Below are positions 1 to 64,000 of a stretch of 64,000 nucleotides of DNA, in pieces (positions within the stretch are counted from its first letter, which is position 1; each line of letters opens with the position of its first letter). Made by a program: the position numbers and the translations under genes. Under the pieces are notes generated by a model. It made no database searches. It saw only the letters and a program-made list of their open reading frames with translations, and was not told the origin of the DNA. The stretch is taken from positions 19,629-83,628 of the forward strand of contig CAOJFR010000001.1 in NCBI GenBank assembly GCA_948434855.1. The letters run 5' to 3'. The stretch is from an uncultured Clostridia bacterium (GTDB lineage Bacteria > Bacillota > Clostridia > Christensenellales > UBA1242).

Positions 1-1
1 T

Positions 2-1420
2 GCAAAAGAGCTCCACATTGGACACCTTCGTTCTCCTGTTATTGGTGAAAGCCTTGCAAGGCTATATAAAATTTTAGGAAATGAAGTAATAACAGACACA
101 CATCTTGGCGATTGGGGGCTTCAAATGGGGCTAACAATAGCTCAGCTTGAAGATGACGGCTATGTTGATGGCTATTTTGATAAAACCAAGCAAAATAAAG
201 AAATAACGCTAGACACCTTAAATGAAGAATATCCAAAGGCATCAAAGCGCAAAAATTCTGATGAAGAGTTTAAGAAAAAGGCAGAGCGTTACACAAAGTT
301 TGTTCAAGATAAAAAAGAGCCATATTGGACAATTTATGAAACAATAAGAAACATCTCAGTTGAAAGAATAAAGGCAAACTATGAAAAGCTAAATTGTTTC
401 TTTGACCTTTGGTATGGCGAAAGCACATCAGCTGACTTAGTTGAAGAAGTTGTGCAAAAATTTATAGACATGGGCTTAACAAGAACTCATGAGGGTGCAC
501 TGGTTGTAGATGTTGCAAGAGAGGGTGAAAACGTTCCAATAGAAAAGAAAAATCCAGAAGACCCACAAATGTATAAAAACCCAATGCCTCCAGTATATCT
601 CAAAAAGAGCAATGGAGCTGATGTTTATGACACCACAGACATTGCAACCATATATCAAAGGAATAAAGATTTTGCTCCAGACAAAATCATGTATGTTGTA
701 GATAAAAGACAGGCAGTCCACTTTGAACATTGCTTTAGGGCGGTCAAAATGGCAGGAATTTCACCAGAGAATCAGCAGCTTCAGTTTGTAGGTTATGGCA
801 CAATAAATGGAACCGACGGAAAGCCATTCAAAACAAGGTCTGGCGACACAATAAAGCTAGAAGATATCATAAACTTAATAAGCAGTGGGGCAGAAAAAAA
901 GTTAGCAAATAACGGAATTTCAGAAAAAAGTGAGCTTGCACTCAAAATAGGAGTTGCCGCAATGAAATTTGGCGACCTTTCAAATGACCCATTAAAAGAC
1001 TATGTGTTTGACATAGACAAGTTCGCCTCATTTGAGGGCAAAACAGGGCCATACATACAATATACTGGTGCAAGAATTAGTTCGCTGTTAACAAAAGCCG
1101 GCGTAATTGATAAAACAGATTATCTTGAAAACTTAAAGCTCATAAGCATTTCAGACCAAAATCAAAGAAATATAGCCATAAGTTTTTTAAAGCTTCAAGA
1201 AAGTTATTTCACTTGCTACAAAAACACAACGCTCAGTCCACTGGCTTTGGGCTTATATGATTTTGCAGCAAGTTATTCAAAATTTTATAATGACACAAGA
1301 ATTTTAACCGAGCAGAATGAAAATAAGAAAAATAGCTTTTTAGCATTAAGCTATTTGGTTTTAAAGGCAATAAAGCAGGCAAGCAATGTGCTAGCGTTTG
1401 AAATTCCTGAAAAGATGTAG
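2..1420 (+). CDS. argS: arginine--tRNA ligase, 5' end outside window
   Basis: The frame is open from nt 2. It has the class-I HIGH signature (AKELHIGHLRSPVIG; HIGH = nt 14-25), an FKTRSGDTIKL motif resembling ArgS MSTRxG, and a helical C-terminal anticodon-binding region. Confidence 0.85.
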   Translation, partial: AKELHIGHLRSPVIGESLARLYKILGNEVITDTHLGDWGLQMGLTIAQLEDDGYVDGYFDKTKQNKEITLDTLNEEYPKASKRKNSDEEFKKKAERYTKFVQDKKEPYWTIYETIRNISVERIKANYEKLNCFFDLWYGESTSADLVEEVVQKFIDMGLTRTHEGALVVDVAREGENVPIEKKNPEDPQMYKNPMPPVYLKKSNGADVYDTTDIATIYQRNKDFAPDKIMYVVDKRQAVHFEHCFRAVKMAGISPENQQLQFVGYGTINGTDGKPFKTRSGDTIKLEDIINLISSGAEKKLANNGISEKSELALKIGVAAMKFGDLSNDPLKDYVFDIDKFASFEGKTGPYIQYTGARISSLLTKAGVIDKTDYLENLKLISISDQNQRNIAISFLKLQESYFTCYKNTTLSPLALGLYDFAASYSKFYNDTRILTEQNENKKNSFLALSYLVLKAIKQASNVLAFEIPEKM

Positions 1421-1422
1421 TT

Positions 1423-2019
1423 ATGGAAAAGAAAAAGTTATTATTGCACTCGTGTTGTGCACCTTGTTCAACATCGGTCATAGACCAGCTTAAAGAAAAT
1501 TATGATATTACAATTTTTTATTATAATCCAAACATTTATCCAGAAGAAGAATACTTAAAGCGTAAGGCAGAAGAGATAAAATACATTGAAATTTTGCATA
1601 AAACTCAGCCAAACGTTTCAATCTCGTTGCTAGATTCAGATTATGATAAAGATAGTTTTTACTCTGCGGTCAAGGGGCTAGAAAAAGAGCGAGAAGGCGG
1701 TGCAAGGTGTCCAGTATGTTTTAGGCTAAGGCTAGAAAAAACGGCGAACAAAGCCAAAGAAATGGGCTTTGATGTGTTTGGAACAACGCTAACAGTAAGT
1801 CCTCACAAAAATTCTGAAATAATTACCAAAATAGGGCTAAGTTTAGAGGAAGAATATGGCATAAAATATCTCGCTGAAAACTTCAAAAAGAAGGATGGCT
1901 ACAAAAAAAGCATAGAGCTTTCCAAACAAAATAATTTATATCGTCAAAATTATTGTGGTTGTGAGTTTGCATTAAAAATTCAGCAAAAAGAGGAACCAAA
2001 CAGTCTAAAACAGGCATAA
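1423..2019 (+). CDS. queH: epoxyqueuosine reductase QueH (DUF208 type)
   Basis: The Cys motifs LLLHSCCAPCS, RCPVCFRLR and YCGCEF are characteristic of QueH. The 198-aa gene is tightly packed after argS. Confidence 0.8.
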   Translation: MEKKKLLLHSCCAPCSTSVIDQLKENYDITIFYYNPNIYPEEEYLKRKAEEIKYIEILHKTQPNVSISLLDSDYDKDSFYSAVKGLEKEREGGARCPVCFRLRLEKTANKAKEMGFDVFGTTLTVSPHKNSEIITKIGLSLEEEYGIKYLAENFKKKDGYKKSIELSKQNNLYRQNYCGCEFALKIQQKEEPNSLKQA

Positions 2020-2047
2020 AAAAAGACCATCATCTGATGGTCTTTTA
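2018..2047. terminator. bidirectional intrinsic terminator between convergent queH and cmk
   Basis: Hairpin agaccatca-tc-tgatggtct is flanked by an A-run upstream and a T-run downstream. Confidence 0.8.
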
Positions 2048-2049
2048 AT

Positions 2050-2769
2050 TTAGTCATTAATTGAAGATAATATAATGCCTCTTGCGTTCAAAAACTCGTT
2101 GTCAATAAGTTTTCTTTCAAGAAGTGTTTTCAAAATAATATCCAAACATTCTTGAATTGTGCTAAGGCTTGTGTCAATAAGCAAAGAATTTTCACACATA
2201 ATAAGTGGAGAAATTTCTCTGTGCATATCCTTATAGTCTCTGTCTTTAAGTTCTGCAATAACTGTATCAAGCGAAACATTTTCACCAAGTTTTTCAAAGT
2301 CTTTCATTCTGCGTTTTGCTCTAGTTTCAATCTCGCAGTCAACAAAAACCTTAAGGTCTGCGTCAGGGAAGATAACAGAGCCAATATCTCTGCCTTCCAT
2401 AACAATATTCTCGTTATAAACAGCGGTATCTCTTTGAAGTTTGCGAACAAACTCACGAATAAAAGGTTTAACAGCAATTTTGGTTACAAAGGCATCAACT
2501 TCTTCAAGGTGAAGTTTGTCAGTAACATTAATGCCGTCAACAATCATAGAGTTTTGTTTGCCGTCAAAAGTATAAACAATTTTAGTTGATTCAATAAGGT
2601 GATGAAGCTTAACATCGTCATTTTCGCCAATTCCCAAGTTAAGCACTTTAACGGTAAGCGCTCTATAAAGGTCGCCAGCACTAAAAAAGCCAAAATTTAA
2701 GGTTTTAGCAAGTTCTTTAGCAAGTGTAGATTTTCCTGAACCGCAGGTTCCATCAATAGCAATAATCAT
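2050..2769 (-). CDS. cmk: cytidylate kinase
   Basis: N-terminal P-loop IIAIDGTCGSGKSTLAK with a Cmk-like length and layout. Confidence 0.75.
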   Translation of the reverse strand: MIIAIDGTCGSGKSTLAKELAKTLNFGFFSAGDLYRALTVKVLNLGIGENDDVKLHHLIESTKIVYTFDGKQNSMIVDGINVTDKLHLEEVDAFVTKIAVKPFIREFVRKLQRDTAVYNENIVMEGRDIGSVIFPDADLKVFVDCEIETRAKRRMKDFEKLGENVSLDTVIAELKDRDYKDMHREISPLIMCENSLLIDTSLSTIQECLDIILKTLLERKLIDNEFLNARGIILSSIND

Positions 2770-2882
2770 AATTCACTCCTTGATATTATCATACTAAATA
2801 ATACATAAGTTTGTCAAAAATTCAAAGCAAAATAAGCAAACTATTTTGATATTTTTTGGTTTTGATATATTATTTTCTTATA

Positions 2883-3485
2883 ATGAAACAAAATAAAATT
2901 TATAAAGGGAATAAAATTTTGTATATTTTTAAGATAATTTTAAGAATTATCTTATTTCCACTTGTTTTAATATATTTGCTTAAGCAAACACGTCAGAGGA
3001 TAAAACTCAAAAAAGAGCAAAAAAAGCAGATAAGTTTTTATGAAAAAACCCAGTTAAATAGTCTTAGCGGAACAGATTTTGAGCTAAGCCTAAAAAATCT
3101 TTTTGAAAATATGGGGTATGTTGTTAGGCTAACAAAAGCGTCAAAAGACTTTGGTGCAGACTTAATAATAAGCAAAAATAACATCAGTTCAATAGTGCAG
3201 GCAAAAAGATATAATCACACGGTCGGAATCAGGGCAGTTCAAGAAATAATAGCCGCAAGAGAATACTATAAAATAAGAAATTGTTTTGTGGTCACAAACA
3301 GCGAATTTTCCACAGAGGCAAAACAGCTTGCAGAAAAAAGTGAGGTTCAATTAATAGGCGGAGAGCTCTTGCAAAAGCTTATAACAAAATATGACGTCAA
3401 ACTGCAAAAAACGCAGAAAAACACGGGTGTTATGTCAGACGAAGCACGTGCAAAAATCATGCAAAAATATAGGTGGTTTATATAA
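2883..3485 (+). CDS. membrane-anchored Mrr_cat-type restriction-endonuclease-fold protein
   Basis: An N-terminal hydrophobic helix (ILRIILFPLVLIYLL) is followed by FGADLII...IVQAKRY...VVTNSEFS, which fits the D-(E/Q)xK nuclease core. The start was moved to the ATG at 2883. Confidence 0.65.
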   Translation: MKQNKIYKGNKILYIFKIILRIILFPLVLIYLLKQTRQRIKLKKEQKKQISFYEKTQLNSLSGTDFELSLKNLFENMGYVVRLTKASKDFGADLIISKNNISSIVQAKRYNHTVGIRAVQEIIAAREYYKIRNCFVVTNSEFSTEAKQLAEKSEVQLIGGELLQKLITKYDVKLQKTQKNTGVMSDEARAKIMQKYRWFI

Positions 3486-3569
3486 AAAAATAAAATTTTT
3501 GGCGAATGAAGAATTTTCTGATTAATTTCTAAATATTTGGCATAAACTACTCTTGAGGTAAGACTTTAA

Positions 3570-4307
3570 ATGTTTGAACTAATGGTAAGTATCACTCAGG
3601 ATAAACAGAATTTTATTCATGACCTATACTCAAAACTTCATGCAGAAGTAAAGAGAGATAAGGGCATAATAGCGGAGCATTCGTTTAATGGCAGGTCAAC
3701 AGTTTCCGTAGCTGTTCCAGAGAAAAAGAAGGAATACTATAAGTCAAAAATTCTTGACGAAATAATCTTTATAATAATTGATGAATATAAATTCAATTTT
3801 TATAGAGACAACCTGCAAATATTAGGGCAAAATGTGGTTTGTCAGTCTTTTTTAAAAGCAATATCAATATTTGATGCAGACATAGACAAAGACGTCATTA
3901 AGCAAAAAATAGAGCTAAAGGGAGAGGTTTTGGTTGACAGTTTTTACTATTTCAGGCTAGGAAGTTTAAAGGCAAGGTGGCAAAAGACGGCAAACATAAT
4001 AAATCAAAATCAGGTGCTTAGCAGCCTAAGCTCAATGCTTGGCGTGCTCAAATATTTAACAATGACATCAGAAAACCTTTCAGTAACAACCGAAGTCTCA
4101 GTCAGCAAAAAGCAGATAAAGTTAAAAGGCTATGCAAGCAGCAAGTGCTTCAAAAGAGATTTTGAGGGTCATTCAAATTTTTTAACAGAAATTGTAAGGC
4201 TCAATCCAGTAAAAATTAATCTAAAGGTCAGTGAAGACGAAGGCGAAGACAGCATTGCAGACCTTCTTTCACAAATATTTGCTGATAAAGTTTATTTTGT
4301 GCGTTAA
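3570..4307 (+). CDS. YtxC-like sporulation protein (tentative)
   Basis: The 245-aa ORF lies immediately upstream of the thrS T-box, which is the position ytxC occupies in Bacillus. No catalytic motifs were recognised. Confidence 0.45.
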   Translation: MFELMVSITQDKQNFIHDLYSKLHAEVKRDKGIIAEHSFNGRSTVSVAVPEKKKEYYKSKILDEIIFIIIDEYKFNFYRDNLQILGQNVVCQSFLKAISIFDADIDKDVIKQKIELKGEVLVDSFYYFRLGSLKARWQKTANIINQNQVLSSLSSMLGVLKYLTMTSENLSVTTEVSVSKKQIKLKGYASSKCFKRDFEGHSNFLTEIVRLNPVKINLKVSEDEGEDSIADLLSQIFADKVYFVR

Positions 4308-4313
4308 AAAATA

Positions 4314-4341
4314 TTGACAAATAAAAATTTTGGCATATAAT
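4314..4341 (+). promoter_or_regulatory. sigma-A type promoter for the thrS leader
   Basis: TTGACA (4314-4319), a 16-nt spacer, then TATAAT (4336-4341). Confidence 0.6.
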
Positions 4342-4347
4342 AAACTT

Positions 4348-4558
4348 GTATACTTGCAGAACAAGTAGTTTGCAAAAACTGACCAAGAGAGAGGGGGTCA
4401 TGGGCTGAAAGCCTCCTTGTTAAGATTGCAAAATGAAACCACCTGCATTTTAAAAAACCAAATAAATTAATGAGGCTGGGCATAATGTCCAGTGAAGTAA
4501 GGTGGAACCACGATAAGTTATCGTCCTTACGCTAAGTTTTAGCGTGAGGGCTTTTTTT
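4348..4558 (+). promoter_or_regulatory. T-box leader with a Thr specifier, upstream of thrS
   Basis: It contains an AGAGA/GA motif (about 4386-4392), a candidate specifier gaaACCa (ACC = Thr, followed by a purine) near 4436-4442, and the T-box sequence aaGGTGGAACCACG (4499-4512). A terminator hairpin ccttacgctaa/ttagcgtgagg plus a T-run follows at 4525-4558. Confidence 0.8.
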
Positions 4559-4632
4559 ATGCAAAACATAAAGTGAAAAGTGCTAAAAAAAGTCTCATAA
4601 CGCAAAAATGCTCAGATAAAAAGGAGAATATC

Positions 4633-6543
4633 ATGAAAATTCAGTTAAGAGATGAAATAAGAGAGTTTGAAAGGGGAACAACAACTGCAGAAATTGCAGC
4701 ATCAATTTCAGAGGGGCTTTCAAGGGTTGCAGTGTGTGGAAAGGTTAATGATGAGTTAATAGACCTAAACCTTCCAATAGAAGAGGATTGCAAGCTAGAA
4801 ATAATCACAACAAAATCACCAGAATATCAAGAGGTGTTAAGGCATTCGTGTGCCCATGTTTTGGCGCAGGCGGTTAAAACTCTATATCCTAATGCAAAGT
4901 GTTGGGTTGGTCCAGCAACCAAAGATGGCTTTTATTATGACTTTGATTTCAAAACACCAATCACAAACGAAGACCTTTCAGTGATTGAAAATGAGATGAA
5001 TAAAATAATAAAGGCAAATTTTGATATTGTTCGCAAAGAGGTTTCAAAAGACGAAGCACTAATCATCATGAAAAAGGCAAAAGAAAGCTATAAGGTAGAG
5101 CTTATAGAGGCAATACCAAATGATGAAAAAATCACAACCTACACTCAGGGCGAATATACAGAAGTTTGCAGGGGTCCACACATCAAATCAACTGGCATGA
5201 TAAAGGCGTTTAAACTTACCAAAATTTCAGGAGCATATTTAAAGGGCGATAGCAAAAATAAAATGCTCACCAGAATTTATGGTGTTGTGTTTGACAAAAA
5301 GAGTGAAATGGATGAATATTTCAAAAACCTTGAAGAGGCAATGAAAAGAGACCACAGAAAGCTTGGCAGAGAGCTAGAACTGTTTTTCTTTGATGAAACC
5401 GCACCAGGCATGGCATATTGGCTTCCAAAGGGTTTCACAATGCTAAACACTCTCATTGATTTTTGGAGAGCGTTGCATAAAAAACAGGGCTATCAAGAGT
5501 TTACTGCACCACAGGTAAATTCAAGCGTGCTTTGGAGAACCTCTGGTCACTGGGATCATTACAAAGAAGATATGTTTGTGCTAACCGATGCCGATGGCAA
5601 TGAGCAAGCGCTAAAGCCAATGAGTTGTCCAAACTCAATCAAAATATATCAAACAAAGGTAAGAAGCTATAAAGACCTGCCACTCAGGTTCAATGATATT
5701 GATGTAATTCACAGAAATGAAAAATCAGGTCAGTTAAATGGCTTGTTCAGGGTAAGAATGTTCCGCCAAGATGATTCTCACAACTTTGTTCGTGCAGACC
5801 AAATTGGCAGCGAAATTAAACAGATATTAGATATAGCAAAACAAATATATAATGTATTTGGCATTCCATATGAACTAACTCTTTCAACCAGACCAAATGA
5901 CTTCATGGGTGAAATTGAAACATGGAATCAGGCAGAGTCAGAACTTAAAGATGTGCTTAACGGAATTTGCGGCGAGGGCAAATATAGAATAAACGAGGGT
6001 GACGGCGCATTCTATGGTCCAAAGATAGACATAAAAATGAAAGATTGTTTAGGAAGAGAGTGGCAAACAGGAACAATTCAGGTAGACTTCCAGCTTCCAG
6101 AAAGGTTTGATTTAACTTATGTTGATAGTGATGGCAGCAAAAAGCGACCAATTATGATTCATAGGGCAATACTTGGCTCGTTTGAAAGATTTATTGGCAT
6201 AATAACAGAGCATTTTGCAGGGGCATTCCCAGCATGGCTAAGTCCAGTTCAAGTTAAAGTTATTCCAGTTTCAGAAAAATCAAATGAATATGCAAAAGAG
6301 ATTGCAGACAAACTTGATGCACAAAACATTAGGGTTGAAACTGATAATTCAAATGAAAGAATTGGTTATAAAATCAGAACTGCTCAATTAGAAAAAGTGC
6401 CATACATGATGATTTTGGGTGAAGCCGAGGCAACAGAGGGCAAGGTATCGCTCAGAAAACGTAATGGCGAAGAAATAAAAGACCTAAGCTATAACGAAGC
6501 TCTTTCAATGATAAAGAAAGACATTGATGAAAAACAAGTTTAA
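4633..6543 (+). CDS. thrS: threonine--tRNA ligase
   Basis: RBS aaaggag precedes the ATG at 4633. The protein has a TGS-like N-terminus, an editing domain (HSCAHVLAQA), a class-II core (FRVRMFRQDDSH, GAFYGPKID) and a C-terminal anticodon-binding domain. The track start at 4573 overlaps the T-box terminator. Confidence 0.95.
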   Translation: MKIQLRDEIREFERGTTTAEIAASISEGLSRVAVCGKVNDELIDLNLPIEEDCKLEIITTKSPEYQEVLRHSCAHVLAQAVKTLYPNAKCWVGPATKDGFYYDFDFKTPITNEDLSVIENEMNKIIKANFDIVRKEVSKDEALIIMKKAKESYKVELIEAIPNDEKITTYTQGEYTEVCRGPHIKSTGMIKAFKLTKISGAYLKGDSKNKMLTRIYGVVFDKKSEMDEYFKNLEEAMKRDHRKLGRELELFFFDETAPGMAYWLPKGFTMLNTLIDFWRALHKKQGYQEFTAPQVNSSVLWRTSGHWDHYKEDMFVLTDADGNEQALKPMSCPNSIKIYQTKVRSYKDLPLRFNDIDVIHRNEKSGQLNGLFRVRMFRQDDSHNFVRADQIGSEIKQILDIAKQIYNVFGIPYELTLSTRPNDFMGEIETWNQAESELKDVLNGICGEGKYRINEGDGAFYGPKIDIKMKDCLGREWQTGTIQVDFQLPERFDLTYVDSDGSKKRPIMIHRAILGSFERFIGIITEHFAGAFPAWLSPVQVKVIPVSEKSNEYAKEIADKLDAQNIRVETDNSNERIGYKIRTAQLEKVPYMMILGEAEATEGKVSLRKRNGEEIKDLSYNEALSMIKKDIDEKQV

Positions 6544-6555
6544 AATCTTTCAACT

Positions 6556-6690
6556 TGTCATAAAAATGTTATAAACTTGTTATAAAGATGTTATAAACTT
6601 GTTATAAAGTTGTTATATTCTTGTCATAAAAATGTTATAAACTTGTTATATTTTTGTTATAAAAATGTTATATTTTTTGTTAATATGGGT
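6556..6690 (+). repeat. tandem array of 12 units with an exact 11-bp period, core TGTYATAWW
   Basis: The TG of successive units falls at 6556, 6567, 6578, 6589, 6600, 6611, 6622, 6633, 6644, 6655, 6666 and 6678. The last unit is degenerate, with 12-nt spacing. No ORF covers the array. Confidence 0.95.
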
Positions 6691-6722
6691 GATAAAAGTC
6701 CCAAAAAATATGGTTTAAACGG

Positions 6723-6751
6723 TTGACAGTAACAAATTTTTATGTTATTAT
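6723..6751 (+). promoter_or_regulatory. sigma-A type promoter for the infC-rpmI-rplT leader
   Basis: TTGACA (6723-6728), a 17-nt spacer, then TGtTATTAT as an extended -10 (6743-6751). Confidence 0.5.
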
Positions 6752-6759
6752 ACCCATGT

Positions 6760-6934
6760 TTATTGAAGAGAAAGATCACTTTCCACCAAACGAATGAAAG
6801 ATTTTGTTTGAGTTAATATAATAAAATGTTCCCAAAATATCGGCACAAAATGGGTTTAAACTGTTTTTGTGCAACATAATTTGGACTTATTATATGTGAG
6901 TGGATTTTCTTTGAAATAACCACTCATTTTTTTG
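6760..6934 (+). promoter_or_regulatory. infC operon leader ending in an attenuator terminator (L20-leader-like)
   Basis: This structured leader of about 170 nt ends in hairpin tgagtgg/ccactca (6897-6926) plus a T-run, directly before the infC RBS. The L20-leader assignment rests on position and analogy only. Confidence 0.45.
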
Positions 6935-6961
6935 AGTAAAAATAAAATTTTTAGGAGATTT

Positions 6962-7486
6962 ATGGCAGTTAAACACGAAACACAAATCAATTCAGAAATT
7001 CGTGACCCAGAAGTAAGAGTAGTTGGAAAAGATGGCGAACAACTCGGCATCATGAGCTCTAGGGCAGCAAACGAGCTTGCTGAAAAAGAGGGTTTAGACC
7101 TCGTTAAAATTTCACCAAGTGCTGTTCCACCAGTTTGCAAAATCATGGACTATGGCAAATATGTTTTTGATAAAGCAAAAAAAGAAAAAGAGCAACGCAA
7201 AAATCAAAAGATTGTAGCTTTAAAAGAAGTTCAGCTTTCAATGACAATAGAGCAACATGATATTGATATTAAGGCAAAAAGTGCAACAAAGTTTTTGCTA
7301 AATGGCGATAAAGTTAAGGTTTCTATCAGAATGAGCGGCAGACAGCAGGCTTATAGTGATAGAGGCATTGAAACAGAAAATGCTTTTGCAGAAAGTCTTT
7401 CAGAAATTGCAGTGATTGAAAAACCAGCCAAGGTTGAGGGCAGACATATCATTATGATACTTGCTCCAAAAAATGCAAAAAAATAG
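6962..7486 (+). CDS. infC: translation initiation factor IF-3
   Basis: MAVKHETQINSEIRDPEVRVVG...PPVCKIMDYGKY is typical of IF-3. AGGAG lies at 6953-6957. The track start (TTG at 6932) sits in the terminator T-run and was rejected. Confidence 0.9.
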   Translation: MAVKHETQINSEIRDPEVRVVGKDGEQLGIMSSRAANELAEKEGLDLVKISPSAVPPVCKIMDYGKYVFDKAKKEKEQRKNQKIVALKEVQLSMTIEQHDIDIKAKSATKFLLNGDKVKVSIRMSGRQQAYSDRGIETENAFAESLSEIAVIEKPAKVEGRHIIMILAPKNAKK

Positions 7487-7530
7487 AACCATAAACTTCA
7501 AAAAACAAAGGTTATAGGAGGAAAATTATT

Positions 7531-7731
7531 ATGCCAAAACAAAAAAATAGCAGTGCCGCAAAAAAGAGATTTGTAGTAACACCAAGCGGCAAAGTAAAAA
7601 GAGGTCATCAAAATAAAAGACATCTTTTGTCAACAAAAGAAACCGGCAGAAAGAGAAATCTTCGCAGAGGTGCTTATGTTGAAGGAAAGCAAGTTAAAAC
7701 CGTTAAGGTGCTTGTAGGAAATCAGGACTAA
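7531..7731 (+). CDS. rpmI: 50S ribosomal protein L35
   Basis: [14 protein letters not shown]...; 66 aa and basic, preceded by an aggagg RBS. Confidence 0.95.
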
Positions 7732-7749
7732 TAGGGAGGAAGGACAGTT

Positions 7750-8112
7750 ATGAGAATTAAAAGAAGTGTAAACGCTCACAAAAAAAGAGTTAAAGTTTTA
7801 AAAGCAGCAAAAGGCTACTATGGTTCAAAGAGCAAACTATACAGAGTTGCAAATGAAGCCGTTATGAAGAGTGGCAACTATGCATACATTGGCAGAAGAA
7901 ACAAAAAGAGAGACTTTAGAAGACTTTGGAATGCAAGAATTAATGCAGAAGCAAGAGTTAATGGTCTTTCATACAGCAATCTTATTCATGGCTTAAAGCT
8001 TGCAAACAACGAACTTAACAGAAAAGTTCTTGCAGACCTTGCAGTTTCTGACAAAGCAGCTTTTGCTAAGGTTTGTGAAGTTGCTAAGTCAGCACTTTCA
8101 GCAGCAAAATAG
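7750..8112 (+). CDS. rplT: 50S ribosomal protein L20
   Basis: [25 protein letters not shown]... is the canonical L20 N-terminus. Confidence 0.95.
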
Positions 8113-8121
8113 TTAAAATCA

Positions 8122-8151
8122 AGGCTTAATACTTTGTATTAAGTCTTTTTT
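8122..8151 (+). terminator. intrinsic terminator after rplT
   Basis: Hairpin aggcttaatac/gtattaagtct followed by a T-run. Confidence 0.75.
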
Positions 8152-8232
8152 ATGATACATTATAATTAAATATATAGATTTTTGCTTTGCAGTGGTAGGG
8201 CAAAAAGAGAAAAAATCGTAAATGGAGTGCAT

Positions 8233-9006
8233 ATGAACGGAGAAATTATTTCAAGCACCGATAACCCAATGATTAAGGAAGCCAGAAGCCTTAATGATAA
8301 AAAGTTTAGGCGTTTTCATGGCAAATTTTTGATTGATGGTGAAAAACTTGTTTATGAAGCAGTTTGTGGAGCAGCTGAAATTGACAAGCTTTTTGTTGAT
8401 GCAGAAAAAATGTCAGAATTTGGATATATTCTTGAGCGTTTTGATGGCAAACTTGTTCCAGTTACCAAAAAGGTTATAAATAGCATTTCAGAAAATGTTA
8501 CACCTCAGGGCATAATTGCAGAGGTATTTATGAGAGAGACTGGAGAATTTCAGCCAGAAAAGGGTCAGCCAATTTTAATTTGTGATAGGATTCAAGACCC
8601 CGGAAATTTGGGAACCATTATTAGAACAGCATCAGCAACTGGCTTTGAAACGATTGTTTTAATAGACACAGCCGATGCATATTCTCCAAAGGTTATCAGA
8701 AGTTCAAGTGGCGGAATTTTATATACAGACATTTTCCGCATGAGCGAAAAGGAAATTATTTCATATTGCGAGAAAAATGAAGTTCCTATTTTGGTGGCAG
8801 ACATGGGCGGGGTTAATGTTTTTAATGCAGAAATTGCATCCAAAAATTTTGCGCTGGTTATTGGCAATGAAGGGCAAGGCGTTAGCGAGTCTTTTAAAGA
8901 GATTGGCAGAAGCATAGCTCTTCCAATGAAAAGTCAAATGGAGTCACTTAATGCAGGAGTTTCAGCCAGTGTTCTTATGTATATATTGCTAGGCAAGTCA
9001 ATTTAA
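8233..9006 (+). CDS. TrmH/SpoU-family RNA 2'-O-methyltransferase
   Basis: It carries the SpoU motifs DRIQDPGNLGTIIRTA, LVIGNEGQGVS and LNAGVSASVLMY. Its position after rplT mirrors Bacillus ysgA. The ATG at 8233 follows a ggag RBS. Confidence 0.8.
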   Translation: MNGEIISSTDNPMIKEARSLNDKKFRRFHGKFLIDGEKLVYEAVCGAAEIDKLFVDAEKMSEFGYILERFDGKLVPVTKKVINSISENVTPQGIIAEVFMRETGEFQPEKGQPILICDRIQDPGNLGTIIRTASATGFETIVLIDTADAYSPKVIRSSSGGILYTDIFRMSEKEIISYCEKNEVPILVADMGGVNVFNAEIASKNFALVIGNEGQGVSESFKEIGRSIALPMKSQMESLNAGVSASVLMYILLGKSI

Positions 9007-9089
9007 TTTGAAATTTGCCAAAAAAATTATTTGCCAAAAATGGTATTATTAATTATAATGAAAAAGTAAATTAAAACTCGGAGGATTTT

Positions 9090-9821
9090 ATGAGCGGACA
9101 CTCAAAATGGCACAATATTCAAGCAACAAAAAATAAGGCAGATGCTGCAAGAGGCAAAATTTTCACAAAAATCGGACGTGAGATTGCAGTTGCAGTTAAG
9201 CTTGGTGGGGCAGACCCAAACATAAACAACAAACTTTATGATGTTATTCAAAAGGCTAAGCAAAACAACATGCCAAATGAAAACATTCAAAGGTCAATTA
9301 AAAAGGCAGCAGGTGGCGAGGACGGTGGAAACTATGATAGCATCACATATGAAGGCTATGGCAGTCATGGCGTTGCGTTTATTGTTGAGTGCTTAACAGA
9401 CAACAGAAACAGAACCGCAGCAGATGTTCGTCATTTGTTTGATAAATATGGTGGAAGTCTTGGCACAGCAGGCAGCGTGACATATATGTTTGATTATAAG
9501 GGCATTATTGTTATTGAAAAGTCAAAGGCAAGTGAAGATGAGGTTATGATGCTTGCTCTAGACAGCGGAGCTGATGATGTTTCAAATGAAGAAGATTATT
9601 ATGAAATTGTAACAAAACCAGAAATGCTTCACACAGTTGCAAAAGCTTTTGAAGACGCTGGGCTAGAGGTTGCTTCAAGCGAAGTTAACTATGTTCCTCA
9701 AAATGAAATTGAACTTGACAAAGATGCTGCTGTATCAATCAGCAAGCTTGTTGTTGCGCTTGAAGACCTAGATGATGTTCAAAACGTTTATACAAACGCA
9801 AATTTAGACTTTTTGGACTAA
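9090..9821 (+). CDS. yebC: YebC/PmpR-family DNA-binding regulator
   Basis: MSGHSKWHNIQATKNKADAARGKIFTK... is the hallmark YebC N-terminus. Confidence 0.9.
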   Translation: MSGHSKWHNIQATKNKADAARGKIFTKIGREIAVAVKLGGADPNINNKLYDVIQKAKQNNMPNENIQRSIKKAAGGEDGGNYDSITYEGYGSHGVAFIVECLTDNRNRTAADVRHLFDKYGGSLGTAGSVTYMFDYKGIIVIEKSKASEDEVMMLALDSGADDVSNEEDYYEIVTKPEMLHTVAKAFEDAGLEVASSEVNYVPQNEIELDKDAAVSISKLVVALEDLDDVQNVYTNANLDFLD

Positions 9822-9908
9822 TTTGCAGCTAAATTTATAAAAATACACTAAAACTAAGTGTTTTATAACATTTAATTTATAATGCTAATAAATAGTTGTT
9901 ATAAACCA

Positions 9909-9939
9909 AAGATGGTTGTCTTATTGACAACCATCTTTT
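9909..9939 (+). terminator. intrinsic terminator after yebC
   Basis: Hairpin aagatggttgtc/gacaaccatctt followed by a T-run. Confidence 0.75.
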
Positions 9940-10003
9940 ATTATATTAAAATAAATAAGGTTTAAATGTAGATATATTTTTGCATTTAAGCTGGAGAAAT
10001 TTA

Positions 10004-10210
10004 ATGAATGATAAAACAAAACTTGAACTAGCAAAGGATATAATTGCAACCTATGTTGCAAAAACAGCCAAGTTGTTAGATTTTGATTTGAATAACGATG
10101 AACTAAAAGAACTTTTATTGTTAAAAGAAGAAGTTGATAGAAATAATCTTGAAGCAATTAACTATGTTTTGGGTCTATCAGATTTAGGAGAAATAACAAA
10201 AAATGACTAA
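10004..10210 (+). CDS. small acidic helical protein, candidate antitoxin of the downstream zeta-like toxin
   Basis: The 68-aa ORF has a ggag RBS and overlaps the toxin start by 8 nt (ATGACTAA). The call is by position only. Confidence 0.45.
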   Translation: MNDKTKLELAKDIIATYVAKTAKLLDFDLNNDELKELLLLKEEVDRNNLEAINYVLGLSDLGEITKND

Positions 10211-11132
10211 AGAAGAAGTATTAAAACTATATAAAATTTCTGATGAAGAAATTAATGCCATTGCTCAAAAAGTTGAAAAACTTTATACTTATGGCAAAAG
10301 TCCAGTGGAAAATCCAACTTGTGTTATTGTTGGCGGTCAATGTGGTTCAGGAAAGAGTGGCTTAATGGCATATTCTGGTAAAATGTTTCCTGACTATAAT
10401 GTGATTTTGCTTGAAGATGATGGCTTAAGAAAATATTTTCCAAATGAAGAGCAAATTTCTCAAGAATATCCAAATGAATATATTGCAATCACAAACCAAC
10501 TTACAAATAAATTAACAAGTTATTTATTTAACAAACTTGCAAGTGAACATTATAATTTGGTTTTTCATCAAACTCTAAAAAATAATCGTATTGTTGATGA
10601 AGGCATGGAAATGCTTTTAAATAATGGGTATTATCTTATTGTTAGGGGTTTGGCAGTTTCTGAATATGAAAGCAGAATGTCAATGATTGAAAGGTGTCTT
10701 AAACAAAAAGAATTAACAGGTTATTATAGATATGTTACTGTTGATGACCATAATAACACATATAATGGGATGCCAATGACAATAGAATATATTGAAAATA
10801 GTGAAAAATATGATGTGCTTGAAATCTTTAAAAGAGGCAAAAATATTGATGAGCCTGAACTAATTTATAGAAAAGCAAAAAAGTGTGCAAGTAAATATAA
10901 TTTAAATGAAGAAGTTGTAAACTTAGGTGTGTATAATAGGGAGAAATATGCATTTAAAAGTGCAAAAGATGCCTTGCTTAATGCAAGAGAACAGGATGCC
11001 TCTTTATTTTTAGAAAATTACGATTCAAGAATGAATTCAGTTTTAAATAACAGCAACCTAACCCCAGTTTTAAGTGAACAAGCAAAAGAATTGCAAGATT
11101 TAGTTAGCAAGACAACACAATTTGGGGAATAA
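10203..11132 (+). CDS. zeta-toxin-family P-loop kinase
   Basis: It has Walker A VIVGGQCGSGKSGL (zeta/PezT: GGQPGSGKT), LLEDDGLRK (catalytic Asp region), YNLVFHQT and GYYLIVRGLAVSEYESRMSMIERC. These motifs are collinear with PezT. Confidence 0.7.
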   Translation: MTKEEVLKLYKISDEEINAIAQKVEKLYTYGKSPVENPTCVIVGGQCGSGKSGLMAYSGKMFPDYNVILLEDDGLRKYFPNEEQISQEYPNEYIAITNQLTNKLTSYLFNKLASEHYNLVFHQTLKNNRIVDEGMEMLLNNGYYLIVRGLAVSEYESRMSMIERCLKQKELTGYYRYVTVDDHNNTYNGMPMTIEYIENSEKYDVLEIFKRGKNIDEPELIYRKAKKCASKYNLNEEVVNLGVYNREKYAFKSAKDALLNAREQDASLFLENYDSRMNSVLNNSNLTPVLSEQAKELQDLVSKTTQFGE

Positions 11133-11133
11133 A

Positions 11134-11171
11134 AATAACAAATAGCTTTTATTGCTATTTGTTATTTTTTT
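11134..11171. terminator. bidirectional terminator between the zeta-like gene and the convergent isomerase gene
   Basis: Hairpin aataacaaatagc/gctatttgttatt with an A-run before and a T-run after. The stop codon of the minus-strand gene lies in the stem. Confidence 0.7.
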
Positions 11172-11997
11172 GATAATTTTTTATCATTTCTGCAAGCTTT
11201 ACTGCACTTTTATTTGCACGGCTTAGAAATTCTTCAATGCTTGTATTTTCATAAATTTGTGGTCCACCATTGCCAACTTTGTGGATTTCAAGCATAACAG
11301 AGTTGTTATATCCTGTTTCAGCAATTTTTTTGCAGACTTTTTCATAGTCAATTTTTCCGTCAAAAGGAAGTCTGTGCAAATCTCTGGTATGGTCAAAACC
11401 TTCACTCCAGTCCATTAAATTGTCGTGCAAATGAACAGCCAAAAGTCTGTCGCCATAGTCAGCCAAAATATCATAATCAGGGTAGTATAAATTATGGTGA
11501 CCAGCATCATAACAAAAGCCAAGATTGTCAGACTTAATATTATCTAAAATAAATTTCATTTGAACAAGCCCTGACTTATCTAGATTTTCAACGGCTAGTT
11601 TAACATTGCATTCTTCAGCTTTTTTAACGAGCTTTTTAATTCCTTCAAGTGCAAAGTCGCTTGGCTTAAGTGCAATTCTTGATGGTGCACCCTCTGTTGC
11701 GTGAAAAACAGCAATAGGAATGTTATATTTTGAGCAAACCTCAATTTCATGAAAAAGCTTTTTCATGTAGTTGTCATTGCATTCGCCCTTTGCCCATAAA
11801 ATGTTAGATTCTCTTCCAGACAGGTGAACAAAAGGAATTTTTAGACCATATTTTTTTGCATCAATAACTGACTGCTCAACATTTCCAAGCTTAAATGCAA
11901 TCATAAGGTTATCAAAACCAAATTTTTTCACATTTTCACAAATTTCACAATAATCTTTTCCGCATTCATTATTTGAACTTATTCCAATTTCTAACAT
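11155..11997 (-). CDS. sugar phosphate isomerase/epimerase (xylose-isomerase-like TIM barrel)
   Basis: VFHATEG, LAVENL, GFCYDAGHHNLY and AVHLHDN match the metal-binding pattern of the AP-endonuclease-2/TIM family. The ATG at 11997 lies 6 nt after an agagg RBS. Confidence 0.65.
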   Translation of the reverse strand: MLEIGISSNNECGKDYCEICENVKKFGFDNLMIAFKLGNVEQSVIDAKKYGLKIPFVHLSGRESNILWAKGECNDNYMKKLFHEIEVCSKYNIPIAVFHATEGAPSRIALKPSDFALEGIKKLVKKAEECNVKLAVENLDKSGLVQMKFILDNIKSDNLGFCYDAGHHNLYYPDYDILADYGDRLLAVHLHDNLMDWSEGFDHTRDLHRLPFDGKIDYEKVCKKIAETGYNNSVMLEIHKVGNGGPQIYENTSIEEFLSRANKSAVKLAEMIKNYQKNNK

Positions 11998-12088
11998 AAA
12001 CACCTCTATAAAGCATTATATCACAGATTTTTTGATAATCAAATTACTTTTTATTGACTTTGAAAAAAATTATAGTTAAAGTATTATT

Positions 12089-12652
12089 ATGGTAATTCTA
12101 GGAATAGACCCTGGCTATGCAATTGTGGGCTATGGCGTTATTGAAAAGGATGTAAGGGGAAATTGCAGAGTTTTGGATTATGGTGCAATTAACACTCCTA
12201 AAGAAGAGGATTTTCCTGTGCGTCTTGCAATGATTGCAGACGGCATGAAGGCACTAATTAACAGGTTTAAGCCGGACGCCGTTGCTGTTGAAGAATTATT
12301 TTTTAATCAAAACATCACAACTGGCATTGCAGTTGCAGAGGCAAGGGGTGTTATCTTGTGTTCGGCAATTCAGGCGGTTCCAATGGTTTATGAATTTACG
12401 CCAATGCAGATTAAGCTTTCAATTACGGGGTTTGGCAAGGCAGACAAAAAGCAGGTTCAGTTTATGACAAAATCGCTTTTGGGGCTAAAGTCTGTGCCAA
12501 AGCCAGATGATGCTGCTGACGCACTTGCTGTTGCACTTACTCTTGCACAAACAAACACCAAACTTAAAGATTCTGAAGTTAAAATTTATACAAACAACAA
12601 TCTGAAAAAGTCCGACATGGGCGAAATATTTAAGGGGAAAGGCAAAAAATGA
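12089..12652 (+). CDS. ruvC: crossover junction endodeoxyribonuclease RuvC
   Basis: ILGIDPGYAIVGYGVI, AVEELFFNQN and PDDAADALAVAL carry the catalytic D/E/D/D positions. Confidence 0.9.
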   Translation: MVILGIDPGYAIVGYGVIEKDVRGNCRVLDYGAINTPKEEDFPVRLAMIADGMKALINRFKPDAVAVEELFFNQNITTGIAVAEARGVILCSAIQAVPMVYEFTPMQIKLSITGFGKADKKQVQFMTKSLLGLKSVPKPDDAADALAVALTLAQTNTKLKDSEVKIYTNNNLKKSDMGEIFKGKGKK

Positions 12653-13257
12653 TTTATTCATTGACGGGAAAAGTTTTTAAAATAGATGATAATACCATTG
12701 CTGTTGATACTGGCAGCATGGCTTTTGAGGTGATTTGTTCATCATTTTCGGTTTTTGAGCTTGCAGGAAAGTCAGAAATTCAGACAGTTTTAACATATTT
12801 ACAAGTAAGGGAAGATGCAATGTGCTTATATGGTTTTGCAAGCAAAAAAGAAAAATTGCTTTTCAATGACCTTATTTCAGTTTCTGGAGTGGGGCCAAAA
12901 ATGGCAATAACAATTCTCTCTGGGCTTCCAGTAGACGACCTTGTTAGAGCAATTTCTGCATCTGATGTTAAAACTCTCACTTCAATAAAAGGCTTTGGCA
13001 AAAAAACCGCAGAAAATGTTGTGCTTCAACTGCATTCACGCTTTGGCGGCTCTGATGCACTGGAAAGCTTGGTTTCTGGTGACACAACTGCTGTTTCTGG
13101 AAAACAAGTGCTTTCAAAAGAAATTGAAGAGGCTGCAGAGGTGTTGGCAAATGCAGGTATTCAAAAAATGAAAGCAATAGAAATTGCAAAATTTAACTTT
13201 GTTTCAGGAATGACAGCAGAAGAGCTTGTTGTTGCATGTTTTAAAAATTTAAGGTAG
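12649..13257 (+). CDS. ruvA: Holliday junction helicase subunit RuvA
   Basis: MIYSLTGKV...[17 protein letters not shown]...[10 protein letters not shown] contains HhH motifs. The start overlaps ruvC in an ATGA arrangement. Confidence 0.9.
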
Positions 13258-13264
13258 GTGGCTC

Positions 13265-14326
13265 ATGGAAGATTTTGACGAGAGCGGTTTTGATAGGTTT
13301 GTTCAGAGCTCAATGGATAGTGGTGAACGCTTTGTTTCTTCAGAAAAACAAGACATTGATGACTATCATGAAAATGAACTAAGACCAAGAACCATGGAAG
13401 ATTATGTTGGTCAAAAGCAGATTAAAGAAAACTTGTCTGTTTATATTTCTGCTGCAAAAAAAAGGGGAGAGGCTCTTGACCATGTGCTTTTATATGGACC
13501 TCCGGGGCTTGGAAAAACCACACTTGCTGCGGTTATTGCTAACGAGCTTGGCTCTGCCTTTAAGCAGACTTCTGGCCCAGCTATTGAAAAACCAAGCGAC
13601 CTTGCTGCACTTCTTACTAACCTTAATGAAAATGATGTGCTTTTTATTGATGAAATTCATAGACTTAACCACTCGGTTGAAGAAATTTTGTATCCAGCAA
13701 TGGAAGACCATGCCCTTGACTTTGTTATTGGCAAAGGACCATCGGCAAGGTCTATGAGAATTAATCTTCCAGCCTTTACACTGGTTGGGGCAACAACAAA
13801 GGCAGGAATGCTTACGGGGCCTCTTCGTGACAGGTTTGGCGTGCTTTGCAAACTTGAGCTTTATACTGAAGCAGAACTTGAGCAGATTGTTAAAAGGTCT
13901 GCAAAAATTCTTTCTGCAGAAATAGATACTGAGTCTGCAAAAATCATAAGTTCAAGATGCCGTGGAACCCCAAGAATTGCAAACCGCATATTAAAAAGAG
14001 TTCGTGATTTTGCTGATATTTTGTCTGGCGGAGTTATAAACAAAGAGATTACAAATCATGCGCTGGCAAAAATGGATATTGACAGTATTGGACTTGATGG
14101 CGTTGATATTAAAATGCTTAAAACTATGATTGAGACTTTTAAGGGAAAGCCAGTTGGGCTTGACACCTTGGCAGCCGTTACGGGTGAAGAAACAGAAACT
14201 ATTGAAGATGTTTATGAGCCATATTTGTTGCAGATTGGATTTATTTCAAGAACTCCTCGTGGAAGAATTCCTCTTGAGGCGGCTTATACTCATCTTGGCT
14301 ATAAGCTTTCAGATTATATTAATTAG
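13265..14326 (+). CDS. ruvB: Holliday junction helicase RuvB
   Basis: [12 protein letters not shown], Walker [10 protein letters not shown], Walker B LFIDEIHR and RGTPRIANR. Confidence 0.95.
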
Positions 14327-14334
14327 GAAAAATT

Positions 14335-15372
14335 ATGGATATTCTTAAGACCAGTGATTTTTATTATGACCTTCCAGAAAGACTAATTGCACAGGCTCCT
14401 GCTTGCCCAAGAGACAGTGCAAAAATGCTTGTTTATGATAAGGCAAAAGATAAAATTGAGCATAAAATTTTTAGAGATATTGCAGATTATTTAACCCCAA
14501 ATGATGTGCTTGTTTTGAACAACACAAGGGTTATTCCTGCAAGGCTTTTTGCAACCAAAGAAACGGGTGCAAAGATTGAAGTTTTTCTTTTGAAAAGATT
14601 GAATTTGACAGATTATGAAGTTTTAATGAAGCCAGCTAAAAAAGCAAAAATTGGCACAAAATTAATATTTTCTGACAATTTAAGCTGTGAAGTTATAGAG
14701 AATCAAGAAGAGATTGGTGGCAGAATAATAAGCTTTTGTGTGGGCACTGGAACGCTTGAAGAAGAGCTTGATAAAATTGGAAATATTCCGCTTCCGCCAT
14801 ATATTCATGAGCATTTAGAAGACAGCGAAGAATATCAAACAGTATATTCAAAAATTAGGGGTTCGTCAGCTGCTCCAACAGCGGGTTTGCATTTTACGGA
14901 TGCGCTTTTAGAAAAGATAAAAGCAAAGGGTGTTCAGATTGAAGAGGTAACCCTTCAGGTTGGGCTTGGAACGTTTAGACCAGTTATGGAAGAAAACGCC
15001 CTAAACCACAAAATGCATAGTGAAGAAATTGAAATTAGCCCTGACGTTGCAGAAAGACTAAACAGGGCAAAGCAAGAAGGTAAAAGAATTATAGCTGTTG
15101 GCACAACATCGGTTAGAACACTTGAATCTGCTGCCGATGAAACAGGAAAACTTTCAGCATATAAGGGTGAAACAAACATCTTTATTTATCCTGGAGTGAA
15201 ACTAAAGTTTGTTGACAGCTTAATTACGAATTTTCATTTGCCAGAAAGTACGCTAATTATGCTTGTATCGGCATTTATTGGAAGAGAAAAAACTTTGCAA
15301 ATTTATAGGGAAGCAGTTGAAAAAGAATATAGATTTTTCAGTTTTGGAGATTGTTGCTTTTTCAAATCATAA
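14335..15372 (+). CDS. queA: S-adenosylmethionine:tRNA ribosyltransferase-isomerase
   Basis: FYYDLPERLIAQAP, NNTRVIPARL, AAPTAGLHFT and AVGTTSVRTLES. Confidence 0.95.
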   Translation: MDILKTSDFYYDLPERLIAQAPACPRDSAKMLVYDKAKDKIEHKIFRDIADYLTPNDVLVLNNTRVIPARLFATKETGAKIEVFLLKRLNLTDYEVLMKPAKKAKIGTKLIFSDNLSCEVIENQEEIGGRIISFCVGTGTLEEELDKIGNIPLPPYIHEHLEDSEEYQTVYSKIRGSSAAPTAGLHFTDALLEKIKAKGVQIEEVTLQVGLGTFRPVMEENALNHKMHSEEIEISPDVAERLNRAKQEGKRIIAVGTTSVRTLESAADETGKLSAYKGETNIFIYPGVKLKFVDSLITNFHLPESTLIMLVSAFIGREKTLQIYREAVEKEYRFFSFGDCCFFKS

Positions 15373-16506
<1,134 letters not shown>

Positions 16507-16606
16507 AAAGTTACAAAATTTGCATAGTTGCCTCTATTAACTATTGAATTTTGTTTGCCGCTATGCCATATTTTTGTTACAATATAGTAATTAGAAGGAG
16601 ATTATT

Positions 16607-17104
16607 ATGAATAGATTTATTTGTGCAGAACAAGCAAATAGTCCAACAACAATAGTTGTTTATGTTGTTTTGATTATTGCGTTAGTTTTTCTTTTGGTTG
16701 CACCAATGTTTACCCAAAGAAAAAGAAGAAAACAATATGAGCAGATGCTTGGCGGAATTAAGGTTGGCGACCTTGTTGAAACTGGCGGGGGAGTTATTGG
16801 CAGAATTGTTAAAATGACTGACAAGGGTGACATTAAAACCGTTGTGATTGAAACTGGCTCTAAAACTGAAAAATCTTATATGGAAATTGATATGAGAATG
16901 ATTAGCATGGTTTTAAAGTCTAGCAAGGCTGAATTGCCAGCTGAAGAAAATGAAAAGTCAAAAACAACAGAGTCTGAGACTGAGACAAAAAATGAAAACA
17001 CTGAGCCAGCAAAGGCAGAAGATGAAACTAAGATAGAATCTTCTGAAAAGTCAGAAGAAAAACCAAAAAAGAAAAGAACAACATCTTCAGTTAAAAAGAA
17101 ATAG
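16607..17104 (+). CDS. yajC: preprotein translocase subunit YajC with a long charged C-terminal tail
   Basis: A TM helix is followed by FTQRKRRKQYEQMLGGIKVGDLVETGGGVIGRIV (YajC core), then about 65 aa of E/K/S/T-rich tail. Confidence 0.85.
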   Translation: MNRFICAEQANSPTTIVVYVVLIIALVFLLVAPMFTQRKRRKQYEQMLGGIKVGDLVETGGGVIGRIVKMTDKGDIKTVVIETGSKTEKSYMEIDMRMISMVLKSSKAELPAEENEKSKTTESETETKNENTEPAKAEDETKIESSEKSEEKPKKKRTTSSVKKK

Positions 17105-17130
17105 CAAAAATATTCAAAATTATTCAAAAA

Positions 17131-17154
17131 GCGACCAAAACTGGTCGTTTTTTT
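17131..17154 (+). terminator. intrinsic terminator after yajC
   Basis: Hairpin cgaccaaaactggtcg followed by a T-run. Confidence 0.7.
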
Positions 17155-17211
17155 AGTGTGGTTTGGCATATTTGACCCGCAATCTTAGTATAGTTTATTA
17201 GGAGAAAGGTT

Positions 17212-17613
17212 ATGTTTGCTTGGCTTAAATCTAAAACAGTTTCAGAAGAAAATAAAAATGTGATTTTTGATTTTGTGAAAGGGCTTCTTGCATCAATTTT
17301 AATTAGTTTTGCTCTTATTGTGTTGTTTGCTTTCATTTTAAAGTGCTTTGATATCTCGGATGTTGCAATAGTTCCGTCAACACTGCTTATTAAGGGCATT
17401 AGCGTTTTTGTTGGAAGCATTATTGCTATTAAGGGCAAAGATAAAGGTCTAATTAAAGGTGCTGTGTTTGGTGCAATTTATGTGGTTTTTGCATTTTTCA
17501 TTTTTGGCATCATTGCAGCAAATTTCACTTTTGATTTAGGACTATTTTTAGACTTTGCTTTTGCCGTTTTGCTTGGAAGCATTGTTGGAATTGTAAAAGT
17601 TAACAGAAATTAG
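17212..17613 (+). CDS. small polytopic membrane protein (YrzE/TIGR04086-like, tentative)
   Basis: The 133-aa protein has about four hydrophobic helices. Its position after yajC matches Bacillus yrzE. Confidence 0.45.
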   Translation: MFAWLKSKTVSEENKNVIFDFVKGLLASILISFALIVLFAFILKCFDISDVAIVPSTLLIKGISVFVGSIIAIKGKDKGLIKGAVFGAIYVVFAFFIFGIIAANFTFDLGLFLDFAFAVLLGSIVGIVKVNRN

Positions 17614-17639
17614 AAAATGCGGAAATTTCCGCATTTTTT
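17614..17639 (+). terminator. intrinsic terminator
   Basis: Hairpin aaaatgcggaaa/tttccgcatttt followed by a T-run. Confidence 0.75.
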
Positions 17640-17753
17640 ATTGCTTTTTGGTTATAATTTTACTAAATTTGTAAAATATTTTTTATAATGAATTGACTGC
17701 TGGCGAATGTTTGGTTTATAATGATAACGACTTTAAAAAGGGAAATATTTTAA

Positions 17754-19133
17754 ATGAAAAAATTTAGCAAAAAAACAACTATAATTGTTTCCGTTTTGAT
17801 TTGTGTGATTATGCTTGCAGGCATACTTTTGAGCTTTGTTCCAATGACAGCAGGCTCAAAGACTTTTTTATCACTTTCTGGCGGAATTAATGTGTCAACC
17901 GATATGATGGGTGGAATGTATGGGGAATATGACATTTTAACAGAAAACCCATCGGAAAGCACAAAGATTGATTCTATGCAAAAGGTTAAGAGGGTTTTTG
18001 AAAAATTTGGCTATAAAAACGTTAATGTCTATATTTATGGCAGCAAGCTTAGGGTTGAAGTTAGTTATCCAAGAGGCAGCAAATCTTATGAAAAGGTTTA
18101 TGGCGAGCTTGGAATGGTTGCTGGGGGCTCATTTAAGCTTAGTTCACAAAACCCAAGTGGAAGCACAGGCTCTACCGGAACTGACAAAGAAGACCCAATT
18201 ATTTTAAATGGAAATGAGCATGTTGAAAGTGTGAAGGTTTACACTAACAATAATGTTAAGTATATTTCAATAAACTTTAATAAAGAGGGTCAAGAGGTTT
18301 ATAAGAAGATTTGTGGAAAAACCACAACCATATATTTGTCGCTTGGTGAAAATTATAACCAACAAATTAACGCTAGTGGAGTTTCAGATTATAGCTCGCT
18401 TACTCTTTCTGATGAAAAATATGAAAACTTAATTTCTTTAGAGCAAAGGGTAACCATTGGTTGCATGGGTTTGGAAATTAACCCAGACACACCAATCGTT
18501 AACACAATGTCGGCTAACACTATTGCGGGAAAAAGCTCTCCAGAAGAAACTGGTTTTTCATATAACACAACTTCTGTTTTGATGATTGTTACATATTTAG
18601 TTGTGCTTGTGTCTTTGATTGCAATTTTTGCTGCAAGATTTGGACTTTATGCAGTTGTTGTTGGCATTTCAATGCTATTTAACTCATTTATTTTCTTGGG
18701 ACTTATGAATCTTATGCCATCAATAGAAATTGGTATTGCTGGAATTGTTGCACTCACACTTGGAACTGCAATCATTTACACATATTCATTCATTTTTGCA
18801 GAAAATGTTAAAAAACAATATGACCTTGGGAAATCATTTAGGGCATCGCTTGAAACTGCCTTTAAACGAATGCTTCCAAGCACGATTATTTCAAATATTT
18901 CATTGTTTGTTTCTGCACTAATTATTTTTGCATTCTCGTTTGGTGAACTAACCAGTGGCATTGTTATATTTGCAATTTTGATGGCTCTTAGCCTTTTAAC
19001 AAACCTTTTAATTATTCCTTTCCTTGTAAAGGTTGGCATTTCTTATAAAAAGATTGATGTTAAACTATTTATGCTTCCAAAGAGGGCTATTGGTTTTGAA
19101 ACTAATGATGATGACGCAAAGGAGGAAGAATAA
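17754..19133 (+). CDS. secD: protein translocase subunit SecD
   Basis: It has an N-terminal TM helix, a large extracytoplasmic domain and a C-terminal bundle of six TM helices, and it is immediately followed by secF. Confidence 0.8.
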   Translation: MKKFSKKTTIIVSVLICVIMLAGILLSFVPMTAGSKTFLSLSGGINVSTDMMGGMYGEYDILTENPSESTKIDSMQKVKRVFEKFGYKNVNVYIYGSKLRVEVSYPRGSKSYEKVYGELGMVAGGSFKLSSQNPSGSTGSTGTDKEDPIILNGNEHVESVKVYTNNNVKYISINFNKEGQEVYKKICGKTTTIYLSLGENYNQQINASGVSDYSSLTLSDEKYENLISLEQRVTIGCMGLEINPDTPIVNTMSANTIAGKSSPEETGFSYNTTSVLMIVTYLVVLVSLIAIFAARFGLYAVVVGISMLFNSFIFLGLMNLMPSIEIGIAGIVALTLGTAIIYTYSFIFAENVKKQYDLGKSFRASLETAFKRMLPSTIISNISLFVSALIIFAFSFGELTSGIVIFAILMALSLLTNLLIIPFLVKVGISYKKIDVKLFMLPKRAIGFETNDDDAKEEE

Positions 19134-19134
19134 T

Positions 19135-20145
19135 ATGAAATTTATGCAAAAAAAGTATCCGCTTCTTGTGTCAACAATTGTTTCTTGCGTAATTATTGTG
19201 GTATCGCTTTTCATTTTAGGCTTTTTTGGCTTAAAACTTAGTGTTTCGCTTGGCGGTGGCAGTCGCATGGAAGTTAATTTGGAGCAAAATGCTATTGTTA
19301 AAGAAGCTAAAGACAAGGTTGGTGAAGTGCTTAGCAAACACCATATTTCAATTGATTCATCTTTTGTTGAAGACAAATATGTTGCGGGCGCAGATGATGA
19401 AACAGAATATCTTAGAAAATGCTTGGTTATTCAGGTTGCTAAAAAGGGCATAAGTGCAGAGGAAAAAGCTGAAATTAAGTCAGAAATTGCTCAGGCACTT
19501 GGCACAAATCCGGCTTATGTTTCAGAAATTGAGGAAATTACAAGCTCTGTAACCGCAAAAGAAGTGCTTTTTGTGGCTCTTGCAGTTGGCATTATTGCAA
19601 TTTGCTTCTTTATTTTTGCTTGGATAAGATATAATGTGTTCGCTGGAATTTCGTTTGTTTTATCATTCCTTCACAACATTATTTTGTTCTTATCACTTAT
19701 AATTTTAACAAGAGTTCAGCTTTCTGTAATTTCACTTATAATTGTGCTTATTATGACACTTGTTATGAGCATAGTGCTCGTTAATATTTATGAAAAGTTT
19801 AAGGAAACATCAAAACTTTCATCTTCAGACAAAATTCCTGTTTCAGAACTTATGCTAAGTTCTGAAAAACAAGTGGTTATGCCTTATGCCATAATTTTGG
19901 CAACTGCACTGCTTTGTTCGCTTATGCTTTTAATTGTTCCTGCAAACATGGTTAAAATTGCTTCAGTTAGTGGAATTTATGCTTGTGTTATAACTGCTTA
20001 CACATCACTTATTATTGGTCCAGCGTCTTATGCGGCGGTGCTTGAGATTCGTGATATGAACCAAAAAGCACAGCTTAGCAGAAACGATACTGTGAACAAG
20101 ACAATTCAGAAAAAAATAAAGAAAAATTCAAAAACCAAAAGCTAA
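19135..20145 (+). CDS. secF: protein translocase subunit SecF
   Basis: The ATG at 19135 follows aaggagg. The protein (MKFMQKKYPLL...) has a TM helix, a periplasmic loop and a five-TM bundle. The track start at 19033 overlaps secD and was rejected. Confidence 0.8.
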   Translation: MKFMQKKYPLLVSTIVSCVIIVVSLFILGFFGLKLSVSLGGGSRMEVNLEQNAIVKEAKDKVGEVLSKHHISIDSSFVEDKYVAGADDETEYLRKCLVIQVAKKGISAEEKAEIKSEIAQALGTNPAYVSEIEEITSSVTAKEVLFVALAVGIIAICFFIFAWIRYNVFAGISFVLSFLHNIILFLSLIILTRVQLSVISLIIVLIMTLVMSIVLVNIYEKFKETSKLSSSDKIPVSELMLSSEKQVVMPYAIILATALLCSLMLLIVPANMVKIASVSGIYACVITAYTSLIIGPASYAAVLEIRDMNQKAQLSRNDTVNKTIQKKIKKNSKTKS

Positions 20146-20148
20146 AAG

Positions 20149-20170
20149 GAAGAGCATAGCTCTTCTTTTT
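20149..20170 (+). terminator. intrinsic terminator after secF
   Basis: Hairpin gaagagc-ata-gctcttc followed by a T-run. Confidence 0.7.
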
Positions 20171-20232
20171 ATTTTATTTAAATTGCATTTTTATAATTGT
20201 TGTGATAAACTATTTTTAAGTAGAGAGTTTTT

Positions 20233-22536
20233 ATGAAATTAACAGATGAGAGAATTATTAAGTTTTTAGATGAAAAACTTAGTGCAAAGGGCATTGAGCG
20301 AGATAAGTTTTTAAACCCTAGTTTAAATGACCTTCGTGATGCAAACAAGCTTAAAAACATGAGTGAAGCTGTCAAAAAAATCAAAGAAGCCATAAAAAAT
20401 GACAAAAAAATACTTATTTTTGGCGACTATGATTCTGACGGTGTGTGTTCTTCTGCAATGCTTTATTTATATTTTAAGTCTATAGGCAAAAATGTTCAGG
20501 TTTATATTCCTAATCGTTTTCACAATGGCTATGGAATTTCATGCGAGGCAATAGACGAAATTGAGTTTGAATATGCACCAGACTTGGTGATTACAGTGGA
20601 TTTGGGCATTACTGCCATTGAAGAAGTTGAAATTTTAAAGCAAGAAAATATTGATGTGGTGATAACTGACCATCATATTCCGCTTTCAGAGCTGCCAAGT
20701 GCGGTGGTTGTTGACCCAAAAATTGACCCAGATGGCACCTATGGCTTTGATTCACTTTGCGGTGCAGGCGTTGCACTTAAGCTTATTGAAGCTCTTTCAG
20801 ACAGGCAAACAGCACTAAAATTTTTAGATATTTGTGCTATTGCAACCGTTGGTGATATTGTTCCGCTTGTTGATGAAAACAGGGTAATTGCCAAGTTTGG
20901 AATTGAAAAAATTAATTCTGGAGACTGCCTTCCAAGCCTGACTTTTATTAAAAATAAGTGTGAAATTGACAGGCTAACTTCAACAGACATAAGCTTTAAA
21001 ATTGTGCCAAAAATAAATGCTTGTGGGCGAATGAGCAGTGCAATTAAGGCATTTGAATTTTTGGTTGAAGATGACCCAAAACAGCTTGAAATTAAGTATG
21101 CTGAGATTGAATCAGACAATATGCTTAGGCTGTCTGCCATTGAAAAAGGTAACAAGGAAATTGCCAAAATTTTGGAAAAATATGATGCCTTTGAACCTGC
21201 AATTTTGATTAAGGGTGACTTTCATGAAGGCATTATTGGCATTTTAGCATCAAGAGTTTGCCATGACCAAGGAAAGCCTGCAATCATTTTTACGATGGAT
21301 GAAAATGGCAACTATAAGGGCAGTGGCAGAAGCACTGAAAACATTGATATTCACAAAATTATTGTTTCACTTGCAGACCTTTTGGAAAATTTTGGTGGTC
21401 ACAAAATGGCATGCGGACTAGAAATTTGCCCAGAAAATTATGAAATTTTTAAGCAAAAATTTATTGAAAAAGTGAGTGAATTTTCAGTTTTTGAGACTGA
21501 AAATTTTGATGAAAAATGTTATGATATTGAGATTAATGACGAAGATATTAATTTGCAATTTATTTCTCAGCTAAATTTACTTGAGCCTTTTGGCTGTGAA
21601 AATGAAAAGCCAATTTTGGCAATTAGGCAAACAAAAATGCTTGCAGAACCTGTGAGTGAAAAGGCGTTTAAACACTATAGATTTTGGACAAAAAAGAACA
21701 ATAGTGTGGTGTGTTTTAATGGCTATGATGAAATGCAAAATGCCAAGACAATGGCAGAAAAATTGCTTGTTGTTGACCTTTCAACTAGCACTTATAAGGG
21801 GCGAGAAAACATTAATGTTGTGCTTAAAAACATGACACTAATTAGTCCAAATTTTGAGGGTTTTGAAAGCCAATTTTTGCTTGGTTCACTCATAAATAAA
21901 TACTTCTCAATTTTTGATTTTAATGATAAAAATAACTATCATTTAACAGACAATTTGGCAGCTGTCGCCGCTGAAAAATTTAAAGAAAATTCACATGGAA
22001 CAATGGTTGTTGCAAGCTCTGATAGTGACCTTGAAAAGCTTGAAAAACACGGCATTGACACAAAAAGCTATTTGTCTTTTAATCCACAAACAGATTGCAA
22101 AAATGTTATAGTTTGCAAGCATAGGGGAATATATAAATTAAGTCAGGCAAAAGGTTATAAAAATATAATTTTTATGAACCGTTATTTTGATGATGAACAC
22201 CTTTATTTTTCACAGCAATATAATGTTTATGAAAATATAACAAAAATGCCTTTAAGTTTTGGGCTAAACTGTTCTCGTGAAGTTTTTGTTAAGGCATATA
22301 AACTTATTTGCGATTTTGCAGCCATAAAAGCAAATGATGAATGTGAGTTTGCTGAAAAACTTGCTTTAAAAGACAAGTCGCTTTCTTCTGCTCAGATATT
22401 GTTTTGTCTTTTGGTTTTTATGGAATTAAATTTTTGTGAATATGACGAAATTTTATGTAATTTTAAAATTTTAAAAGCAAAAAAAATGGAGCTTTCATCA
22501 TCAAAATTATACTTGGAGGTTAGTGATGGAAAATAA
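20233..22536 (+). CDS. recJ: single-stranded-DNA-specific exonuclease RecJ
   Basis: It has the DHH-family motifs ILIFGDYDSDGVCS, VDLGIT and VITDHH, and the DHHA1 motif GGHKMACG. Confidence 0.9.
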   Translation: MKLTDERIIKFLDEKLSAKGIERDKFLNPSLNDLRDANKLKNMSEAVKKIKEAIKNDKKILIFGDYDSDGVCSSAMLYLYFKSIGKNVQVYIPNRFHNGYGISCEAIDEIEFEYAPDLVITVDLGITAIEEVEILKQENIDVVITDHHIPLSELPSAVVVDPKIDPDGTYGFDSLCGAGVALKLIEALSDRQTALKFLDICAIATVGDIVPLVDENRVIAKFGIEKINSGDCLPSLTFIKNKCEIDRLTSTDISFKIVPKINACGRMSSAIKAFEFLVEDDPKQLEIKYAEIESDNMLRLSAIEKGNKEIAKILEKYDAFEPAILIKGDFHEGIIGILASRVCHDQGKPAIIFTMDENGNYKGSGRSTENIDIHKIIVSLADLLENFGGHKMACGLEICPENYEIFKQKFIEKVSEFSVFETENFDEKCYDIEINDEDINLQFISQLNLLEPFGCENEKPILAIRQTKMLAEPVSEKAFKHYRFWTKKNNSVVCFNGYDEMQNAKTMAEKLLVVDLSTSTYKGRENINVVLKNMTLISPNFEGFESQFLLGSLINKYFSIFDFNDKNNYHLTDNLAAVAAEKFKENSHGTMVVASSDSDLEKLEKHGIDTKSYLSFNPQTDCKNVIVCKHRGIYKLSQAKGYKNIIFMNRYFDDEHLYFSQQYNVYENITKMPLSFGLNCSREVFVKAYKLICDFAAIKANDECEFAEKLALKDKSLSSAQILFCLLVFMELNFCEYDEILCNFKILKAKKMELSSSKLYLEVSDGK

Positions 22537-24643
22537 TTTAATTGGTTTGCAGGAACTGGAGCAAAAATTTTTGGAACTTGTTAAAAAGAATTATCCAAAA
22601 AATGCTGACAAAATTATTGATGCATATAAGTTCGCCTTAAATGCCCATGCTGGCGTTAAGCGAAAAAGTGGAGAGCCATATATTGTGCATCCGCTTTTGG
22701 TTGCAAAAATTTTGATAGAAAATAACATGGACTATTTTACCGTTATGGCTGGGCTTTTGCATGATGTTATTGAAGACACAAATTATACTGAGGCTGACAT
22801 TGCTAAAATGTTTGGTGAAACTGTTGCCAAGCTTGTTAATGGCGTAACAAAAATTAACGGAACCTCTCTTAGGGAGAAAAATCTTACAGAGGAAATGAGC
22901 ATTCAAAAGCTTATCCTTTCAATGGGAACAGATATTAGGGTTATTTTAATAAAGCTTGCCGACAGGCTTCATAATATGCAAACCATAGACTTTCTTTCTA
23001 GAGAAAGGCAAATTCGTATGGCAAACGAAACAAACGAACTTTTTATTCCTATAGCAGAGCGCCTTGGAATTAGAAATATTCGCTCTGAGTTGGAAGAGCT
23101 TACATTTAAGTGTTTGCATAAAGAGGAATATGCAGAAATTAAAGCAGAATTTGACCGCAGGTTTAAGTCTCGCGAAACTGAACTTAAGCAAATTAAAGAT
23201 AAACTGAATAAAATTTTGAAGGAAAATGGAATTGGTGGCACAATTTTTGCGTGGCCAGAGCATTATTATTCAATTTACAAAAAAATTAAGGCGGATGGCA
23301 TTAAAAAAGTTTATGGATTTATGCTTTATAAAATTGTTGTGGAAGATGAACTGGATTGCTATAAGGTTCTTGGGCTTTTGCATAAAAATTTCAGACACTT
23401 GCCAGAACAAATTAAAGACTTTATTTCTTCGCCAAAGCCAAATGGCTATAGGTCGCTTCATACAGTTTTGCTGTCAGACAATGGAAACGTAACGTTTAAG
23501 GTTATGATTAGAACCGCTGAAATGGACAAAATTTGCGAATCTGGGGTGTCTTCGCTTTGGAGCGGAAGCGATGTTGATAAGGGTTTTAGTGAAAAAATTG
23601 AAAAATATAACAGCATGAAGCAAATAACTAATGAGGAAAACAAAAATTTAAACCCAGCAGCATTTATAAATGCCATAAAATCAGACTTATTTTCAAGCGT
23701 AACTTGGGTGTTTACGCCAAAGCTTAAGCCAATTTGTCTTGAAGCAGACAAACCAACAGCCATTGACTTTGCCTATGCCGTTCACACAGACATAGGACAC
23801 AGGGCACTTGGTGCAAATGTTAACGGAAAAAAAGCCTCACTAAGCACAGAGCTTAGGGCGGGTGATATTGTTGAAATTGTTACTTCAGAGGCTCCAAAGG
23901 CTCCTAGCAGAAACTGGCTTTCGGTTGCAAAAACTGCCATTGCAAGAAAGAGTATTTCAAAATATTTAAAAGACCATCAAACGAAAGAAAACATTAGCCT
24001 TGGCAAAGAAAAATTGCAAGAAGAACTTAAGAAAAATGGCTTTAATTATGAAAGTTTAATGTCGTTATATTCTAAAATTGCAGAGGATTTTAACTTTTTG
24101 TGCGAAGACGAAATGCTTGCTAGTGTTGGAATGGAAAGCGTTACGGTTTCTCAAATTGTAAGTTATGTGATTAACGAAGCGCAAAAAATAAACTTTATGC
24201 GAAGCTTGCCTGTTATTCTTGATAGTGATGAAGAGTTTTCAAGCATAAGCTATCCTAAGTGCTGCGGGGCAGTTCCGGGGGACGAAATTGTTGCTCTTGC
24301 TAGCAAAAATAGCCTTGCAATTCACAGAACTTGTTGTGCCAATGCAAAAAATGCTTCAAAAGACAGCATTATTAATGCAACATGGCAAACCAAAATTCCA
24401 TTTCAGTTTTCTTCGGTTTTAAAGGTTGTTGCAACTGACAGAGTTGGGCTTGCAGCCGATTTATTTGCTTTGCTTGCAAGCGAAAAAGTAAACCTTAACA
24501 GAACTGTGGTTAGAAAAGTTAATGACCAGATTTGTGAATTTGAAATTGGCGTTCAAGTTTATCATTTAAATGAACTTGATGAAATTAGAGAAAAACTTGC
24601 AAAACTTGGTGGTGTTAAGTCTGTAAGCAGAAGTTATGAATAA
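22526..24643 (+). CDS. relA: bifunctional (p)ppGpp synthetase/hydrolase RelA/SpoT family
   Basis: It has an HD domain (HPLLVAKIL...LLHDVIEDT), a synthetase domain (GYRSLHTVL), a TGS domain and a C-terminal ACT-like domain. The ATG lies 6 nt after ggagg and overlaps the recJ stop. Confidence 0.9.
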   Translation: MENNLIGLQELEQKFLELVKKNYPKNADKIIDAYKFALNAHAGVKRKSGEPYIVHPLLVAKILIENNMDYFTVMAGLLHDVIEDTNYTEADIAKMFGETVAKLVNGVTKINGTSLREKNLTEEMSIQKLILSMGTDIRVILIKLADRLHNMQTIDFLSRERQIRMANETNELFIPIAERLGIRNIRSELEELTFKCLHKEEYAEIKAEFDRRFKSRETELKQIKDKLNKILKENGIGGTIFAWPEHYYSIYKKIKADGIKKVYGFMLYKIVVEDELDCYKVLGLLHKNFRHLPEQIKDFISSPKPNGYRSLHTVLLSDNGNVTFKVMIRTAEMDKICESGVSSLWSGSDVDKGFSEKIEKYNSMKQITNEENKNLNPAAFINAIKSDLFSSVTWVFTPKLKPICLEADKPTAIDFAYAVHTDIGHRALGANVNGKKASLSTELRAGDIVEIVTSEAPKAPSRNWLSVAKTAIARKSISKYLKDHQTKENISLGKEKLQEELKKNGFNYESLMSLYSKIAEDFNFLCEDEMLASVGMESVTVSQIVSYVINEAQKINFMRSLPVILDSDEEFSSISYPKCCGAVPGDEIVALASKNSLAIHRTCCANAKNASKDSIINATWQTKIPFQFSSVLKVVATDRVGLAADLFALLASEKVNLNRTVVRKVNDQICEFEIGVQVYHLNELDEIREKLAKLGGVKSVSRSYE

Positions 24644-24817
24644 GTTTTTTGATTAATTTGAACAATTTTCTTAAAAATTTCATAAATTTGATAATTTGCC
24701 TTTACAAATTAAAAAAAAAGTTGTATACTCTTGCTTGTTACCGTTTGAGAATGCAAAAAGCTTCTTTTTCCGGCTCTTGCACTCAAAAACTGGCAAATTT
24801 ATAATGGAGGAAAAAGC

Positions 24818-25081
24818 ATGGACAAGATTAAAAAGCAAGAAATTATCAAAGAGTATGCACAATCTGAAAATGACACAGGTTCACCTTATGTTCAAATTGC
24901 TCTTTTAACAGAGAGAATTAAAAACTTAACTGAATACTTAAAGTCAAACAAGCAAGATTTCCACTCACGTCGTGGTCTTATGCAACTTGTTGGTCGCAGA
25001 AGAGGTCTTCTTGAATATCTTAAAAATACAGATATTGATGGCTACAGAAATTTGATTGAAAAATTAGGCATTAGAAAATAA
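24818..25081 (+). CDS. rpsO: 30S ribosomal protein S15
   Basis: ...[34 protein letters not shown]... is canonical S15. Confidence 0.95.
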
Positions 25082-25087
25082 TAAAAG

Positions 25088-25116
25088 GGAGTGAGATTTT
25101 TTCTCATTCCGTTTTT
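25088..25116 (+). terminator. hairpin between rpsO and pnp (terminator or pnp leader processing site)
   Basis: Hairpin ggagtgaga/tctcattcc followed by a T-run. Confidence 0.6.
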
Positions 25117-25143
25117 TAATTAGTAGAGAAAAGGAGATAAATT

Positions 25144-27240
25144 ATGTTTGGTGAAGAAAAAAATTACAAACTCAGTTTGGCAGGAAAGGATATTTTAATT
25201 AAGACTGGCAAATTTTGTGGTCAATCAAATGGCACTTGTTGGGTAAGCTCTGGCGACACAACTGTTATGGTTAACGTTACTATGAGCGACAAGCCAAAGG
25301 AAGGAGCAGACTTCTTTCCACTTTGTGTTGATTTTGAAGAAAAAATGTATTCTATAGGAAAGTTTCCAGGGGGCTTTAAAAAGAGAGAGGGCAGAGCTAG
25401 CGATCAAGCAATTCTTTTTTCAAGACTTATTGACAGACCAATTCGTCCACTATTTCCTAAGGGGTTTTATTATGATGTTGCTGTTGTTGCAACAGCACTT
25501 TCTGTTGACCCAAATGATGCACCAGAAATTTTGGCTATGATTGGCTCTTCTGTTGCACTTTCTGTGTCAGACATTCCTTTTGCAGGTCCAACAGGCTCTG
25601 TTATTGTTGGCTGCATAGATGGCAAGTTTGTTATTAACCCTACTGCTGAAGAGTGTGAAAAGAGCTCACTTCATGCCTATGTTGCGGGCACAAAAGACGC
25701 AATTATGATGGTTGAAGCTGGCGCAAATGAAGTTAGTGAAGAACTCATGAGAGATGCAATTTTATTTGCTCATGATGCAATTAAAGAAATTGTTAGCTTT
25801 ATTGAAAAAATTGCCAAAGAAGTTGGCAAACCAAAGAGAGAAGTAGAGCTATTTCATATTGGTGAAGACCTTGAAAAAGATGTTCGTGACTATGTTACTG
25901 CAGACCTTACAAAGGCAATGGCTCCACTTGCAGACAAGGTTGCATTAAATGAGAGAATTAGCAAGGTTTTGGATGATTGCAGAGAACATTTTGCTGAAAA
26001 ATATGAAGATAGAGAGCAAGAAGTTAACGAGCTTTTATATAAAATGCAAAAGGAAATTGTTAGAAAAACAATTATTGAAACTGGCGTTAGACCAGATGGC
26101 AGACAAACCAAACAAATTAGACCAATTTGGTGTGAAGCTGGCGTGCTTCCAAGAGTTCATGGAACTGGCGTTTTCACTAGAGGTGAAACACAGGTTCTTA
26201 ACTGTTTGACACTTGCAACAATTTCTGAGGCTCAAAGACTTGAGGGCTTAGACGATGAGGAAAATGCATACAAGCGTTATATTCATCAATATAATATGCC
26301 ACCATATGCAACTGGCGAAGCAAGAAACTTAAGAAGCCCTGGCAGACGTGAAATTGGTCACGGCGCACTCGCTGAAAGGTCGCTTCTTCCAGTAATTCCT
26401 AGCGAAGAGGAGTTTCCATATGCACTCCGCTTGGTTTCAGAAGTTTTATCATCTAATGGTTCTTCTTCAATGGCAAGTGTTTGTGCAAGCACTCTTGCTC
26501 TTATGGATGCAGGCGTTCCAATTAAGGCTCCTGTTGCTGGTGTTGCTATGGGTCTTATTAAAGATGAAGCTTCTGGCAAGGTTATTGTTATGACTGATAT
26601 TCAGGGTCTTGAAGACTTTTATGGTGATATGGACTTTAAAGTTGCGGGCACAAAAAATGGTATCACTGCAATTCAAATGGATATTAAAATTAAAGGTATT
26701 GATGAAAAAATCTTAACAACAGCTCTTTCTCAAGCAAAAGAAGGCAGAGATGAGATTATGGATAAAATGCTTGCAACAATTTCTGAGCCAAGAGAAAGCT
26801 TAAGCCCATATGCTCCAAAAATTATCACCTTTAAAATTGCTCCAGACAAGATTGGCGAAGTTATTGGTCAGGGCGGAAAGACTATCAATAAAATTATTGA
26901 AAAAACAGGCGTTAAGATTGATATTGAAGACGATGGCACAGTTATGGTTTCATCTGCAGTTATTGAAGATTGTTATGAAGCTAAAAAGATAATTGAAGAC
27001 ATTGTTTTTGTTCCAGAAGTTGGCGAAAGATACACAGGAACAGTTGTTAGAATTATGCAATTTGGTGCTTTTGTTGAAATTTCTTCAACTTGTGATGGCA
27101 TGATTCACATTTCTAAGCTTTCAACAAAAAGAGTTGAAAGAGTTGAAGATGTTGTGAAGATTGGCGACAAGGTTGAAATTGAAGTTATTAAGGTTGACGA
27201 AAAGGGCAGAGTTGACCTAAAGCTTATAAAAAAAATGTGA
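25144..27240 (+). CDS. pnp: polyribonucleotide nucleotidyltransferase (PNPase)
   Basis: It has two RNase PH domains followed by KH (IGQGGKTINKI) and S1 (GTVVRIMQFGAFVEI) domains. Confidence 0.95.
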   Translation: MFGEEKNYKLSLAGKDILIKTGKFCGQSNGTCWVSSGDTTVMVNVTMSDKPKEGADFFPLCVDFEEKMYSIGKFPGGFKKREGRASDQAILFSRLIDRPIRPLFPKGFYYDVAVVATALSVDPNDAPEILAMIGSSVALSVSDIPFAGPTGSVIVGCIDGKFVINPTAEECEKSSLHAYVAGTKDAIMMVEAGANEVSEELMRDAILFAHDAIKEIVSFIEKIAKEVGKPKREVELFHIGEDLEKDVRDYVTADLTKAMAPLADKVALNERISKVLDDCREHFAEKYEDREQEVNELLYKMQKEIVRKTIIETGVRPDGRQTKQIRPIWCEAGVLPRVHGTGVFTRGETQVLNCLTLATISEAQRLEGLDDEENAYKRYIHQYNMPPYATGEARNLRSPGRREIGHGALAERSLLPVIPSEEEFPYALRLVSEVLSSNGSSSMASVCASTLALMDAGVPIKAPVAGVAMGLIKDEASGKVIVMTDIQGLEDFYGDMDFKVAGTKNGITAIQMDIKIKGIDEKILTTALSQAKEGRDEIMDKMLATISEPRESLSPYAPKIITFKIAPDKIGEVIGQGGKTINKIIEKTGVKIDIEDDGTVMVSSAVIEDCYEAKKIIEDIVFVPEVGERYTGTVVRIMQFGAFVEISSTCDGMIHISKLSTKRVERVEDVVKIGDKVEIEVIKVDEKGRVDLKLIKKM

Positions 27241-27312
27241 AGGCATACGAATAAAAAATTAAACATTTGTTAAAAAATATTTAAATTTAGTTAGGTTATT
27301 GATAAATTAAGG

Positions 27313-27351
27313 AAAAAACTTACACAAATTTGTGTAAGTTTTTCTTTTTTT
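27313..27351 (+). terminator. intrinsic terminator after pnp
   Basis: Hairpin cttacaca-aatt-tgtgtaag followed by a long T-run. Confidence 0.8.
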
Positions 27352-27375
27352 GTGAGGCTTAGCATATAATTTATT

Positions 27376-28107
27376 ATGAAAAAGCTAAAAAAAGAAAATG
27401 TTATTGTTCATGTGCTGTTTAACTTCGTAATTTTTACATTAATTGCAATTATGATTGTTTTTTCTGCAGGGGCAGGCAAAAAACGAACACTTGCAACTTC
27501 AAATAGCGAATATCGTGGAACGATTTATGCAGGCGACAAGTCTTCAAAAAAGGTTTCGCTTATGATTAATGTTTATTGGGGCACAGAATACTTAAAGCAA
27601 ATGCTTGAAACCTTAGAAAAACACGGCATTAAGACCACTTTTTTTGTTGGTGGAACTTGGGTTAAGGAAGAGCCAGAACTCTTAAAACAAATGAAAGCAT
27701 CTGGACACGAAATTGCCAGCCATGGATATAATCACAAAGAGCATGGCAAGCTTGATTATCTTGGAAACTACACAGAAATTGAAAAGTGCCACAAGGCTAT
27801 TAAAGAGGTTTTGGGCAGTGAAATGGAGCTTTTTGCACCACCGGGTGGCTCTTATAATGCTCAAACAATTGAGGCGGCAACTGCTCTTGGATATAAAACA
27901 ATTATGTGGACAAGAGACACCATTGACTGGCGTGATAAAAATGCAAATTTAATCTATAACAGGGCAGTTACTGGAATGCAAGGAGGTGACCTAATTTTGA
28001 TGCATCCAACTGAAAAAACTGCTGAGGCACTTGGCAAAATTATTGAATATGCCAAAAATCATGGTTTTACGCTAACAACAGTTAGTGACACTCTCGCTTT
28101 AGTTTAA
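27376..28107 (+). CDS. NodB-type polysaccharide deacetylase (YlxY-like)
   Basis: It has an N-terminal TM helix, TFFVGGTW, HEIASHGYNH and ILMHP. Its position after pnp matches Bacillus ylxY. Confidence 0.75.
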   Translation: MKKLKKENVIVHVLFNFVIFTLIAIMIVFSAGAGKKRTLATSNSEYRGTIYAGDKSSKKVSLMINVYWGTEYLKQMLETLEKHGIKTTFFVGGTWVKEEPELLKQMKASGHEIASHGYNHKEHGKLDYLGNYTEIEKCHKAIKEVLGSEMELFAPPGGSYNAQTIEAATALGYKTIMWTRDTIDWRDKNANLIYNRAVTGMQGGDLILMHPTEKTAEALGKIIEYAKNHGFTLTTVSDTLALV

Positions 28108-28157
28108 TTCACATCCGTAAAATGTTAAAAATTTATAAAAAATATTGAAAAATATGC

Positions 28158-28184
28158 AAAATCCGTTTTCTAAACGGATTTTTT
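28158..28184 (+). terminator. intrinsic terminator
   Basis: Hairpin aaatccgttt/aaacggattt followed by a T-run. Confidence 0.75.
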
Positions 28185-28230
28185 TATTGTATAATAAGCA
28201 TGTAAAATAATCTTATATGGAGCTTTATTT

Positions 28231-29496
28231 ATGGCATTAAATGTATTTTCTAACGGACTAAAACTTGTTTGCACCGAAAAGCATGAAAAAAAGGTTGCTT
28301 GCGTTGTGCTTCACATTGCAGGTGGCACTCAATCTGAAAAAAATTATCAGAGTGGAATAAGCGACTATTTAACAAAAATTATGCTTATGGGAACAAAAAT
28401 TCACCCATCAGCAGATTCGCTTATGTCTTACGCAAAATTAAACGGCATTGTGCTTACTCCTCACAATTCTAAAGAGAGCATAACTATTAGTGCACTTTGC
28501 CCAAAAGAGAGTGTTGACACAGCAATTAGCCTGCTTTCAGAAATTGCGTTTGAAACCTCATTTTCGCTTGAGGCTGGCGACAAGGTCAGAAAAGCCCAGC
28601 TTGCTCAGGTTGAAATGATTAGCGAAAGCCCAAACTTTGCAATGAACAGACTTCTTAATTCAACGCTTTATTCAAGAACTGGTCTTGCTAATCCAAAACA
28701 GGGCACCGCAATTACTGTTTCAAGGTTTAGAGCTATTGACGCTAAGGACTTTTTGGAAAAAGTTTTCACTCCAAGAAACACTGTTATTTCAGTTGTTGGA
28801 GACATTAATCAAGACCATATTTATGAGCTTGTGAAAAAATATTTCTTTGACAGAATGAAGGAAGAGGAAAAGGAATATAAAAAACTTAAATATGTTTCAA
28901 AGGTTGATGACTTTAAGGGCACAGCAAAGGGCAGAATTAAAAGGCTTAATCAAACAAGAATTGAAGTGGCTTTTCCTGCAGTTTCATTCAAAGACAAAGA
29001 AAAGTATATTTTGGAAATTATTAAACCAATTTTAATTAAAAAAATTATGCTTTCGCTTGCAAACACAAATTATTATTATGAAACCAAGGTCAGCACAAAA
29101 TATTACGCAAACAATGGCAACATTGTGTTTGATATTATGGTTGACTATGAAAATGCAGAGCAGCATGTTCATGAATTTATTAAGGCATTAAACAGAGATG
29201 TTAAGCAAAGAGAAATCTCTGCAGATGAGTTTGAAACTGAAAAAAAGGTATTCATAACAAACTTTATCAATTCTTACGACAATGTTTTGGAGTGTGCACT
29301 TGTTTCTGCAAAAACTCTTGCACTTACAAAACAAACTTTTTCAGAGAGTGGGGAAAGGCTTAAAATTGACCTTTTGACAAACAAAGATGCCAACAAACTT
29401 TTGGCTAAAATTTTAGACTTTAACCAAATGGTTGTTATTTATCTTGGTCATGACATTGATATTGACTTTGACAAACTCGTTTCTGAAACAAAATAA
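28231..29496 (+). CDS. M16-family (pitrilysin-like) protein lacking the HxxEH zinc motif
   Basis: The length and layout fit M16, and the position is that of MlpA/YmxG. The motif position reads GISDYLTKIMLMGT instead of G.AHFLEHM.FKGT. Confidence 0.6.
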   Translation: MALNVFSNGLKLVCTEKHEKKVACVVLHIAGGTQSEKNYQSGISDYLTKIMLMGTKIHPSADSLMSYAKLNGIVLTPHNSKESITISALCPKESVDTAISLLSEIAFETSFSLEAGDKVRKAQLAQVEMISESPNFAMNRLLNSTLYSRTGLANPKQGTAITVSRFRAIDAKDFLEKVFTPRNTVISVVGDINQDHIYELVKKYFFDRMKEEEKEYKKLKYVSKVDDFKGTAKGRIKRLNQTRIEVAFPAVSFKDKEKYILEIIKPILIKKIMLSLANTNYYYETKVSTKYYANNGNIVFDIMVDYENAEQHVHEFIKALNRDVKQREISADEFETEKKVFITNFINSYDNVLECALVSAKTLALTKQTFSESGERLKIDLLTNKDANKLLAKILDFNQMVVIYLGHDIDIDFDKLVSETK

Positions 29497-29506
29497 GGAG
29501 ATTATC

Positions 29507-32500
29507 TTGGAAAATCGTAAAAATAATTCTTTTTCGCTTACTAAAGGAAAGATTGTTTGGCTTGTTTGTTTGGTGGTGTTTTGCTTAACATTCATTTTTG
29601 CATGCATGCAAAGCATTTTGCCGCTTGGCGCTGGAATTGTTGGCACTTTTGGAATCATGACATATCCAGTGCTAATTTTGCTTGCGCTATTTTCACTTGC
29701 TAAGTTTTTGGGCTTTTCATATAGAAGAAGCCTTAAAGCCACAATTTTAATGACATGTTTCATAATAAGCTTGCTTTGTGTTGTTCATTGTATTCAAACT
29801 TTTAAGGGGCTAGATGCAGTGACAAACGGAAAAACTTATGTTGAATATATGAGGCTTTCATATGAAAAGCTAACCGTGCTTGGAAGCTTTGGCTCACTAT
29901 TTTGTGGTCTTTTTTCACTTATGTTTGGTGGGTTTACAACAATTATTTTGTTTGCAATTTTATCAACAATTTTAATTGGTCTTTTTATAGACTTTGAACT
30001 TTATGGCAAATATGATGAAAAACACATTAAAAAACTAAGAAGCAGAAAACTTCGTGAAAAGGTATCAAAAAGTGATGAAAAGGCTTATGATGGCAAGCCA
30101 AACTATTCATTCTCAGACAAGGAAAATGAGGTTTCGTCATACACTCAAACAGATGTTGCTCACGAAATTTCTTCTGATGTTAATGAATATACAGAAAATT
30201 CTGTTCAGGCAAGCTATGCTGAGGCGGAGATTGCTCATGAAATTGAGGAAAACTCAGCTAGTTTTGAACAAGATTATGCTCAGGAAAATTATATGGGCTA
30301 TCAAAACAATATTGATGATAGTTATAAAAATATAAATTTCTTTGGTGGCGCAAATGCTGAAAATAACGCTGTTTTTGAGGGAAATGGCTATCCAAATTAT
30401 GCTCAAAACAACTTTATTAATGAGCAGCAATATAGTGAAGCTCCAGTTTTTTCAGAAAATGTTTATGAAGAGGAGCAAGTTCCAAATGTTTTCACAGATT
30501 CAATGGATGAATATAGAAGAAAGTTTATAGAAGACACATTTGGAATGCCATCTTCAATGCCAAACTATGGCTATGAAAATCAAAGTTCAGTAAGCTACTC
30601 AGACCCAGTTTCACCAGCATATAGTCAGGCTGTTCAGCCAACATTCTCTCAACCTAGCGTTTCATTTGAAAATGAGCCTTCACATAGCAGCTTTAATGAC
30701 AATCAAACAAGTGTTGCCGCATGGTCTGCTCCACAAACTCCAACTTATGTGGGGGAAAATTTCTCAAATAATGAAAATGTAAATTCTGGCTATGAATCAT
30801 TTAATTCAAATAATAATGACTTATCACAAGACAAGGCTTTGGGTTTTGAAAGCAGTCAAGCCCCAGCATTCCCTGGAATGATAGGAAATAGCATTGACGA
30901 TGTTAAGCCAGAAAGTGCAAGTTTTGATGCTCCAGTTTCTGATGGAATAAGTTTTTCAGAACCAGAAAGTTTTGGTGTTTCAGAGCCAGTTAATAATAGT
31001 CTTGAAGACGATATTGATAACAAAATCTCTGACATTTTCAATATTAATGAAGATGACGAAGACGATAGTTTGGTGAATAGTTTGCCATCTAACTTTAATT
31101 CTGAAACAGAAAATTCTGTTTCAGAATCAGGTTCTGAGCTTACAGATTTTAGTTTCCTTAGAAAAGATGAAAATGATGGCTTGGTTTCTGCAGAAGAAAG
31201 AGTTCGTGAAGATGTTGAAGCGTTTAACACTCATATTGAGCCAACAAACACTCACACAGAGCCTCTTTTTGCAGAAAACAAGGTTGATTCACCAAATGAA
31301 GGGCTAATAATTACCAGTGCAAACCCAATAGAGCCACCAAAAGTGGTTGTTCAGGCAAAAGAGCCACAGGTTAAAAAGTTTACTGGTTACAACCTTGGAA
31401 TGAACGGAATTAGATATAATCCGCCACCAATAAGTTTGCTTGTTCCTGGAAAGCCAGATAATGGAGACTACACTGAAGAACAAGAGAGAAAATCTCAAAT
31501 GTTAGAAGAATCTTTAAAGGCATTCAATGTGCCAGCAAAGGTTGTAAATATTATTCGTGGACCAAAAATAACAAGATATGAACTTTCGGTTCCACTGGGT
31601 GTTCCTGTCAAAAAAATTCCAATGTATGAATTGGACATAAAGAGGGCACTTGCAGCAAAAACAATTAACATTCAAGCTCCAATTCCGGGAAGCTCTTATG
31701 TTGGTGTAGAGCTTGAAAATGACACCTTTACAAGTGTTAGCGAAAGAGAACTATTAGAGTCTGAAGCATTCCAAAACTGCAAAGATCCACTTCCAATCGC
31801 TATTGGAAAAGATATTTCTGGCGAAATTGTGGTAAAAAGCTTAGCAAAAATGGTTCACCTTTTAATTGCTGGTTCAACCGGTTCCGGAAAATCTGTGTTT
31901 ATTCACTCTATTGTTATGAGTCTTTTATATAAGCATAGTCCAGAAGATTTAAGGCTTATTATGATTGACCCTAAAAAAGTTGAATTTAATAGATATAATG
32001 GACTGCCACATCTTTTAACACCTGAAGTTGTTATGGGTTCAGACAAGGCAATTAATGCACTAAAGTGGTGTGTTAAGGAAATGGATAGGCGATATGACCT
32101 TATGTCTAAATCAGGCTATAACAACATTGAGCCATATAACAGAAGCGAACTTGTTAAGGCTGGTCAGTTTGAAAAATTCCCATATATTGTTATTATTGTA
32201 GACGAACTTGCAGAGCTTATGATGGCTAACAAAAAAGAAGTTGAAGCTTGCATTCAAAGAATCACTCAACTTGCTCGTGCTTGCGGAATGCACTTAATTT
32301 TAGCAACTCAAAGACCATCAGTAGATATTATTTCTGGTGTAATAAAAAATAACGTGCCATCAAGAATTGCGTTTAGTCTTTCTTCAGGCATAGATTCAAA
32401 AACAATCCTAAACACCGTTGGTGCTGAAAAATTGCTTGGTCAAGGTGATATGCTGTTTTCTCCAAATGGCACATCTTCAATGCCAAGGCTTCAGGCAGCA

Positions 32501-32899
32501 TATTGTTCTGATGAAGAAATTAAGGCTGTTATTGACTTTGACAAACAAAACAATAGTGCAAACTATGATGATGCTGTTAGCAGCGTTATTAATGCAGAGC
32601 CTCAGCCAGAGGGTGAATATGCTGGACAAATTAATGATGCTCCAGCTCCAAGAGAACTTGACAGCTATTTCAAAACCGCACTAAAACTTGTTATGCAAAA
32701 TGGTGGGGCATCAACTTCATATTTGCAGCGTAGGCTTTCAATCGGCTATTCAAGAGCTGCAAAAATTATGGATCAGATGGAAGATAAGGGCTACATTGCT
32801 CCTGCAACTGGTTCAAAGGTTAGAAAGGTGCTAATTACACCTGAAGAGTTTAGAGATGAATTTGGCGAAGATTTCAACGATATTAGTAGTGATTTTTAA
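29507..32899 (+). CDS. ftsK: DNA translocase FtsK/SpoIIIE
   Basis: The TTG at 29507 lies 6 nt after aaggag. The protein has four to five N-terminal TM helices, a low-complexity linker of about 450 aa, and a motor domain (LLIAGSTGSGKS, IVIIVDELAELM, ILATQRPS). A gamma winged-helix (SYLQRRLSIGYSRAAKIMDQME) follows. Confidence 0.9.
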   Translation: MENRKNNSFSLTKGKIVWLVCLVVFCLTFIFACMQSILPLGAGIVGTFGIMTYPVLILLALFSLAKFLGFSYRRSLKATILMTCFIISLLCVVHCIQTFKGLDAVTNGKTYVEYMRLSYEKLTVLGSFGSLFCGLFSLMFGGFTTIILFAILSTILIGLFIDFELYGKYDEKHIKKLRSRKLREKVSKSDEKAYDGKPNYSFSDKENEVSSYTQTDVAHEISSDVNEYTENSVQASYAEAEIAHEIEENSASFEQDYAQENYMGYQNNIDDSYKNINFFGGANAENNAVFEGNGYPNYAQNNFINEQQYSEAPVFSENVYEEEQVPNVFTDSMDEYRRKFIEDTFGMPSSMPNYGYENQSSVSYSDPVSPAYSQAVQPTFSQPSVSFENEPSHSSFNDNQTSVAAWSAPQTPTYVGENFSNNENVNSGYESFNSNNNDLSQDKALGFESSQAPAFPGMIGNSIDDVKPESASFDAPVSDGISFSEPESFGVSEPVNNSLEDDIDNKISDIFNINEDDEDDSLVNSLPSNFNSETENSVSESGSELTDFSFLRKDENDGLVSAEERVREDVEAFNTHIEPTNTHTEPLFAENKVDSPNEGLIITSANPIEPPKVVVQAKEPQVKKFTGYNLGMNGIRYNPPPISLLVPGKPDNGDYTEEQERKSQMLEESLKAFNVPAKVVNIIRGPKITRYELSVPLGVPVKKIPMYELDIKRALAAKTINIQAPIPGSSYVGVELENDTFTSVSERELLESEAFQNCKDPLPIAIGKDISGEIVVKSLAKMVHLLIAGSTGSGKSVFIHSIVMSLLYKHSPEDLRLIMIDPKKVEFNRYNGLPHLLTPEVVMGSDKAINALKWCVKEMDRRYDLMSKSGYNNIEPYNRSELVKAGQFEKFPYIVIIVDELAELMMANKKEVEACIQRITQLARACGMHLILATQRPSVDIISGVIKNNVPSRIAFSLSSGIDSKTILNTVGAEKLLGQGDMLFSPNGTSSMPRLQAAYCSDEEIKAVIDFDKQNNSANYDDAVSSVINAEPQPEGEYAGQINDAPAPRELDSYFKTALKLVMQNGGASTSYLQRRLSIGYSRAAKIMDQMEDKGYIAPATGSKVRKVLITPEEFRDEFGEDFNDISSDF

Positions 32900-32911
32900 G
32901 GAGAAATAAAG

Positions 32912-34819
32912 TTGGAAAAAAGTGTTGGGTCAGTAGACCTTGCTGAGCTAATGAAAGCTAGGGAAGAAATGAATAGGGATATGGGCATTGCCACAGACCC
33001 TGATATGTATAAAAATTATAACCCTAACAGACAGCAAGAGGAAGCAGAAACAATTAATGAAACAGAAAATGAAGCAAATGCCAGTGTTGAGTCAAACGAG
33101 GCTTTGCAAGATTTTTCTGTGCAAGAAAACGAAGATGAAACAACTGAGCCAAAACTAAACCCAGTTTCAGAAAATGAGTCTTCTTTTGCCACAAATGGCG
33201 AAAGAGACTTTTCAGTTTATGATAGCTTTGCAGACTTTGAGATTGCAGAAAATGCAACAAAAAAGCCACAAGAAAATGCAGAAAATGTTTCTCAAAATCA
33301 AACGAGGCGAACCAGCGAAAATGCTGAAAATAACAGCGATTTTGGCAAAAATGATAATAAAATTAGTGATGATTATTTAAGTGATACGCTTGCAAGCCTA
33401 GACGAATTTTTGGTTGCAAATTCTGACACAGAAAAAACTGAAAACATTTCACAAAATTTAGAAAAGCCTGCAGAAAAAATTGTTCCACCAATGCCAGCAA
33501 ATTCAGAGCAATCAGCTGAAGCCAGCATTAAAGATTTGGAAGAACTTTTGGGTTTTTCAGATTTTAGCCTTGGTGGAAGCAGCACCTATGAACAAAAGCA
33601 ATCAGACTTTACGCTAGCTCAGTCTGATAATTTTGAGCCAAAAAGTGAGATAGAAAATTCAGTTAATGAGCCTGAGCAAAACATTGTACAAATTAAAAAT
33701 GAGCCAAATTTAGAAAATGTTCAAGAATCTGAGCCTGTTTTAACAAACTTAAAGGCAGATAATGACGGATACTGGTCAAATGGTGGAAGCGAAGACCTTG
33801 AAATGCTTCAAGAATTGCTTGGTATGACATCTTATCAAAGTGGTTCTGAAAACGCTTATGCAGAAACAGAAAAATATGCTGAGGGGTTAAACGCTTCAGA
33901 GCAAGACAGTGAAGAAAAAATAAGAGCTGCACTTGCAAACTTAAACATATCTAGGCCAGAAGTTTCAAGAGTTGAACAAACAAAAGTTTCTGAGTTTGCC
34001 TATAAAACAATAAAGGGTTCTGACTTTGTTGATATTATTGGATTAAATGAGTTTAAAAATTTAGACAAGCTTTCATTTGTGCTTGGAACCAATGAGCAGG
34101 GAGAATATCAGTTTGCCTCGCTTTCAGGAATGTATAATGTTGCATTATTTTCTAAGGATGAAAAGTCGGCAAACAAATTTTTTAATTGCTTAATGCTTAG
34201 CCTTATGCTTAAAAACAATTATAATGATGTTAAGTTTTATATTGCAGACACGCAAGTTAACAGTGTGTTTAAAAAATATAATAATTCAGCATATTTAGGG
34301 GCAAAAGTTTCAACCAACTATGACGATGTGCTTTCACTTTTAACTTCTCTTATGGCAGAGATTGATGAAAGGTATGAAACCATTGCTTCTGCAGGTCTTA
34401 GAAATGTTGAAGAATATAACAAGGCAATGGAAGAATCTCATATAATTGGCTATCCTTATAGCATTTTAATTTTTAACAATTATGCAAATTTATCAAGTAT
34501 TGAAACTTATAACAAAATAAAAGAATGCCTATCATACATATTAAAATTTGGCAGGCTTGTTGGGGTTTATGCCTATATTAAAGCTGGCTCAGAAATTGCC
34601 GATGAGCGAATAAATTATAATCTTGCAACCAGAATTGCATTTAGAGCAAATTCTGAAGAAGAGTCAGTTAAGATGGTTGGAGATGAGGGTGCTGAAAGGC
34701 TTGCTGGTGAGGACGAGTTTGTGTTTAAAACCATTTATTTAGAAGAGCTTATGCACTTAAAAACTCCAAATATAACAGACAGGGAAATTGAGCTTTTAAT
34801 TCAAAATATTGAAGGATAA
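32912..34819 (+). CDS. soluble FtsK-like paralogue with a degenerate (Walker-dead) motor domain
   Basis: It begins at a TTG after aaggag and has no TM segment. The acidic N-terminal half looks disordered. The C-terminal half is collinear with the ftsK motor domain, but GSTGSGKS is replaced by FSKDEKSA, VDELA by FNNYA, and ATQRPS by IKAGSE. There is no gamma domain. Confidence 0.7.
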   Translation: MEKSVGSVDLAELMKAREEMNRDMGIATDPDMYKNYNPNRQQEEAETINETENEANASVESNEALQDFSVQENEDETTEPKLNPVSENESSFATNGERDFSVYDSFADFEIAENATKKPQENAENVSQNQTRRTSENAENNSDFGKNDNKISDDYLSDTLASLDEFLVANSDTEKTENISQNLEKPAEKIVPPMPANSEQSAEASIKDLEELLGFSDFSLGGSSTYEQKQSDFTLAQSDNFEPKSEIENSVNEPEQNIVQIKNEPNLENVQESEPVLTNLKADNDGYWSNGGSEDLEMLQELLGMTSYQSGSENAYAETEKYAEGLNASEQDSEEKIRAALANLNISRPEVSRVEQTKVSEFAYKTIKGSDFVDIIGLNEFKNLDKLSFVLGTNEQGEYQFASLSGMYNVALFSKDEKSANKFFNCLMLSLMLKNNYNDVKFYIADTQVNSVFKKYNNSAYLGAKVSTNYDDVLSLLTSLMAEIDERYETIASAGLRNVEEYNKAMEESHIIGYPYSILIFNNYANLSSIETYNKIKECLSYILKFGRLVGVYAYIKAGSEIADERINYNLATRIAFRANSEEESVKMVGDEGAERLAGEDEFVFKTIYLEELMHLKTPNITDREIELLIQNIEG

Positions 34820-34823
34820 AATT

Positions 34824-36233
34824 ATGGAAAAAGAAAAAAAGAACACTGAAACAACAGATATTTCATTGCTTACAACAAAAAAGCTAGAAAAAAGACCACT
34901 TCTTGTGGGCATTGTTTCGCTTGGTTGTGATAAAAATCGTGTAGACTCTGAAATTATGCTTACTTATCTGCGTGACAGTGGCTATAGGTTTACAACAGAT
35001 GCATCAAAGGCAGATGTTTTAATCATTAACACTTGCGGATTTATTGAAAATGCAAGGCTTGAGTCTATGGACACCATTAATGAAATGAGTGAATATAGAA
35101 AAAATCAAAAATATCCATGCAAAAGGCTGGTTGTAACTGGTTGTATGCCTCAAAAATGGTCGTCTCAAATGAGAGAAGAATTTCCGGAGGTTGACATTTT
35201 TCTTGGCATAGATCAATATCCAGAAATTGCAAACATTTTAAATTCGTCCCTAGAAAAAGATAAAAAAATAATAAAGGTTGGCGGCACAAATACTGTTCCT
35301 TATGTTAAAAACAGAATGGTTACAACGCCACTTCATTATGCATATTTAAAAGTTGCAGATGGCTGTGATAACTATTGCACATTTTGCACAATTCCATCAA
35401 TTCGTGGACGCTATCGTTCAAGAAATTTAGAAGATATTTTGGATGAAGCAAACAGCTTGGTTTCTAATGGAGCAACAGAGCTTATTTTGATAGGTCAAGA
35501 TGTTTCAAGATATGGCACTGACAAGTCTGGAAAGTCGCAGCTAGTTAAGCTTATTCGTGAGCTTTCAAAAATTGAAGACTTAAAGTGGATAAGGCTGTTA
35601 TATGTTTATCCAGAAATGCTTGATGATGAGCTTTTGCATGAAATGGTAGAAAATCCAAAACTGTGCAATTATATTGACATTCCAATGCAGCACGTTTCAA
35701 ACAATGTGCTTAAACGAATGAACCGTCACACAACTCATGATGACATAATAAAGCTTGTTGAAAGAATTCAGGCACTCCCAAAATTTATTGCGGTTAGAAC
35801 CACATTTATGGCGGGCTTTCCTGGAGAAACTGAAGCAGATTTTAAAGAGCTTTGTGAGTTTATAACAAAATATAAGCTTATGCATGTTGGATTTTTTGCC
35901 TATTCTAAGGAAGAGGGAACCCCTGCAGCCATGATGCCAGACCAAATTAACAACGAAGTTAAAAGAAAACGAGTGCTTAAGCTTGTTTCGCTTCAAAAAA
36001 AGGTTGTTGCAGAAAATAATAAAAACTTTGTTGGAAAGATTTTGGAAGTGTGCTATGAAGGTATTGATTATCAAAGACAGCTGTTTTTTGGCAGAAGTGA
36101 ATATCAAACTCCAGAGGCTGATACCATTATCTTGTTTAAGTCTAAGGTTCCAGTAAACATTGGTCAATATTATAAGGTTAAAATAACAAAGGTTATAGGC
36201 TATGACCTGAAAGGAGAAATTGTATATGAATAA
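34824..36233 (+). CDS. rimO: ribosomal protein S12 methylthiotransferase RimO
   Basis: VGIVSLGCDKNRVDSE (RimO N-terminus), radical-SAM CDNYCTFC, and a C-terminal TRAM domain. Confidence 0.85.
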   Translation: MEKEKKNTETTDISLLTTKKLEKRPLLVGIVSLGCDKNRVDSEIMLTYLRDSGYRFTTDASKADVLIINTCGFIENARLESMDTINEMSEYRKNQKYPCKRLVVTGCMPQKWSSQMREEFPEVDIFLGIDQYPEIANILNSSLEKDKKIIKVGGTNTVPYVKNRMVTTPLHYAYLKVADGCDNYCTFCTIPSIRGRYRSRNLEDILDEANSLVSNGATELILIGQDVSRYGTDKSGKSQLVKLIRELSKIEDLKWIRLLYVYPEMLDDELLHEMVENPKLCNYIDIPMQHVSNNVLKRMNRHTTHDDIIKLVERIQALPKFIAVRTTFMAGFPGETEADFKELCEFITKYKLMHVGFFAYSKEEGTPAAMMPDQINNEVKRKRVLKLVSLQKKVVAENNKNFVGKILEVCYEGIDYQRQLFFGRSEYQTPEADTIILFKSKVPVNIGQYYKVKITKVIGYDLKGEIVYE

Positions 36234-36999
36234 AAATGTTCCAAATTATTTAACAATGGCAAGAATTGCTTGCACGCCATTAATTATTTTAATGTATCTT
36301 TTGCCAATTAAAAGCGGCATTGGTGTTTTTGTGGCACTGGGGCTTTATGTTGTTGGCTGTTTCACAGACTTTTTAGATGGCAAAATTGCAAGAAAATATA
36401 ATTTAATCACCGATTTTGGCAAGTTTATGGACCAAATTGCAGATAAGTTTATAACCACAACTGCAATGATTTTAGTTTTATTTTCAAACATAACTTATGG
36501 CTGGCTTGCAGTGTTAATGCTGCTTATTGTTGTTTTAAGAGATATTCTTATTAGCGGAATCAGAATGGTTGCGGCAAACAAAAATGTTGTTATTGCAGCC
36601 GACATTTATGGAAAAATAAAGTCATTCTTTTTAGATATTTCTAACATGATTTTAATGCTTTATGTTGGGCTAAGAGTTGTAGTAGATGCAAACTGGGTTG
36701 ATATTGTTGGAAAACTCGGCTTGGCACTTATGATTGTTGGTGTTGTGCTTTCAGTTATTTCTTGTATAAATTATGGCGTTAAAGCCCTTGAGGGTTTTGG
36801 AATAAAACACAAAAAATCAAATGCTGAAGATGCTGAAAAGTCTATTGAAAATTCAGATTCACAGAAAACGGAAGATGAAGTTGCTCAGAATAAAACATCA
36901 CAGAGTGTAAGTGAAAATAAGGCGGAAGCAAAACCTGCAAAATCAAAGACATCAAATAAATCAAAAACAACAAAAAAAGAAAATAAAGGGGATAAATAG
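36226..36999 (+). CDS. pgsA: CDP-diacylglycerol--glycerol-3-phosphate 3-phosphatidyltransferase with a charged C-terminal tail
   Basis: NVPNYLTMARI and DFLDGKIARKYN...GKFMDQIADK form the CDP-alcohol phosphatidyltransferase motif. A K/S/E-rich tail of about 70 aa follows. Confidence 0.85.
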   Translation: MNKNVPNYLTMARIACTPLIILMYLLPIKSGIGVFVALGLYVVGCFTDFLDGKIARKYNLITDFGKFMDQIADKFITTTAMILVLFSNITYGWLAVLMLLIVVLRDILISGIRMVAANKNVVIAADIYGKIKSFFLDISNMILMLYVGLRVVVDANWVDIVGKLGLALMIVGVVLSVISCINYGVKALEGFGIKHKKSNAEDAEKSIENSDSQKTEDEVAQNKTSQSVSENKAEAKPAKSKTSNKSKTTKKENKGDK

Positions 37000-37002
37000 T
37001 TT

Positions 37003-38058
37003 ATGGCAACAGAAAAAATAACAGATAAACAAAAGAACTTGGAGCAGGCGATTGCTCAAATTGAAAAAGAATTTGGAAAGGGCGCAATTATGCGTCTTGG
37101 AGATTATGAGGCAGAAAAGGTTGAGGTTATTCCAACAGGCTGTTTGTCGCTGGATATGGCACTTGGAGTTGGCGGTGTGCCACGTGGCAGAATTGTTGAA
37201 ATATATGGACCAGAAAGCTCAGGAAAAACCACAGTATCACTTCACATTGTTGCAGAAGCACAAAAACTTGGTGGAACAGCAGCGTTTATTGATGCAGAGC
37301 ATGCTTTAGACCCAGTTTATGCAGCACGTCTTGGGGTTGATATTAAAAATTTATATGTTTCGCAGCCAGATACTGGTGAACAAGGCTTAGAGATTTTGGA
37401 AAATTTGGTAAGGTCTGGCTCGGTTGATATTGTTGTTGTAGACTCAGTTGCTGCACTCACACCAAAGGCAGAAATTGATGGTGAAATGGGAGACAATCAT
37501 ATTGGTCTTCAAGCAAGGCTTATGAGCCAAGCTCTTAGAAAACTTACTGCCATCACAAACAAAACAAAAACCTGCGTTATTTTCATTAACCAGCTTAGAG
37601 AAAAAGTTGGAGTAATGTTTGGCAGCCCAGAAACCACAACTGGTGGAAAGGCTTTAAAATTTTATTCAAGCATCAGACTTGATGTTAGAAAGGGTGAAAT
37701 ATTAAAGGATGGAGACACTCCTGTTGGTGCAAAAACCAAGGTTAAGGTTGTTAAAAACAAGGTTGCACCACCATTCAAAACCGCAGAATTTGACATTGTG
37801 TTTGGAATGGGTATTTCAAATGAATCTTGCATTTTAGATCTCGCAGTTAATAGTGATATTATTCAAAAGAGTGGTGCATGGTTCAGCCTTAATGGTGAAA
37901 AAATTGGTCAAGGCAGAGAAAATGCAAAGCGTTATCTTATTGAGAACCCTGCAGTTTGTGAAGAAGTTATTGCAAAAATTAAGGCAATAATGATGCCATC
38001 TTCACATGAAGAAGTTGAAGTTCCAGAAACCGAGACCACAGTTTCAGATGCAGAATAA
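37003..38058 (+). CDS. recA: recombinase RecA
   Basis: [27 protein letters not shown] and [23 protein letters not shown]. Confidence 0.97.
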
Positions 38059-38085
38059 GAACAATTTTAAGCAATAAAACACTAC

Positions 38086-38113
38086 AATTTTTGTAGTGTT
38101 TTTTATTTATATT
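38086..38113 (+). terminator. intrinsic terminator after recA
   Basis: Hairpin aaaacactacaa/ttgtagtgtttt followed by a T-run. Confidence 0.8.
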
Positions 38114-38236
38114 ATGTGTTTATGTGCTATAATTTTACTTGACTATAAGCTTTTTGCTGTGATAAACTAAAAACATGGAAAATTGTGTAAATTTAATATA
38201 AATTTACATTTTTCATAAATTTTGGAGGAAATAATT

Positions 38237-39802
38237 ATGACAACAGTTATAGTGGCCATTGTGGTGGCAGTTGTTTCCTTGGGTCTAGGCGGTGTTGCGT
38301 CTTATTTTATTACAAAAAAGGTAATAGAAAAAAGACTTGGCGATGCGAAGTTTATCGCTGATAAAACAATTAAAGATGCTGAAGAAAAGGCGTCTACAAT
38401 AAAAAGTGAAGCTGTCATTGAGGCCAAGGAAGAGGCATTAAAATTTAAAAATGATGCTGAGGAAGAGCTTAAGGAAAGAAGAAATGAAATTTCAAAAATG
38501 GAAGCTCGCATTTTAGAAAGACAAGAAGTTTTGGACAGAAAAAATGATACATTAGACAAAAAATTAGAATCTATTGAAAACGCAAGAGAAGAGCTTGAAA
38601 CAAAAAAGCAAGATTTGGAAACTTCTAAGCAAGAGATTTTAAAAGAAAAGGAAAAAATTTCAAAAGAACTAGAAAAAGTTGCAGGACTCTCTAAAGAAGA
38701 AGCAAAAAAACAAGTTGTTGATTCAATTATTGATGACGCAAGAAAAGAAGCAGGCAATATTGTTCGTGATATTGAGGCAGAGGCTCGTGAAGAGGGCGAA
38801 AAGAAGGCAAGAAACATTGTTACTTTGGCAATTCAAAAGTGTGCAACAGACCAAACTGCAGATGTTACTGTAACAACAGTAAGTCTTCCAACAGAAGAAA
38901 TGAAGGGAAGAATTATAGGCAGAGAAGGAAGAAATATTAGGGCGATTGAAAATGCAACAGGGGTTGACCTTATTGTTGACGACACTCCAGATGCAGTAAC
39001 ACTTTCGTCATTTGACCCAATTAGAAGAGAGGTTGCAAGGCTTACTCTTGAAAAACTTATTACTGATGGCAGAATCCATCCAGCAAGAGTTGAAGATATT
39101 GTTGAAAAAGTTAAAAAAGACATTGAAAAAACAATTAAAGAAGCAGGTGAAAATGCAAGCTTTGAAGCAGGCGTATACAACCTTCATCCAGAAATGATAA
39201 AGATTTTGGGCAGACTTAAATATAGAACAAGTTATGGTCAAAATGTGCTTAAACATAGTTTAGAGACATCTTATATTGCAGGACTTCTTGCAGGTGAGCT
39301 TGGTGCAAACATTGCGGTTGCAAAGCGTGGCGGACTTTTGCATGACATTGGCAAGGCGTTAGACTTTGAAATGGAAGGAACTCACGTTTCAATCGGTGTT
39401 GATGTTGCCAAGAAATATAAAGAAAGCCCAGAGGTTATTCATTGCATAGAGGCTCATCATGGTGGCTGTGAATTTAAGAGCATTGAGGCAATATTGGTTC
39501 AGGTGGCTGATGCCATTTCAAGCGCAAGACCAGGTGCAAGAAGAGAATCGCTTGATGCATATGTAAAACGTCTTGAAAAGCTTGAAGAGATTGCAAATAG
39601 CTTTAAGGGCGTTGATGCATCTTTTGCAATTCAGGCAGGAAGAGAAATCAGAATTGCAGTTAAGCCAGAAGAAGTTGATGATGCATCAATGGTAATTCTA
39701 GCAAAAGAAATTGCAAGAAAAATTGAGAGCGAGCTAGAATATCCAGGACAAATTAAAGTTAATATAATAAGAGAAACCAGAGCAACTGATGTTGCGTCAT
39801 AG
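38237..39802 (+). CDS. rny: ribonuclease Y
   Basis: It has an N-terminal TM helix, a coiled-coil, a KH domain ([13 protein letters not shown]) and an HD domain (LLHDIGKA...HH). The ATG at 38237 follows ggagg. Confidence 0.93.
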
Positions 39803-39821
39803 GTTTTGTTTAAGATTATAA

Positions 39822-39848
39822 AAAACCACCAAATGAGTGGTTTTTTAT
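39822..39848 (+). terminator. intrinsic terminator after rny
   Basis: Hairpin aaaaaccac-caaatga-gtggttttt followed by a T-run. Confidence 0.75.
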
Positions 39849-39973
39849 TTTTGGCTTAAAAAATATGCCTAAAAATCAGCTTAGAGCTTGCTTGCTATTA
39901 AAATTAATAATTAATTTGCCAAAAAATTAAACTTTTTTGTATAAAAGCGGAAAAATTTGTAATATATTATAGT

Positions 39974-40795
39974 ATGTATAAAATTTTTGATTTACACAAT
40001 GACTATTTTTTAAAGTTAAGGTCAGATTTAAAAAAAGATAAATATATTGCAGGGAGCAAGGCAAATTCAGAGGCAATAATCACAGCACTTTGGACAAGTG
40101 AGCTTTCATGTGATGATTCGCTTCGTCAAATTGAGCTCGCACGAGACTATGTAAACTCGCACAAGGGTCTGTTTTTGGGGGTTGAAGACTTGCATTTTTT
40201 AAGCAAAGAAAACCTAGCGAAGTTTTTATCTTTCAGACCGCTTTATGCTGGCTTAACTTGGAACACTTGCAACTGCATTGCTGGCGGGGCACATGAAAGC
40301 GGAAAATTAACAAGCTTTGGCAGAACAACCATAAAGGCATTAGAGCAAAATAATATAAAGGTTGACACAGCACACCTTAATGAAGACAGCTTTATGGACA
40401 TTTCAAAGGTGTCGCAAAAACCATTATTTTGTTCACATACAGCATTTTATGGCATTCAGCCAAACAGACGCAATTTAAAAGATTATCAGCTTAAAATGAT
40501 TGTTGATTCTGGTGGACTTGTGGGACTTTGCCTTGTTAGTGACTTTATCAATGGTTCGTCACGCTGCTCAGTGACCGATATTGTTAGCCACATAGACTAT
40601 TTTGCTTGCAAGTTTGGCATTAATAATCTTGCACTCGGCACCGATTTTTATGGCACAAGTCATTTGCCAAAATCGTTAAAAAGCTATAAATCGCTTGTTC
40701 AAAACCTCTCAGAAGAGCTAACTAAAAGGGGATATACTGAAAAAAGCATAAATAAAATCTTTTATGAGAATGCAAATGAATTTTTTACAGCATAA
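39974..40795 (+). CDS. M19-family (renal-type) dipeptidase homologue
   Basis: IFDLHNDYF, GLTWNTCN, DTAHLNEDSF, FCSHTAF and LGTDFYG are collinear with the M19 metal-ligand motifs. At 273 aa it is short for the family. Confidence 0.6.
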   Translation: MYKIFDLHNDYFLKLRSDLKKDKYIAGSKANSEAIITALWTSELSCDDSLRQIELARDYVNSHKGLFLGVEDLHFLSKENLAKFLSFRPLYAGLTWNTCNCIAGGAHESGKLTSFGRTTIKALEQNNIKVDTAHLNEDSFMDISKVSQKPLFCSHTAFYGIQPNRRNLKDYQLKMIVDSGGLVGLCLVSDFINGSSRCSVTDIVSHIDYFACKFGINNLALGTDFYGTSHLPKSLKSYKSLVQNLSEELTKRGYTEKSINKIFYENANEFFTA

Positions 40796-40801
40796 AAACT
40801 C

Positions 40802-40830
40802 TTGTTTTTGGCAATAAAATAATGTATAAT
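40802..40830 (+). promoter_or_regulatory. candidate promoter giving a near-leaderless tetR mRNA
   Basis: TTGTTT, a 17-nt spacer, then TATAAT (40825-40830), with the ATG at 40840 only 9 nt later and no SD sequence. Confidence 0.4.
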
Positions 40831-40839
40831 TATTGTGTT

Positions 40840-41427
40840 ATGCAGAGAAAAAAGAATGATGTTAAGTTAAAAATAAAAGAAAGTGCAACAAAACTATTTT
40901 TTGAAACCAAATATATTGATGTTTCTATGCGAGATGTGGCAGAAAAAAGTCAAATGACCGTTGGAAACATATATAGGTATTATGAAAATAAGGAAATTTT
41001 GTTTGATGAAATAGTAAAAACAAGCTATGAGAAAACGATAAAGCTTATAAAAATTTCTGACTTTATTCAAAAATTTATAAAGCCAAGGTCAAGAGTTAAT
41101 GAAAAAACTCTTTATAAGAATACCAGATTTAGAAAACACTTAATTTCAACTATTACAAATCTTATGGTGGAAAATTCAACAGAACTTTATATTTTGCTCA
41201 ATAATAGTGAAGGCAGCAAATATGAAAACATTACAGAGCTTATAACAAAAATGATAAATGACACACTTTTAAAGCGAATGGATATTGACCTAGACAATGC
41301 AGAAATTTATTCTTTTATGATAATTTCAACCCTTAGTTATATCTTAAAAAAATATATTGGAGACAGGGATGTTTTAATTCAAAAAATTGATGTGTTTTTC
41401 AATAAATTATTCGTAAGTTTTTTGTAA
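40840..41427 (+). CDS. TetR/AcrR-family transcriptional regulator
   Basis: The N-terminal HTH is IKESATKLFFETKYIDVSMRDVAEKSQMTVGNIYRYYENKEILF. Confidence 0.8.
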   Translation: MQRKKNDVKLKIKESATKLFFETKYIDVSMRDVAEKSQMTVGNIYRYYENKEILFDEIVKTSYEKTIKLIKISDFIQKFIKPRSRVNEKTLYKNTRFRKHLISTITNLMVENSTELYILLNNSEGSKYENITELITKMINDTLLKRMDIDLDNAEIYSFMIISTLSYILKKYIGDRDVLIQKIDVFFNKLFVSFL

Positions 41428-41468
41428 TTATAAAATCATAACCAAATTTAATTTAATAATTTTTATAT

Positions 41469-41495
41469 AGATATGTTTTCATAACATATCTTTTT
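41469..41495 (+). terminator. intrinsic terminator after the tetR-family gene
   Basis: Hairpin agatatgtt/aacatatct followed by a T-run. Confidence 0.6.
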
Positions 41496-41497
41496 AA

Positions 41498-41516
41498 TTG
41501 CTGAAAATTTCAGCAA
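41498..41516. promoter_or_regulatory. perfect 9-1-9 inverted repeat, candidate TetR operator
   Basis: TTGCTGAAA-a-TTTCAGCAA lies between the tetR gene and the promoter of the giant lipoprotein gene. No T-run follows it. Confidence 0.3.
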
Positions 41517-41553
41517 AAAATTAAAATTTCTTAAAAAATAAAAGTAAACAAAG

Positions 41554-41583
41554 TTGACAAAGTGTTTATTTTTGATGTATAAT
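41554..41583 (+). promoter_or_regulatory. candidate promoter giving a near-leaderless mRNA for the giant lipoprotein gene
   Basis: TTGACA (41554-41559), an 18-nt spacer, then TATAAT (41578-41583), with the ATG at 41592 only 8 nt later and no SD sequence. Confidence 0.45.
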
Positions 41584-41591
41584 GCAGTTAT

Positions 41592-44500
41592 ATGATAAAA
41601 AAGGCACTTTTTGCATCAAAAAAAATAATAGCAGTAATTGCACTCGTATTTTTTGCGGGTATCTTTTTTGTTGCTTGTTCGCCAAAAACAGAAGCAGCCT
41701 ATGAAATTTCTGGCTATGTTTTTGATGAGCTTGGAGACGCCGTTAAAGATGTAGAAATTAAAAGTGACCTTGGAACAGTGCTTACTGACGAAAACGGAAA
41801 ATATACCATTGCTGGTGTTACAAGCAGTTTAATTTTGCAGGCTTCAAAAGAAAATTATCAATTTGCAGAAGTTAGCAAGCTTGTTTCAAAATCAACTGAT
41901 GATGCAAACTTTACTGCATATAAAAATTATACGGTTAGCGGAACTGTCAACAATAATGGCGTGATGGTTTCAAATGCAACAGTAAAAATTGAATCACTAT
42001 CAGGCAAGTTTTATACCACAACAGATTCAGATGGTGTGTTTTATGGCAAAGATGTTGCTGGGAAGGCGATAATTTCATGCTCTAAAGATGGCTATGATTA
42101 TTATCCTGTAACTGCAGATATTGCAAGTCCAAATGTTTCAGTGAATATAACAACCAGTGTTAAAATAAATTTTAAAACAGATGCCGATAACTTTGATTAT
42201 TCTGATATAAAACTTTTTATTAATGATAAGCCACAATTAATCACAGGCAGTGAAGTTGTTTTAACTGATATAAGGTGTAGGTCTGTAATTAGAATTGAGT
42301 CATCAAAATATGTTTTTAACAAAAAGCAATTTGTTGTTAGTTCACTAAATCAGGCTGAAGAAATTTTTGCTAGCGAAATTTATAGCATTTCAGGCAGGGT
42401 AATAAGTGGAAATATTCCGCTTTCTGGAGCAATCGTTTCTGTGGGAAGCAAAACTGTAACCACAAATTCATTTGGAACATTTACAATTCCAGAGCTTATT
42501 GGAGAGAATGTTGTTTCAGCTTCATATTCTGGCTTAAATTTTGAAGATAAAACTGTTAATAACAAGCTTTCTTTGGAAGATATAGAGTTTAATGGAACAA
42601 AAGTCGTTTCTTTAAACTTAAATTATGATGTTGAACTGGCTGAAGATTTAAAAATTTCTGGTGCAAGCTATGAAAAATTGTCAGCAAACAAATATAAACT
42701 TGTTGACGTGGCTCTTGGAACAAACATTCATATTTCATCAGAAAGCTATCATTTGTTAGAGCAAGACTTTGAAATTTCAGATGCTAACACGATTAATATT
42801 TCAGCTTTTGCCAAATATAGTGCAAATGTAAGTGTAAAAGATGGTCTTAGTGCAACAATATTGCTTGACGGCAAACAGACCACCTTAGATCAACTTAATT
42901 TGTTATATGGAACTCATGAGGTTTCAGCAGTTTATGAAAATTATGTGTTTGATAAAGTGAGTGTTGACTTTTATAACAGCAACATAACCTTAAACTATAT
43001 CATTCCATATTCAGTTAGTTTGCATATCTTGTCTGGTGATGTTTTGGTTAAAAACGCATCGGCAAGTGTTAATGGAAAACAAATTCTGTCTGAAAATGGT
43101 GTAATTAAAATAAACAACCTTATAAATGAAAATACAATCACCATTCAAAGTTCTGGCTATGATGTTAAAGAAGTTAAGGTTAGCGCAGCGGGTGACTATG
43201 ACGTTAACTTAACCTATTTTGTTTCAGGTATTGTAAAAACGGGAACTAATCCTGTTGTCGGTGCAAGAGTTTTTGCTGGTGAAAATTCAACAACAACTAA
43301 CGCTAATGGCGAATATTTGCTTTCGGGGTTATCTGGCACAATTATAATAGAGGTTCAGAAAGATCATTACAATTTTTCTGAAGCCTTGGAAGTTTCAAAA
43401 CAAGAAGATGTGTGGTTTAGTGGAAGTTATAATATTTCAGGAACTCTAAGTAATGACACTGGCGTGGTTAGTGGCTTGACGGTTGTGCTTCGCAATGATA
43501 CAACTGCACAAGAGCAGAGGGTTGAGTCTGACGAGAACGGCGCATATAGTTTTGAAAATCTAACAGAATCTTATTTCTTATTCACAATGAAAAATGGTTC
43601 GCTAAGCGAACTTAAGCCAAATTCATACAACATTATTGGTGGTGGAGTTTATGACTTTAACTTAAACGGCTTTGCAGTTTCAGGAAGGGTTGTGAGTGGA
43701 AACATGGCTGTTGCTGGGGCTTATGTAACAGCAGGTGCAAGCAGCACAGTTTCAGATGAAGATGGCTACTTTACTTTTGAACTTTTAACTGAAACTTGTG
43801 AAATTTTTGTTCAAAAAACTGGTTACGATTTTAGTGGCAGCATTGTTGAGGTTTCTGATAATGTTGATGATATAATTATTGATGGAACATATAGTGTTTC
43901 GGGCAAGATTATTATTTCAGGGAATGCAATATCTGACGTAAACATTTATTCTGATGGGGCTTTGCTTGCAACATCAAATGAAGCAGGTGAATTTACTGCT
44001 ATTGGTTTAAGAGGTACTCAAGAGCTAGAATTTTCAAAAGAAGGCTATGTTTTTGAATCTGTTATTGTTTCAGAAACAGGCAACTTAAATATAACCTGCA
44101 AAATTAAAGTGAGCTTGTCAGTATTTAGTGGAAATAATGCAGTTTGTGATGTAAAATATTATATAAATGGCTTGTATGCAGGCATAATTAATGATAGCAA
44201 AACAGAAATTATTGCAAATTTTGGTGATATAATCAGTTTTGAAAAACTAGGATATGTTATTGAAAATGTTACTGTTACAGAGCCAAAAGCCTGTGTTGCC
44301 AGCAGCACATATAGTGTTTCAGGCAAAGTTTTAAGTGCGAATGTTCCAGTTTCTGGCGTAAGCATTTCAGTTTCAGGGCAAACTGTTATAACAAATCAAA
44401 ATGGTGAATTTTCACTTTCAGGGCTTGCCGGAAATATTGTTTTAAGCTTATCAAAAACGGGTTATGATTTTTCACAAAACATACAAATTTCAGGTTATGA

Positions 44501-46208
44501 GGCCAATGTTCAAATTCAGTCAACCTATAGTGTTTCTGGAAAAATTCTTCTTGGCGAAAAAGCAAACTCAGGCGTTGTTATAACTTATAACAACACTCAG
44601 GTTGTTTCAGATAAGGATGGAAATTTTGAAATAAATAATATTTCAGGCAAATATAGTTTATCGTTCCAAAAAGAGGGCTATACGTTTGACCTAATTGAAG
44701 AAAAGTTTGGAACAGACGAAATTTTGGTTGGTTCATATTATATTGTTTCAGGAAGGGTAATGTCTGGAAGTGAACCAGTTTCGTTTGCAGAAGTTGTTGC
44801 AACTATCAGCAACTCATCAAAAACCATTAGTGCTTCTGCTGATGCAAACGGAAACTTCACAATAACAGGCTTAACAGGAAATGCAATTTTAGTTATAACA
44901 AAACAGGGTTATAGTTCTGCACAAATTGCAAACATAAGTGGCTACACATCTGGCGTGAATGTAAACTTAACCTATTCTATCACAATTAGGTTTGACACAG
45001 AGGGAGTTTTGGTTATCCAAAACTCAGATAAAAAATATCAAGTTTCTGGCAAAGAAATTACAATAAGTGAGCTTGAGGGCATTAACACCTTCACCTTTGA
45101 AAAAAAATATACAAAGTTTTCAAGAACAAGCTTAACAGTTAAAGAGCCACCAGAAACAGAGCTTCCAACAATCACAACATCTGTGGCATACAACATTACA
45201 GGAAGCGTTAAAACTGAAGGCGGTGTTGCAGTTGCGGGCATAACTGTTTATGCAGGCAGCACAAGCATATTTACCAAAACAGATAGCAATGGAAACTTTG
45301 CATTTAATTCAGTGGTTGGTGACTTGTTTGTTAAAGACGGCACATATAATTCAAGCAGTCAAAGAATTGATGGTGAAAGGGCATATAACTTTGTTGTTTC
45401 AAACCCAGACTTTGCTTATTGGATATATTCAACAGGTATAAGTAATCTTGATAATGCGGCAAGTGTTCAAATTTTTGGAAACGGAAATGTTGATGCCGGA
45501 GCAGGTGGAACCCAAAAAGTTTATAGCTTGTTTAAGCGAGATAATAAGGGCAACATTATAAAGCAAAACTTAAACTTAGGAAAAGAAGTTTTTGGAATTA
45601 ATCCAACGGTTGCAGTGCTTACAGTTTATGATGCTAGTAATGACACATATAAATATAACAGAAATTCAAATGTAAGTTCAGACATGACTTCAAGATATGA
45701 TTCGCTAAGTTCACAAAGTGCAAATTTCTTTAAGTCAACCTATGGTGCATATCCATATGAATATGGACCATACAATATAACAAAGGACACAATAACAGGC
45801 GTATCAATTTCAACCAATTCAAGCGGAAATTATGTTGTGGACTTCTCGCTAACCCTAAATTCTCAAGACAATTATAAAAAGCAAATTGTTGGGCTTGCAC
45901 CAGGTGGAACAACCTTTAAAGAATTTAAATATTTAAGGCACTCATATGAAATTAGCAAGAGTGGCTGGATTGTTAAACTATATGCTGATGAGCAATATGT
46001 TGTAAATAAGGTTGTAAATGCAACCACAACATCAAAGTTCACATATTATTACAAAACTTATGCAAAAAATCTTAAAATTGATGATTTAAATTTTTCAAAC
46101 AATGACACAATTCAACAATCGCTTAAAGAAAGCAAACAAACAGAAATAGCCGAAAATTCAGTAAATAGCTTTGGCTATGACATTGTAAGCAAAACAATTT
46201 TTGGTTAA
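41592..46208 (+). CDS. giant predicted lipoprotein with at least 11 CarboxypepD_reg-like beta-sandwich repeats and a unique C-terminal domain
   Basis: The signal peptide ends in a lipobox-like FFVAC|S. The repeated pattern is Y.(V/I)SG.V..G..P(V)SGA.V..G....TN..G.F.I.GL.G......K.GY.F. The last 350 aa or so are non-repetitive. Confidence 0.7.
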   Translation: MIKKALFASKKIIAVIALVFFAGIFFVACSPKTEAAYEISGYVFDELGDAVKDVEIKSDLGTVLTDENGKYTIAGVTSSLILQASKENYQFAEVSKLVSKSTDDANFTAYKNYTVSGTVNNNGVMVSNATVKIESLSGKFYTTTDSDGVFYGKDVAGKAIISCSKDGYDYYPVTADIASPNVSVNITTSVKINFKTDADNFDYSDIKLFINDKPQLITGSEVVLTDIRCRSVIRIESSKYVFNKKQFVVSSLNQAEEIFASEIYSISGRVISGNIPLSGAIVSVGSKTVTTNSFGTFTIPELIGENVVSASYSGLNFEDKTVNNKLSLEDIEFNGTKVVSLNLNYDVELAEDLKISGASYEKLSANKYKLVDVALGTNIHISSESYHLLEQDFEISDANTINISAFAKYSANVSVKDGLSATILLDGKQTTLDQLNLLYGTHEVSAVYENYVFDKVSVDFYNSNITLNYIIPYSVSLHILSGDVLVKNASASVNGKQILSENGVIKINNLINENTITIQSSGYDVKEVKVSAAGDYDVNLTYFVSGIVKTGTNPVVGARVFAGENSTTTNANGEYLLSGLSGTIIIEVQKDHYNFSEALEVSKQEDVWFSGSYNISGTLSNDTGVVSGLTVVLRNDTTAQEQRVESDENGAYSFENLTESYFLFTMKNGSLSELKPNSYNIIGGGVYDFNLNGFAVSGRVVSGNMAVAGAYVTAGASSTVSDEDGYFTFELLTETCEIFVQKTGYDFSGSIVEVSDNVDDIIIDGTYSVSGKIIISGNAISDVNIYSDGALLATSNEAGEFTAIGLRGTQELEFSKEGYVFESVIVSETGNLNITCKIKVSLSVFSGNNAVCDVKYYINGLYAGIINDSKTEIIANFGDIISFEKLGYVIENVTVTEPKACVASSTYSVSGKVLSANVPVSGVSISVSGQTVITNQNGEFSLSGLAGNIVLSLSKTGYDFSQNIQISGYEANVQIQSTYSVSGKILLGEKANSGVVITYNNTQVVSDKDGNFEINNISGKYSLSFQKEGYTFDLIEEKFGTDEILVGSYYIVSGRVMSGSEPVSFAEVVATISNSSKTISASADANGNFTITGLTGNAILVITKQGYSSAQIANISGYTSGVNVNLTYSITIRFDTEGVLVIQNSDKKYQVSGKEITISELEGINTFTFEKKYTKFSRTSLTVKEPPETELPTITTSVAYNITGSVKTEGGVAVAGITVYAGSTSIFTKTDSNGNFAFNSVVGDLFVKDGTYNSSSQRIDGERAYNFVVSNPDFAYWIYSTGISNLDNAASVQIFGNGNVDAGAGGTQKVYSLFKRDNKGNIIKQNLNLGKEVFGINPTVAVLTVYDASNDTYKYNRNSNVSSDMTSRYDSLSSQSANFFKSTYGAYPYEYGPYNITKDTITGVSISTNSSGNYVVDFSLTLNSQDNYKKQIVGLAPGGTTFKEFKYLRHSYEISKSGWIVKLYADEQYVVNKVVNATTTSKFTYYYKTYAKNLKIDDLNFSNNDTIQQSLKESKQTEIAENSVNSFGYDIVSKTIFG

Positions 46209-46234
46209 ACAAACGAAAGCAAAAAGGAGTTTTT

Positions 46235-49200
46235 ATGAAAAGTAAAAGATTCTTCAGAATAACTATATTCGGATTAATTGCAGCGCTAATGCTCTGCACT
46301 CCTTTTGCGATGATAAAAAATACAAAATCAAGCTCATATGCAGCAACATCAGCAAATCATTTTACATATAGCGTTCAAGGTCAAGGACAAAAACTTGTTT
46401 TAGACAGCATTGTTCGTGACGGAAACAATGGGGAATATAAATTATATTTATACTCTAATGGTGGCATAGTTACAGACATAAAAAATGCATTTGAAGTTAA
46501 AAAGTCGCATAACTATGTAACAAAGTTTAACACCACAGAAAATGAATTGTCGCTAAGAATAGATAGTGCTTCATCTGCAGTTAACTCAAACTGTCAGTTT
46601 ATTTCAACCATAAACTTTTCAAATAACATAATAATTGCAGCAAATGCAGGCTTTGTAGCAGCAGATGCAAGTGCATTTGTGTCATCAAGCAAAGATGTAT
46701 ATTCATTTTTGGGCTCTGATCCAGCAGAAAGCGTTGAAATGCAGTTTTATATTTACAATTCAAATAACACATCAAGCTCAGTAAATAAAAACACTGGATA
46801 TGAAGTTAGAGAAGATTATAAAGCCTCACCAGACCAACTTTCTATTGGCTCTTCAGAACTTATCAATCTCAGTGCAAACACATTAGAGCTTATTTTTGTT
46901 TCAAGATATAGCAAGGGCGGAATGACCTCAAGCAACAATCTAAAAATTAAACTTCCAGAGCTTGTTTTTAGAACAACAGATTTAATATCACCAAGCTTAG
47001 AACTTTCTGGTGGCAGCGATGTTTGGGCAAAAGAAAGAGTTTTAAGTTTAACTGGCTCAGACAATGAAAGCGGCATATATAAAGTTGAAGTCAGCAAAAA
47101 TGGTGGCGAGTGGGAAACAGCTGTTGATTTTACAGAAAATAATACTGATTTAAACTTAAATAGCACAGGCGATTTTACATTGACAGAGAACGGAACCTAT
47201 CGCTTTAGAGCAGTGGATAATGTTGGAAATGTTTCCGCTGAAACCACATATATAGAAAGCCATATAGACAACATTGCACCAAGCATTGAAGTTGACAATT
47301 TAACAGGCTTTTATAACACTAAAACATTAACCTTTAGTGCAAATATGCTTGCAAATGATAGCTTAAGTCAAAACACATTTAATTATGTTGTTTCAAAAGA
47401 TGCTGCTGTTGTTTATTCATCAGAGCTTGCTGCACAAAACTCGTTTACTGCACCTGAAAATGGAGAATATACAATTTCATTTTATGCAACAGATGAGGCA
47501 GGAAACGCAAGTGCAGAAATTTCATATTCGCTCTATTTTGTGGATATTGACATTGACAATTTCTTTACCACAAATGAAGTATACTTTAACGCAAACATAA
47601 TTGATGGCTTCAGCTATTCTTATGAAATTGTTAAAGATGGCTTAGTAATTTCAAATTCTGCATTTGTCAACGGAAGCAACAGCTTAACGCTTTCAGAAAA
47701 TGGAAAATATAGCTTAACTTTCAATTTTTATGCAAAATCAGCTGAAAATTCATACACAATTTTAAGCAAAAATATTGATATAGATAATTCGCTTTATCAT
47801 GTAACAACTTCTGCAGTTAACGGAACAATTACTCCATCATTCTCATCACCAAGGGCAAGTGGAATGGTTTTAGAGTTTGCTCCAAATGAAGGCTATGAAC
47901 TATATATGCTTTTGGTTAATGGTGAAGCTAAAATAGTTGACCCTGATGCAACTTCTTACATTTATGAACTTGATAAAGATTTAGTGTTTGAGGCAAAATT
48001 TAGAAAAGTCATTTCAGTTTCTGTTTCAGAAAGCTATGTTTATAACTACGGAAATCTTGACTTAATATATGAGTCAGAAATTTCAGAAAAACTAATTAAT
48101 TTTGAAATTTCAGATGCTGAAGGAAATATAATTTCAGATATATCAGCATATCAGTTTGAAGTTGGAACATATTTAGTTTCATATTCAATTAACACTGAAG
48201 AGTTTGGTGGCAGGGGAAGCATAAATATTCAAATTTTGCCAAAAACAGTTTATGTTTCAAACATTGTTTCGGTTTACAAATTCGCTGAAAGTGGCACAAC
48301 TTTCGTGTTTGAGTCATCTGAAAGCCAAGCAAATATTTATGCAAAATTCTATAAAAATGGAGTGCTTTCAGACTTTGCTGAAGCAGGCGAATATAGCTAT
48401 GAATTTGCCACAGATAATAAGAATTTTGTCGTTTCTTGCACTGGCAATGCCGTTATAATTCCAAACATAACCTCTGTTTATGACAATGTTGTGGTTTATG
48501 ATGGAAACGCTCAAACCCTGAAATTTACGGGTAGTATGTCAGACATTACACTTATTTTTGTAGAATATTACATTAATGGTGAGCTTATCACAAACCCAAC
48601 AAATGTCGGAATTTATAATGCAAAGTTTTATTATGCTCCAAGCAGCAATATATATGAAATTGAAACATCTGAAGAGTTTGTTTTAGAAATAACCAAACGC
48701 AGAATTGAAGTTTCAGTTCAAAGCATAGAGCATGAATATGATGGCACAATTCCTGAGCCAAAATATTTAGTAAAAAACATGGCAGATAACGAAAATTATG
48801 ATTTTCAGCTTATTTGTGACCTTAATGTAAATGTCGGAAACTATGAAGTTAAAATTGAAAGAGTTCCAGCTGGCGAGCTTTTAAATTATGAAATTGTTTA
48901 TAATGATGGTTTTGTAAAAATAACCAAGAGGACTTTAACAATTTTGGCAACAGAGGGCTTGACAAAAGAATATTCATCAGTTGACCCAGAGCTAACATAT
49001 AGCTTTGTTGGTGGGCTTCTTGAGGGTGACACATTTAGCTTAACACTCACACGTGAAGCTGGTGAAAATGTTGGATATTATAGCATTTTGGCTAAGGAGT
49101 TTGTGGCAGAAAACTATGAGCTTAACTTCATTTCAACCAAATTCCAAATCACAAAGCGATTAGGCTTTGTAAGCTTAAAAAATTACAGCAAAGTTTATGG

Positions 49201-51115
49201 CGACAATGACCCAGCTTATGATTTTATTAGAATTAATACAAATATTTTAGATGATGATATTGCAGACATTTTAAATGCAATTACAAGAGAGGCAGGCGAA
49301 GATGTTGGCTCATATAAAATTAGCATAGACCAAAAACTTGTTCAAAACTATGTGTTAATAACAAAAGACGCAACCTTAACAATTTTAAAGAGAGATATTG
49401 TTGTTGTTGCTGACAGGGTTGTTACAACTTATGGCGAAGAAAAAGAACTAACTTTTTCTGCAGATAATATGATTTTTGGCGACACACTTTTGGGCAGTCT
49501 TTCAAGAGAGTCTGGTAAAAATGTGGGCACATATAAAATTAATATTGGCTCACTTTCTAGCAAAAATTATAATATCATAGACTTTGTTTCTGCTGACTAT
49601 GTTATTGAAAAAAGAGTTATTGATGTTGAAGCAATTTCATCAAACAAAACCTATGGCGAGGCAGACAATCTTGAATATAGCGTAACAAACCTTGCTTTTG
49701 GTGACACACTTTCAGGTAGCCTTTCAAGGGAAGCTGGCGAAGATGTGGGTGAGTATGCAATTACAATTGGATCACTTTCAGCAAGCAGCAACTATGAAAT
49801 TAATTTTGTTTCTGGAACATATCAAATTATTCCAGCAGAAATTGAAATTGTTATTGATAGCAAAGTTAAAATGTATGGCGAAGAAGATGAAATGTTAACA
49901 TATTCTGTTTCTAATGTAAATGCAAATTTGTTTAATTTAAAGCTTGTTCGTGAAGCAGGTGAAAATGTAGGAACTTATGAAATTAAGCTTGCAGATGGTC
50001 AAAATTTTAAAAATTATATTGTTGTTTCAGTAAACTATGCAAGCTATGAAATTGTAAAAGCAAAAGTTAATGCAGTTTTAAATAACAAAGAAGTAACATA
50101 TAGTGGCGAGGCTCATGCAATAGACCCACTTAGCATTTCAGGAATTGAAGAGTTTGAAATTGAATATGTTTATTATGATTTTGGCGAGGTTATGGGTGCA
50201 CTTCCTGTTGATGCAAGGGCTTATAGCGTTAAAGCAATTTTTGCAGGAAACGAAAACTTTGAAGCATTTGAAACAAATCTTGCAACACTAAAAATCAATA
50301 AAAAATTCCTTCCAATCACAATCACAAAACAAGAGTTTGTTTATGATGGTGAAGCAAAAGTTCCTGAGTTTAATGTTAATTTAGATGTAGACTTTATGCC
50401 TTATGCAGAGTTTGCTGATGGAAGTCTTCCAACAGAAATTGGCTCATATCCATTCACATTCAACTTAAATATGGGCAGTGGAAACTATTATTATGATGAA
50501 AGTGACGAGTTTAAGGCAATATGTGTGTTAAAAATTGTTTCACCATTTTCAAATTCAAACGGCAATGCTTCAGTTTCAACAAACAGCCCAAATTATTCTG
50601 GTGCAAAACTTCAAATTGTTGAAAATTCAGATTCAAGCCTAAAGTCAATTTTTAGTTCATCAGTTGATGGCAGAAGATGCATTTCAGTTTATTCATTCAG
50701 AAACACTGCTGGTTATGAAAACTATAATGACATTTTAACAATTTCAATAAAAGCAACAAGGGCAGGCAAAAATGTAGAGCTTTATCTTGTTGATAAATAT
50801 GGAAATGTAACACCGGTTTCTTATGAGCTTATTGATGGATATTATGTGCTTTCAGTAAACGACACTAACTCAAGCATTCTTGTTACAGTAACTGACAAAA
50901 CAGCCTTTTATTCAAAAATATTTATTTTTGTAATGGTGCTTGCAATCACATATTATGTTTCAAAAACAATCAGAAAACGTAAGAACAATAATTTCTTCAA
51001 CAAAAACACAAAGATGAGAAAAATTAGCGAAAAAGAATTTTCAGAAAACAAAGAAATTGTTGAGGCTCAAATTATAATGGATGAACCAGTAAGCATTGAT
51101 AGCTTTTTAAGTTAA
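46235..51115 (+). CDS. giant surface protein with Ig-like and at least 5 MBG-type repeats and a C-terminal TM anchor
   Basis: It has an aaggag RBS and a signal peptide. The MBG-like repeats follow the pattern YGE.D..L.YS.....GDTLSGSLSREAGEDVG.Y.I..G.L....NYEI.F. The C-terminus has TM helix IFIFVMVLAITYYV followed by a basic stop-transfer (KTIRKRKNN) and a 60-aa tail. There is no LPXTG motif. Confidence 0.7.
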   Translation: MKSKRFFRITIFGLIAALMLCTPFAMIKNTKSSSYAATSANHFTYSVQGQGQKLVLDSIVRDGNNGEYKLYLYSNGGIVTDIKNAFEVKKSHNYVTKFNTTENELSLRIDSASSAVNSNCQFISTINFSNNIIIAANAGFVAADASAFVSSSKDVYSFLGSDPAESVEMQFYIYNSNNTSSSVNKNTGYEVREDYKASPDQLSIGSSELINLSANTLELIFVSRYSKGGMTSSNNLKIKLPELVFRTTDLISPSLELSGGSDVWAKERVLSLTGSDNESGIYKVEVSKNGGEWETAVDFTENNTDLNLNSTGDFTLTENGTYRFRAVDNVGNVSAETTYIESHIDNIAPSIEVDNLTGFYNTKTLTFSANMLANDSLSQNTFNYVVSKDAAVVYSSELAAQNSFTAPENGEYTISFYATDEAGNASAEISYSLYFVDIDIDNFFTTNEVYFNANIIDGFSYSYEIVKDGLVISNSAFVNGSNSLTLSENGKYSLTFNFYAKSAENSYTILSKNIDIDNSLYHVTTSAVNGTITPSFSSPRASGMVLEFAPNEGYELYMLLVNGEAKIVDPDATSYIYELDKDLVFEAKFRKVISVSVSESYVYNYGNLDLIYESEISEKLINFEISDAEGNIISDISAYQFEVGTYLVSYSINTEEFGGRGSINIQILPKTVYVSNIVSVYKFAESGTTFVFESSESQANIYAKFYKNGVLSDFAEAGEYSYEFATDNKNFVVSCTGNAVIIPNITSVYDNVVVYDGNAQTLKFTGSMSDITLIFVEYYINGELITNPTNVGIYNAKFYYAPSSNIYEIETSEEFVLEITKRRIEVSVQSIEHEYDGTIPEPKYLVKNMADNENYDFQLICDLNVNVGNYEVKIERVPAGELLNYEIVYNDGFVKITKRTLTILATEGLTKEYSSVDPELTYSFVGGLLEGDTFSLTLTREAGENVGYYSILAKEFVAENYELNFISTKFQITKRLGFVSLKNYSKVYGDNDPAYDFIRINTNILDDDIADILNAITREAGEDVGSYKISIDQKLVQNYVLITKDATLTILKRDIVVVADRVVTTYGEEKELTFSADNMIFGDTLLGSLSRESGKNVGTYKINIGSLSSKNYNIIDFVSADYVIEKRVIDVEAISSNKTYGEADNLEYSVTNLAFGDTLSGSLSREAGEDVGEYAITIGSLSASSNYEINFVSGTYQIIPAEIEIVIDSKVKMYGEEDEMLTYSVSNVNANLFNLKLVREAGENVGTYEIKLADGQNFKNYIVVSVNYASYEIVKAKVNAVLNNKEVTYSGEAHAIDPLSISGIEEFEIEYVYYDFGEVMGALPVDARAYSVKAIFAGNENFEAFETNLATLKINKKFLPITITKQEFVYDGEAKVPEFNVNLDVDFMPYAEFADGSLPTEIGSYPFTFNLNMGSGNYYYDESDEFKAICVLKIVSPFSNSNGNASVSTNSPNYSGAKLQIVENSDSSLKSIFSSSVDGRRCISVYSFRNTAGYENYNDILTISIKATRAGKNVELYLVDKYGNVTPVSYELIDGYYVLSVNDTNSSILVTVTDKTAFYSKIFIFVMVLAITYYVSKTIRKRKNNNFFNKNTKMRKISEKEFSENKEIVEAQIIMDEPVSIDSFLS

Positions 51116-51148
51116 AAAAATCTAAGGATTATTCCTTAGGTTTTTTTT
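51114..51148 (+). terminator. intrinsic terminator after the giant gene pair
   Basis: Hairpin ctaagga-ttat-tccttag flanked by an A-run and a T-run. Confidence 0.75.
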
Positions 51149-51228
51149 AACAAAATATTATAAAAAAGCATAAAATATAACAAAACCCGACAAATAGTTA
51201 TGTTTATATAATTATAATAGTGCAATAC

Positions 51229-51257
51229 TTGACAAATATGGAAACTTTTGGTAATAT
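51229..51257 (+). promoter_or_regulatory. sigma-A type promoter
   Basis: TTGACA (51229-51234), a 17-nt spacer, then TGgTAATAT as an extended -10 (51249-51257). Confidence 0.5.
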
Positions 51258-51279
51258 ATGCACTGCAAGGAGAAAATAT

Positions 51280-51600
51280 ATGGACGAAATACCGTCAAAT
51301 TATAATATACCATTCTCAAAACTCAAAGAATATTTAAGTGGCTGGCTCACCATTGAGGAAAGGGATAAGTATGTTAGCAAAACAAAAAGGTGTCGTGAAA
51401 TTGTGAATAAGCTTCATCCTGAAGAAATTATGTTTTCACATAATTATGCCACTTCTGAAAATTTTTCAGAAGAAACGATTGTAGGAACAAAAGAAATAAA
51501 AGACCATTGTCTTTCAATGATGATAAATCAGATAATTGGCTTTGATATTGTTTCTGGAGATTATAATCCACCAGAAGAATGCAGAGAGCCAAGAGCATAA
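51280..51600 (+). CDS. hypothetical protein (106 aa)
   Basis: It has an aaggag RBS 7 nt upstream plus its own promoter and terminator. No motif was recognised. Confidence 0.5.
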   Translation: MDEIPSNYNIPFSKLKEYLSGWLTIEERDKYVSKTKRCREIVNKLHPEEIMFSHNYATSENFSEETIVGTKEIKDHCLSMMINQIIGFDIVSGDYNPPEECREPRA

Positions 51601-51609
51601 TTAAACAAA

Positions 51610-51638
51610 GCTGACCAAAGTTTTTGGTCAGTTTTTTT
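51610..51638 (+). terminator. intrinsic terminator
   Basis: Hairpin ctgaccaaa/tttggtcag followed by a T-run. Confidence 0.8.
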
Positions 51639-51700
51639 ACTAAGCATTAAAATGCTTTGACTAAGAATTAAAATGTGTTAAACTTTGTTTAGAGGTAAAA

Positions 51701-52657
51701 ATGACAAAATATTTAAAAATACTAAAAAAAGCAAGTTCTGTCGCCATATTTTCGCACATCAGTCCAGACCCAGACACCATTGGCTCAACGCTTGCACTTA
51801 GAAGAATATTAATGTTAATGGGCAAAAGTGTTGATGTTTTTTGTAGCGATAACATTCCAGAAGATTACAATTTTTTGGATGATGCAAAAGCCTATAATGG
51901 TAAGCTGAAAAATTATGATTTGCTTGTTTCAGTTGATGTTTCAAGTTCTCAAAGGCTTGGAATTTATGAAGAAATGTTTTTAGGGCATAAAAACACAATA
52001 AAAATAGACCATCATCAAACAAGTGAGTCTTTTGGCAAACAAAATCATGTGAAAATTTGCAGTGCTTGTGCAATAATTATTAATGACATTGCAAAACAGC
52101 TAAAGGTTAAAATTGACCCAGTCACAGCATCACTTTTGTTTATGGCAATATGTGGAGATACCGGAATTTTTCGCAACAATAACACAGATGAAGAGAGCTT
52201 TAAAAATGCGGCAGAATTTCTTAGTGCTGGGGCAGATATAAGAAAAGTTTATTCAGAGTTTTTTGATAAAAAGCAGGCAAATTGGGTAAGATTCACATCA
52301 AAAATTCTTTTAAATGCAGTGCTTAATGACAAATATGGCTATGCTTTGTTGCAAGCCACAAAAGACGATTATGATGTTTTTGGAATTGACCCCAAAAACG
52401 ATAAAATAGCCAACATACCAAACAGTTATCTTGCCTGTGGCTATAAAGTTGCAGTGCTTTTAAAAGAAAAGGAAGATGGCATTCATATTTCGCTTCGTTC
52501 AAAAAATGAATATGATGTTTCTCAAATTGCAATGGTTTTTTATGGTGGTGGTCACAAAAACGCAGCTGGCTGCACAATACAAAAATCTTTAATTAGGGCA
52601 ACAAAAGAAATAACAAAGGCAGTAGAAAATTATTTAAAGGAGATAAAAAATGCTTAG
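51701..52657 (+). CDS. nrnA: DHH/DHHA1 phosphoesterase, NrnA-like oligoribonuclease/pAp phosphatase
   Basis: FSHISPDPDTIGS, VDVSS, KIDHHQT and GGGHKNAAG. Confidence 0.8.
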   Translation: MTKYLKILKKASSVAIFSHISPDPDTIGSTLALRRILMLMGKSVDVFCSDNIPEDYNFLDDAKAYNGKLKNYDLLVSVDVSSSQRLGIYEEMFLGHKNTIKIDHHQTSESFGKQNHVKICSACAIIINDIAKQLKVKIDPVTASLLFMAICGDTGIFRNNNTDEESFKNAAEFLSAGADIRKVYSEFFDKKQANWVRFTSKILLNAVLNDKYGYALLQATKDDYDVFGIDPKNDKIANIPNSYLACGYKVAVLLKEKEDGIHISLRSKNEYDVSQIAMVFYGGGHKNAAGCTIQKSLIRATKEITKAVENYLKEIKNA

Positions 52658-54326
52658 TGATATTGAAATTGCAGAGAGTGCAGAGTTATTAAATATTAAA
52701 GAAATCGCAAAAAAGTTAAATATAAGTGAGGCAGACCTTTCGCTATATGGTGATAAGGTTGCAAAAATAAAAAATTATCAAAGTTACATAAATTCTGGTG
52801 TGCAGGGCAAGCTTGTGCTTGTAACAGCCATGAGCCCAACAAAATTCGGAATCGGTAAAACCACAGTTTCAATAGGTCTTGGCGATGCACTTTCTTCTTT
52901 AAACAAAAAAGTGTGTTTGGCACTTCGTGAGCCATCGCTTGGGCCAGTTTTTGGCATAAAAGGTGGTGCTGCTGGTGGCGGATATTCTCAGGTTCTGCCT
53001 ATGGATGAAATTAATCTTAATTTCACTGGCGATTTTGATTCAATAACCTCAGCAAACAACCTTCTTTCAGCCATGATAGATAATCATATTTTCTTTGGAA
53101 ATGAGCTTGATATTGACCCAGAAAAAATTTATTTTCATAGGTGCCTAGATGTTAATGATAGGTCGCTAAGAGATGTAAAATATGACATTAGCTATAAAAA
53201 TGCAGCAGGAGAGAGTCAAACAATCACCAGAAAAGATAGCTTTACAATCACTGCAGCTAGCGAAATTATGGCAATTTGTTGTTTGTCTGAAAATTTAGAA
53301 GACTTAAAGCAAAGGCTAGGAAACATTTTGGTTGCCGAATGCAAAGAAGGCAAGCCAATTTACGCAAAAGATTTAAGGGCAGAGGGAAGCATGGCGGTTC
53401 TTCTCAGAAATGTGTTGTCGCCAAACTTGGTTCAAACCATAGCACACACTCCAGCACTTGTTCATTTAGGACCTTTTGCAAACATAGCTCATGGTTGCAA
53501 CAGCATTTTAGCCACAAAACTTGCACTTTCTGTGTCTGACTATTGCATAACAGAGGCTGGTTTTGGAAGTGACCTTGGTGCTGAAAAATTTCTAGATTTA
53601 AAATGCAGGTTAGGAAACCTCAGTCCAAATGCTGTTGTGCTTGTTGCAACAATTAGGGGCTTAAAGTTTCATGGCGAGGCAGAAACTGGTGAAAATGCTG
53701 CAGAGCTAGAAAAGTTAAGCCACGGCATGGCAAATTTATATCATCACATTAATACCCTAAAAAATACATTTGGTTGCAGCGTTGTTGTAACAATAAACAA
53801 ATTCATTTCTGATACAGATGAAGAAATTTCGTTTGTTATAAACCATTTAAAAGAAAATGGAATTAGCGGTGTAATTAACGAGTGTTTTGCAAAGGGCGGA
53901 GATGGAACAATAGAGCTTGCAAAAGTGGTTTTAGAAAATTTAACAGATAAAAAGATAAGCTTTGCATATAATTTAGAGGACACTATTGAAAATAAAATAG
54001 CCTCAGTTGTAAAAAATGTTTATGGTGGAAAAGGTATTGTTTTGTCTGAAACTGCAAAAACTAAGATTGAATTTATCAACAAAATTGGCAGAAGCAATCT
54101 TCCAGTAATTATTGCAAAAACGCAGTTTAGCTTAACAGATGACCAAACAAAACTTAATGTTGCGTCAGATTTTGAAATTTTTGTGCAGGACATAGAGCTT
54201 AAAAATGGTGCAGGATTCATTGTTGTAATTGCAGGAAAAATGATGCTTATGCCAGGCTTGTCAAAAGTTCCAAATGCTGAAAAGATAGATATTTTGCCAA
54301 ACGGAAAAATTGTTGGTTTGTCATAA
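52650..54326 (+). CDS. fhs: formate--tetrahydrofolate ligase
   Basis: MLSDIEIA..., SPTKFGIGKTTVSIGL, EPSLGPVFGIKGGAAGGGY and LVHLGPFANIAHGCNS. The start overlaps the nrnA stop. Confidence 0.95.
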   Translation: MLSDIEIAESAELLNIKEIAKKLNISEADLSLYGDKVAKIKNYQSYINSGVQGKLVLVTAMSPTKFGIGKTTVSIGLGDALSSLNKKVCLALREPSLGPVFGIKGGAAGGGYSQVLPMDEINLNFTGDFDSITSANNLLSAMIDNHIFFGNELDIDPEKIYFHRCLDVNDRSLRDVKYDISYKNAAGESQTITRKDSFTITAASEIMAICCLSENLEDLKQRLGNILVAECKEGKPIYAKDLRAEGSMAVLLRNVLSPNLVQTIAHTPALVHLGPFANIAHGCNSILATKLALSVSDYCITEAGFGSDLGAEKFLDLKCRLGNLSPNAVVLVATIRGLKFHGEAETGENAAELEKLSHGMANLYHHINTLKNTFGCSVVVTINKFISDTDEEISFVINHLKENGISGVINECFAKGGDGTIELAKVVLENLTDKKISFAYNLEDTIENKIASVVKNVYGGKGIVLSETAKTKIEFINKIGRSNLPVIIAKTQFSLTDDQTKLNVASDFEIFVQDIELKNGAGFIVVIAGKMMLMPGLSKVPNAEKIDILPNGKIVGLS

Positions 54327-54339
54327 TAGGAGAAAAAAA

Positions 54340-56034
54340 ATGAATTCAAAAAAATTAAATATTTTTGCGTTTGTCATGGTTTTTATTTTATGCGGAATAT
54401 CCATTTTTCTTGGGATAACTGCAAGGCAAAATAAGGGGCTCAGTTCATACGAACTTGCCATAAAAAATGGCATAATTTCAAGCTCAATGACAGAACTTGA
54501 ATACTTAGAGAGCCTGCAAGGCAAAAACGGCTCAAATGTGAGTGTGGAAGATATTTATAAAGAATATTTAAAGGTAAACAACTTAACTGAAAAAGATTTA
54601 AGCTATAAGCAGTTTATAACCACATATTTTCCAGATAAAATAATGAGTGAGTCAGAAACTGTTGGCAAAATAGAAAATGCAACTCAGACTGCGCTTCGTT
54701 CAACAGTGGATATTTGTTATAGCTACTACATGGACACAGAAACAATTTATGTTAACGAGGGAAAAACCTCAACTGGAGAGTCAATTTATTTGATTGATGA
54801 AACAAAAACTGGACTTGCTGAGGCAAATGCTGCAGCAGGGTCTGGAGTAATTTATCAAATGAACGATACCACCGCCTACATAATCACAAACTATCATGTG
54901 GTTTATATAGATAACTATACAAATAACAACAGCTATAGGGTTTATGCTAATGAAACAACAGGTTCATATTTCACAGCAACCTATGATGAATCTTTGATAG
55001 AAACCTATCAAACTAAATCAGCGCTATTTAGCGGAATTAAAAAGTCAAGCATAACCAAGGCACCAATAGAAACTCACTTTTTAAATTCTTATGGAATTTA
55101 TGTTTATGGCTATCAGTCAGAACAATATGAAATTCAAGCCACATTTGTTGGCGGCTCAGCCGATAACGATATTGCGGTTTTAAAGGTTGAAAAAAATGGC
55201 GGTGCAAACAATGCACTATTATTTAATGGCACATATAAGGTTGCGGATATTGAAAGTTCAGATAGTTTAAGAGAAGGTCAAACAGTAATTGCCGTAGGCA
55301 ATCCGCTTCTTCCAAGTGGAATAGAAGATAAGAACTATTCGGCAAAAGAGTTTGCAGATGCAGCAAAAAAAGCATATGTTGAATCGCTTGTGTTAACTTC
55401 AACCTCTGGCGAAATTAGCAATATTTCAGAAAATTGTATTTTTGAATCCATAATTGAATCAGGGGTTGCAAACAAAATGAGACTCATGAGAGTTTCTGCT
55501 GCAATAAATTCAGGAAACTCTGGCGGAGGGCTCTATAACACAGAAGGCAAGCTTGTTGGAATTGTAAATGGCAAAATTGCAAACGAAAAATATGATAATG
55601 TCGGCTACGTAATTCCAAATGAAGTTGCAATAAGGCTTGCTGATCAAATAATTGCACAGTGCAATGGCATAAAAACAAGAGTACAGGTAATAAGCTCTGA
55701 TTCGCTTGGCTTTGAAACAGAAAATGGCAAAAGCAATTCATATTATGATGCAGATAGCCTTGGATTTATAACAACCTATAGTGTTGTTACAAAAAACGTT
55801 ACAGGAATCTTAAGCTTAGCAGGAATCAAAAATGGAGATATAATAAAATCAATCACAGTTAATGGCAAAACATATTCAGTTAACAATTTTTATAATGTTG
55901 ATGATATTTTGCTTATGGCAAAACCAAATAGTGGAAGCATAACACTTAATATTTCAAGATATGAAGCAGGTAGTTTTAATAGTTATTCAAAAACAATAAG
56001 CTATAATCAGTCAAATTTCAGAGAAGTAATATAG
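54340..56034 (+). CDS. membrane-anchored trypsin-like (S1C/HtrA-like) serine protease with a C-terminal PDZ-like region
   Basis: It has an N-terminal TM helix and the catalytic triad contexts ITNYHVV (His), DNDIAVLKV (Asp) and NSGNSGGGLY (Ser). Confidence 0.75.
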   Translation: MNSKKLNIFAFVMVFILCGISIFLGITARQNKGLSSYELAIKNGIISSSMTELEYLESLQGKNGSNVSVEDIYKEYLKVNNLTEKDLSYKQFITTYFPDKIMSESETVGKIENATQTALRSTVDICYSYYMDTETIYVNEGKTSTGESIYLIDETKTGLAEANAAAGSGVIYQMNDTTAYIITNYHVVYIDNYTNNNSYRVYANETTGSYFTATYDESLIETYQTKSALFSGIKKSSITKAPIETHFLNSYGIYVYGYQSEQYEIQATFVGGSADNDIAVLKVEKNGGANNALLFNGTYKVADIESSDSLREGQTVIAVGNPLLPSGIEDKNYSAKEFADAAKKAYVESLVLTSTSGEISNISENCIFESIIESGVANKMRLMRVSAAINSGNSGGGLYNTEGKLVGIVNGKIANEKYDNVGYVIPNEVAIRLADQIIAQCNGIKTRVQVISSDSLGFETENGKSNSYYDADSLGFITTYSVVTKNVTGILSLAGIKNGDIIKSITVNGKTYSVNNFYNVDDILLMAKPNSGSITLNISRYEAGSFNSYSKTISYNQSNFREVI

Positions 56035-56037
56035 CAA

Positions 56038-56067
56038 AAAGGGCTTAAACTATTGTTTAAGCCTTTT
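56038..56067 (+). terminator. intrinsic terminator
   Basis: Hairpin aaagggcttaaac/gtttaagcctttt. Confidence 0.7.
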
Positions 56068-56175
56068 GTTTTTATAAAATCCTACAAATTTTGACAAAAA
56101 TACTCAAAAAATTGCAAACTCTTCTATTTTTTGCACCAGAAAGTGTGCTATGATTATTGCATGAGGAGGAAATTT

Positions 56176-56490
56176 ATGGAAATTAACTACTTAAATAAAG
56201 ACGATTCAGTTTATGCTGAACTTTCGGGTGAGTTAGATGAATATTCAGCTGAATACGTTCGCATTTCTCTAGACGACTTGCTTTCAGGTGGCTTAAAGAA
56301 CAAAACGAAGCTGGTTCTAGATTTTTCAAGAGTTTCGTTTATGGATTCAACGGGCATAGGAGTTTTGCTTGGAAGGTATAACAAGTTTTCAAAAAATGAC
56401 ATATCAATCTATATCAAAAATCCAACTTCATATGTAAACAGAATATTTGAAATGACAGGAATATATCAAATTATTCCAAAAGTATCTTAA
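56176..56490 (+). CDS. spoIIAA: anti-sigma-F factor antagonist SpoIIAA
   Basis: A STAS domain with SFMDSTGIGVLLGRY (phosphorylatable Ser). A gaggagg RBS precedes the ATG at 56176. Confidence 0.9.
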   Translation: MEINYLNKDDSVYAELSGELDEYSAEYVRISLDDLLSGGLKNKTKLVLDFSRVSFMDSTGIGVLLGRYNKFSKNDISIYIKNPTSYVNRIFEMTGIYQIIPKVS

Positions 56491-56501
56491 AGGAGAAGTT
56501 T

Positions 56502-56927
56502 ATGGCATACGATAATTATTTCAAACTAGAGATCTATGCAAAAAATGTAAATGAAAGCTTTGCAAGGGGCGTAGTTGCACTTTTTGCCTCAGAACTCAAA
56601 CCAACAATATCAGAGATAAATGACATAAAAACAGCAGTGAGTGAAGCAGTAACAAACTCTGTTGTGCATGGCTATGAAAACAAAGGAGGAAAAATTGTTC
56701 TTGAGGCAGGCATAACGGGCAACACGCTAGATATTACGGTCAGCGATAATGGAATTGGCATAAGCGACATAGACATGGCTCTTCAACCATTTTTCACCAC
56801 CAAGTCTGAAGAAGAACACTCAGGAATGGGTTTCACCTTAATGGACTCTTTTATGAATAACTTAGAAGTAAAAAAGAACACGCCAAATGGGCTTATAGTT
56901 CATATGACCAAGGTGATAAAGGGCTAA
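56502..56927 (+). CDS. spoIIAB: anti-sigma-F factor / serine kinase SpoIIAB
   Basis: The HATPase_c motifs EAVTNSVVHGY, DNGIGI and SGMGFT are present. Confidence 0.9.
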   Translation: MAYDNYFKLEIYAKNVNESFARGVVALFASELKPTISEINDIKTAVSEAVTNSVVHGYENKGGKIVLEAGITGNTLDITVSDNGIGISDIDMALQPFFTTKSEEEHSGMGFTLMDSFMNNLEVKKNTPNGLIVHMTKVIKG

Positions 56928-57664
56928 TGGACGAATATAAGCCAATAGACCAAATCCAAACAAATGAACTAATAGAGAGGTCTAAGGCTGGTGATAGTGA
57001 GGCGACAGAAAAGCTAGTTAGTGGAAATTTTCCGTTAATAAAGGCAATCGTTAAGGGCTATTTAAATAAGGGCGTGGAATATGACGACTTATATCAAATT
57101 GGCTGTGTAGGATTTTTAAAGGCAATAAAAAACTTTGACCCAAATTTTGCCGTAAAATTTTCCACCTATGCTGTTCCAATGATTTCCGGAGAAATAAAGA
57201 GATTTTTAAGGGATGATGGCAGCGTAAAAGTTTCAAGGTCAATAAAAACATTGGCAATAAAACTTAAGGCATTTATTGAAAAAAAGAAGTCAGAAACAGG
57301 CGTCACGCCGTCTATTGATGAGTTAGAGGCAGAATTTAAGGTAGAAAAAGAAGATATTGTCATGGCGCTAGATTCTCAGCAGCAAACAGTATCACTTCAG
57401 GCAAAGCTAGATGAAGATGACCCAAACAGCCAAAATGTGATAGATAAGCTTGTTGAAACAGACAAAAATGATGATATGCTTGATAAAATAATCTTAAAAG
57501 ACGCCATAATGTCGCTCCCTGAGAAAGAGAAGAAGATAATACTTCTTAGATATTATCGTGGAAAAACTCAGGGCGAAGTCGCTGAAATGTTAGATATTTC
57601 GCAAGTGCAAGTTTCAAGAATAGAAACAAAAATAATAGAACAATTAAAAAAGAAATTAATATAG
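56927..57664 (+). CDS. sigF: sporulation sigma factor SigF
   Basis: Sigma-70 regions 2-4 are present (DLYQIGCVGFLKAIKNFD, STYAVPMISGEIKRFLRD, GKTQGEVAEMLDISQVQVSRIE). The start overlaps the spoIIAB stop (TAATG). Confidence 0.9.
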   Translation: MDEYKPIDQIQTNELIERSKAGDSEATEKLVSGNFPLIKAIVKGYLNKGVEYDDLYQIGCVGFLKAIKNFDPNFAVKFSTYAVPMISGEIKRFLRDDGSVKVSRSIKTLAIKLKAFIEKKKSETGVTPSIDELEAEFKVEKEDIVMALDSQQQTVSLQAKLDEDDPNSQNVIDKLVETDKNDDMLDKIILKDAIMSLPEKEKKIILLRYYRGKTQGEVAEMLDISQVQVSRIETKIIEQLKKKLI

Positions 57665-57666
57665 AG

Positions 57667-57693
57667 GGTGAAAACGAAAGTTTTCACTTTTTA
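57667..57693 (+). terminator. intrinsic terminator after sigF
   Basis: Hairpin gtgaaaac-gaaa-gttttcac followed by a T-run. Confidence 0.8.
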
Positions 57694-57740
57694 TTTTGCA
57701 AGTTAAATAAAATTATTAGTTTTAATATTGCATAAAAAAT

Positions 57741-57766
57741 AAAAAAAGACCAAAATAATTTGGTCT
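57741..57766 (-). terminator. intrinsic terminator of the minus-strand XRE gene
   Basis: Hairpin agaccaaa/tttggtct with the T-run on the minus strand. Confidence 0.7.
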
Positions 57767-57772
57767 TTAAAA

Positions 57773-58018
57773 TTAATCAATATCTAAATTTTCTCTTTTA
57801 AATAAGGCATCATCAAAAAATTCTTGCAAAGTCGTTCCTAATCCATCGCAAATTTTGATGAGTGTCAAAAGATTAATGCCTTCATAAGTTTCATTCATAA
57901 TATTTCTTAAGGTTGATTCAGTTATTCCTGCGTTCTTACAAAGCTTATATTGGGTTGAAACCTTATTTTTAACCATTAAATTACTAATTCTTAGTGCTAT
58001 TGCTCTTTTTAATGTCAT
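57773..58018 (-). CDS. XRE-family HTH regulator (81 aa)
   Basis: The ATG at 58018 follows an agagg RBS. The HTH reads STQYKLCKNAGITESTLRNIMN. Confidence 0.7.
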   Translation of the reverse strand: MTLKRAIALRISNLMVKNKVSTQYKLCKNAGITESTLRNIMNETYEGINLLTLIKICDGLGTTLQEFFDDALFKRENLDID

Positions 58019-58065
58019 ACAAAAACCTCTATATAAATAAAGTTTACCAAAAAACAAAAATTAAA

Positions 58066-58087
58066 ATACCGCTTAATTAAGCGGTAT
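58066..58087. promoter_or_regulatory. perfect 22-bp palindrome upstream of the XRE gene (operator or leader hairpin)
   Basis: ATACCGCTTAA|TTAAGCGGTAT lies 48 nt upstream of the start codon. On the minus strand a T-rich tract follows it. Confidence 0.35.
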
Positions 58088-58315
58088 ATATTTGACATGT
58101 AAATATATAATAAATTAAAATCAAAAATAATTAACGTGCAAAAAAATTTAGTATTTAAAAATAGCAGTCATAAATAAAAAAGTGACACCATAAAATTAAG
58201 TATAGAAAAACTAAATAGACCACATTCGACACTTTTAAATAGCATTCATCAAATAAGCCTAAAATAATTTTTGCAAAAAAGTAACATGGTTTATTAGAAT
58301 ATAGGAGTATTTTGT

Positions 58316-59080
58316 ATGAAGATAATTTGCACTAAAATAAAACCAATTTACAGCATAGTCGCACTCACATTTTTAAGCATAGCACTTGCGATAATTGTGT
58401 CTTTTACAAATGCAGGAACGCTTTATTTTGGATACAGTTACAGACTCGTTCCAATTTATTCAGTTGAAACAAGCGAAAAGAAAGTTGCACTCACATTTGA
58501 TGCAGCTTGGGGCTCAGATAAAACGGAAAAAATTGTAAAGATACTAAAAGACGCAGGAGTTGGAGGAACATTTTTCCTTGTAGGCTTTTGGATAGAGGCA
58601 AATGAAGATAAGGTAAAAATGATAAGTGATGCAGGGCTAGACATTGGGAAGCACTCAAGCACACATCCAAAAATGAGCACATTATCTGCTGAAAAAATGA
58701 ATGATGAGCTTTCTTCATCTATGAAGCTTATCACAAACATAACAGGCAAAAAGGTGTCATTTTTCAGACCGCCATTTGGCGATTATAATGATACACTAAT
58801 AAATGTTGCAAGCAACTTAGGGCTAAAAACAATTCAGTGGGATGTAGACACATTAGACTGGAAAGGTATTTCTGCGGGCGAAATTTTAGCAAGAGTAAAA
58901 CAGAGCACAAAAAATGGTTCTATAATACTTTGTCACAACAATTCCGATCACATCTTAGAGGCGCTTCCGTTAATGATTGAATATTTAAAGAGCGAAGGCT
59001 ACAAAATGGTAAAAATATCAGAGCTAGTATATTCAGATAGCTATGTTATTGATGGTAACGGATTACAAAAACAAAAATAA
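58316..59080 (+). CDS. NodB-type polysaccharide deacetylase (PdaB-like)
   Basis: It has an N-terminal TM helix, ALTFDAAWG, TFFLVGFW, HSSTHP and ILCHNN. Confidence 0.75.
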   Translation: MKIICTKIKPIYSIVALTFLSIALAIIVSFTNAGTLYFGYSYRLVPIYSVETSEKKVALTFDAAWGSDKTEKIVKILKDAGVGGTFFLVGFWIEANEDKVKMISDAGLDIGKHSSTHPKMSTLSAEKMNDELSSSMKLITNITGKKVSFFRPPFGDYNDTLINVASNLGLKTIQWDVDTLDWKGISAGEILARVKQSTKNGSIILCHNNSDHILEALPLMIEYLKSEGYKMVKISELVYSDSYVIDGNGLQKQK

Positions 59081-59099
59081 ATAATCAAAGGAATTTTTT

Positions 59100-59771
59100 A
59101 TGAATAGCACTCAGTTTGAAAACAATAATCATGTGATACTAAAGGGAAAAATAAGCAAGCTTCCTGCTTATTCGCATACAGTAATGGGAGAAGGCTTTTT
59201 TGAGATGTTTGTTGATGTTCAAAGATTATCAGATGAGGTAGACACTCTTCCAGTAACAATTTCTGAAAGACTAATAACAGATTTCAAAATCGGTGATGAA
59301 ATAGGAATTGTAGGACAGTTCAGAAGTTATAATAAACAAGACGATACAAAAAGCAAATTAATGCTAACAATATTTGTAAAAGAAATTGTAGACCCAAATG
59401 ATTTGAGTGAAATTAATCAAATATATTTGGTTGGTTATATATGCAAAGAGCCAATCTACAGAACAACTCCGTTCGGGCGTGAAATATGCGATGTGCTTCT
59501 TGCGGTTAATAGAGCATATAATAAAAGCGATTATCTTCCATGTATTGCATGGGGCAGAAATGCAAGATTTGTTCGTGATCTTGGTGTTGGTGAAAAATTA
59601 GAGGTTCAAGGAAGAGTTCAAAGCAGAAAATATCAAAAGAAGATAGATGAAACTCATTCAGAAACAAGAGTTGCGTATGAAATTTCACTTTCAAGCGTAA
59701 TAATAGTTGACAGCAGTGAAAATGTCTATGATTTTGCAGAAGAAGATATAGACATAGCTGAAGCAAAATAA
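59100..59771 (+). CDS. SSB-related protein with two tandem OB-fold-like halves and an acidic tail
   Basis: An internal duplication is visible by eye: NHVILKGKISKLP...VGQFRSYN versus NQIYLVGYICKEP...VQGRVQSRKY. The C-terminus is DFAEEDIDIAEAK. Confidence 0.5.
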   Translation: MNSTQFENNNHVILKGKISKLPAYSHTVMGEGFFEMFVDVQRLSDEVDTLPVTISERLITDFKIGDEIGIVGQFRSYNKQDDTKSKLMLTIFVKEIVDPNDLSEINQIYLVGYICKEPIYRTTPFGREICDVLLAVNRAYNKSDYLPCIAWGRNARFVRDLGVGEKLEVQGRVQSRKYQKKIDETHSETRVAYEISLSSVIIVDSSENVYDFAEEDIDIAEAK

Positions 59772-59782
59772 AAAATATAAAA

Positions 59783-59805
59783 AGACGGAAATGTCCGTCT
59801 TTTTA
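59783..59805 (+). terminator. intrinsic terminator
   Basis: Hairpin agacgga-aatg-tccgtct followed by a T-run. Confidence 0.8.
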
Positions 59806-59828
59806 TTTTGCTTTTATTGTTATTAAAT

Positions 59829-59874
59829 TTATAGAATATTCTATAACACAAGCATAAATATAGCATTTTCTATA
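59829..59874. promoter_or_regulatory. two related palindromic candidate operators upstream of the XRE gene
   Basis: O1 is TTATAGAATATTCTATAA, a perfect 18-bp palindrome at 59829-59846. O2 is TATAGCATTTTCTATA at 59859-59874. Their centres are 29 bp apart, and O2 overlaps a TATAAA -10 candidate. Confidence 0.4.
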
Positions 59875-59897
59875 AACTATTAATAAAGAGGGTAGTT

Positions 59898-60098
59898 ATG
59901 GAGTTTATAGAAATATTGCAAGAGATAATGATTGAAAACAACTTAAATCAAAGCCAGCTTGCAACAATGATTGGCGTAAAGCAATCGCAGGTTAGTGAAT
60001 GGCTAAGTGGAAAAAGCAAGCCAGGTTATGATAACTTAAAGGCAATTTGCTCTGCACTTATGATAAGTGGAGATTATATTTTAGGCTTAGAGAAATAA
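59898..60098 (+). CDS. XRE-family HTH regulator (66 aa)
   Basis: The HTH reads LNQSQLATMIGVKQSQVSEWLSG. An agaggg RBS precedes it. Confidence 0.75.
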   Translation: MEFIEILQEIMIENNLNQSQLATMIGVKQSQVSEWLSGKSKPGYDNLKAICSALMISGDYILGLEK

Positions 60099-60108
60099 AT
60101 TACTTTTG

Positions 60109-60134
60109 ACTTGCAGAATATGCAAGTTTTTTTT
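60109..60134 (+). terminator. intrinsic terminator
   Basis: Hairpin acttgca-gaata-tgcaagt followed by a T-run. Confidence 0.75.
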
Positions 60135-60153
60135 ATATATAAAATTATATACA

Positions 60154-61281
60154 CTACTTATTTTTTAGTTTTTCCATAAGGTCAAAAATAATATAAAAAT
60201 TTTCTCTTTGTTTGCCACAAAGCAAAATTTGATTATTTTCACCATAAACCTTCAAAACATTATTAGGCAAAAGTTCAATGTCAAAAATGTTAGAATAGTC
60301 AAATTTTTCAGTTTTGCCATCATAGCTTAAAACAAAATGGTCAGCAAATATCAAAAGCTCAGCCAAACAAGAAGTTTTTTTATTTAAAGATTCATCGGTA
60401 TATTTAATTATATTTTTATAACCAACAACAAGCTTATTTCCAAAGTCATATTGCATTAAAATAAATTTCTGAAATTCTTTTGCACTATCAAAGCTGTCAA
60501 AGTGTCGGGTAAGGCTCAATTCGCCAGAATCAGAAAGTTCAAAAGCAGTTCCGCAGTTTTCGCATTTAATGCAAGAAATTTCAGAATATAGTGAAAATAA
60601 GTTTTTGCAATGTGGGCAGGCATAAATAATGCTTTCAAGATTTTCTGCAGGTTTTTTGCCTCTCAAAAACAGGGGATATTTGCGAATATAAGTGCTTGCA
60701 GAAGAAGGCATAAAGCCATTAAATTTTTCGTTATATTCAGTATCAGACATATTTCTTGTGCTTGCAGCAGAAAGGCTAAAACGCTGTTCAATTTTGGTTT
60801 CACACTTGTTTTCATATTGGCTCCAAACGGGCTTAATAAAATAAGTGTTAATAAGGCTAAAAAATCTAACTTTTTTTCCAAATTCTTTAATAAAATTGGT
60901 TATGCATTTTGGAATAGCCTCATAATCTCCAAAAACGGTCCTGTGCTTTTCTGGAAAAATAACAAGAGAAATATCATTTTTAAAAAGTTGTTCAATAAGG
61001 TTTTTAAGCTCGTTTGTTTCACTTTCGCCAAGCTCAGAATTATATAATTTTCTAATAACTTCGTCCTTCAAAAACAAGTGAGGCGAAGTTATGCTTAAAG
61101 ACACAAAAAACTTGTCATAGTCAGATGATTTGTTGCAAACAAAAATCTCAGCAAGGTCAGAAGAAACCTGCATCATATTCATAGAATATCGCAGTGAAAA
61201 AATATAATTTTTGGCCTTAGATGCTGGCAATTCAAAGAAGCGTTCATCATAAAACTTTTTGAGATTAATTTTTTTATCCAT
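60154..61281 (-). CDS. putative acyltransferase with PlsC-like motifs and an internal zinc ribbon (tentative)
   Basis: The start was set at the ATG at 61281 (MDKKINLKK...). It has SPHLFLKD (HX4D-like), VIFPEKHRT (FPEGTR-like) and CPHCKN-x13-CIKCENCG. Confidence 0.45.
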   Translation of the reverse strand: MDKKINLKKFYDERFFELPASKAKNYIFSLRYSMNMMQVSSDLAEIFVCNKSSDYDKFFVSLSITSPHLFLKDEVIRKLYNSELGESETNELKNLIEQLFKNDISLVIFPEKHRTVFGDYEAIPKCITNFIKEFGKKVRFFSLINTYFIKPVWSQYENKCETKIEQRFSLSAASTRNMSDTEYNEKFNGFMPSSASTYIRKYPLFLRGKKPAENLESIIYACPHCKNLFSLYSEISCIKCENCGTAFELSDSGELSLTRHFDSFDSAKEFQKFILMQYDFGNKLVVGYKNIIKYTDESLNKKTSCLAELLIFADHFVLSYDGKTEKFDYSNIFDIELLPNNVLKVYGENNQILLCGKQRENFYIIFDLMEKLKNK

Positions 61282-61326
61282 ATCATAATTATAAGTAAAA
61301 AAATTAAAAATATCAATAAAAATTAG

Positions 61327-61355
61327 TTGTGAAAAATAAAATGATATTTTATAAT
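61327..61355 (+). promoter_or_regulatory. candidate promoter of the alpha-oxoamine synthase gene
   Basis: TTGTGA, a 17-nt spacer, then TATAAT (61350-61355). Confidence 0.35.
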
Positions 61356-61386
61356 ATTTTTGGTAGAAATTCAAGGAGAAACTTTA

Positions 61387-62574
61387 ATGGATTTATTTAA
61401 AAAATGTGAAGAATTTACACTTGTTAAAGAAGTAAAAGAAAAAGGAATTTATCCATACTTTCATGTGCTAGAATCAAAGCAAGACACCGTTGTAAACATG
61501 GAAGGTGGCAGAAAGATTATGATTGGCTCAAACAACTATCAAGGCTTAACCAGCGACCCAAGAGTTATTGAGGCTTCAGTTAAGGCAACAGAAGAGTTTG
61601 GAACAGGATGTTCAGGTTCAAGGTTTTTAAACGGAACAACAACTCTTCATAACACGCTAGAAAAAGAGCTTGCCGAGTTTTTAGGTAAAGAAGATTGCGT
61701 TACAATGAGCACAGGTTTTCAAACAAATCTTGGCATAATTTCTGCAATTTGTGGCAGAAAAGACTATATTTTGTGTGATAAAGAAAATCATGCATCAATT
61801 TATGATGCCTGCAAACTTTCATATGCAACAATGGTTCGCTTCAATCACTTAGATTATGTTGATTTAGAGAAAAAGCTTGCTAGCATTCCAGAAGATGCAG
61901 GAATTTTAATTGTAACTGATGGCATTTTTTCAATGACAGGCGACATTTGTGACCTTCCAAAACTTGTTGAGTTAAAAAAGAAATATGGTGCAAGACTTAT
62001 GGTTGATGACGCGCATTGCATGGGCGTAATTGGAAAAACCGGTGCGGGTACTGCAGAATATTTTGGCTTAACAGATGAAGTTGACATAATTTCAGGAACA
62101 TTCTCTAAATCGCTTGCAAGCATTGGTGGATATTGTGCTTGTGACAGGGAAGTAGCAGAGTTTATCAGACACACTTCAAGACCATTTATTTTCAGTGCAT
62201 CAATCACACCAGCTGCGCTTGCAGCAACCTTAGAGGCACTTCATATAATAAGGTCAGAACCAGAAAGGGTTGCACACTTAACCGAAGTTGCAGAATATAT
62301 GAGAGAGTGCCTAAGGGCAAGAAACATAAAATTTGCTGATAGCAAGGCACCAATCATTGCACTTTTCACATACGAGCAGGATATTACTCTTGCAGTGTGC
62401 AAAAGATTGTTTGAAGAGGGCGTTTATGCAAACCCAGTAATGCCACCAGCAACTCCAGCAGGTCAGTGTTTGGTTAGAACAACATATACAGCCACTCACA
62501 AAAAAGAAGAGCTTGAAGAAGCAGCAGATATTATTGCAAAAGTTTTTGCAGAGTTTGGCTTAATTGAAAAATAA
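61387..62574 (+). CDS. PLP-dependent alpha-oxoamine synthase, serine-palmitoyltransferase-like subfamily
   Basis: The ATG at 61387 follows aaggag. The motifs are GSNNYQGL, GSRFLNGT, NHASIYDAC, DDAHCMG, GTFSKSLAS (PLP lysine) and PPATPAG. Confidence 0.75.
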   Translation: MDLFKKCEEFTLVKEVKEKGIYPYFHVLESKQDTVVNMEGGRKIMIGSNNYQGLTSDPRVIEASVKATEEFGTGCSGSRFLNGTTTLHNTLEKELAEFLGKEDCVTMSTGFQTNLGIISAICGRKDYILCDKENHASIYDACKLSYATMVRFNHLDYVDLEKKLASIPEDAGILIVTDGIFSMTGDICDLPKLVELKKKYGARLMVDDAHCMGVIGKTGAGTAEYFGLTDEVDIISGTFSKSLASIGGYCACDREVAEFIRHTSRPFIFSASITPAALAATLEALHIIRSEPERVAHLTEVAEYMRECLRARNIKFADSKAPIIALFTYEQDITLAVCKRLFEEGVYANPVMPPATPAGQCLVRTTYTATHKKEELEEAADIIAKVFAEFGLIEK

Positions 62575-62592
62575 ACCATAAACAAAAGTTAT

Positions 62593-62633
62593 AAAAAAAT
62601 AACATTCAATTAGTTTGAATGTTATTTTTTTTT
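62593..62633. terminator. bidirectional terminator hairpin, copy 1 of a repeated AATAACATTCA stem
   Basis: The sequence is aaaaaaataacattcaa-ttagt-ttgaatgttattttttt. Confidence 0.75.
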
Positions 62634-62738
62634 AATATTAAATTCATCAAAAATTGTTTAAATATTCCGTTTTAAATTAAACTTTCATGCTGAATGGGGC
62701 ACATTTTGTCTGCCCAATGAATCATCACAACAAATTCA

Positions 62739-63029
62739 CTAAAAATTTTTTCTTATAAAATGTGACTTGTTATGAAATTTCCTGCTAATATTTTTTAATT
62801 TATTGTCCTTTTTTATATCTTTTAAAACAAATTTAATAAGTTGTAAGCACTCACATTTGTGATATTCGCTTAGTTCATATAAAATCTTTTCAAAAAGGTC
62901 TTTTTGTTTCTTATTTAAACTGTGTTTAAGACAGCATTCATCAACAATGATTTTAGTATTTTTCATTACGCCATCATAAAACCCATCTTCTTCATAAAAA
63001 CGATAATATAATTCATTTATGTATTTCAT
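62739..63029 (-). CDS. hypothetical protein (96 aa from the ATG at 63029)
   Basis: The ORF is divergent from an XRE gene. Its start is uncertain. No motif was recognised. Confidence 0.4.
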   Translation of the reverse strand: MKYINELYYRFYEEDGFYDGVMKNTKIIVDECCLKHSLNKKQKDLFEKILYELSEYHKCECLQLIKFVLKDIKKDNKLKNISRKFHNKSHFIRKNF

Positions 63030-63032
63030 ATA

Positions 63033-63041
63033 TGTTATAAT
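63033..63041 (+). promoter_or_regulatory. extended -10 element (TGtTATAAT) facing the XRE gene
   Basis: TGTTATAAT lies on the plus strand 58 nt upstream of the ATG at 63099. It overlaps the divergent -10 and has the same core as the 11-bp array unit. Confidence 0.35.
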
Positions 63042-63065
63042 AATCTTACAATAGTAAGAAGTCAA
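63037..63065 (-). promoter_or_regulatory. candidate minus-strand promoter giving a leaderless mRNA
   Basis: Read on the minus strand: TTGACT (63065-63060), a 17-nt spacer, TATTAT (63042-63037), 7 nt, then the ATG (63029). Confidence 0.4.
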
Positions 63066-63098
63066 ATAAAATTCTTACTTTTGTGAGATAATTTTATT

Positions 63099-63311
63099 AT
63101 GAAAATAATAAATGCATTTAGCGAGAATTTAAAAATGCTTAGAGAGGAAAGAAAAATAGGGCAGGTTCAACTTGCAGAAGCCATAGGCGTAAGTAAAGGT
63201 GTTATAAGTTTATGGGAGAATGGACATAGAGAGCCAACGTTAACATCTCTTATAGCCCTTGCGAATTATTTTGATATATCACTAAATGAATTAGTTTCTT
63301 CTGAAGCATAA
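63099..63311 (+). CDS. XRE-family HTH regulator (70 aa)
   Basis: The HTH reads IGQVQLAEAIGVSKGVISLWENGHREP. Confidence 0.75.
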   Translation: MKIINAFSENLKMLREERKIGQVQLAEAIGVSKGVISLWENGHREPTLTSLIALANYFDISLNELVSSEA

Positions 63312-63356
63312 AATAAAAAGCAATAAGTCAAGTTAAAAAAATATTAAAATTAGTTA

Positions 63357-63396
63357 TAAAAAAATAACATTCATTTATTTTGAATGTTATTTTTTT
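63357..63396 (+). terminator. terminator hairpin, copy 2 of the AATAACATTCA stem
   Basis: The sequence is aaaaaaaataacattca-tttattt-tgaatgttatttttt. Its T-run runs straight into the first unit of array 2. Confidence 0.75.
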
Positions 63397-63549
63397 GTTA
63401 TAAACTTGTCATAAAGTTGTTATAAAGTTGTTATAAAGTTGTTATAAAGTTGTTATATTCTTGTTATATTTTTGTTATAAAAATGTTATAAAGATGTTAT
63501 ATTCTTGTTATATTCTTGTTATATTTTTGTTATAAAAATGTTATATAAA
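63396..63549 (+). repeat. tandem array of 14 units with an exact 11-bp period, core TGTYATAWW
   Basis: The TG of successive units falls at 63396, 63407, 63418, 63429, 63440, 63451, 63462, 63473, 63484, 63495, 63506, 63517, 63528 and 63539. It has the same orientation and unit types as the array at 6556-6690. Confidence 0.95.
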
Positions 63550-63553
63550 AGCT

Positions 63554-63817
63554 TTATTCATCGTCATCATCAAGCCCCATAGACTTATAAAAGTCGTCTA
63601 AAGATGGCTCAGCGCCGCTAAGGTCAATTTTATCTATAGGAATTTCCACAAAGCCTTTTTCGTTAGTGTTAAACTCATCAATGCAAGCGCCGCAGTTGTT
63701 GCAAATTTTGGTTGGGTCAAGGTCGCAAAGGTCGCATTCACCGCAATCGTCACACTTTTTAAATTCGTCCAAAACGCACATGCCGTTTTCATCACCATGT
63801 TTATCAAAATTTCTCAT
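63554..63817 (-). CDS. small acidic 8-cysteine protein (87 aa)
   Basis: The ATG at 63817 lies 4 nt after aaggag (aaggagaattttATG). The Cys pattern is symmetric: C-x7-C-x2-C-x2-C-x2-C-x7-C-x2-C-x2-C. The C-terminus is GLDDDDE. Confidence 0.6.
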   Translation of the reverse strand: MRNFDKHGDENGMCVLDEFKKCDDCGECDLCDLDPTKICNNCGACIDEFNTNEKGFVEIPIDKIDLSGAEPSLDDFYKSMGLDDDDE

Positions 63818-64000
63818 AAAATTCTCCTTATACAGCACATTTTAGCATATAGTTAAAAGAATTTCAACAAAAACAATAAATATATCAAAAGTTAGTTAAA
63901 ACGGGAAAATATCAAGGTTTTAAGAGAAAAAATCACACTTGTTTGTAAAAAAACCTGTGTTTTTAGCTTTTTAACTTAAAAGCGACTCAAAATTAAAGAC

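Follow-up and report, generated by a model that had tools for sequence, protein, structure and literature searches.

Plasmid R1 parC is built from 11-bp iterons that are bound by ParR and arranged as two blocks of five flanking the par promoter, next to parM-parR. The same 11-bp head-to-tail geometry is that of OmpR-family sites. Extended -10 promoters (TGnTATAAT) and AT-rich "promoter islands" are known as classes. The consensus for WalR binding in Bacillus subtilis is TGTWAH-N5-TGTWAH (PMC9210968). Mycobacterial interspersed repetitive units (MIRUs) form a dispersed family of minisatellites, or VNTRs, with units of ~40-100 bp (PMC3635867). Here we compare these systems with two arrays of 11-bp units in a 64,000-nt stretch of DNA (the window) from an uncultured, spore-forming gut Clostridia bacterium. 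The arrays have the period of the iterons and operators and the strain-to-strain variation of the minisatellites.

Results

Two arrays are built from one set of 11-bp units

The window is chromosomal DNA of 31-39% G+C with a steadily positive GC skew. Nearly all genes are on the + strand, and a spoIIAA-spoIIAB-sigF-like operon lies at 56.1-57.7 kb. The nearest ThrS sequences in the species-representative collection are 88% identical and belong to "Clostridia bacterium" MAGs. Two long gaps (19454-20232 and 28108-29431) are free of ORFs of ≥60 aa, of tRNAs and of Rfam matches.

Array 1 (6556-6687, + strand) starts 12 nt after the stop codon of thrS (4633-6543, + strand, 636 aa) and consists of 11 perfect 11-bp units and a degenerate twelfth (ttgttaatatg, 6677-6687). 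The heptamer TGTYATA recurs in exact 11-bp phase at 6556, 6567 and onward to 6666. TRF assigns a period of 11 to both arrays, with 11.0 copies in array 1 and 13.7 in array 2. The analysis bears out the 11-nt period and the twelve units reported for array 1 in a preliminary description of the window. That description also had the array filling the thrS-infC spacer, which is an overstatement, as it occupies 132 of the ~418 bp. The distance it gave from the array to the -35 element of the infC promoter, 33 bp, was close to the measured one: the -35 hexamer (TTGACA) is at 6723, 35 bp past the degenerate unit and 46 bp past the last perfect one. No terminator was found between thrS and array 1. On the other side of the gene, a T-box leader at 4349-4531 (+) scores 68 bits (E = 5.6e-14); the default whole-window Rfam scan does not report it because the score falls below the gathering score of 93.

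Array 2 (63385-63549, + strand) has 15 units drawn from the same vocabulary. It lies where the 3' ends of an XRE gene and an 87-aa gene converge, facing the 3' end of the latter. Its first unit, tgttatttttt, doubles as the 3' arm of a terminator hairpin. The earlier placement of this array at 63396-63549 had the correct end but missed that unit. Both arrays lie just 3' of a + strand gene and in sense orientation to it.

A perfect unit is a TGT[T/C]ATA core followed by a 4-nt A/T-rich spacer. The spacer set across all alleles is AAACT, AAAGT, AAAGA, AAAAA, ATTCT and ATTTT, and the two cores are TGTTATA and TGTCATA. A search of the window with two phased units gave 24 matches where 0.06 are expected, every one of them within the two arrays. 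An exact 29-nt block, tgttatatttttgttataaaaatgttata, occurs three times on the + strand (6644-6672, 63462-63490 and 63517-63545), just as the preliminary description had it, and forms the 3'-terminal units of both arrays. The two loci are 56.8 kb apart. The same unit appears at two loci within ~80 kb of species DNA, and no third array was found in those ~80 kb, which include contigs reaching ~8.2 kb to the left and ~5.6 kb to the right of the window. At the left limit of this coverage, three contigs from independent assemblies (L299, L300 and L301) all end at a terminator-like hairpin, AAAACCAGCCTAAAGTCAGGCTGGTTTTT, and their sequences diverge just past it, which marks a region that is repeated or differs between strains.

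The only ORFs that run across the arrays are mechanical ones of 24-40 aa, and coding sequence was rejected as their identity. Neither array matches an Rfam family or a tRNA, and the RNA fold of array 1 has z = -1.05. The end of a mobile element or a target-site duplication was also rejected on direct reading, since the flanks of the two arrays have nothing in common beyond the array itself. Elsewhere in the window, at 9860-9907, two unit-like 11-mers are inverted with 24 bp between them (GTTTTATAACA ... TTGTTATAAAC). This pair sits between the YebC-family gene and an antitoxin/zeta-toxin gene pair and may be either chance or an operator.

Both arrays are real and vary among strains

Independent assemblies were used to judge whether the arrays are absent or collapsed elsewhere. 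The SPAdes assembly ERZ14864032 reproduces array 1 (contig L033/L302) and array 2 (L116/L309) without a difference, while its flanking sequences differ from the window at 0.2-0.7% of positions. An assembly artefact is ruled out by this result, and both arrays are real. Logan short-read contigs from many samples end inside the arrays, as expected when 29-mers recur within and between them.

The arrays are allelic within the species. Array 1 has 12 units in the window and in L302. A second 12-unit allele (L304) carries two unit changes (aaaga to aaagt, and tgttataaact to tgtcataaact), and a third (L299 with L028) has 13 units by duplication of one unit. At array 2, the 15-unit allele of the window recurs in L309. 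L117 also has 15 units, with the boundary unit converted and the T-run of the terminator lost. L310 and L317 carry a 14-unit mosaic, and the partial contigs L311 and L314 show two further arrangements, making at least four arrangements of 14 or 15 units. Flank identity between these strains and the window is 96.3-100%, and the unit order in L314 already differs at 0.3% flank divergence. All alleles use the common unit vocabulary and keep the 3'-terminal units constant. Of the roles first suggested for the repeats, only that of a variable minisatellite has direct support, with unit number and order differing at both loci between near-identical flanks.

Variation within the unit is uneven. Across all units and alleles seen, only position 4 of the TGT.ATA heptamer varies, and positions 8-11 vary freely. 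This invariance could reflect selection on a binding site and is suggestive, not statistically compelling: ~7 mutational steps account for all variants, and seven random steps would hit no more than 5 of the 11 positions 56% of the time. With P = 0.56 for ≤5 variable positions at ~7 steps, statistical proof of a constrained core is not achievable. Both arrays are present in every strain seen, down to ~96-97% flank identity, and stay within 12-13 and 14-15 units. This retention and the narrow length range point weakly to maintenance.

Array 2 begins in the arm of a terminator hairpin

The hairpin at the left edge of array 2 is an AT-rich, symmetric terminator of the bidirectional type (63359-63395; AAAAAATAACATTCA-loop-TGAATGTTATTTTTT). 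A second copy is located at 62594-62630 and has no array. Array 2 begins exactly in the 3' arm of the copy at 63359 (TGAA|TGTTATTTTTT). Between the two hairpins lies a two-gene cassette (62640-63330) made up of a 96-aa hypothetical gene (62739-63029, - strand) and the XRE helix-turn-helix gene (63099-63311, + strand). The relative L329 lacks the cassette; its aminotransferase gene and 87-aa gene face each other directly. The cassette thus has the look of an insertion, which either duplicated the terminator or came with one of its own. No viral relatives of the 96-aa protein were found. On direct reading, the XRE promoter region contains a palindrome, CTTAC-N4-GTAAG, that differs from the array units.

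Sister species have neither array

The infC operon is preceded by a near-consensus promoter (6723-6751, + strand) with TTGACA, a 17-nt spacer, TATTAT and an upstream TG. It is followed by a conserved, structured leader of ~180 nt (6753-6934, + strand). An attenuator hairpin with a T-run, GTGAGTGG...CCACTCA (6896-6933), closes the leader, and the first base of infC is 6962. The promoter, leader and attenuator can be aligned with their counterparts in four sister species (L037, L038, L039 and L040), and the alignment supports a long-range AATATAATAA/TTATTATAT leader helix as well as the terminator stem. The leader matches no Rfam family even at E = 1. By position it resembles an L20-type attenuator, and this group of Clostridia may have here a leader that is divergent or undescribed.

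In three of these sister species (L038, L039 and L040; ThrS 80-86% identical), thrS is followed immediately by the infC promoter and leader, and there is no array. At the site of array 2, the 87-aa gene of 11 relatives is followed by nothing more than a plain terminator hairpin. Two TGTYATA units in phase do not occur at all in the 614 kb of sister-species sequence surrounding the two loci. Comparison of array presence and copy number in relatives, as the preliminary description had proposed, returned no array in any sister species examined. The lack of phased matches, together with the array-free loci of the relatives, shows both arrays to be private to the species. The infC control region is complete without array 1 in every relative examined, and a link between array 1 and infC regulation is not supported.

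Phased TGTTATA and TGTYATA scans of genome, viral and metagenome collections returned no related Clostridia MAG. All matches were to 11-bp minisatellites that are unrelated and for the most part homogeneous, in giant viruses, Bacteroidales, Methanosarcina and others. As none comes from this species or uses its unit vocabulary, they are uninformative on function. A BLAST search of array 2 against plasmid and phage collections gave no match, a result to which the low-complexity filter may have contributed. Literature searches brought up no relevant account of the unit sequence or of Clostridia repeats with an 11-bp period.

Two of the collection matches have a setting of their own. In Bacteroidales MAGs (L001/L025 and L006/L023), four phased copies of TGTTATAAC recur with an 11-bp period and a variable 2-nt spacer. 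They occupy orthologous positions in different species, beside gene ends or starts, and look like a conserved direct-repeat transcription-factor site unrelated to the organism of the window. In the viral contig L156 (4720-4770, - strand), three to four phased CTTGTCATAAA repeats lie immediately 5' of a gene for a 774-aa primase/helicase-like protein. These are iteron- or operator-like and show that TGTCATA repeats with an 11-bp period can be associated with replication elsewhere.

Alternative readings of the arrays

If the arrays were clusters of extended -10 elements, sigma-A holoenzyme would bind or melt many overlapping sites, as in a promoter island. Array 1 would then start weak transcripts into the infC leader, and array 2 weak antisense transcripts of the 87-aa gene; alternatively, polymerase would be sequestered. 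The units do read TGTTATAAA or TGTTATATT against the TGnTATAAT consensus, and good promoters in the window use the unit core (TGTTATTAT at infC, TGTTATAAT upstream of the XRE gene). The TATATT-type units, three in array 1 and five in array 2, keep the -11 A and the -7 T on direct reading. The initially claimed match at 8 of 9 positions is correct, but one that good (7 of the 8 specified positions) occurs by chance in ~3% of random AT-rich 11-mers. The commonest hexamer, TATAAA, has an A at -7 in place of the T, the TGTCATA units lose the -12 T as well, and a consensus scan of the unit strand found no -35/-10 pair inside either array. Array 2, moreover, is directed at a convergent gene's 3' end, with no downstream gene in the same orientation, and the array-free relatives use the same promoter for infC. 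A promoter cluster is quite improbable on this evidence. Intrinsically curved, UP-like DNA that boosts the infC-rpmI-rplT promoter would fit the recurrence of A/T tracts every 11 bp and the position of array 1 at about -47 to -167 relative to that promoter. Curvature was estimated with the Bolshoy-Trifonov wedge model, which here gives rough values only. By this estimate the arrays rank among the top 3-6% of windows in the AT-rich sequence, but their end-to-end/contour ratios of 0.83 and 0.81, against a window mean of 0.93, are far from that of a phased A6 control (0.33). True A4-6 or T4-5 tracts are found in some units only, the region adjacent to the -35 has its own A-run outside array 1, array 2 is upstream of no promoter, and the relatives again lack the array. 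All cores had been described as lying on roughly one face of the helix. This holds locally and would fail over a whole array, because 11.0 bp per unit against ~10.5 bp per turn means a drift of ~17 degrees per unit, or about half a turn per array. Such an upstream element is highly improbable. The array-free relatives, the placement of array 2, the missing -35/-10 pairs and the modest curvature together weaken the earlier proposals of an RNA-polymerase landing pad or UP-like curved DNA acting on infC. Barely credible is an element acting in RNA, in which repeats transcribed with thrS or the XRE gene as part of the 3'-UTR would be folded or bound by protein. Both arrays do follow a + strand gene closely in sense orientation, and thrS has no terminator ahead of array 1. 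Against this, shuffled sequence folds as well as array 1 does, most of the strong fold at locus 2 comes from the adjoining terminator hairpin, Rfam gives no match, and array 2 lies past a terminator.

An iteron array coated by a head-to-tail binding protein is unlikely too, though less so than the readings above. The binder of the 12-15 repeats would be a winged-helix regulator of the OmpR/WalR/PhoP type or a ribbon-helix-helix protein like ParR, and the array would serve as a sink that titrates the binder, as a roadblock or insulator made of nucleoprotein, or as a handle of the centromere kind. TGTTAT-N5-TGTTAT fits the WalR consensus exactly, and 19 of the window's 20 matches to that consensus are in the arrays, where 1.09 would be expected in the whole window. 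The reverse strand of the units also resembles PhoP boxes, and the invariant core with its variable spacer speaks for this reading as well. However, TGTWAH occurs in some register in ~7% of random AT-rich units, and the TGTCATA units violate its W. Operators of response regulators have 2-6 half-sites, stand upstream of regulon genes and are conserved. Here, 12-15 sites stand in gaps at gene ends, their order and number differ between strains, and the relatives have no array at all. The hexamer spacing of a WalR/PhoP operator is present, and its location at a regulon promoter and its conservation are not. The genes around locus 1 (thrS, infC-rpmI-rplT, a YebC-family gene and a zeta-toxin gene) and locus 2 (an aminotransferase gene, the XRE gene and small hypothetical genes) include no partition or replication gene and no otherwise unexplained regulator, and the XRE gene has its own, different promoter palindrome. 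An adjacent partition operon with iterons flanking its promoter, as at parC, was likewise not found, and neither array contains a promoter. The suggestion of an iteron or centromere fits the period, but not the neighboring genes, and is neither supported nor excluded. The resemblances to the extended -10 element and to the WalR box are leads, not tests, since 3-7% of AT-rich units would show them by chance and many motifs could match. If the minisatellite reading is right, they are not to be read as function because sister species run the infC region without an array. It is distinctly unlikely that the arrays are functional iteron tracts, private to this one species, on which a WalR/PhoP-like regulator or sigma-A holoenzyme polymerizes across 12-15 phased TGTYATA sites. 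Such tracts would titrate the binder or form a boundary of nucleoprotein where genes end, and slippage would tune the "dose" of sites. If such a binder exists, strain-variable tracts of 12-15 response-regulator or -10-like sites would amount to a sink, heritable and adjustable, for RNA polymerase or a global regulator.

Discussion

On balance, and with modest confidence, we favor the view that the arrays are a young, lineage-specific AT-rich minisatellite of the VNTR kind, dispersed at two loci, and not a conserved cis-regulatory device. Two hallmarks of that kind were observed. The repeats keep a constant period far beyond chance, and their copy number and order differ between near-identical flanks. 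Because the arrays are absent from every sister species examined, they are most likely a young minisatellite and not a built-in element of infC control.

We infer slippage and recombination as the mechanism, a hairpin arm as the seed and the lack of a selected function. Slipped-strand mispairing, combined with unequal recombination or recombination between the arrays, would gain, lose and reshuffle units. The 11-bp period would stay intact under these processes, and new units would be drawn from a closed set of variants already in use. The common block of 29-31 nt would offer enough identity for exchange between the two loci, and sequence has probably been exchanged through it. At locus 2 the array starts in the hairpin arm, with its TGTTAT-plus-T-run sequence, and overwrites that arm in one strain (L117). 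AT-rich motifs of the promoter or terminator kind could serve in this way as the seed or anchor of an array. That array 2 begins in the arm of the second hairpin copy, while the first copy has no array, suggests that the TGTTAT-plus-T-run motif played this role.

If the minisatellite reading is right, its value is mostly practical. The arrays would provide a strain-typing marker for an uncultured gut Clostridia species, and they would account for the breaks in short-read assemblies at both loci.

Each of the known systems captures part of this picture. Extended -10 promoters and promoter islands resemble the arrays in the 8-of-9 match, in the overlapping -10-like hexamers and in the TGTTAT core, which the promoters of the window also use. 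The arrays differ from them in having no -35 partner, in the lack of a -7 T in most units and in the direction of array 2 into the end of a convergent gene. The likeness to WalR/PhoP-type operators (PMC9210968) lies in the geometry of a hexamer and a 5-bp spacer, which the TGTTAT units match exactly. Those operators lie in promoters of genes for the cell envelope or phosphate and comprise 2-6 half-sites, whereas the arrays comprise 12-15 consecutive sites at gene ends, are not conserved in sister species and include C-variant units that break the consensus. With R1 parC the arrays share an 11-bp period, ~10-12 head-to-tail units and a high A+T content. Unlike parC, each array is one uninterrupted chromosomal block, there are two loci without partition genes nearby, the arrays vary among strains and the sequence is unrelated. 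MIRUs differ in unit length, ~40-100 bp against 11 very AT-rich bp here, and the arrays are so far confined to two loci. The arrays also form a mosaic of six spacers around a fixed heptamer and do not overlap the flanking start or stop codons, again unlike MIRUs. In the remaining features the two agree: head-to-tail units of one family occur at more than one intergenic locus, co-oriented with the neighboring genes, their copy number and order vary by strain, they have no ORF of their own, and they are found in a single lineage. By this comparison, MIRUs are the nearest analogue of the arrays.

Follow-up and report, generated by a model that had tools for sequence, protein, structure and literature searches.

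The synthase encoded at 61387..62574 is a serine palmitoyltransferase-like (Spt-like) alpha-oxoamine synthase, and the explanation that best accounts for its surroundings, on balance a probable one, is that this Spt-type enzyme is served by a candidate reductase encoded on contig C24 (the C24 SDR), with the acyltransferase-like protein next to it retained as inherited synteny. The window, that is the whole stretch of 64,000 nucleotides that was analysed, comes from a spore-forming gut Clostridia bacterium with a genome of 1.23 Mb (95% complete), and the features considered here are:

56131..57664, forward strand: spoIIA-type operon of STAS antagonist, anti-sigma kinase and sigma factor (Pfam STAS, HATPase_c_2, Sigma70_r2/r4)
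60154..61281, reverse strand: neighbour protein (NB), 375 aa from ATG, outside all Pfam and NCBIfam families
61282..61386, unstranded: divergent intergenic region of 105 bp with two back-to-back sigma-70-like promoters (sequence and 14-locus alignment)
61316-61288, reverse strand: putative NB promoter, TTGATA-17-TATAAT (motif)
61327-61355, forward strand: putative synthase promoter, TTGTGA-17-TATAAT, followed by AGGAG and ATG
61387..62574, forward strand: PLP-dependent Spt-like alpha-oxoamine synthase, 395 aa from ATG (Pfam Aminotran_1_2, 199 bits)
Contig C24, 12963-13757: C24 SDR with a C-terminal tail; best match mycolate reductase, 114 bits (cut-off 380)

Both reading frames, divergent and separated by 105 bp, lie where the earlier note on this DNA had placed them, and all the strings that it quoted (GSRFLNGT, GTFSKS, NHASIYDAC, PPATPAG, SPHLFLKD, VIFPEKHRT and CxxC...CxxC) are present in the translations. 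A TTG at 61360 offers an alternative synthase start, giving 404 aa. The spoIIA-type operon bears out the description of the host as a spore-former; it is context within a conserved block and stands outside the proposed pathway. The relatives found are all uncultured MAGs. Synteny was compared in 14 related loci (L002-L015), each only as far as the locus reaches, gene distributions in a family sample of 61 genomes, comprising 38 synthase-positive (23 KdsR-positive and 15 KdsR-negative) and 23 synthase-negative genomes, and class-wide occurrence in 398 Clostridia genomes.

The top NCBIfam match of the synthase is NF047600 SerpalmtaseCFB at 517.3 bits, which is below the curated equivalog cut-off of 640, so that the NCBI rule would not assign the Spt name; the alignment spans the full length (residues 3-390 against profile positions 5-392) and leads the bioF (371 bits) and KBL (369 bits) models by about 146 bits. 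Six further members of the clostridial clade scored 519-557 bits on NF047600, which was the top family for all of them, and none reached 640. The scores against the KBL models NF005394 (368.7 bits, cut-off 460) and TIGR01822 (308.8 bits, cut-off 493) and the BioF model TIGR00858 (371.4 bits, cut-off 426.45) fell short of the respective thresholds. When PDB chains were ranked, the S. multivorum SPT (SmSPT; 3A2B/8GUH) came first with 412 bits, followed by the best KBL/AONS chain with 268, CFAT with 191 and CqsA with 129, these chain scores being the sole surrogate for curated references in the ranking against Spt, CFAT and CqsA. In a careful tree, whose references were solely clostridial paralogues labelled by NCBIfam, 40 Spt-like rows were set apart with 100/100 support on a branch of 0.71 from comparison rows that scored above the NCBIfam cut-off as KBL (7), Kbl-family (5) or BioF (2).

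The accessible part of PMC10196870 names the SmSPT residues in contact with PLP and with the carboxylate and hydroxyl of serine, as well as those of the acyl pocket, and we set their counterparts by hand on the PDB alignment, the synthase number being the paper number minus 3. The predicted sites are:

K241: PLP-lysine
H135, D207 and H210: contacts to PLP
G77-S78-R79-F80-L81-N82: substrate loop
R364: binding of the carboxylate

The PLP-lysine, the His/Asp/His contacts and the serine-contacting residues of the SmSPT type are all found in the synthase. K241, H135, D207, H210, T238, S240 and N49 are invariant in 29 clostridial homologues, as are G77, S78, S182, F269, A271, Y24 and F25, and F80 and L81 are shared by at least 90% of them. 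The likeness to SmSPT and to NF047600 thus extends over GTFSKS, the His/Asp/His contacts, the GSRFLN loop and the Tyr/Phe acyl pocket; the differences are the score of 517 against a cut-off of 640, the Gram-positive-type, spore-forming Clostridia lineage and the loop MPPATP before the conserved Arg. On profile scores, PDB ranking and tree clade alike, the 395-aa enzyme is by sequence a Spt-like alpha-oxoamine synthase and neither KBL nor BioF, as the earlier note had argued from motifs. It is the sole member of its family in the host genome, and most likely its product would be a 3-keto long-chain base of the 3-ketosphinganine type, formed from L-serine and a long-chain acyl thioester.

Two other assignments of the synthase were weighed. 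A housekeeping role in threonine/glycine metabolism (KBL) or biotin synthesis (BioF) would fit the common membership of the fold-type I alpha-oxoamine synthase superfamily, with scores of about 370 bits for either enzyme, and the label '8-amino-7-oxononanoate synthase' that one source gives to a close homologue; we regard it as highly improbable, given the sub-threshold scores, the position of the synthase outside the KBL, Kbl-family and BioF clades, and the coexistence of an Spt-like gene with a KBL-like paralogue in several other Clostridia genomes. Furthermore, the lack of threonine dehydrogenase and biotin genes that had been remarked on for the vicinity of the locus holds genome-wide for tdh (TIGR00692, no match at E ≤ 0.001) and bioA (TIGR00508, no match) in the whole 95%-complete genome. 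It is also quite unlikely, in our judgement, that the enzyme makes a different amino-ketone (a 1-deoxy base from Ala or Gly, a cysteate product, or a product with a short or medium acyl chain) that serves in signalling or as a specialised metabolite. Enzymes of the alpha-oxoamine synthase family can resemble one another in the active site and yet use different substrates, the score below the Spt equivalog cut-off is compatible with such a product, and no head-group or ceramide-synthase gene was identified. SmSPT itself accepts Ala and Gly, which it turns over poorly (accessible part of PMC10196870), and serine specificity within the family is not reliably readable from sequence. The retention of every SmSPT serine-contacting and acyl-pocket residue speaks for the sphingoid product nonetheless, as do the far greater distance to CFAT and CqsA, a usual partner whose closest likeness is to the 3-ketosphinganine reductase of Bacteroides, and an identity of 76-96% within a lineage of 1.2-Mb genomes, which favours a core membrane function.

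That usual partner was apparent from gene neighbourhoods: across Clostridia, the companion that recurs with the synthase is a KdsR-like reductase rather than an acyltransferase. Eleven of 20 loci from at least 10 clostridial families have a classical SDR next to the synthase, and KdsR NF049977 was the top NCBIfam match of all ten adjacent SDRs scanned, at 221-306 bits (cut-off 400). The family sample showed KdsR-like matches of at least 200 bits in 23/38 synthase-positive and 4/23 synthase-negative genomes, and eight KdsR-like genes adjoined the synthase. With KdsR and Bacteroides thetaiotaomicron BT_0972 (PMC9278070) such loci share the order of condensation followed by ketoreduction; they differ in that the clostridial matches are all below the 400-bit cut-off. 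The Spt-like gene was found in 51 of the 398 sampled Clostridia genomes, usually in the company of a KdsR-like reductase, which would broaden the likely sphingolipid producers to abundant uncultured gut Firmicutes.

The host genome and genus depart from this pattern, KdsR being absent from both. For KdsR the host genome gave at best 96.7 bits, on 195 of the 267 positions and with a cut-off of 400, the best matches for genome and genus being 96.7 and 90.7 bits, and none of the five SDRs of the host genome has KdsR as its top family. The C24 SDR is of another SDR type. Its orthologues (at least 198 bits) were present in 10 of the 61 family genomes, all of them synthase-positive and without a 200-bit KdsR-like match, and in 0/23 synthase-positive KdsR-positive and 0/23 synthase-negative genomes; five synthase-positive KdsR-negative genomes (G411, G418, G431, G432 and G442) lack it, and its gene neighbours are housekeeping genes. 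This distribution may be due to one clade rather than to repeated events. Judged by it, the C24 SDR may replace KdsR in the host lineage, and we consider it the candidate ketoreductase that would act after the synthase in a genus without KdsR. The apparent swap of KdsR for a different SDR is of interest in itself.

As for the acyl substrate, the genome yielded neither a PF00109 fatty-acid condensing enzyme nor an intact acyl-CoA ligase, its lone AMP-binding match being a fragment of 78 positions that contains a stop; the acyl-handling genes comprise one ACP, PlsX and four DegV proteins. The acyl chains would probably come from scavenged fatty acids, which FakB/DegV proteins and PlsX would hand on to the one ACP. 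A lineage with genomes of about 1 Mb, in which no fatty-acid condensing enzyme was found, still keeps the synthase at 76-96% identity.

The neighbour was examined through its 24 orthologues, at 30-69% identity, and through an AF2 model (pLDDT 91.6), which delineate the following parts:

Residues ~1-201: PlsC/LPLAT-fold domain, with K51 and D56 (NK..D replacing HX4D), FPE at 109-111 and PSSA at 192-195
C222, C225, C240 and C243: C4 zinc ribbon
Residues ~279-375: PH-like domain

The model is predicted to have the PlsC-type alpha/beta fold: Foldseek retrieved PlsC 5KYM at E 8.8e-5, and VIA-align superposed it on the same T. maritima structure with Z 13.5 and an rmsd of 3.5 Å over 172 aligned residues, on GPAT 1IUQ with Z 11.5, and on PH-like domains with Z 11-13. 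The proposed PlsC-family fold is thereby upheld. NB itself had no PF01553 Acyltransferase match at E ≤ 0.01 in the Pfam scan. A profile of the 24 orthologues reaches remoter proteins that share the architecture, PF01553 together with a Zn ribbon, and all 20 of those scanned matched PF01553; a protein-cluster search with NB returned solely unnamed or PF01553 clusters, all from Bacillota. Fusions to VTT/DedA membrane domains occur in this acyltransferase family.

The zinc ribbon proposed for the neighbour was recognised at C222/C225 and C240/C243; the HX4D motif proposed with it was misassigned. SPHLFLKD, taken earlier for HX4D, has a His that varies between H, Y and F among the orthologues, and alignment to PF01553-positive relatives places the true site at residues 50-56, N-K-S-S-D-Y-D, where Lys stands for His. 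This Lys is found in 24/24 NB orthologues and also in G447, so that none of them has the catalytic HX4D; a His-bearing NHTxDYD is present in the same-position orthologues of seven sister genomes, in G401 and in 14 distant relatives. At least 90% of orthologues retain the FPE of VIFPEKHRT, with the Gly that should follow replaced by K, R, V or T, and in motif IV the Arg of PRW is absent. NB thus shares with T. maritima PlsC and PF01553 the fold of its N-terminal domain, the FPE of motif III and the Asp of HX4D, and differs from them by Lys for His, FPEK/R/V/T for FPEG, the lost PRW Arg, the added C4 zinc ribbon and PH-like domain, and the lineage-specific PSSA. The frame is intact in all 24 orthologues and K51, T52, D56, FPE and PSSA are invariant or nearly so. 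By these sequence comparisons the neighbour evolves much faster than the synthase in the host genus, the median identity over 55 pairs in the NB lineage being 84% for the synthase versus 37% for the neighbour, and over 10 pairs in the sister genera 70% for the synthase versus 47.5% for the acyltransferase. We infer that the ancestor of NB was a standard PlsC-type acyltransferase carrying a zinc ribbon and a PH-like domain, such as occupies the same position in the sister genera, and that in the host genus the His would have given way to Lys, the motif III/IV residues would have been altered and PSSA would have been newly fixed. A His-to-Lys variant of the PlsC active site that is natural, fixed and conserved poses a clear enzymological question.

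The earlier note had called for a check of whether relatives conserve the divergent pair, and the pair is kept in 13 of 14 related loci, with the 105-bp shared promoter region in 13/13 testable lineage loci. The surrounding block of about 10 kb of unrelated genes was equally syntenic in the 14 loci, and for this reason pair conservation was rejected as proof of coupling. Either gene also occurs without the other: sister genome G410 has the synthase and the C24 SDR and lacks the acyltransferase, and sister genome G454 has the same-position acyltransferase with the synthase deleted at the locus and the C24 SDR absent, which leaves the coupling of the acyltransferase unproven. A same-family acyltransferase lies head-to-head with the synthase or one gene from it in 5 of the 61 family genomes; these represent five genera and fall in one clade (99/98 support) without a KdsR-like reductase, and the adjacency is accordingly counted as one event. 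Outside the family, a PF01553 protein was found within two genes either side of the synthase in 0/20 loci, and class-wide, in the genomes compared by coordinates, the acyltransferase family is encoded on other contigs or far from the synthase. Among synthase-positive genomes it is present in 9/15 KdsR-negative versus 5/23 KdsR-positive ones, and G401 encodes a member of this family two genes away from a KdsR-like gene. A prediction of the synthase-neighbour complex scored 0.00 in two runs without controls, which bears neither way on binding.

These observations bear on what the neighbour does. The earlier note saw in synthase and neighbour the minimal logic for a sphingoid or N-acyl aminolipid. 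Worked out as a pathway, the neighbour would add a second acyl chain to the amino-ketone or sphingoid base to give a ceramide-like or N-acyl aminolipid, and any reduction would come later, as in the step order of Caulobacter. In the Caulobacter crescentus ceramide pathway (Spt, bCerS and CerR), the Spt product is N-acylated before keto reduction, according to the accessible part of PMC11087976. This is a precedent for the order that a two-gene pathway without KdsR would need; gene order and families are different in the host. The fold of bCerS differs from the PlsC fold. The head-to-head arrangement in the KdsR-negative clade, the shared promoter region, the PlsC fold with conserved pocket residues, the over-representation of the acyltransferase family in KdsR-negative genomes and its VTT/DedA fusions, which suggest a membrane-lipid role, all lend something to this proposal. 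It is unlikely all the same, because the two genes are separable in G410 and G454, unrelated genes of the block are conserved equally, adjacency is confined to one clade with the family distant from the synthase elsewhere, KdsR is the recurrent partner, and the neighbour has lost the catalytic His and the usual motif III/IV residues.

Those same losses are what a pseudoenzyme would display, a protein that binds lipid or membrane and is kept for a structural or regulatory task with little or no connection to the synthase. Faster evolution than that of the His-bearing orthologues, together with an intact frame, a confident fold and a retained zinc ribbon and PH-like domain, also agrees with it; the near-invariance of K51, T52, D56, FPE and PSSA resembles a re-tuned pocket over decay, and the Lys could in principle serve as base, and as a complete account we find the pseudoenzyme somewhat unlikely. 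A still bolder alternative, which we hold to be distinctly unlikely, is that the PlsC-type neighbour was re-tooled by the His-to-Lys change, the altered acceptor motifs and PSSA into a new enzyme acting on the Spt product, for example by N-acylating 3-ketosphinganine; if true, this would, with the C24 SDR, make a ceramide route unlike either known bacterial route in Gram-positive, fatty-acid-scavenging gut Clostridia. Under the preferred explanation, a Spt-type synthase with the C24 SDR as candidate reductase, the neighbour is probably a lipid-binding protein, remodelled or devoid of catalysis, that stands beside the synthase through inherited synteny and not as an obligate partner. A counterpoint to dismissing it is that the head-to-head arrangement persists in five genera of the KdsR-negative clade, and that the neighbour has an intact frame, a confident fold and invariant pocket residues throughout its 24 orthologues.

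Gut-bacterial sphingolipids influence host immunity and lipid metabolism. We came across no account of Clostridia making sphingolipids in the accessible parts of PMC11334938, PMC11087976, PMC10865984, PMC9278070, PMC11211663, 10.1101/2025.09.11.675017, PMC10626005 and PMC10191378, and, in agreement with the view that such lipids are established mainly in Bacteroidetes and some Proteobacteria, the host lineage is not among the producers named there. The missing KdsR and the His-less neighbour are the features specific to the window.

Finally, the intergenic region was inspected for promoters. The scan gave 19 sites against 16.7 expected, which is not significant alone, and we relied on cross-species conservation: in the alignment of 14 intergenic regions at least 85% of rows retain both -10 boxes, the AGGA and the two start codons. 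The putative NB -10 box stops some 6 nt short of the NB start codon, with no Shine-Dalgarno sequence after it, suggesting that the NB mRNA is probably leaderless.

Translation of the window bore out the positions of the two open reading frames that an earlier note, made by a model from sequence alone, had joined in a lipid pathway, and all the peptide strings quoted there were found in the translations. The genes considered here are:

61387-62574, plus strand: PLP-dependent alpha-oxoamine synthase ("the synthase"), 395 aa counted from an ATG with AGGAG upstream
60154-61281, minus strand: divergent neighbour of the synthase, 375 aa
56131-57664: spoIIA-type operon (STAS, HATPase_c_2, sigma factor)
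contig C24 of the same genome, 12963-13757, outside the window: short-chain reductase (C24 SDR), 265 aa, whose C-terminal tail is both basic and hydrophobic

An alternative TTG start at 61360 would add nine residues to the synthase. The 105-bp gap between the two divergent genes holds two back-to-back promoter-like sites. In the stretch 61279-61293 (minus strand) the -10 box of the neighbour is conserved, ends about 6 nt upstream of the ATG and is followed by no Shine-Dalgarno sequence, and since this layout is the same across 14 aligned intergenic regions the mRNA of the neighbour is probably leaderless. The G+C content of the window is about 31-39%, the assembly comprises 1.23 Mb in 55 contigs (95.5% complete, 3.5% contaminated) and related records are labelled as MAGs of uncultured Clostridia.

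The synthase matched only the broad Aminotran_1_2 family of Pfam. Its top NCBIfam model was SerpalmtaseCFB (517 bits, below the cut-off of 640), followed by the beta-proteobacterial serine palmitoyltransferase (Spt) model (408 bits), bioF (371 bits, cut-off 426) and KBL (369 bits, cut-off 460). A PDB search, which matched 49 distinct sequences, ranked S. multivorum SPT (3A2B, 8GUH) first with 412 bits, followed by S. wittichii SPT (294), the best KBL/AONS chains (268), CFAT (191), E. coli BioF (185) and CqsA (129). A careful IQ-TREE run on 58 rows included 20 paralogues of lower identity, drawn from the sampled Clostridia and labelled by NCBIfam: seven scored above the KBL cut-off, five above the BioF/Kbl-family cut-off and two above that of bioF, four were unlabelled and two were intermediate with Spt as top family. 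The 40 Spt-like rows formed one clade (support 100/100, branch 0.71), and KBL (100/99), Kbl-family (100/99) and BioF (99/96) formed separate ones, so that among these clostridial paralogues the synthase did not nest inside the KBL or BioF clades; curated Spt, CFAT, ALAS and CqsA references were absent from the tree and placement relative to them is therefore by score rankings only. By sequence the enzyme is thus Spt-like, and the affinity to Spt over KBL and BioF put forward in the earlier note agrees with the NCBIfam and PDB rankings and with the separate clade.

According to the S. multivorum SPT paper (PMC10196870), PLP is contacted in that enzyme by His138, Asp210, Ala212, His213, Thr241 and Lys244, the serine carboxylate is held by His138, Ser81 and the main chain of Met271, the serine hydroxyl has water-mediated contacts from Asn52, Gly80 and Ser243, and the acyl pocket is lined by Tyr27 and Phe83. 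Mapped by hand on the PDB-search alignment (published number minus 3), the counterparts in the synthase are H135, D207, A209, H210, T238, K241, S78, N49, G77, S240, Y24 and F80, and all 12 are invariant or at least 90% conserved among 29 clostridial homologues. Met271, of which SPT uses the backbone alone, differs in being Ile in the synthase.

The genome encodes one member of the alpha-oxoamine synthase family. Profile searches that matched control genomes found no tdh, no bioA and no ketoacyl synthase (PF00109) in the 95%-complete assembly, and the lack of threonine dehydrogenase and biotin genes, which the earlier note had remarked on near the pair, extends to the genome as far as tdh and bioA are concerned. 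Lipid-supply genes comprise one ACP at C7:17374-17619, PlsX and four DegV/FakB-type proteins, and for AMP-binding enzymes the genome gave only a fragment of 78 positions, interrupted by an in-frame TAG stop (C44:1154-1384). The organism looks like a fatty-acid auxotroph that would make its membranes from scavenged acyl chains; from its gene content in an assembly 95% complete, we infer fatty-acid scavenging with acyl-ACP, not acyl-CoA, as the likely donor.

In a class sample of 399 scored genomes, this one included, full-length synthase matches of 54-67% identity were found in 51 of the 398 others; below 54% there was a gap, then two genomes at 47-48%, then KBL/BioF-like matches at 32-42%. Around 20 of the Spt-like genes, from at least 10 families, 15-kb loci were fetched, and in 11 of the 20 a classical SDR of 263-304 aa adjoins the synthase (10 found by clustering and one by tblastn), divergent at some loci and co-directional at others. 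Ten of these SDRs were scanned, and for all of them the top NCBIfam model was NF049977, 3-ketodihydrosphingosine reductase (KdsR), with 221-306 bits against a cut-off of 400 and a margin of 6-48 bits over the next SDR family. A clostridial KdsR-like SDR is found, for example, at L025:6170-6961. B. thetaiotaomicron BT_0972 is the characterised bacterial enzyme of this kind (PMC9278070). Occasional other neighbours in the 20 loci were an acyl-CoA-ligase-like gene, glycosyltransferases and a Zn-ADH. At L023 (G102:C1), L028 (G004:C10) and L021/L033 (family f58) the Spt-like gene lies beside a long-chain acyl-CoA-ligase-like gene, GT2 or GT4 glycosyltransferases, or a DUF6938 protein (438-476 aa); such genes may point to steps of head-group addition or activation.

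Such a KdsR-like gene was not found in the genome of the window, where the best match reached 96.7 bits over 195 of 267 positions and KdsR was the top family for none of its five SDRs. A family sample of 61 genomes in 58 genera, mostly of 0.8-1.3 Mb, contained the synthase in 38. KdsR-like matches of at least 200 bits occurred in 27 of the 61, 23 of them among the 38 genomes that carry the synthase and 4 among the 23 that do not, and in eight the gene lies next to the synthase. The 15 synthase-positive genomes below 200 bits include this genus (the present genome, G000, and G447) and its nearest relatives.

The C24 SDR, whose start overlaps the stop of a 463-aa ORF upstream, is what we propose from its distribution as a candidate replacement reductase. 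Full-length orthologues (198-323 bits) were present in 10 of the 61 family genomes, the present one counted, and all 10 have the synthase and no KdsR-like match of 200 bits; none was found in the 23 genomes with both synthase and KdsR-like gene, nor in the 23 synthase-negative ones (best there 136 bits, in G416). Against this role speak the weak score of its best family (mycolate reductase, 114 bits), the housekeeping genes around it, the relatedness of the genomes in the distribution and five synthase-positive genomes with neither type of reductase.

The divergent neighbour has no Pfam or NCBIfam match. Its AF2 model, built on an alignment of orthologues (24, at 30-69% identity), has a pLDDT of 91.6; the domain at 1-201 resembles T. 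maritima PlsC (E 8.8e-5 by Foldseek; by VIA-align Z 13.5 with 172 residues aligned at an rmsd of 3.5 A) and, at Z 11.5, plant GPAT, residues 279-375 are PH-like (Z 11-13), and four invariant Cys between these domains make up a zinc ribbon. The PlsC fold and ribbon suggested earlier are thus seen in the model and the alignment. A profile search with the orthologues retrieved 1,592 relatives. Twenty distant ones were scanned, mostly of about 390-440 aa, and all matched PF01553, with weak zinc-ribbon matches in several; six reach 543-618 aa, half of them with an additional match to a VTT/DedA membrane domain.

Aligned with these relatives, the NH(T)xxxD motif of the family corresponds to residues 50-56 of the neighbour (N-K-S-S-D-Y-D), and every one of the 24 orthologues, as well as the protein of G447, has Lys for the catalytic His. 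One orthologue that bears the His is encoded at L044:5195-6370. The SPHLFLKD string taken earlier as HX4D lies about 15 residues downstream of the true site and its His is not conserved; of the FPE..R motif the FPE stands and the Gly that follows it in the family is replaced. The FPEGN(K/R)S of the family is FPE(K/R/V/T) in the neighbour and its PRW is P(V/I)W, and the neighbour carries an invariant PSSA (192-195) with no counterpart in the family. Over 55 pairs in this lineage the synthase has a median identity of 84% and the neighbour one of 37%; over 10 pairs of more distant sister genera the values are 70% for the synthase and 47.5% for the His-bearing orthologue. These identities indicate that the neighbour evolved fast after the loss of His.

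The earlier note read synthase and neighbour as the minimal logic for a sphingoid or N-acyl aminolipid; such a two-gene, ceramide-like pathway we regard as unlikely. Of 14 related loci, 13 do keep the divergent pair (the other one ends at a contig edge), but the block around it is equally syntenic, with formate-THF ligase, a trypsin-like protease, the spoIIA-type operon, a polysaccharide deacetylase and an SSB-like gene. The sister-genus locus reads mutS, mutL, miaA, methionine-gamma-lyase-family gene, acyltransferase, synthase, lexA, with an acyltransferase that is a usual member of PF01553 and retains the His. The acyltransferase-family gene is head-to-head with the synthase in G447, G423, G435 and G424 and one gene away in G431; in G430 the two are on separate contigs, and in G453 both lie at contig ends, where adjacency cannot be judged. 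As the synthases of these sister genomes (G430 and G454 excepted) fall in a single clade of 17 rows (support 99/98), the adjacency counts as one historical event. G410 has the synthase and a C24-type SDR without the acyltransferase; G454 has the acyltransferase without either. At L054 (G454:C19:13000-21931) the synthase is gone exactly between acyltransferase and lexA, a clean positional loss.

Within two genes either side of the synthase no PF01553 protein occurred in the 20 loci from other families, and class-wide matches to the acyltransferase profile lay elsewhere than the synthase in the genomes compared by coordinates. In favour of a joint pathway, the acyltransferase family is commoner in synthase-positive family genomes without KdsR (9 of 15) than in those with it (5 of 23), a weak contrast because the genomes are kin; in G401 a member of that family and a KdsR-like gene are two genes apart. 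The reading we hold to be the probable one is that the synthase would begin the synthesis of sphingoid bases, with serine and scavenged acyl chains as substrates, that reduction would have passed to a different SDR in this sub-lineage, and that the neighbour would be the remodelled descendant of an adjacent acyltransferase, its link to the pathway being conjectural. The boldest reading the data allow has the neighbour neofunctionalised to act on what Spt produces, and we consider it quite improbable.

In the portions of the literature searched we found no report of sphingolipid synthesis in Clostridia; PMC11211663 puts the share of Firmicutes genomes with reductase homologues, of low homology, at 12-14%. 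What sets this window apart is the lack of KdsR, an SDR that is a candidate to stand in for it, and a neighbour of PlsC fold in which the change from His to Lys is conserved.

Other genes of the window deserve mention. A 94-aa Cys-rich acidic protein (63554-63838, minus strand) with several CxxC and no Pfam family is retained close to the synthase, at 69-80% identity, in close relatives and shows 45-57% in sister genera. Three small XRE/Cro-type HTH genes and a family-less 108-aa ORF occupy 57773-58057 (minus), 59898-60098 (plus), 62739-63065 (minus) and 63099-63311 (plus); in the synteny comparison (ORFs of at least 80 aa) only the 108-aa ORF had a counterpart, in locus L002 alone, and all four may be lineage-specific insertions. 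The SSB-like gene (59100-59771, plus strand) encodes 223 aa, of which the C-terminal half matches SSB (PF00436); the protein is extended by about 100 residues at its N-terminus and has an acidic tail. The gene adjoins the polysaccharide deacetylase gene and shows 76-92% identity in relatives. Two adjacent very large ORFs, of 1538 and 1626 aa, lie at 41592-51115 (plus strand).

Follow-up and report, generated by a model that had tools for sequence, protein, structure and literature searches.

Two 11-bp tandem repeat arrays in an uncultured gut Clostridia species: a candidate young minisatellite family with response-regulator-like half-sites

Bacterial VNTR loci include the markers used in MLVA and the 7-bp promoter repeats of hmw in H. 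influenzae, and the STRR of cyanobacteria reach about 100 copies per genome. Natural WalR/PhoP operators hold 2–4 half-sites within the promoters of cell-wall or phosphate genes, and a winged-helix response regulator of this type is often essential. STRR are lineage-restricted short tandem repeats with 7-bp units, spread over intergenic chromosomal sites of heterocystous cyanobacteria, and their function is unknown (PMC2670836). The WalR/VicR consensus is TGTWAH-N5-TGTWAH, refined to TGTWAHA-N4-TGTWAHA, and the high-affinity site at S. mutans wapA reads TGTTAT-N5-TGTTAT (PMC4168254). R1 parC consists of two sets of five contiguous 11-bp direct repeats over about 159 bp, with one ParR dimer bound per iteron (PMC2241845). 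In BotR/TetR-type (group-5 sigma) promoters, the −10 box GTTATA requires TTTACA at −35 (PMC3610760).

Here we analyzed a stretch of 64,000 nucleotides from an uncultured Clostridia bacterium (contig CAOJFR010000001.1; hereafter the window), in which a family of 11-bp tandem repeats occupies intergenic DNA. The family is present at two or more chromosomal sites, the two arrays, termed array 1 and array 2, having been seen within approximately 80 kb of this genome.

Structure and setting of the two arrays

Array 2 comprises fourteen 11-bp units arranged head to tail over 154 bp (Table 1), as the first-pass annotation of this DNA had described. Tandem Repeats Finder (TRF) returned a period of 11, 13.7 copies, 85% matches and a score of 148 for positions 63395–63545, and motif enrichment confirmed the array. 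On recount, it holds seven copies of TGTTATAAA, five of TGTTATATT and one each of TGTCATAAA and TGTTATATA, which corrects the tally of nine, four and one given earlier. In both arrays, the unit follows the pattern TGT(T/C)ATA plus a 4-nt A/T-rich spacer. For the motif TGTTATAWW, 40 occurrences were counted across the window where 6.0 ± 2.4 would be expected; more than half of them, 22, fall inside the two arrays, all on the + strand. Periods of 33, 44 and 55 outscore the period of 11 in TRF; the higher-order periodicity of the array, at 22–55 bp, indicates multi-unit duplications. The units are contiguous and 11 bp long, whereas CRISPR repeats measure 23–50 bp and are separated by unique spacers comparable in length, so the earlier statement that this is not a CRISPR array holds.

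Table 1. Positions of the arrays and of neighboring features (window coordinates).
Feature	Position	Strand	Description or basis
Array 1	6555–6675	+	Between thrS and infC promoter; TRF
infC-rpmI-rplT promoter	6723–6751	+	TTGACA-17-TATTAT with TG; kept in L216 and L217
Solo unit TTGTTATAAAC	9896–9906	+	Intergenic, just upstream of a terminator
orf96	62739–63029	-	Species-restricted ORFan, divergent from xre70; protein search
xre70	63099–63311	+	70-aa XRE/HTH_3 regulator; Pfam; missing from the locus in relatives
Hairpin	63356–63398	.	A-run / A-U-rich stem / T-run; fold z-scores
Unit 0 ATGTTATTTTT	63384–63394	+	Hairpin 3′ arm + T-run, array-phased
Array 2	63395–63548	+	14 × (T/A)TGT(T/C)ATA + spacer AAAA/AACT/AAGT/AAGA/TTCT/TTTT; TRF, unit lists, motif enrichment
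Cys-rich gene	63554–63817	-	ORF; synteny; homologues

Array 1 belongs to the same family and has the same orientation, with 11 units followed by a degenerate one (TRF: 6552–6672, period 11, 11.0 copies). It begins 12 nt past the thrS stop codon (6541–6543) and ends 47 nt ahead of the −35 element of infC. The longest block common to the two arrays measures 32 nt (6642–6673, identical to 63515–63546), and a second copy of this block, 31 nt long, is located at 63460 in array 2. A shared sub-block had been noted before, at a length of 29 nt that our measurement replaces. Since two loci carry the same unit types in the same orientation together with this block, the view of a dispersed repeat family, rather than of one-off slippage, is upheld. 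Outside the arrays, the solo unit listed in Table 1 has the same sequence as the first unit of array 2. Solo 11-mers matching array units number 11 against 2 expected, nearly all of them within coding sequence, and we attribute this excess to codon and k-mer bias.

Across 38 units of 13 types, taken from both arrays in two strains, only one of the seven core positions varies, and the other six (TGT.ATA) never change. Variation is confined to the T/C position and the 4-nt spacer, both within arrays and between alleles, and the spacer is always AAAA, AACT, AAGT, AAGA, TTCT or TTTT among these units. Under uniform mutation, such invariance has a probability of P = 2e-4 if a minimum spanning tree of unit types is taken to give 14 events; with seven events and a comparison of core against spacer the value is P = 0.011, and under a minimal occupancy model it is P = 0.56. 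The pattern hints that the unit core may be under constraint, a reading of the sequences that depends on the model and on the number of independent events assumed.

The window is chromosomal, carrying thrS, infC-rpmI-rplT, a SigF/G-type sigma factor gene, the SSB gene and similar genes. GC skew is positive throughout, and the + strand is therefore the leading strand across the window. Array 2 is situated in the convergent gap between xre70 (+) and the Cys-rich gene (-), and 4 nt separate its end from the TTA stop codon (63554–63556) of the latter, the distance that had been reported. The product of the Cys-rich gene is very acidic, with 87 aa and 8 Cys; related gut Clostridia contain 72 homologues of it at E ≤ 1e-10, and it has no match in Pfam, PHROG or NCBIfam.

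At its other end, array 2 adjoins a hairpin whose RNA fold is more stable than that of shuffled sequence (+ strand, z = −5.3; - strand, z = −4.2). A simple GC-requiring terminator scan did not call this hairpin, because its stem is almost entirely A-U. It is probably a bidirectional terminator serving xre70 on the + strand and the Cys-rich gene on the - strand. The array had been said to start within the T-run of the hairpin, and this was borne out: unit 0 lies in phase with array 2 as a fifteenth unit and doubles as the hairpin's 3′ arm and T-run. A regular unit, ATGTTATAAAC, takes its place in strain L203. Because array 2 sits between the stop codon of the Cys-rich gene and the only hairpin, we infer that it is transcribed as the 3′UTR of that gene.

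The hairpin and array 2 form part of a species-specific insertion of approximately 980 bp (62575–63553), which also contains orf96 and xre70 and which replaces the GC-rich bidirectional terminator of all relatives. This aminotransferase/Cys-rich gap is a hotspot in relatives, where it contains a variety of unrelated genes. The search with orf96 recovered only 4 near-identical proteins among 5.8 billion and no family match; a mobile-cassette origin was rejected on account of the status of orf96 as a species-restricted ORFan. XRE was also considered as the binder of the arrays and rejected, as the palindrome in its own promoter region is a different one (TCTTAC-N4-GTAAGA) and there is no XRE gene beside array 1.

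Several further features of these neighborhoods were recorded. Two additional small XRE/HTH_3 genes are located within the same 6-kb neighborhood as array 2 (59898–60098 and 57773–57985), the former occupying the ssb-orf406 gap, a space of no more than about 100 bp in relatives; in this species, small HTH genes have thus apparently entered intergenic gaps by insertion more than once. The class I/II aminotransferase encoded at 61360–62574 scores best against serine palmitoyltransferase models, not BioF/Kbl, and reaches 517 bits against NF047600, under the 640-bit cut-off. It is always paired with a divergent 375–406-aa protein bearing a zinc-ribbon-like motif, which may point to sphingolipid-type chemistry in a Clostridia lineage. 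Near array 1, the infC 5′ leader (GTTTATTGAAGAGAAAGAnCACTTTCCACCAAnCGAATGAAAGATTTTG..., window 6752–6960) is conserved in the sister species L216 and L217. Even with the threshold relaxed to E ≤ 1, Rfam gave no match to this leader, which may represent an autoregulatory leader of the L20/IF3 type not described before. A zeta-toxin-family gene lies at window positions 9980–11132 (PF06414 in the public annotation of L205), with an ORF of 68–76 aa ahead of it. The two are a probable epsilon/zeta-type toxin-antitoxin pair, approximately 3.3 kb downstream of array 1.

Distribution among relatives and variation within the species

Among one-per-species representatives, the genomes closest to this organism are MAGs with 81–90% protein identity. 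In relatives, the gene order pda-ssb-orf406-aminotransferase-Cys-rich gene is kept, and the aminotransferase/Cys-rich gap either spans approximately 60–230 bp with a bidirectional terminator or holds unrelated inserted genes. None of the array, xre70 and orf96 was found in this gap in nine genomes at 81–85% protein identity, and all three were likewise missing from the array 2 site in lineages whose Cys-rich protein is 92% and 83% identical. The thrS-infC gap of L216 and L217 contains no array and retains the promoter and the conserved leader; in L215, where the locus is rearranged, there is also no array between thrS and infC. Arrays with an 11-bp period and at least four copies numbered 0 in 843 kb of relatives' DNA, as against two in the 64-kb window. 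Four consecutive TGTTATAWW units were found in 4 of 185,579 species representatives, with no relative of this organism among them.

Other A/T-rich genomes commonly contain homogeneous 11-bp A/T-rich satellites, so a repeat of this length arises readily, and 11 bp may be a favored satellite period in such genomes. Homogeneous TGTTATA-containing 11-bp A/T-rich tandem repeats were observed on giant-virus or large-phage contigs from lakes and oceans (L415, L420, L422, L423, L426, L430, L432 and L436). Degenerate four-unit matches in metagenomes and viral contigs were set aside as homogeneous A/T-rich 11-bp satellites with other units, a different family. A census of three TGTTATA copies in 11-bp phase was discarded as too permissive and self-selecting, since it gave unrelated satellites and CRISPR-like repeats from many phyla. 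Unrelated Bacteroidales MAGs (L004, L037, L041, L049, L098 and L101) carry four tandem palindromic TGTTATAACA decamers with an 11-bp period, for example TGTTATAACAATGTTATAACGCTGTTATAACAATGTTATAACG; this repeat looks like a conserved operator-type element. In a more distant Clostridia MAG, L132, a 13-bp/39-bp tandem array of ATTTTACAATATA with 13 copies lies near the aminotransferase locus (9890–10117). A BLAST search with the array found nothing similar among plasmids and phages, an outcome to which the low-complexity filter may have contributed.

Within the species, more than 15 samples yielded contigs with both loci, their flanks being 96.9–100% identical to the window. Arrays 1 and 2 were present in every same-species contig recovered, including those of strains about 3% diverged. 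As far as the sampled genomes show, the family arose after the species split from its closest sampled relatives and is fixed in all sampled strains.

Array 2 is represented by three complete and two partial alleles, with 13–14 units. The 14-unit form is found in the window and in L192, and a 13-unit form with altered unit order in L193 and L200/L466 (two samples); in the third complete allele (L203), conversion has turned unit 0 into a regular unit. The partial alleles are those of L194/L462/L467/L468 and L197/L464, one of which recurs in three samples. Array 1 has three alleles, with 11- and 12-unit forms. Differences between strains consist of the gain or loss of single units and of the swap of one unit type for another. 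The first unit and the last four (approximately 43 nt) are constant among complete array 2 alleles, as are the first three and last seven units among array 1 alleles. In a unit-level alignment, the arrays carry 1.5–5.4 times more events per nucleotide than their flanks; they are polymorphic, not wildly unstable. The arrays thus share the defining features of VNTR loci, namely contiguous tandem units whose number and order vary between strains within conserved flanks. A neutral minisatellite had been expected, in the first-pass annotation, to vary freely in length and to lack conservation anywhere. Array length does vary between strains, but only by approximately one unit in either direction rather than freely, and conservation does not extend beyond one species, yet both arrays are fixed within it.

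Many contigs terminate inside the arrays, and one of 57,188 bp runs exactly from array 1 to array 2; the arrays explain why short-read assemblies of this species fragment at these points. A separate repeat was also observed in the same species, approximately 8 kb left of the window, where an element of about 180 bp (ATCAAAACCAGCCTAAAGTCAGGCTGGTTTTTCATCTTAATCCCAGACGGACAAA...) is tandemly duplicated (L442, 1–230). Three independent assemblies break at this ATCAAAACCAGCCTAAAGTCAGGCTGGTTTTTCATCTTAATCCCAGACGGACAAA element, which belongs to a family distinct from the 11-bp arrays. No third array occurs in the 5.8 kb right of the window, and the left breakpoint of three contigs is the repeat of about 180 bp.

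Candidate explanations for the arrays

The explanation we favor, and to which we assign a little less than an even chance, is that of a young, species-restricted 11-bp minisatellite family driven by slippage and recombination, with array 2 grown from a terminator and with only passive effects. Units would multiply and be exchanged through slipped-strand mispairing and through unequal recombination or gene conversion. Array 2 would have grown outward from the TGTTAT and T-run of the terminator of xre70 and the Cys-rich gene, and a block of several units, copied ectopically, would have founded the second locus and would account for the 32 nt that the arrays have in common. Among the passive effects, the 3′UTR of the Cys-rich gene would be about 150 nt longer, the ancestral GC-rich terminator of that gene would have given way to a weaker A-U hairpin, and thrS would have been moved approximately 130 bp farther from the infC promoter. 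The array would have no dedicated promoter function, and any protein occupying its WalR-like half-sites would be a by-product, not the reason why the array exists. Three observations count against the minisatellite. The invariance of TGT.ATA across all 38 units hints at constraint; a range of one unit together with universal occupancy is steadier than a freely drifting satellite would be, although assembly bias against longer alleles could contribute; and dispersal to two unrelated loci must be assumed with no terminal repeats or target duplications visible.

The best functional rival to the minisatellite is a protein-binding platform, in line with the iterons suggested in the first-pass annotation and in our view appreciably less likely than the minisatellite. 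The arrays would serve as phased head-to-tail half-sites for a winged-helix response regulator of the OmpR/PhoB family (WalR/VicR/PhoP-like), as a candidate high-capacity sink or nucleoprotein patch. About seven dimers could line one helix face along array 2, which would form a roadblock or insulator separating convergent genes, and array 1 would modulate the adjacent infC promoter. At the level of sequence, TGTTATA-N4-TGTTATA is an exact fit to TGTWAHA-N4-TGTWAHA, the one core position that varies (T/C) falls on the degenerate W of the consensus, and the core is fixed where the spacer varies. With C at this position, the unit gives the PhoB box core CTGTCATA (PMC4168254), and the clostridial response regulator CBO0786 of C. 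botulinum footprints TATGTTATATGTTATATGTAA, a direct repeat of TGTTATA (PMC3610760). Consensus dimers number 19, overlapping, in the arrays against about one expected across the window; the 11-bp phasing, the fixation in the species and the narrow copy-number range are also compatible with a binding platform. However, elsewhere in the window there is only one isolated consensus dimer, the chance level, and the window ORFs tested include no OmpR-family regulator and yielded no binder of the array. All relatives are without arrays at both loci, and any binding role would therefore be a very recent innovation. Natural operators have 2–4 half-sites in cell-wall or phosphate gene promoters, as opposed to the 11–14 seen here and the convergent gap in which array 2 lies; thus the operator sequence TGTWAH-N5-TGTWAH is present, whereas placement in a regulon promoter and conservation in related species are not. 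The motif match was made post hoc, after several families had been considered, and the constraint statistic is model-dependent. A narrower proposal is that rows of 11–14 perfectly phased half-sites, which arose de novo at several chromosomal sites in this one species, have been kept by selection as high-capacity sponges or nucleoprotein patches for a winged-helix response regulator, that is, as a natural titration array. We hold this to be rather unlikely, and we know of no titration array so far described for a bacterial two-component regulator. If a WalR/PhoB-type regulator does bind here, the arrays would rank among the few natural cases of a decoy or titration array of recent origin and would offer a direct way to study the buffering of response-regulator availability.

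The first-pass annotation had raised the reading of the units as extended −10 promoters, which would fire rightward; array 2 would then yield transcripts antisense to the Cys-rich gene, and array 1 would boost infC. We regard this as quite improbable. Its formal elements do exist: each unit carries TG and, after one intervening base, a hexamer matching TATAAT at five of six positions (TATAAA or TATATT, for instance), the five TGTTATATT units of array 2 retain A-11 and T-7, both arrays are oriented alike, and array 1 is aimed at infC. T-7 is nevertheless limited to these five of the 14 units, the remaining nine having A at −7 (TATAAA, TATATA, CATAAA) and one of them also being without T at −12, so that the units as a set depart from an extended −10 element. 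The invariant position is the n of TGn (the third T of TGT) and the variable ones are −12 and −8/−7, the opposite of a −10 information profile. No −35 element at 16–18 bp and no predicted + strand promoter was found inside either array, and TTTACA 16–18 bp upstream of GTTATA has zero matches in the window, which separates the units from BotR/TetR/TcdR promoters. As to downstream transcription units, array 2 points into the 3′ end of a gene convergent with it, and infC has a strong promoter of its own, kept in sister species lacking the array. The promoter and antisense roles are accordingly not supported. Bent DNA, also offered in the first-pass annotation, proved a weak alternative. Here, phased A/T tracts would create a curved or easily melted segment acting as a UP-like element or topological insulator, which we judge very improbable. 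The 11-bp period is near the helical repeat and the spacers are A- or T-tracts (AAAA, TTTT); the end-to-end/contour ratio of the arrays, predicted from wedge parameters, is 0.84–0.87, equal to only the 4th–8th percentile of the window. Far stronger curvature is predicted for numerous ordinary segments of the window, with ratios down to 0.58, and curvature would need no invariant TGT.ATA core; in addition, array 2 serves no promoter. By analogy with R1 parC, whose unit length and overall size are close to those of array 2 (11 bp; 154 bp), the arrays might be centromere-like, their 11-bp iterons coated by a ribbon-helix-helix (RHH) ParR-like adaptor for segregation or as the relic of an integrated element, a prospect we consider extremely slight. 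The repeats are contiguous as in parC, but no parM/parR-like or RHH gene lies beside either array, and there is no adjacent parM/parR operon on a plasmid or prophage. The context is one of chromosomal housekeeping genes (thrS, infC, ribosomal proteins), no plasmid or phage record is similar, and orf96 is an ORFan with no family match. A function at the RNA level was rejected: relative to the transcripts that contain them, one array would be read in the sense opposite to the other, and this speaks against a role in RNA common to both. The minus-strand RNA of the array is without structure (z = −0.28), and Rfam gave no match at the gathering threshold in the window and none of relevance at E ≤ 1 around either array.

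As a minisatellite family, the arrays would be chiefly of practical use, as a marker for typing strains of this uncultured gut species. The array 2 locus also illustrates the speed at which an intergenic terminator region can be remodeled, with a GC-rich terminator giving way to an array, an A-U hairpin and two new small genes.

Comparison with described systems

The arrays resemble R1 parC in having contiguous 11-bp direct repeats over approximately 150 bp in helical phase. They differ in that parC flanks the parMR promoter on a plasmid, whereas the arrays are chromosomal, have no par genes and consist of an unrelated iteron sequence.

With the operators of WalR/VicR and PhoB/PhoP, the arrays share a 6–7-bp core, direct repetition, 11-bp spacing and an A/T-rich spacer. 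The known sites have 2–4 half-sites, lie in regulon promoters and are conserved across species, whereas the arrays have 11–14, lie outside regulon promoters and are species-specific. The CBO0786 operator and the BotR/TetR −10 box are similar in that the heptamer (T)GTTATA occurs as a direct repeat (PMC3610760). Those sites consist of two copies with 7-bp spacing in toxin promoters with a TTTACA −35 element, in contrast to the 14 copies with 11-bp spacing and no −35 element found here.

Bacterial VNTR loci are alike in their spacerless head-to-tail units, intergenic position, strain-variable unit number and order, conserved flanks and tendency to break short-read assemblies. Unlike them, the present arrays show heterogeneity mainly in the spacer, occupy at least two unrelated loci, vary over a range of about one unit and evidently control no phase-variable gene. 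STRR, finally, are likewise a lineage-restricted family of short tandem repeats at dispersed intergenic sites, from which the family described here differs in its 11-bp unit, its Clostridia host and the two arrays seen within about 80 kb. Dispersed short tandem-repeat families are thus already known, and by this analogy the 11-bp family would add another.
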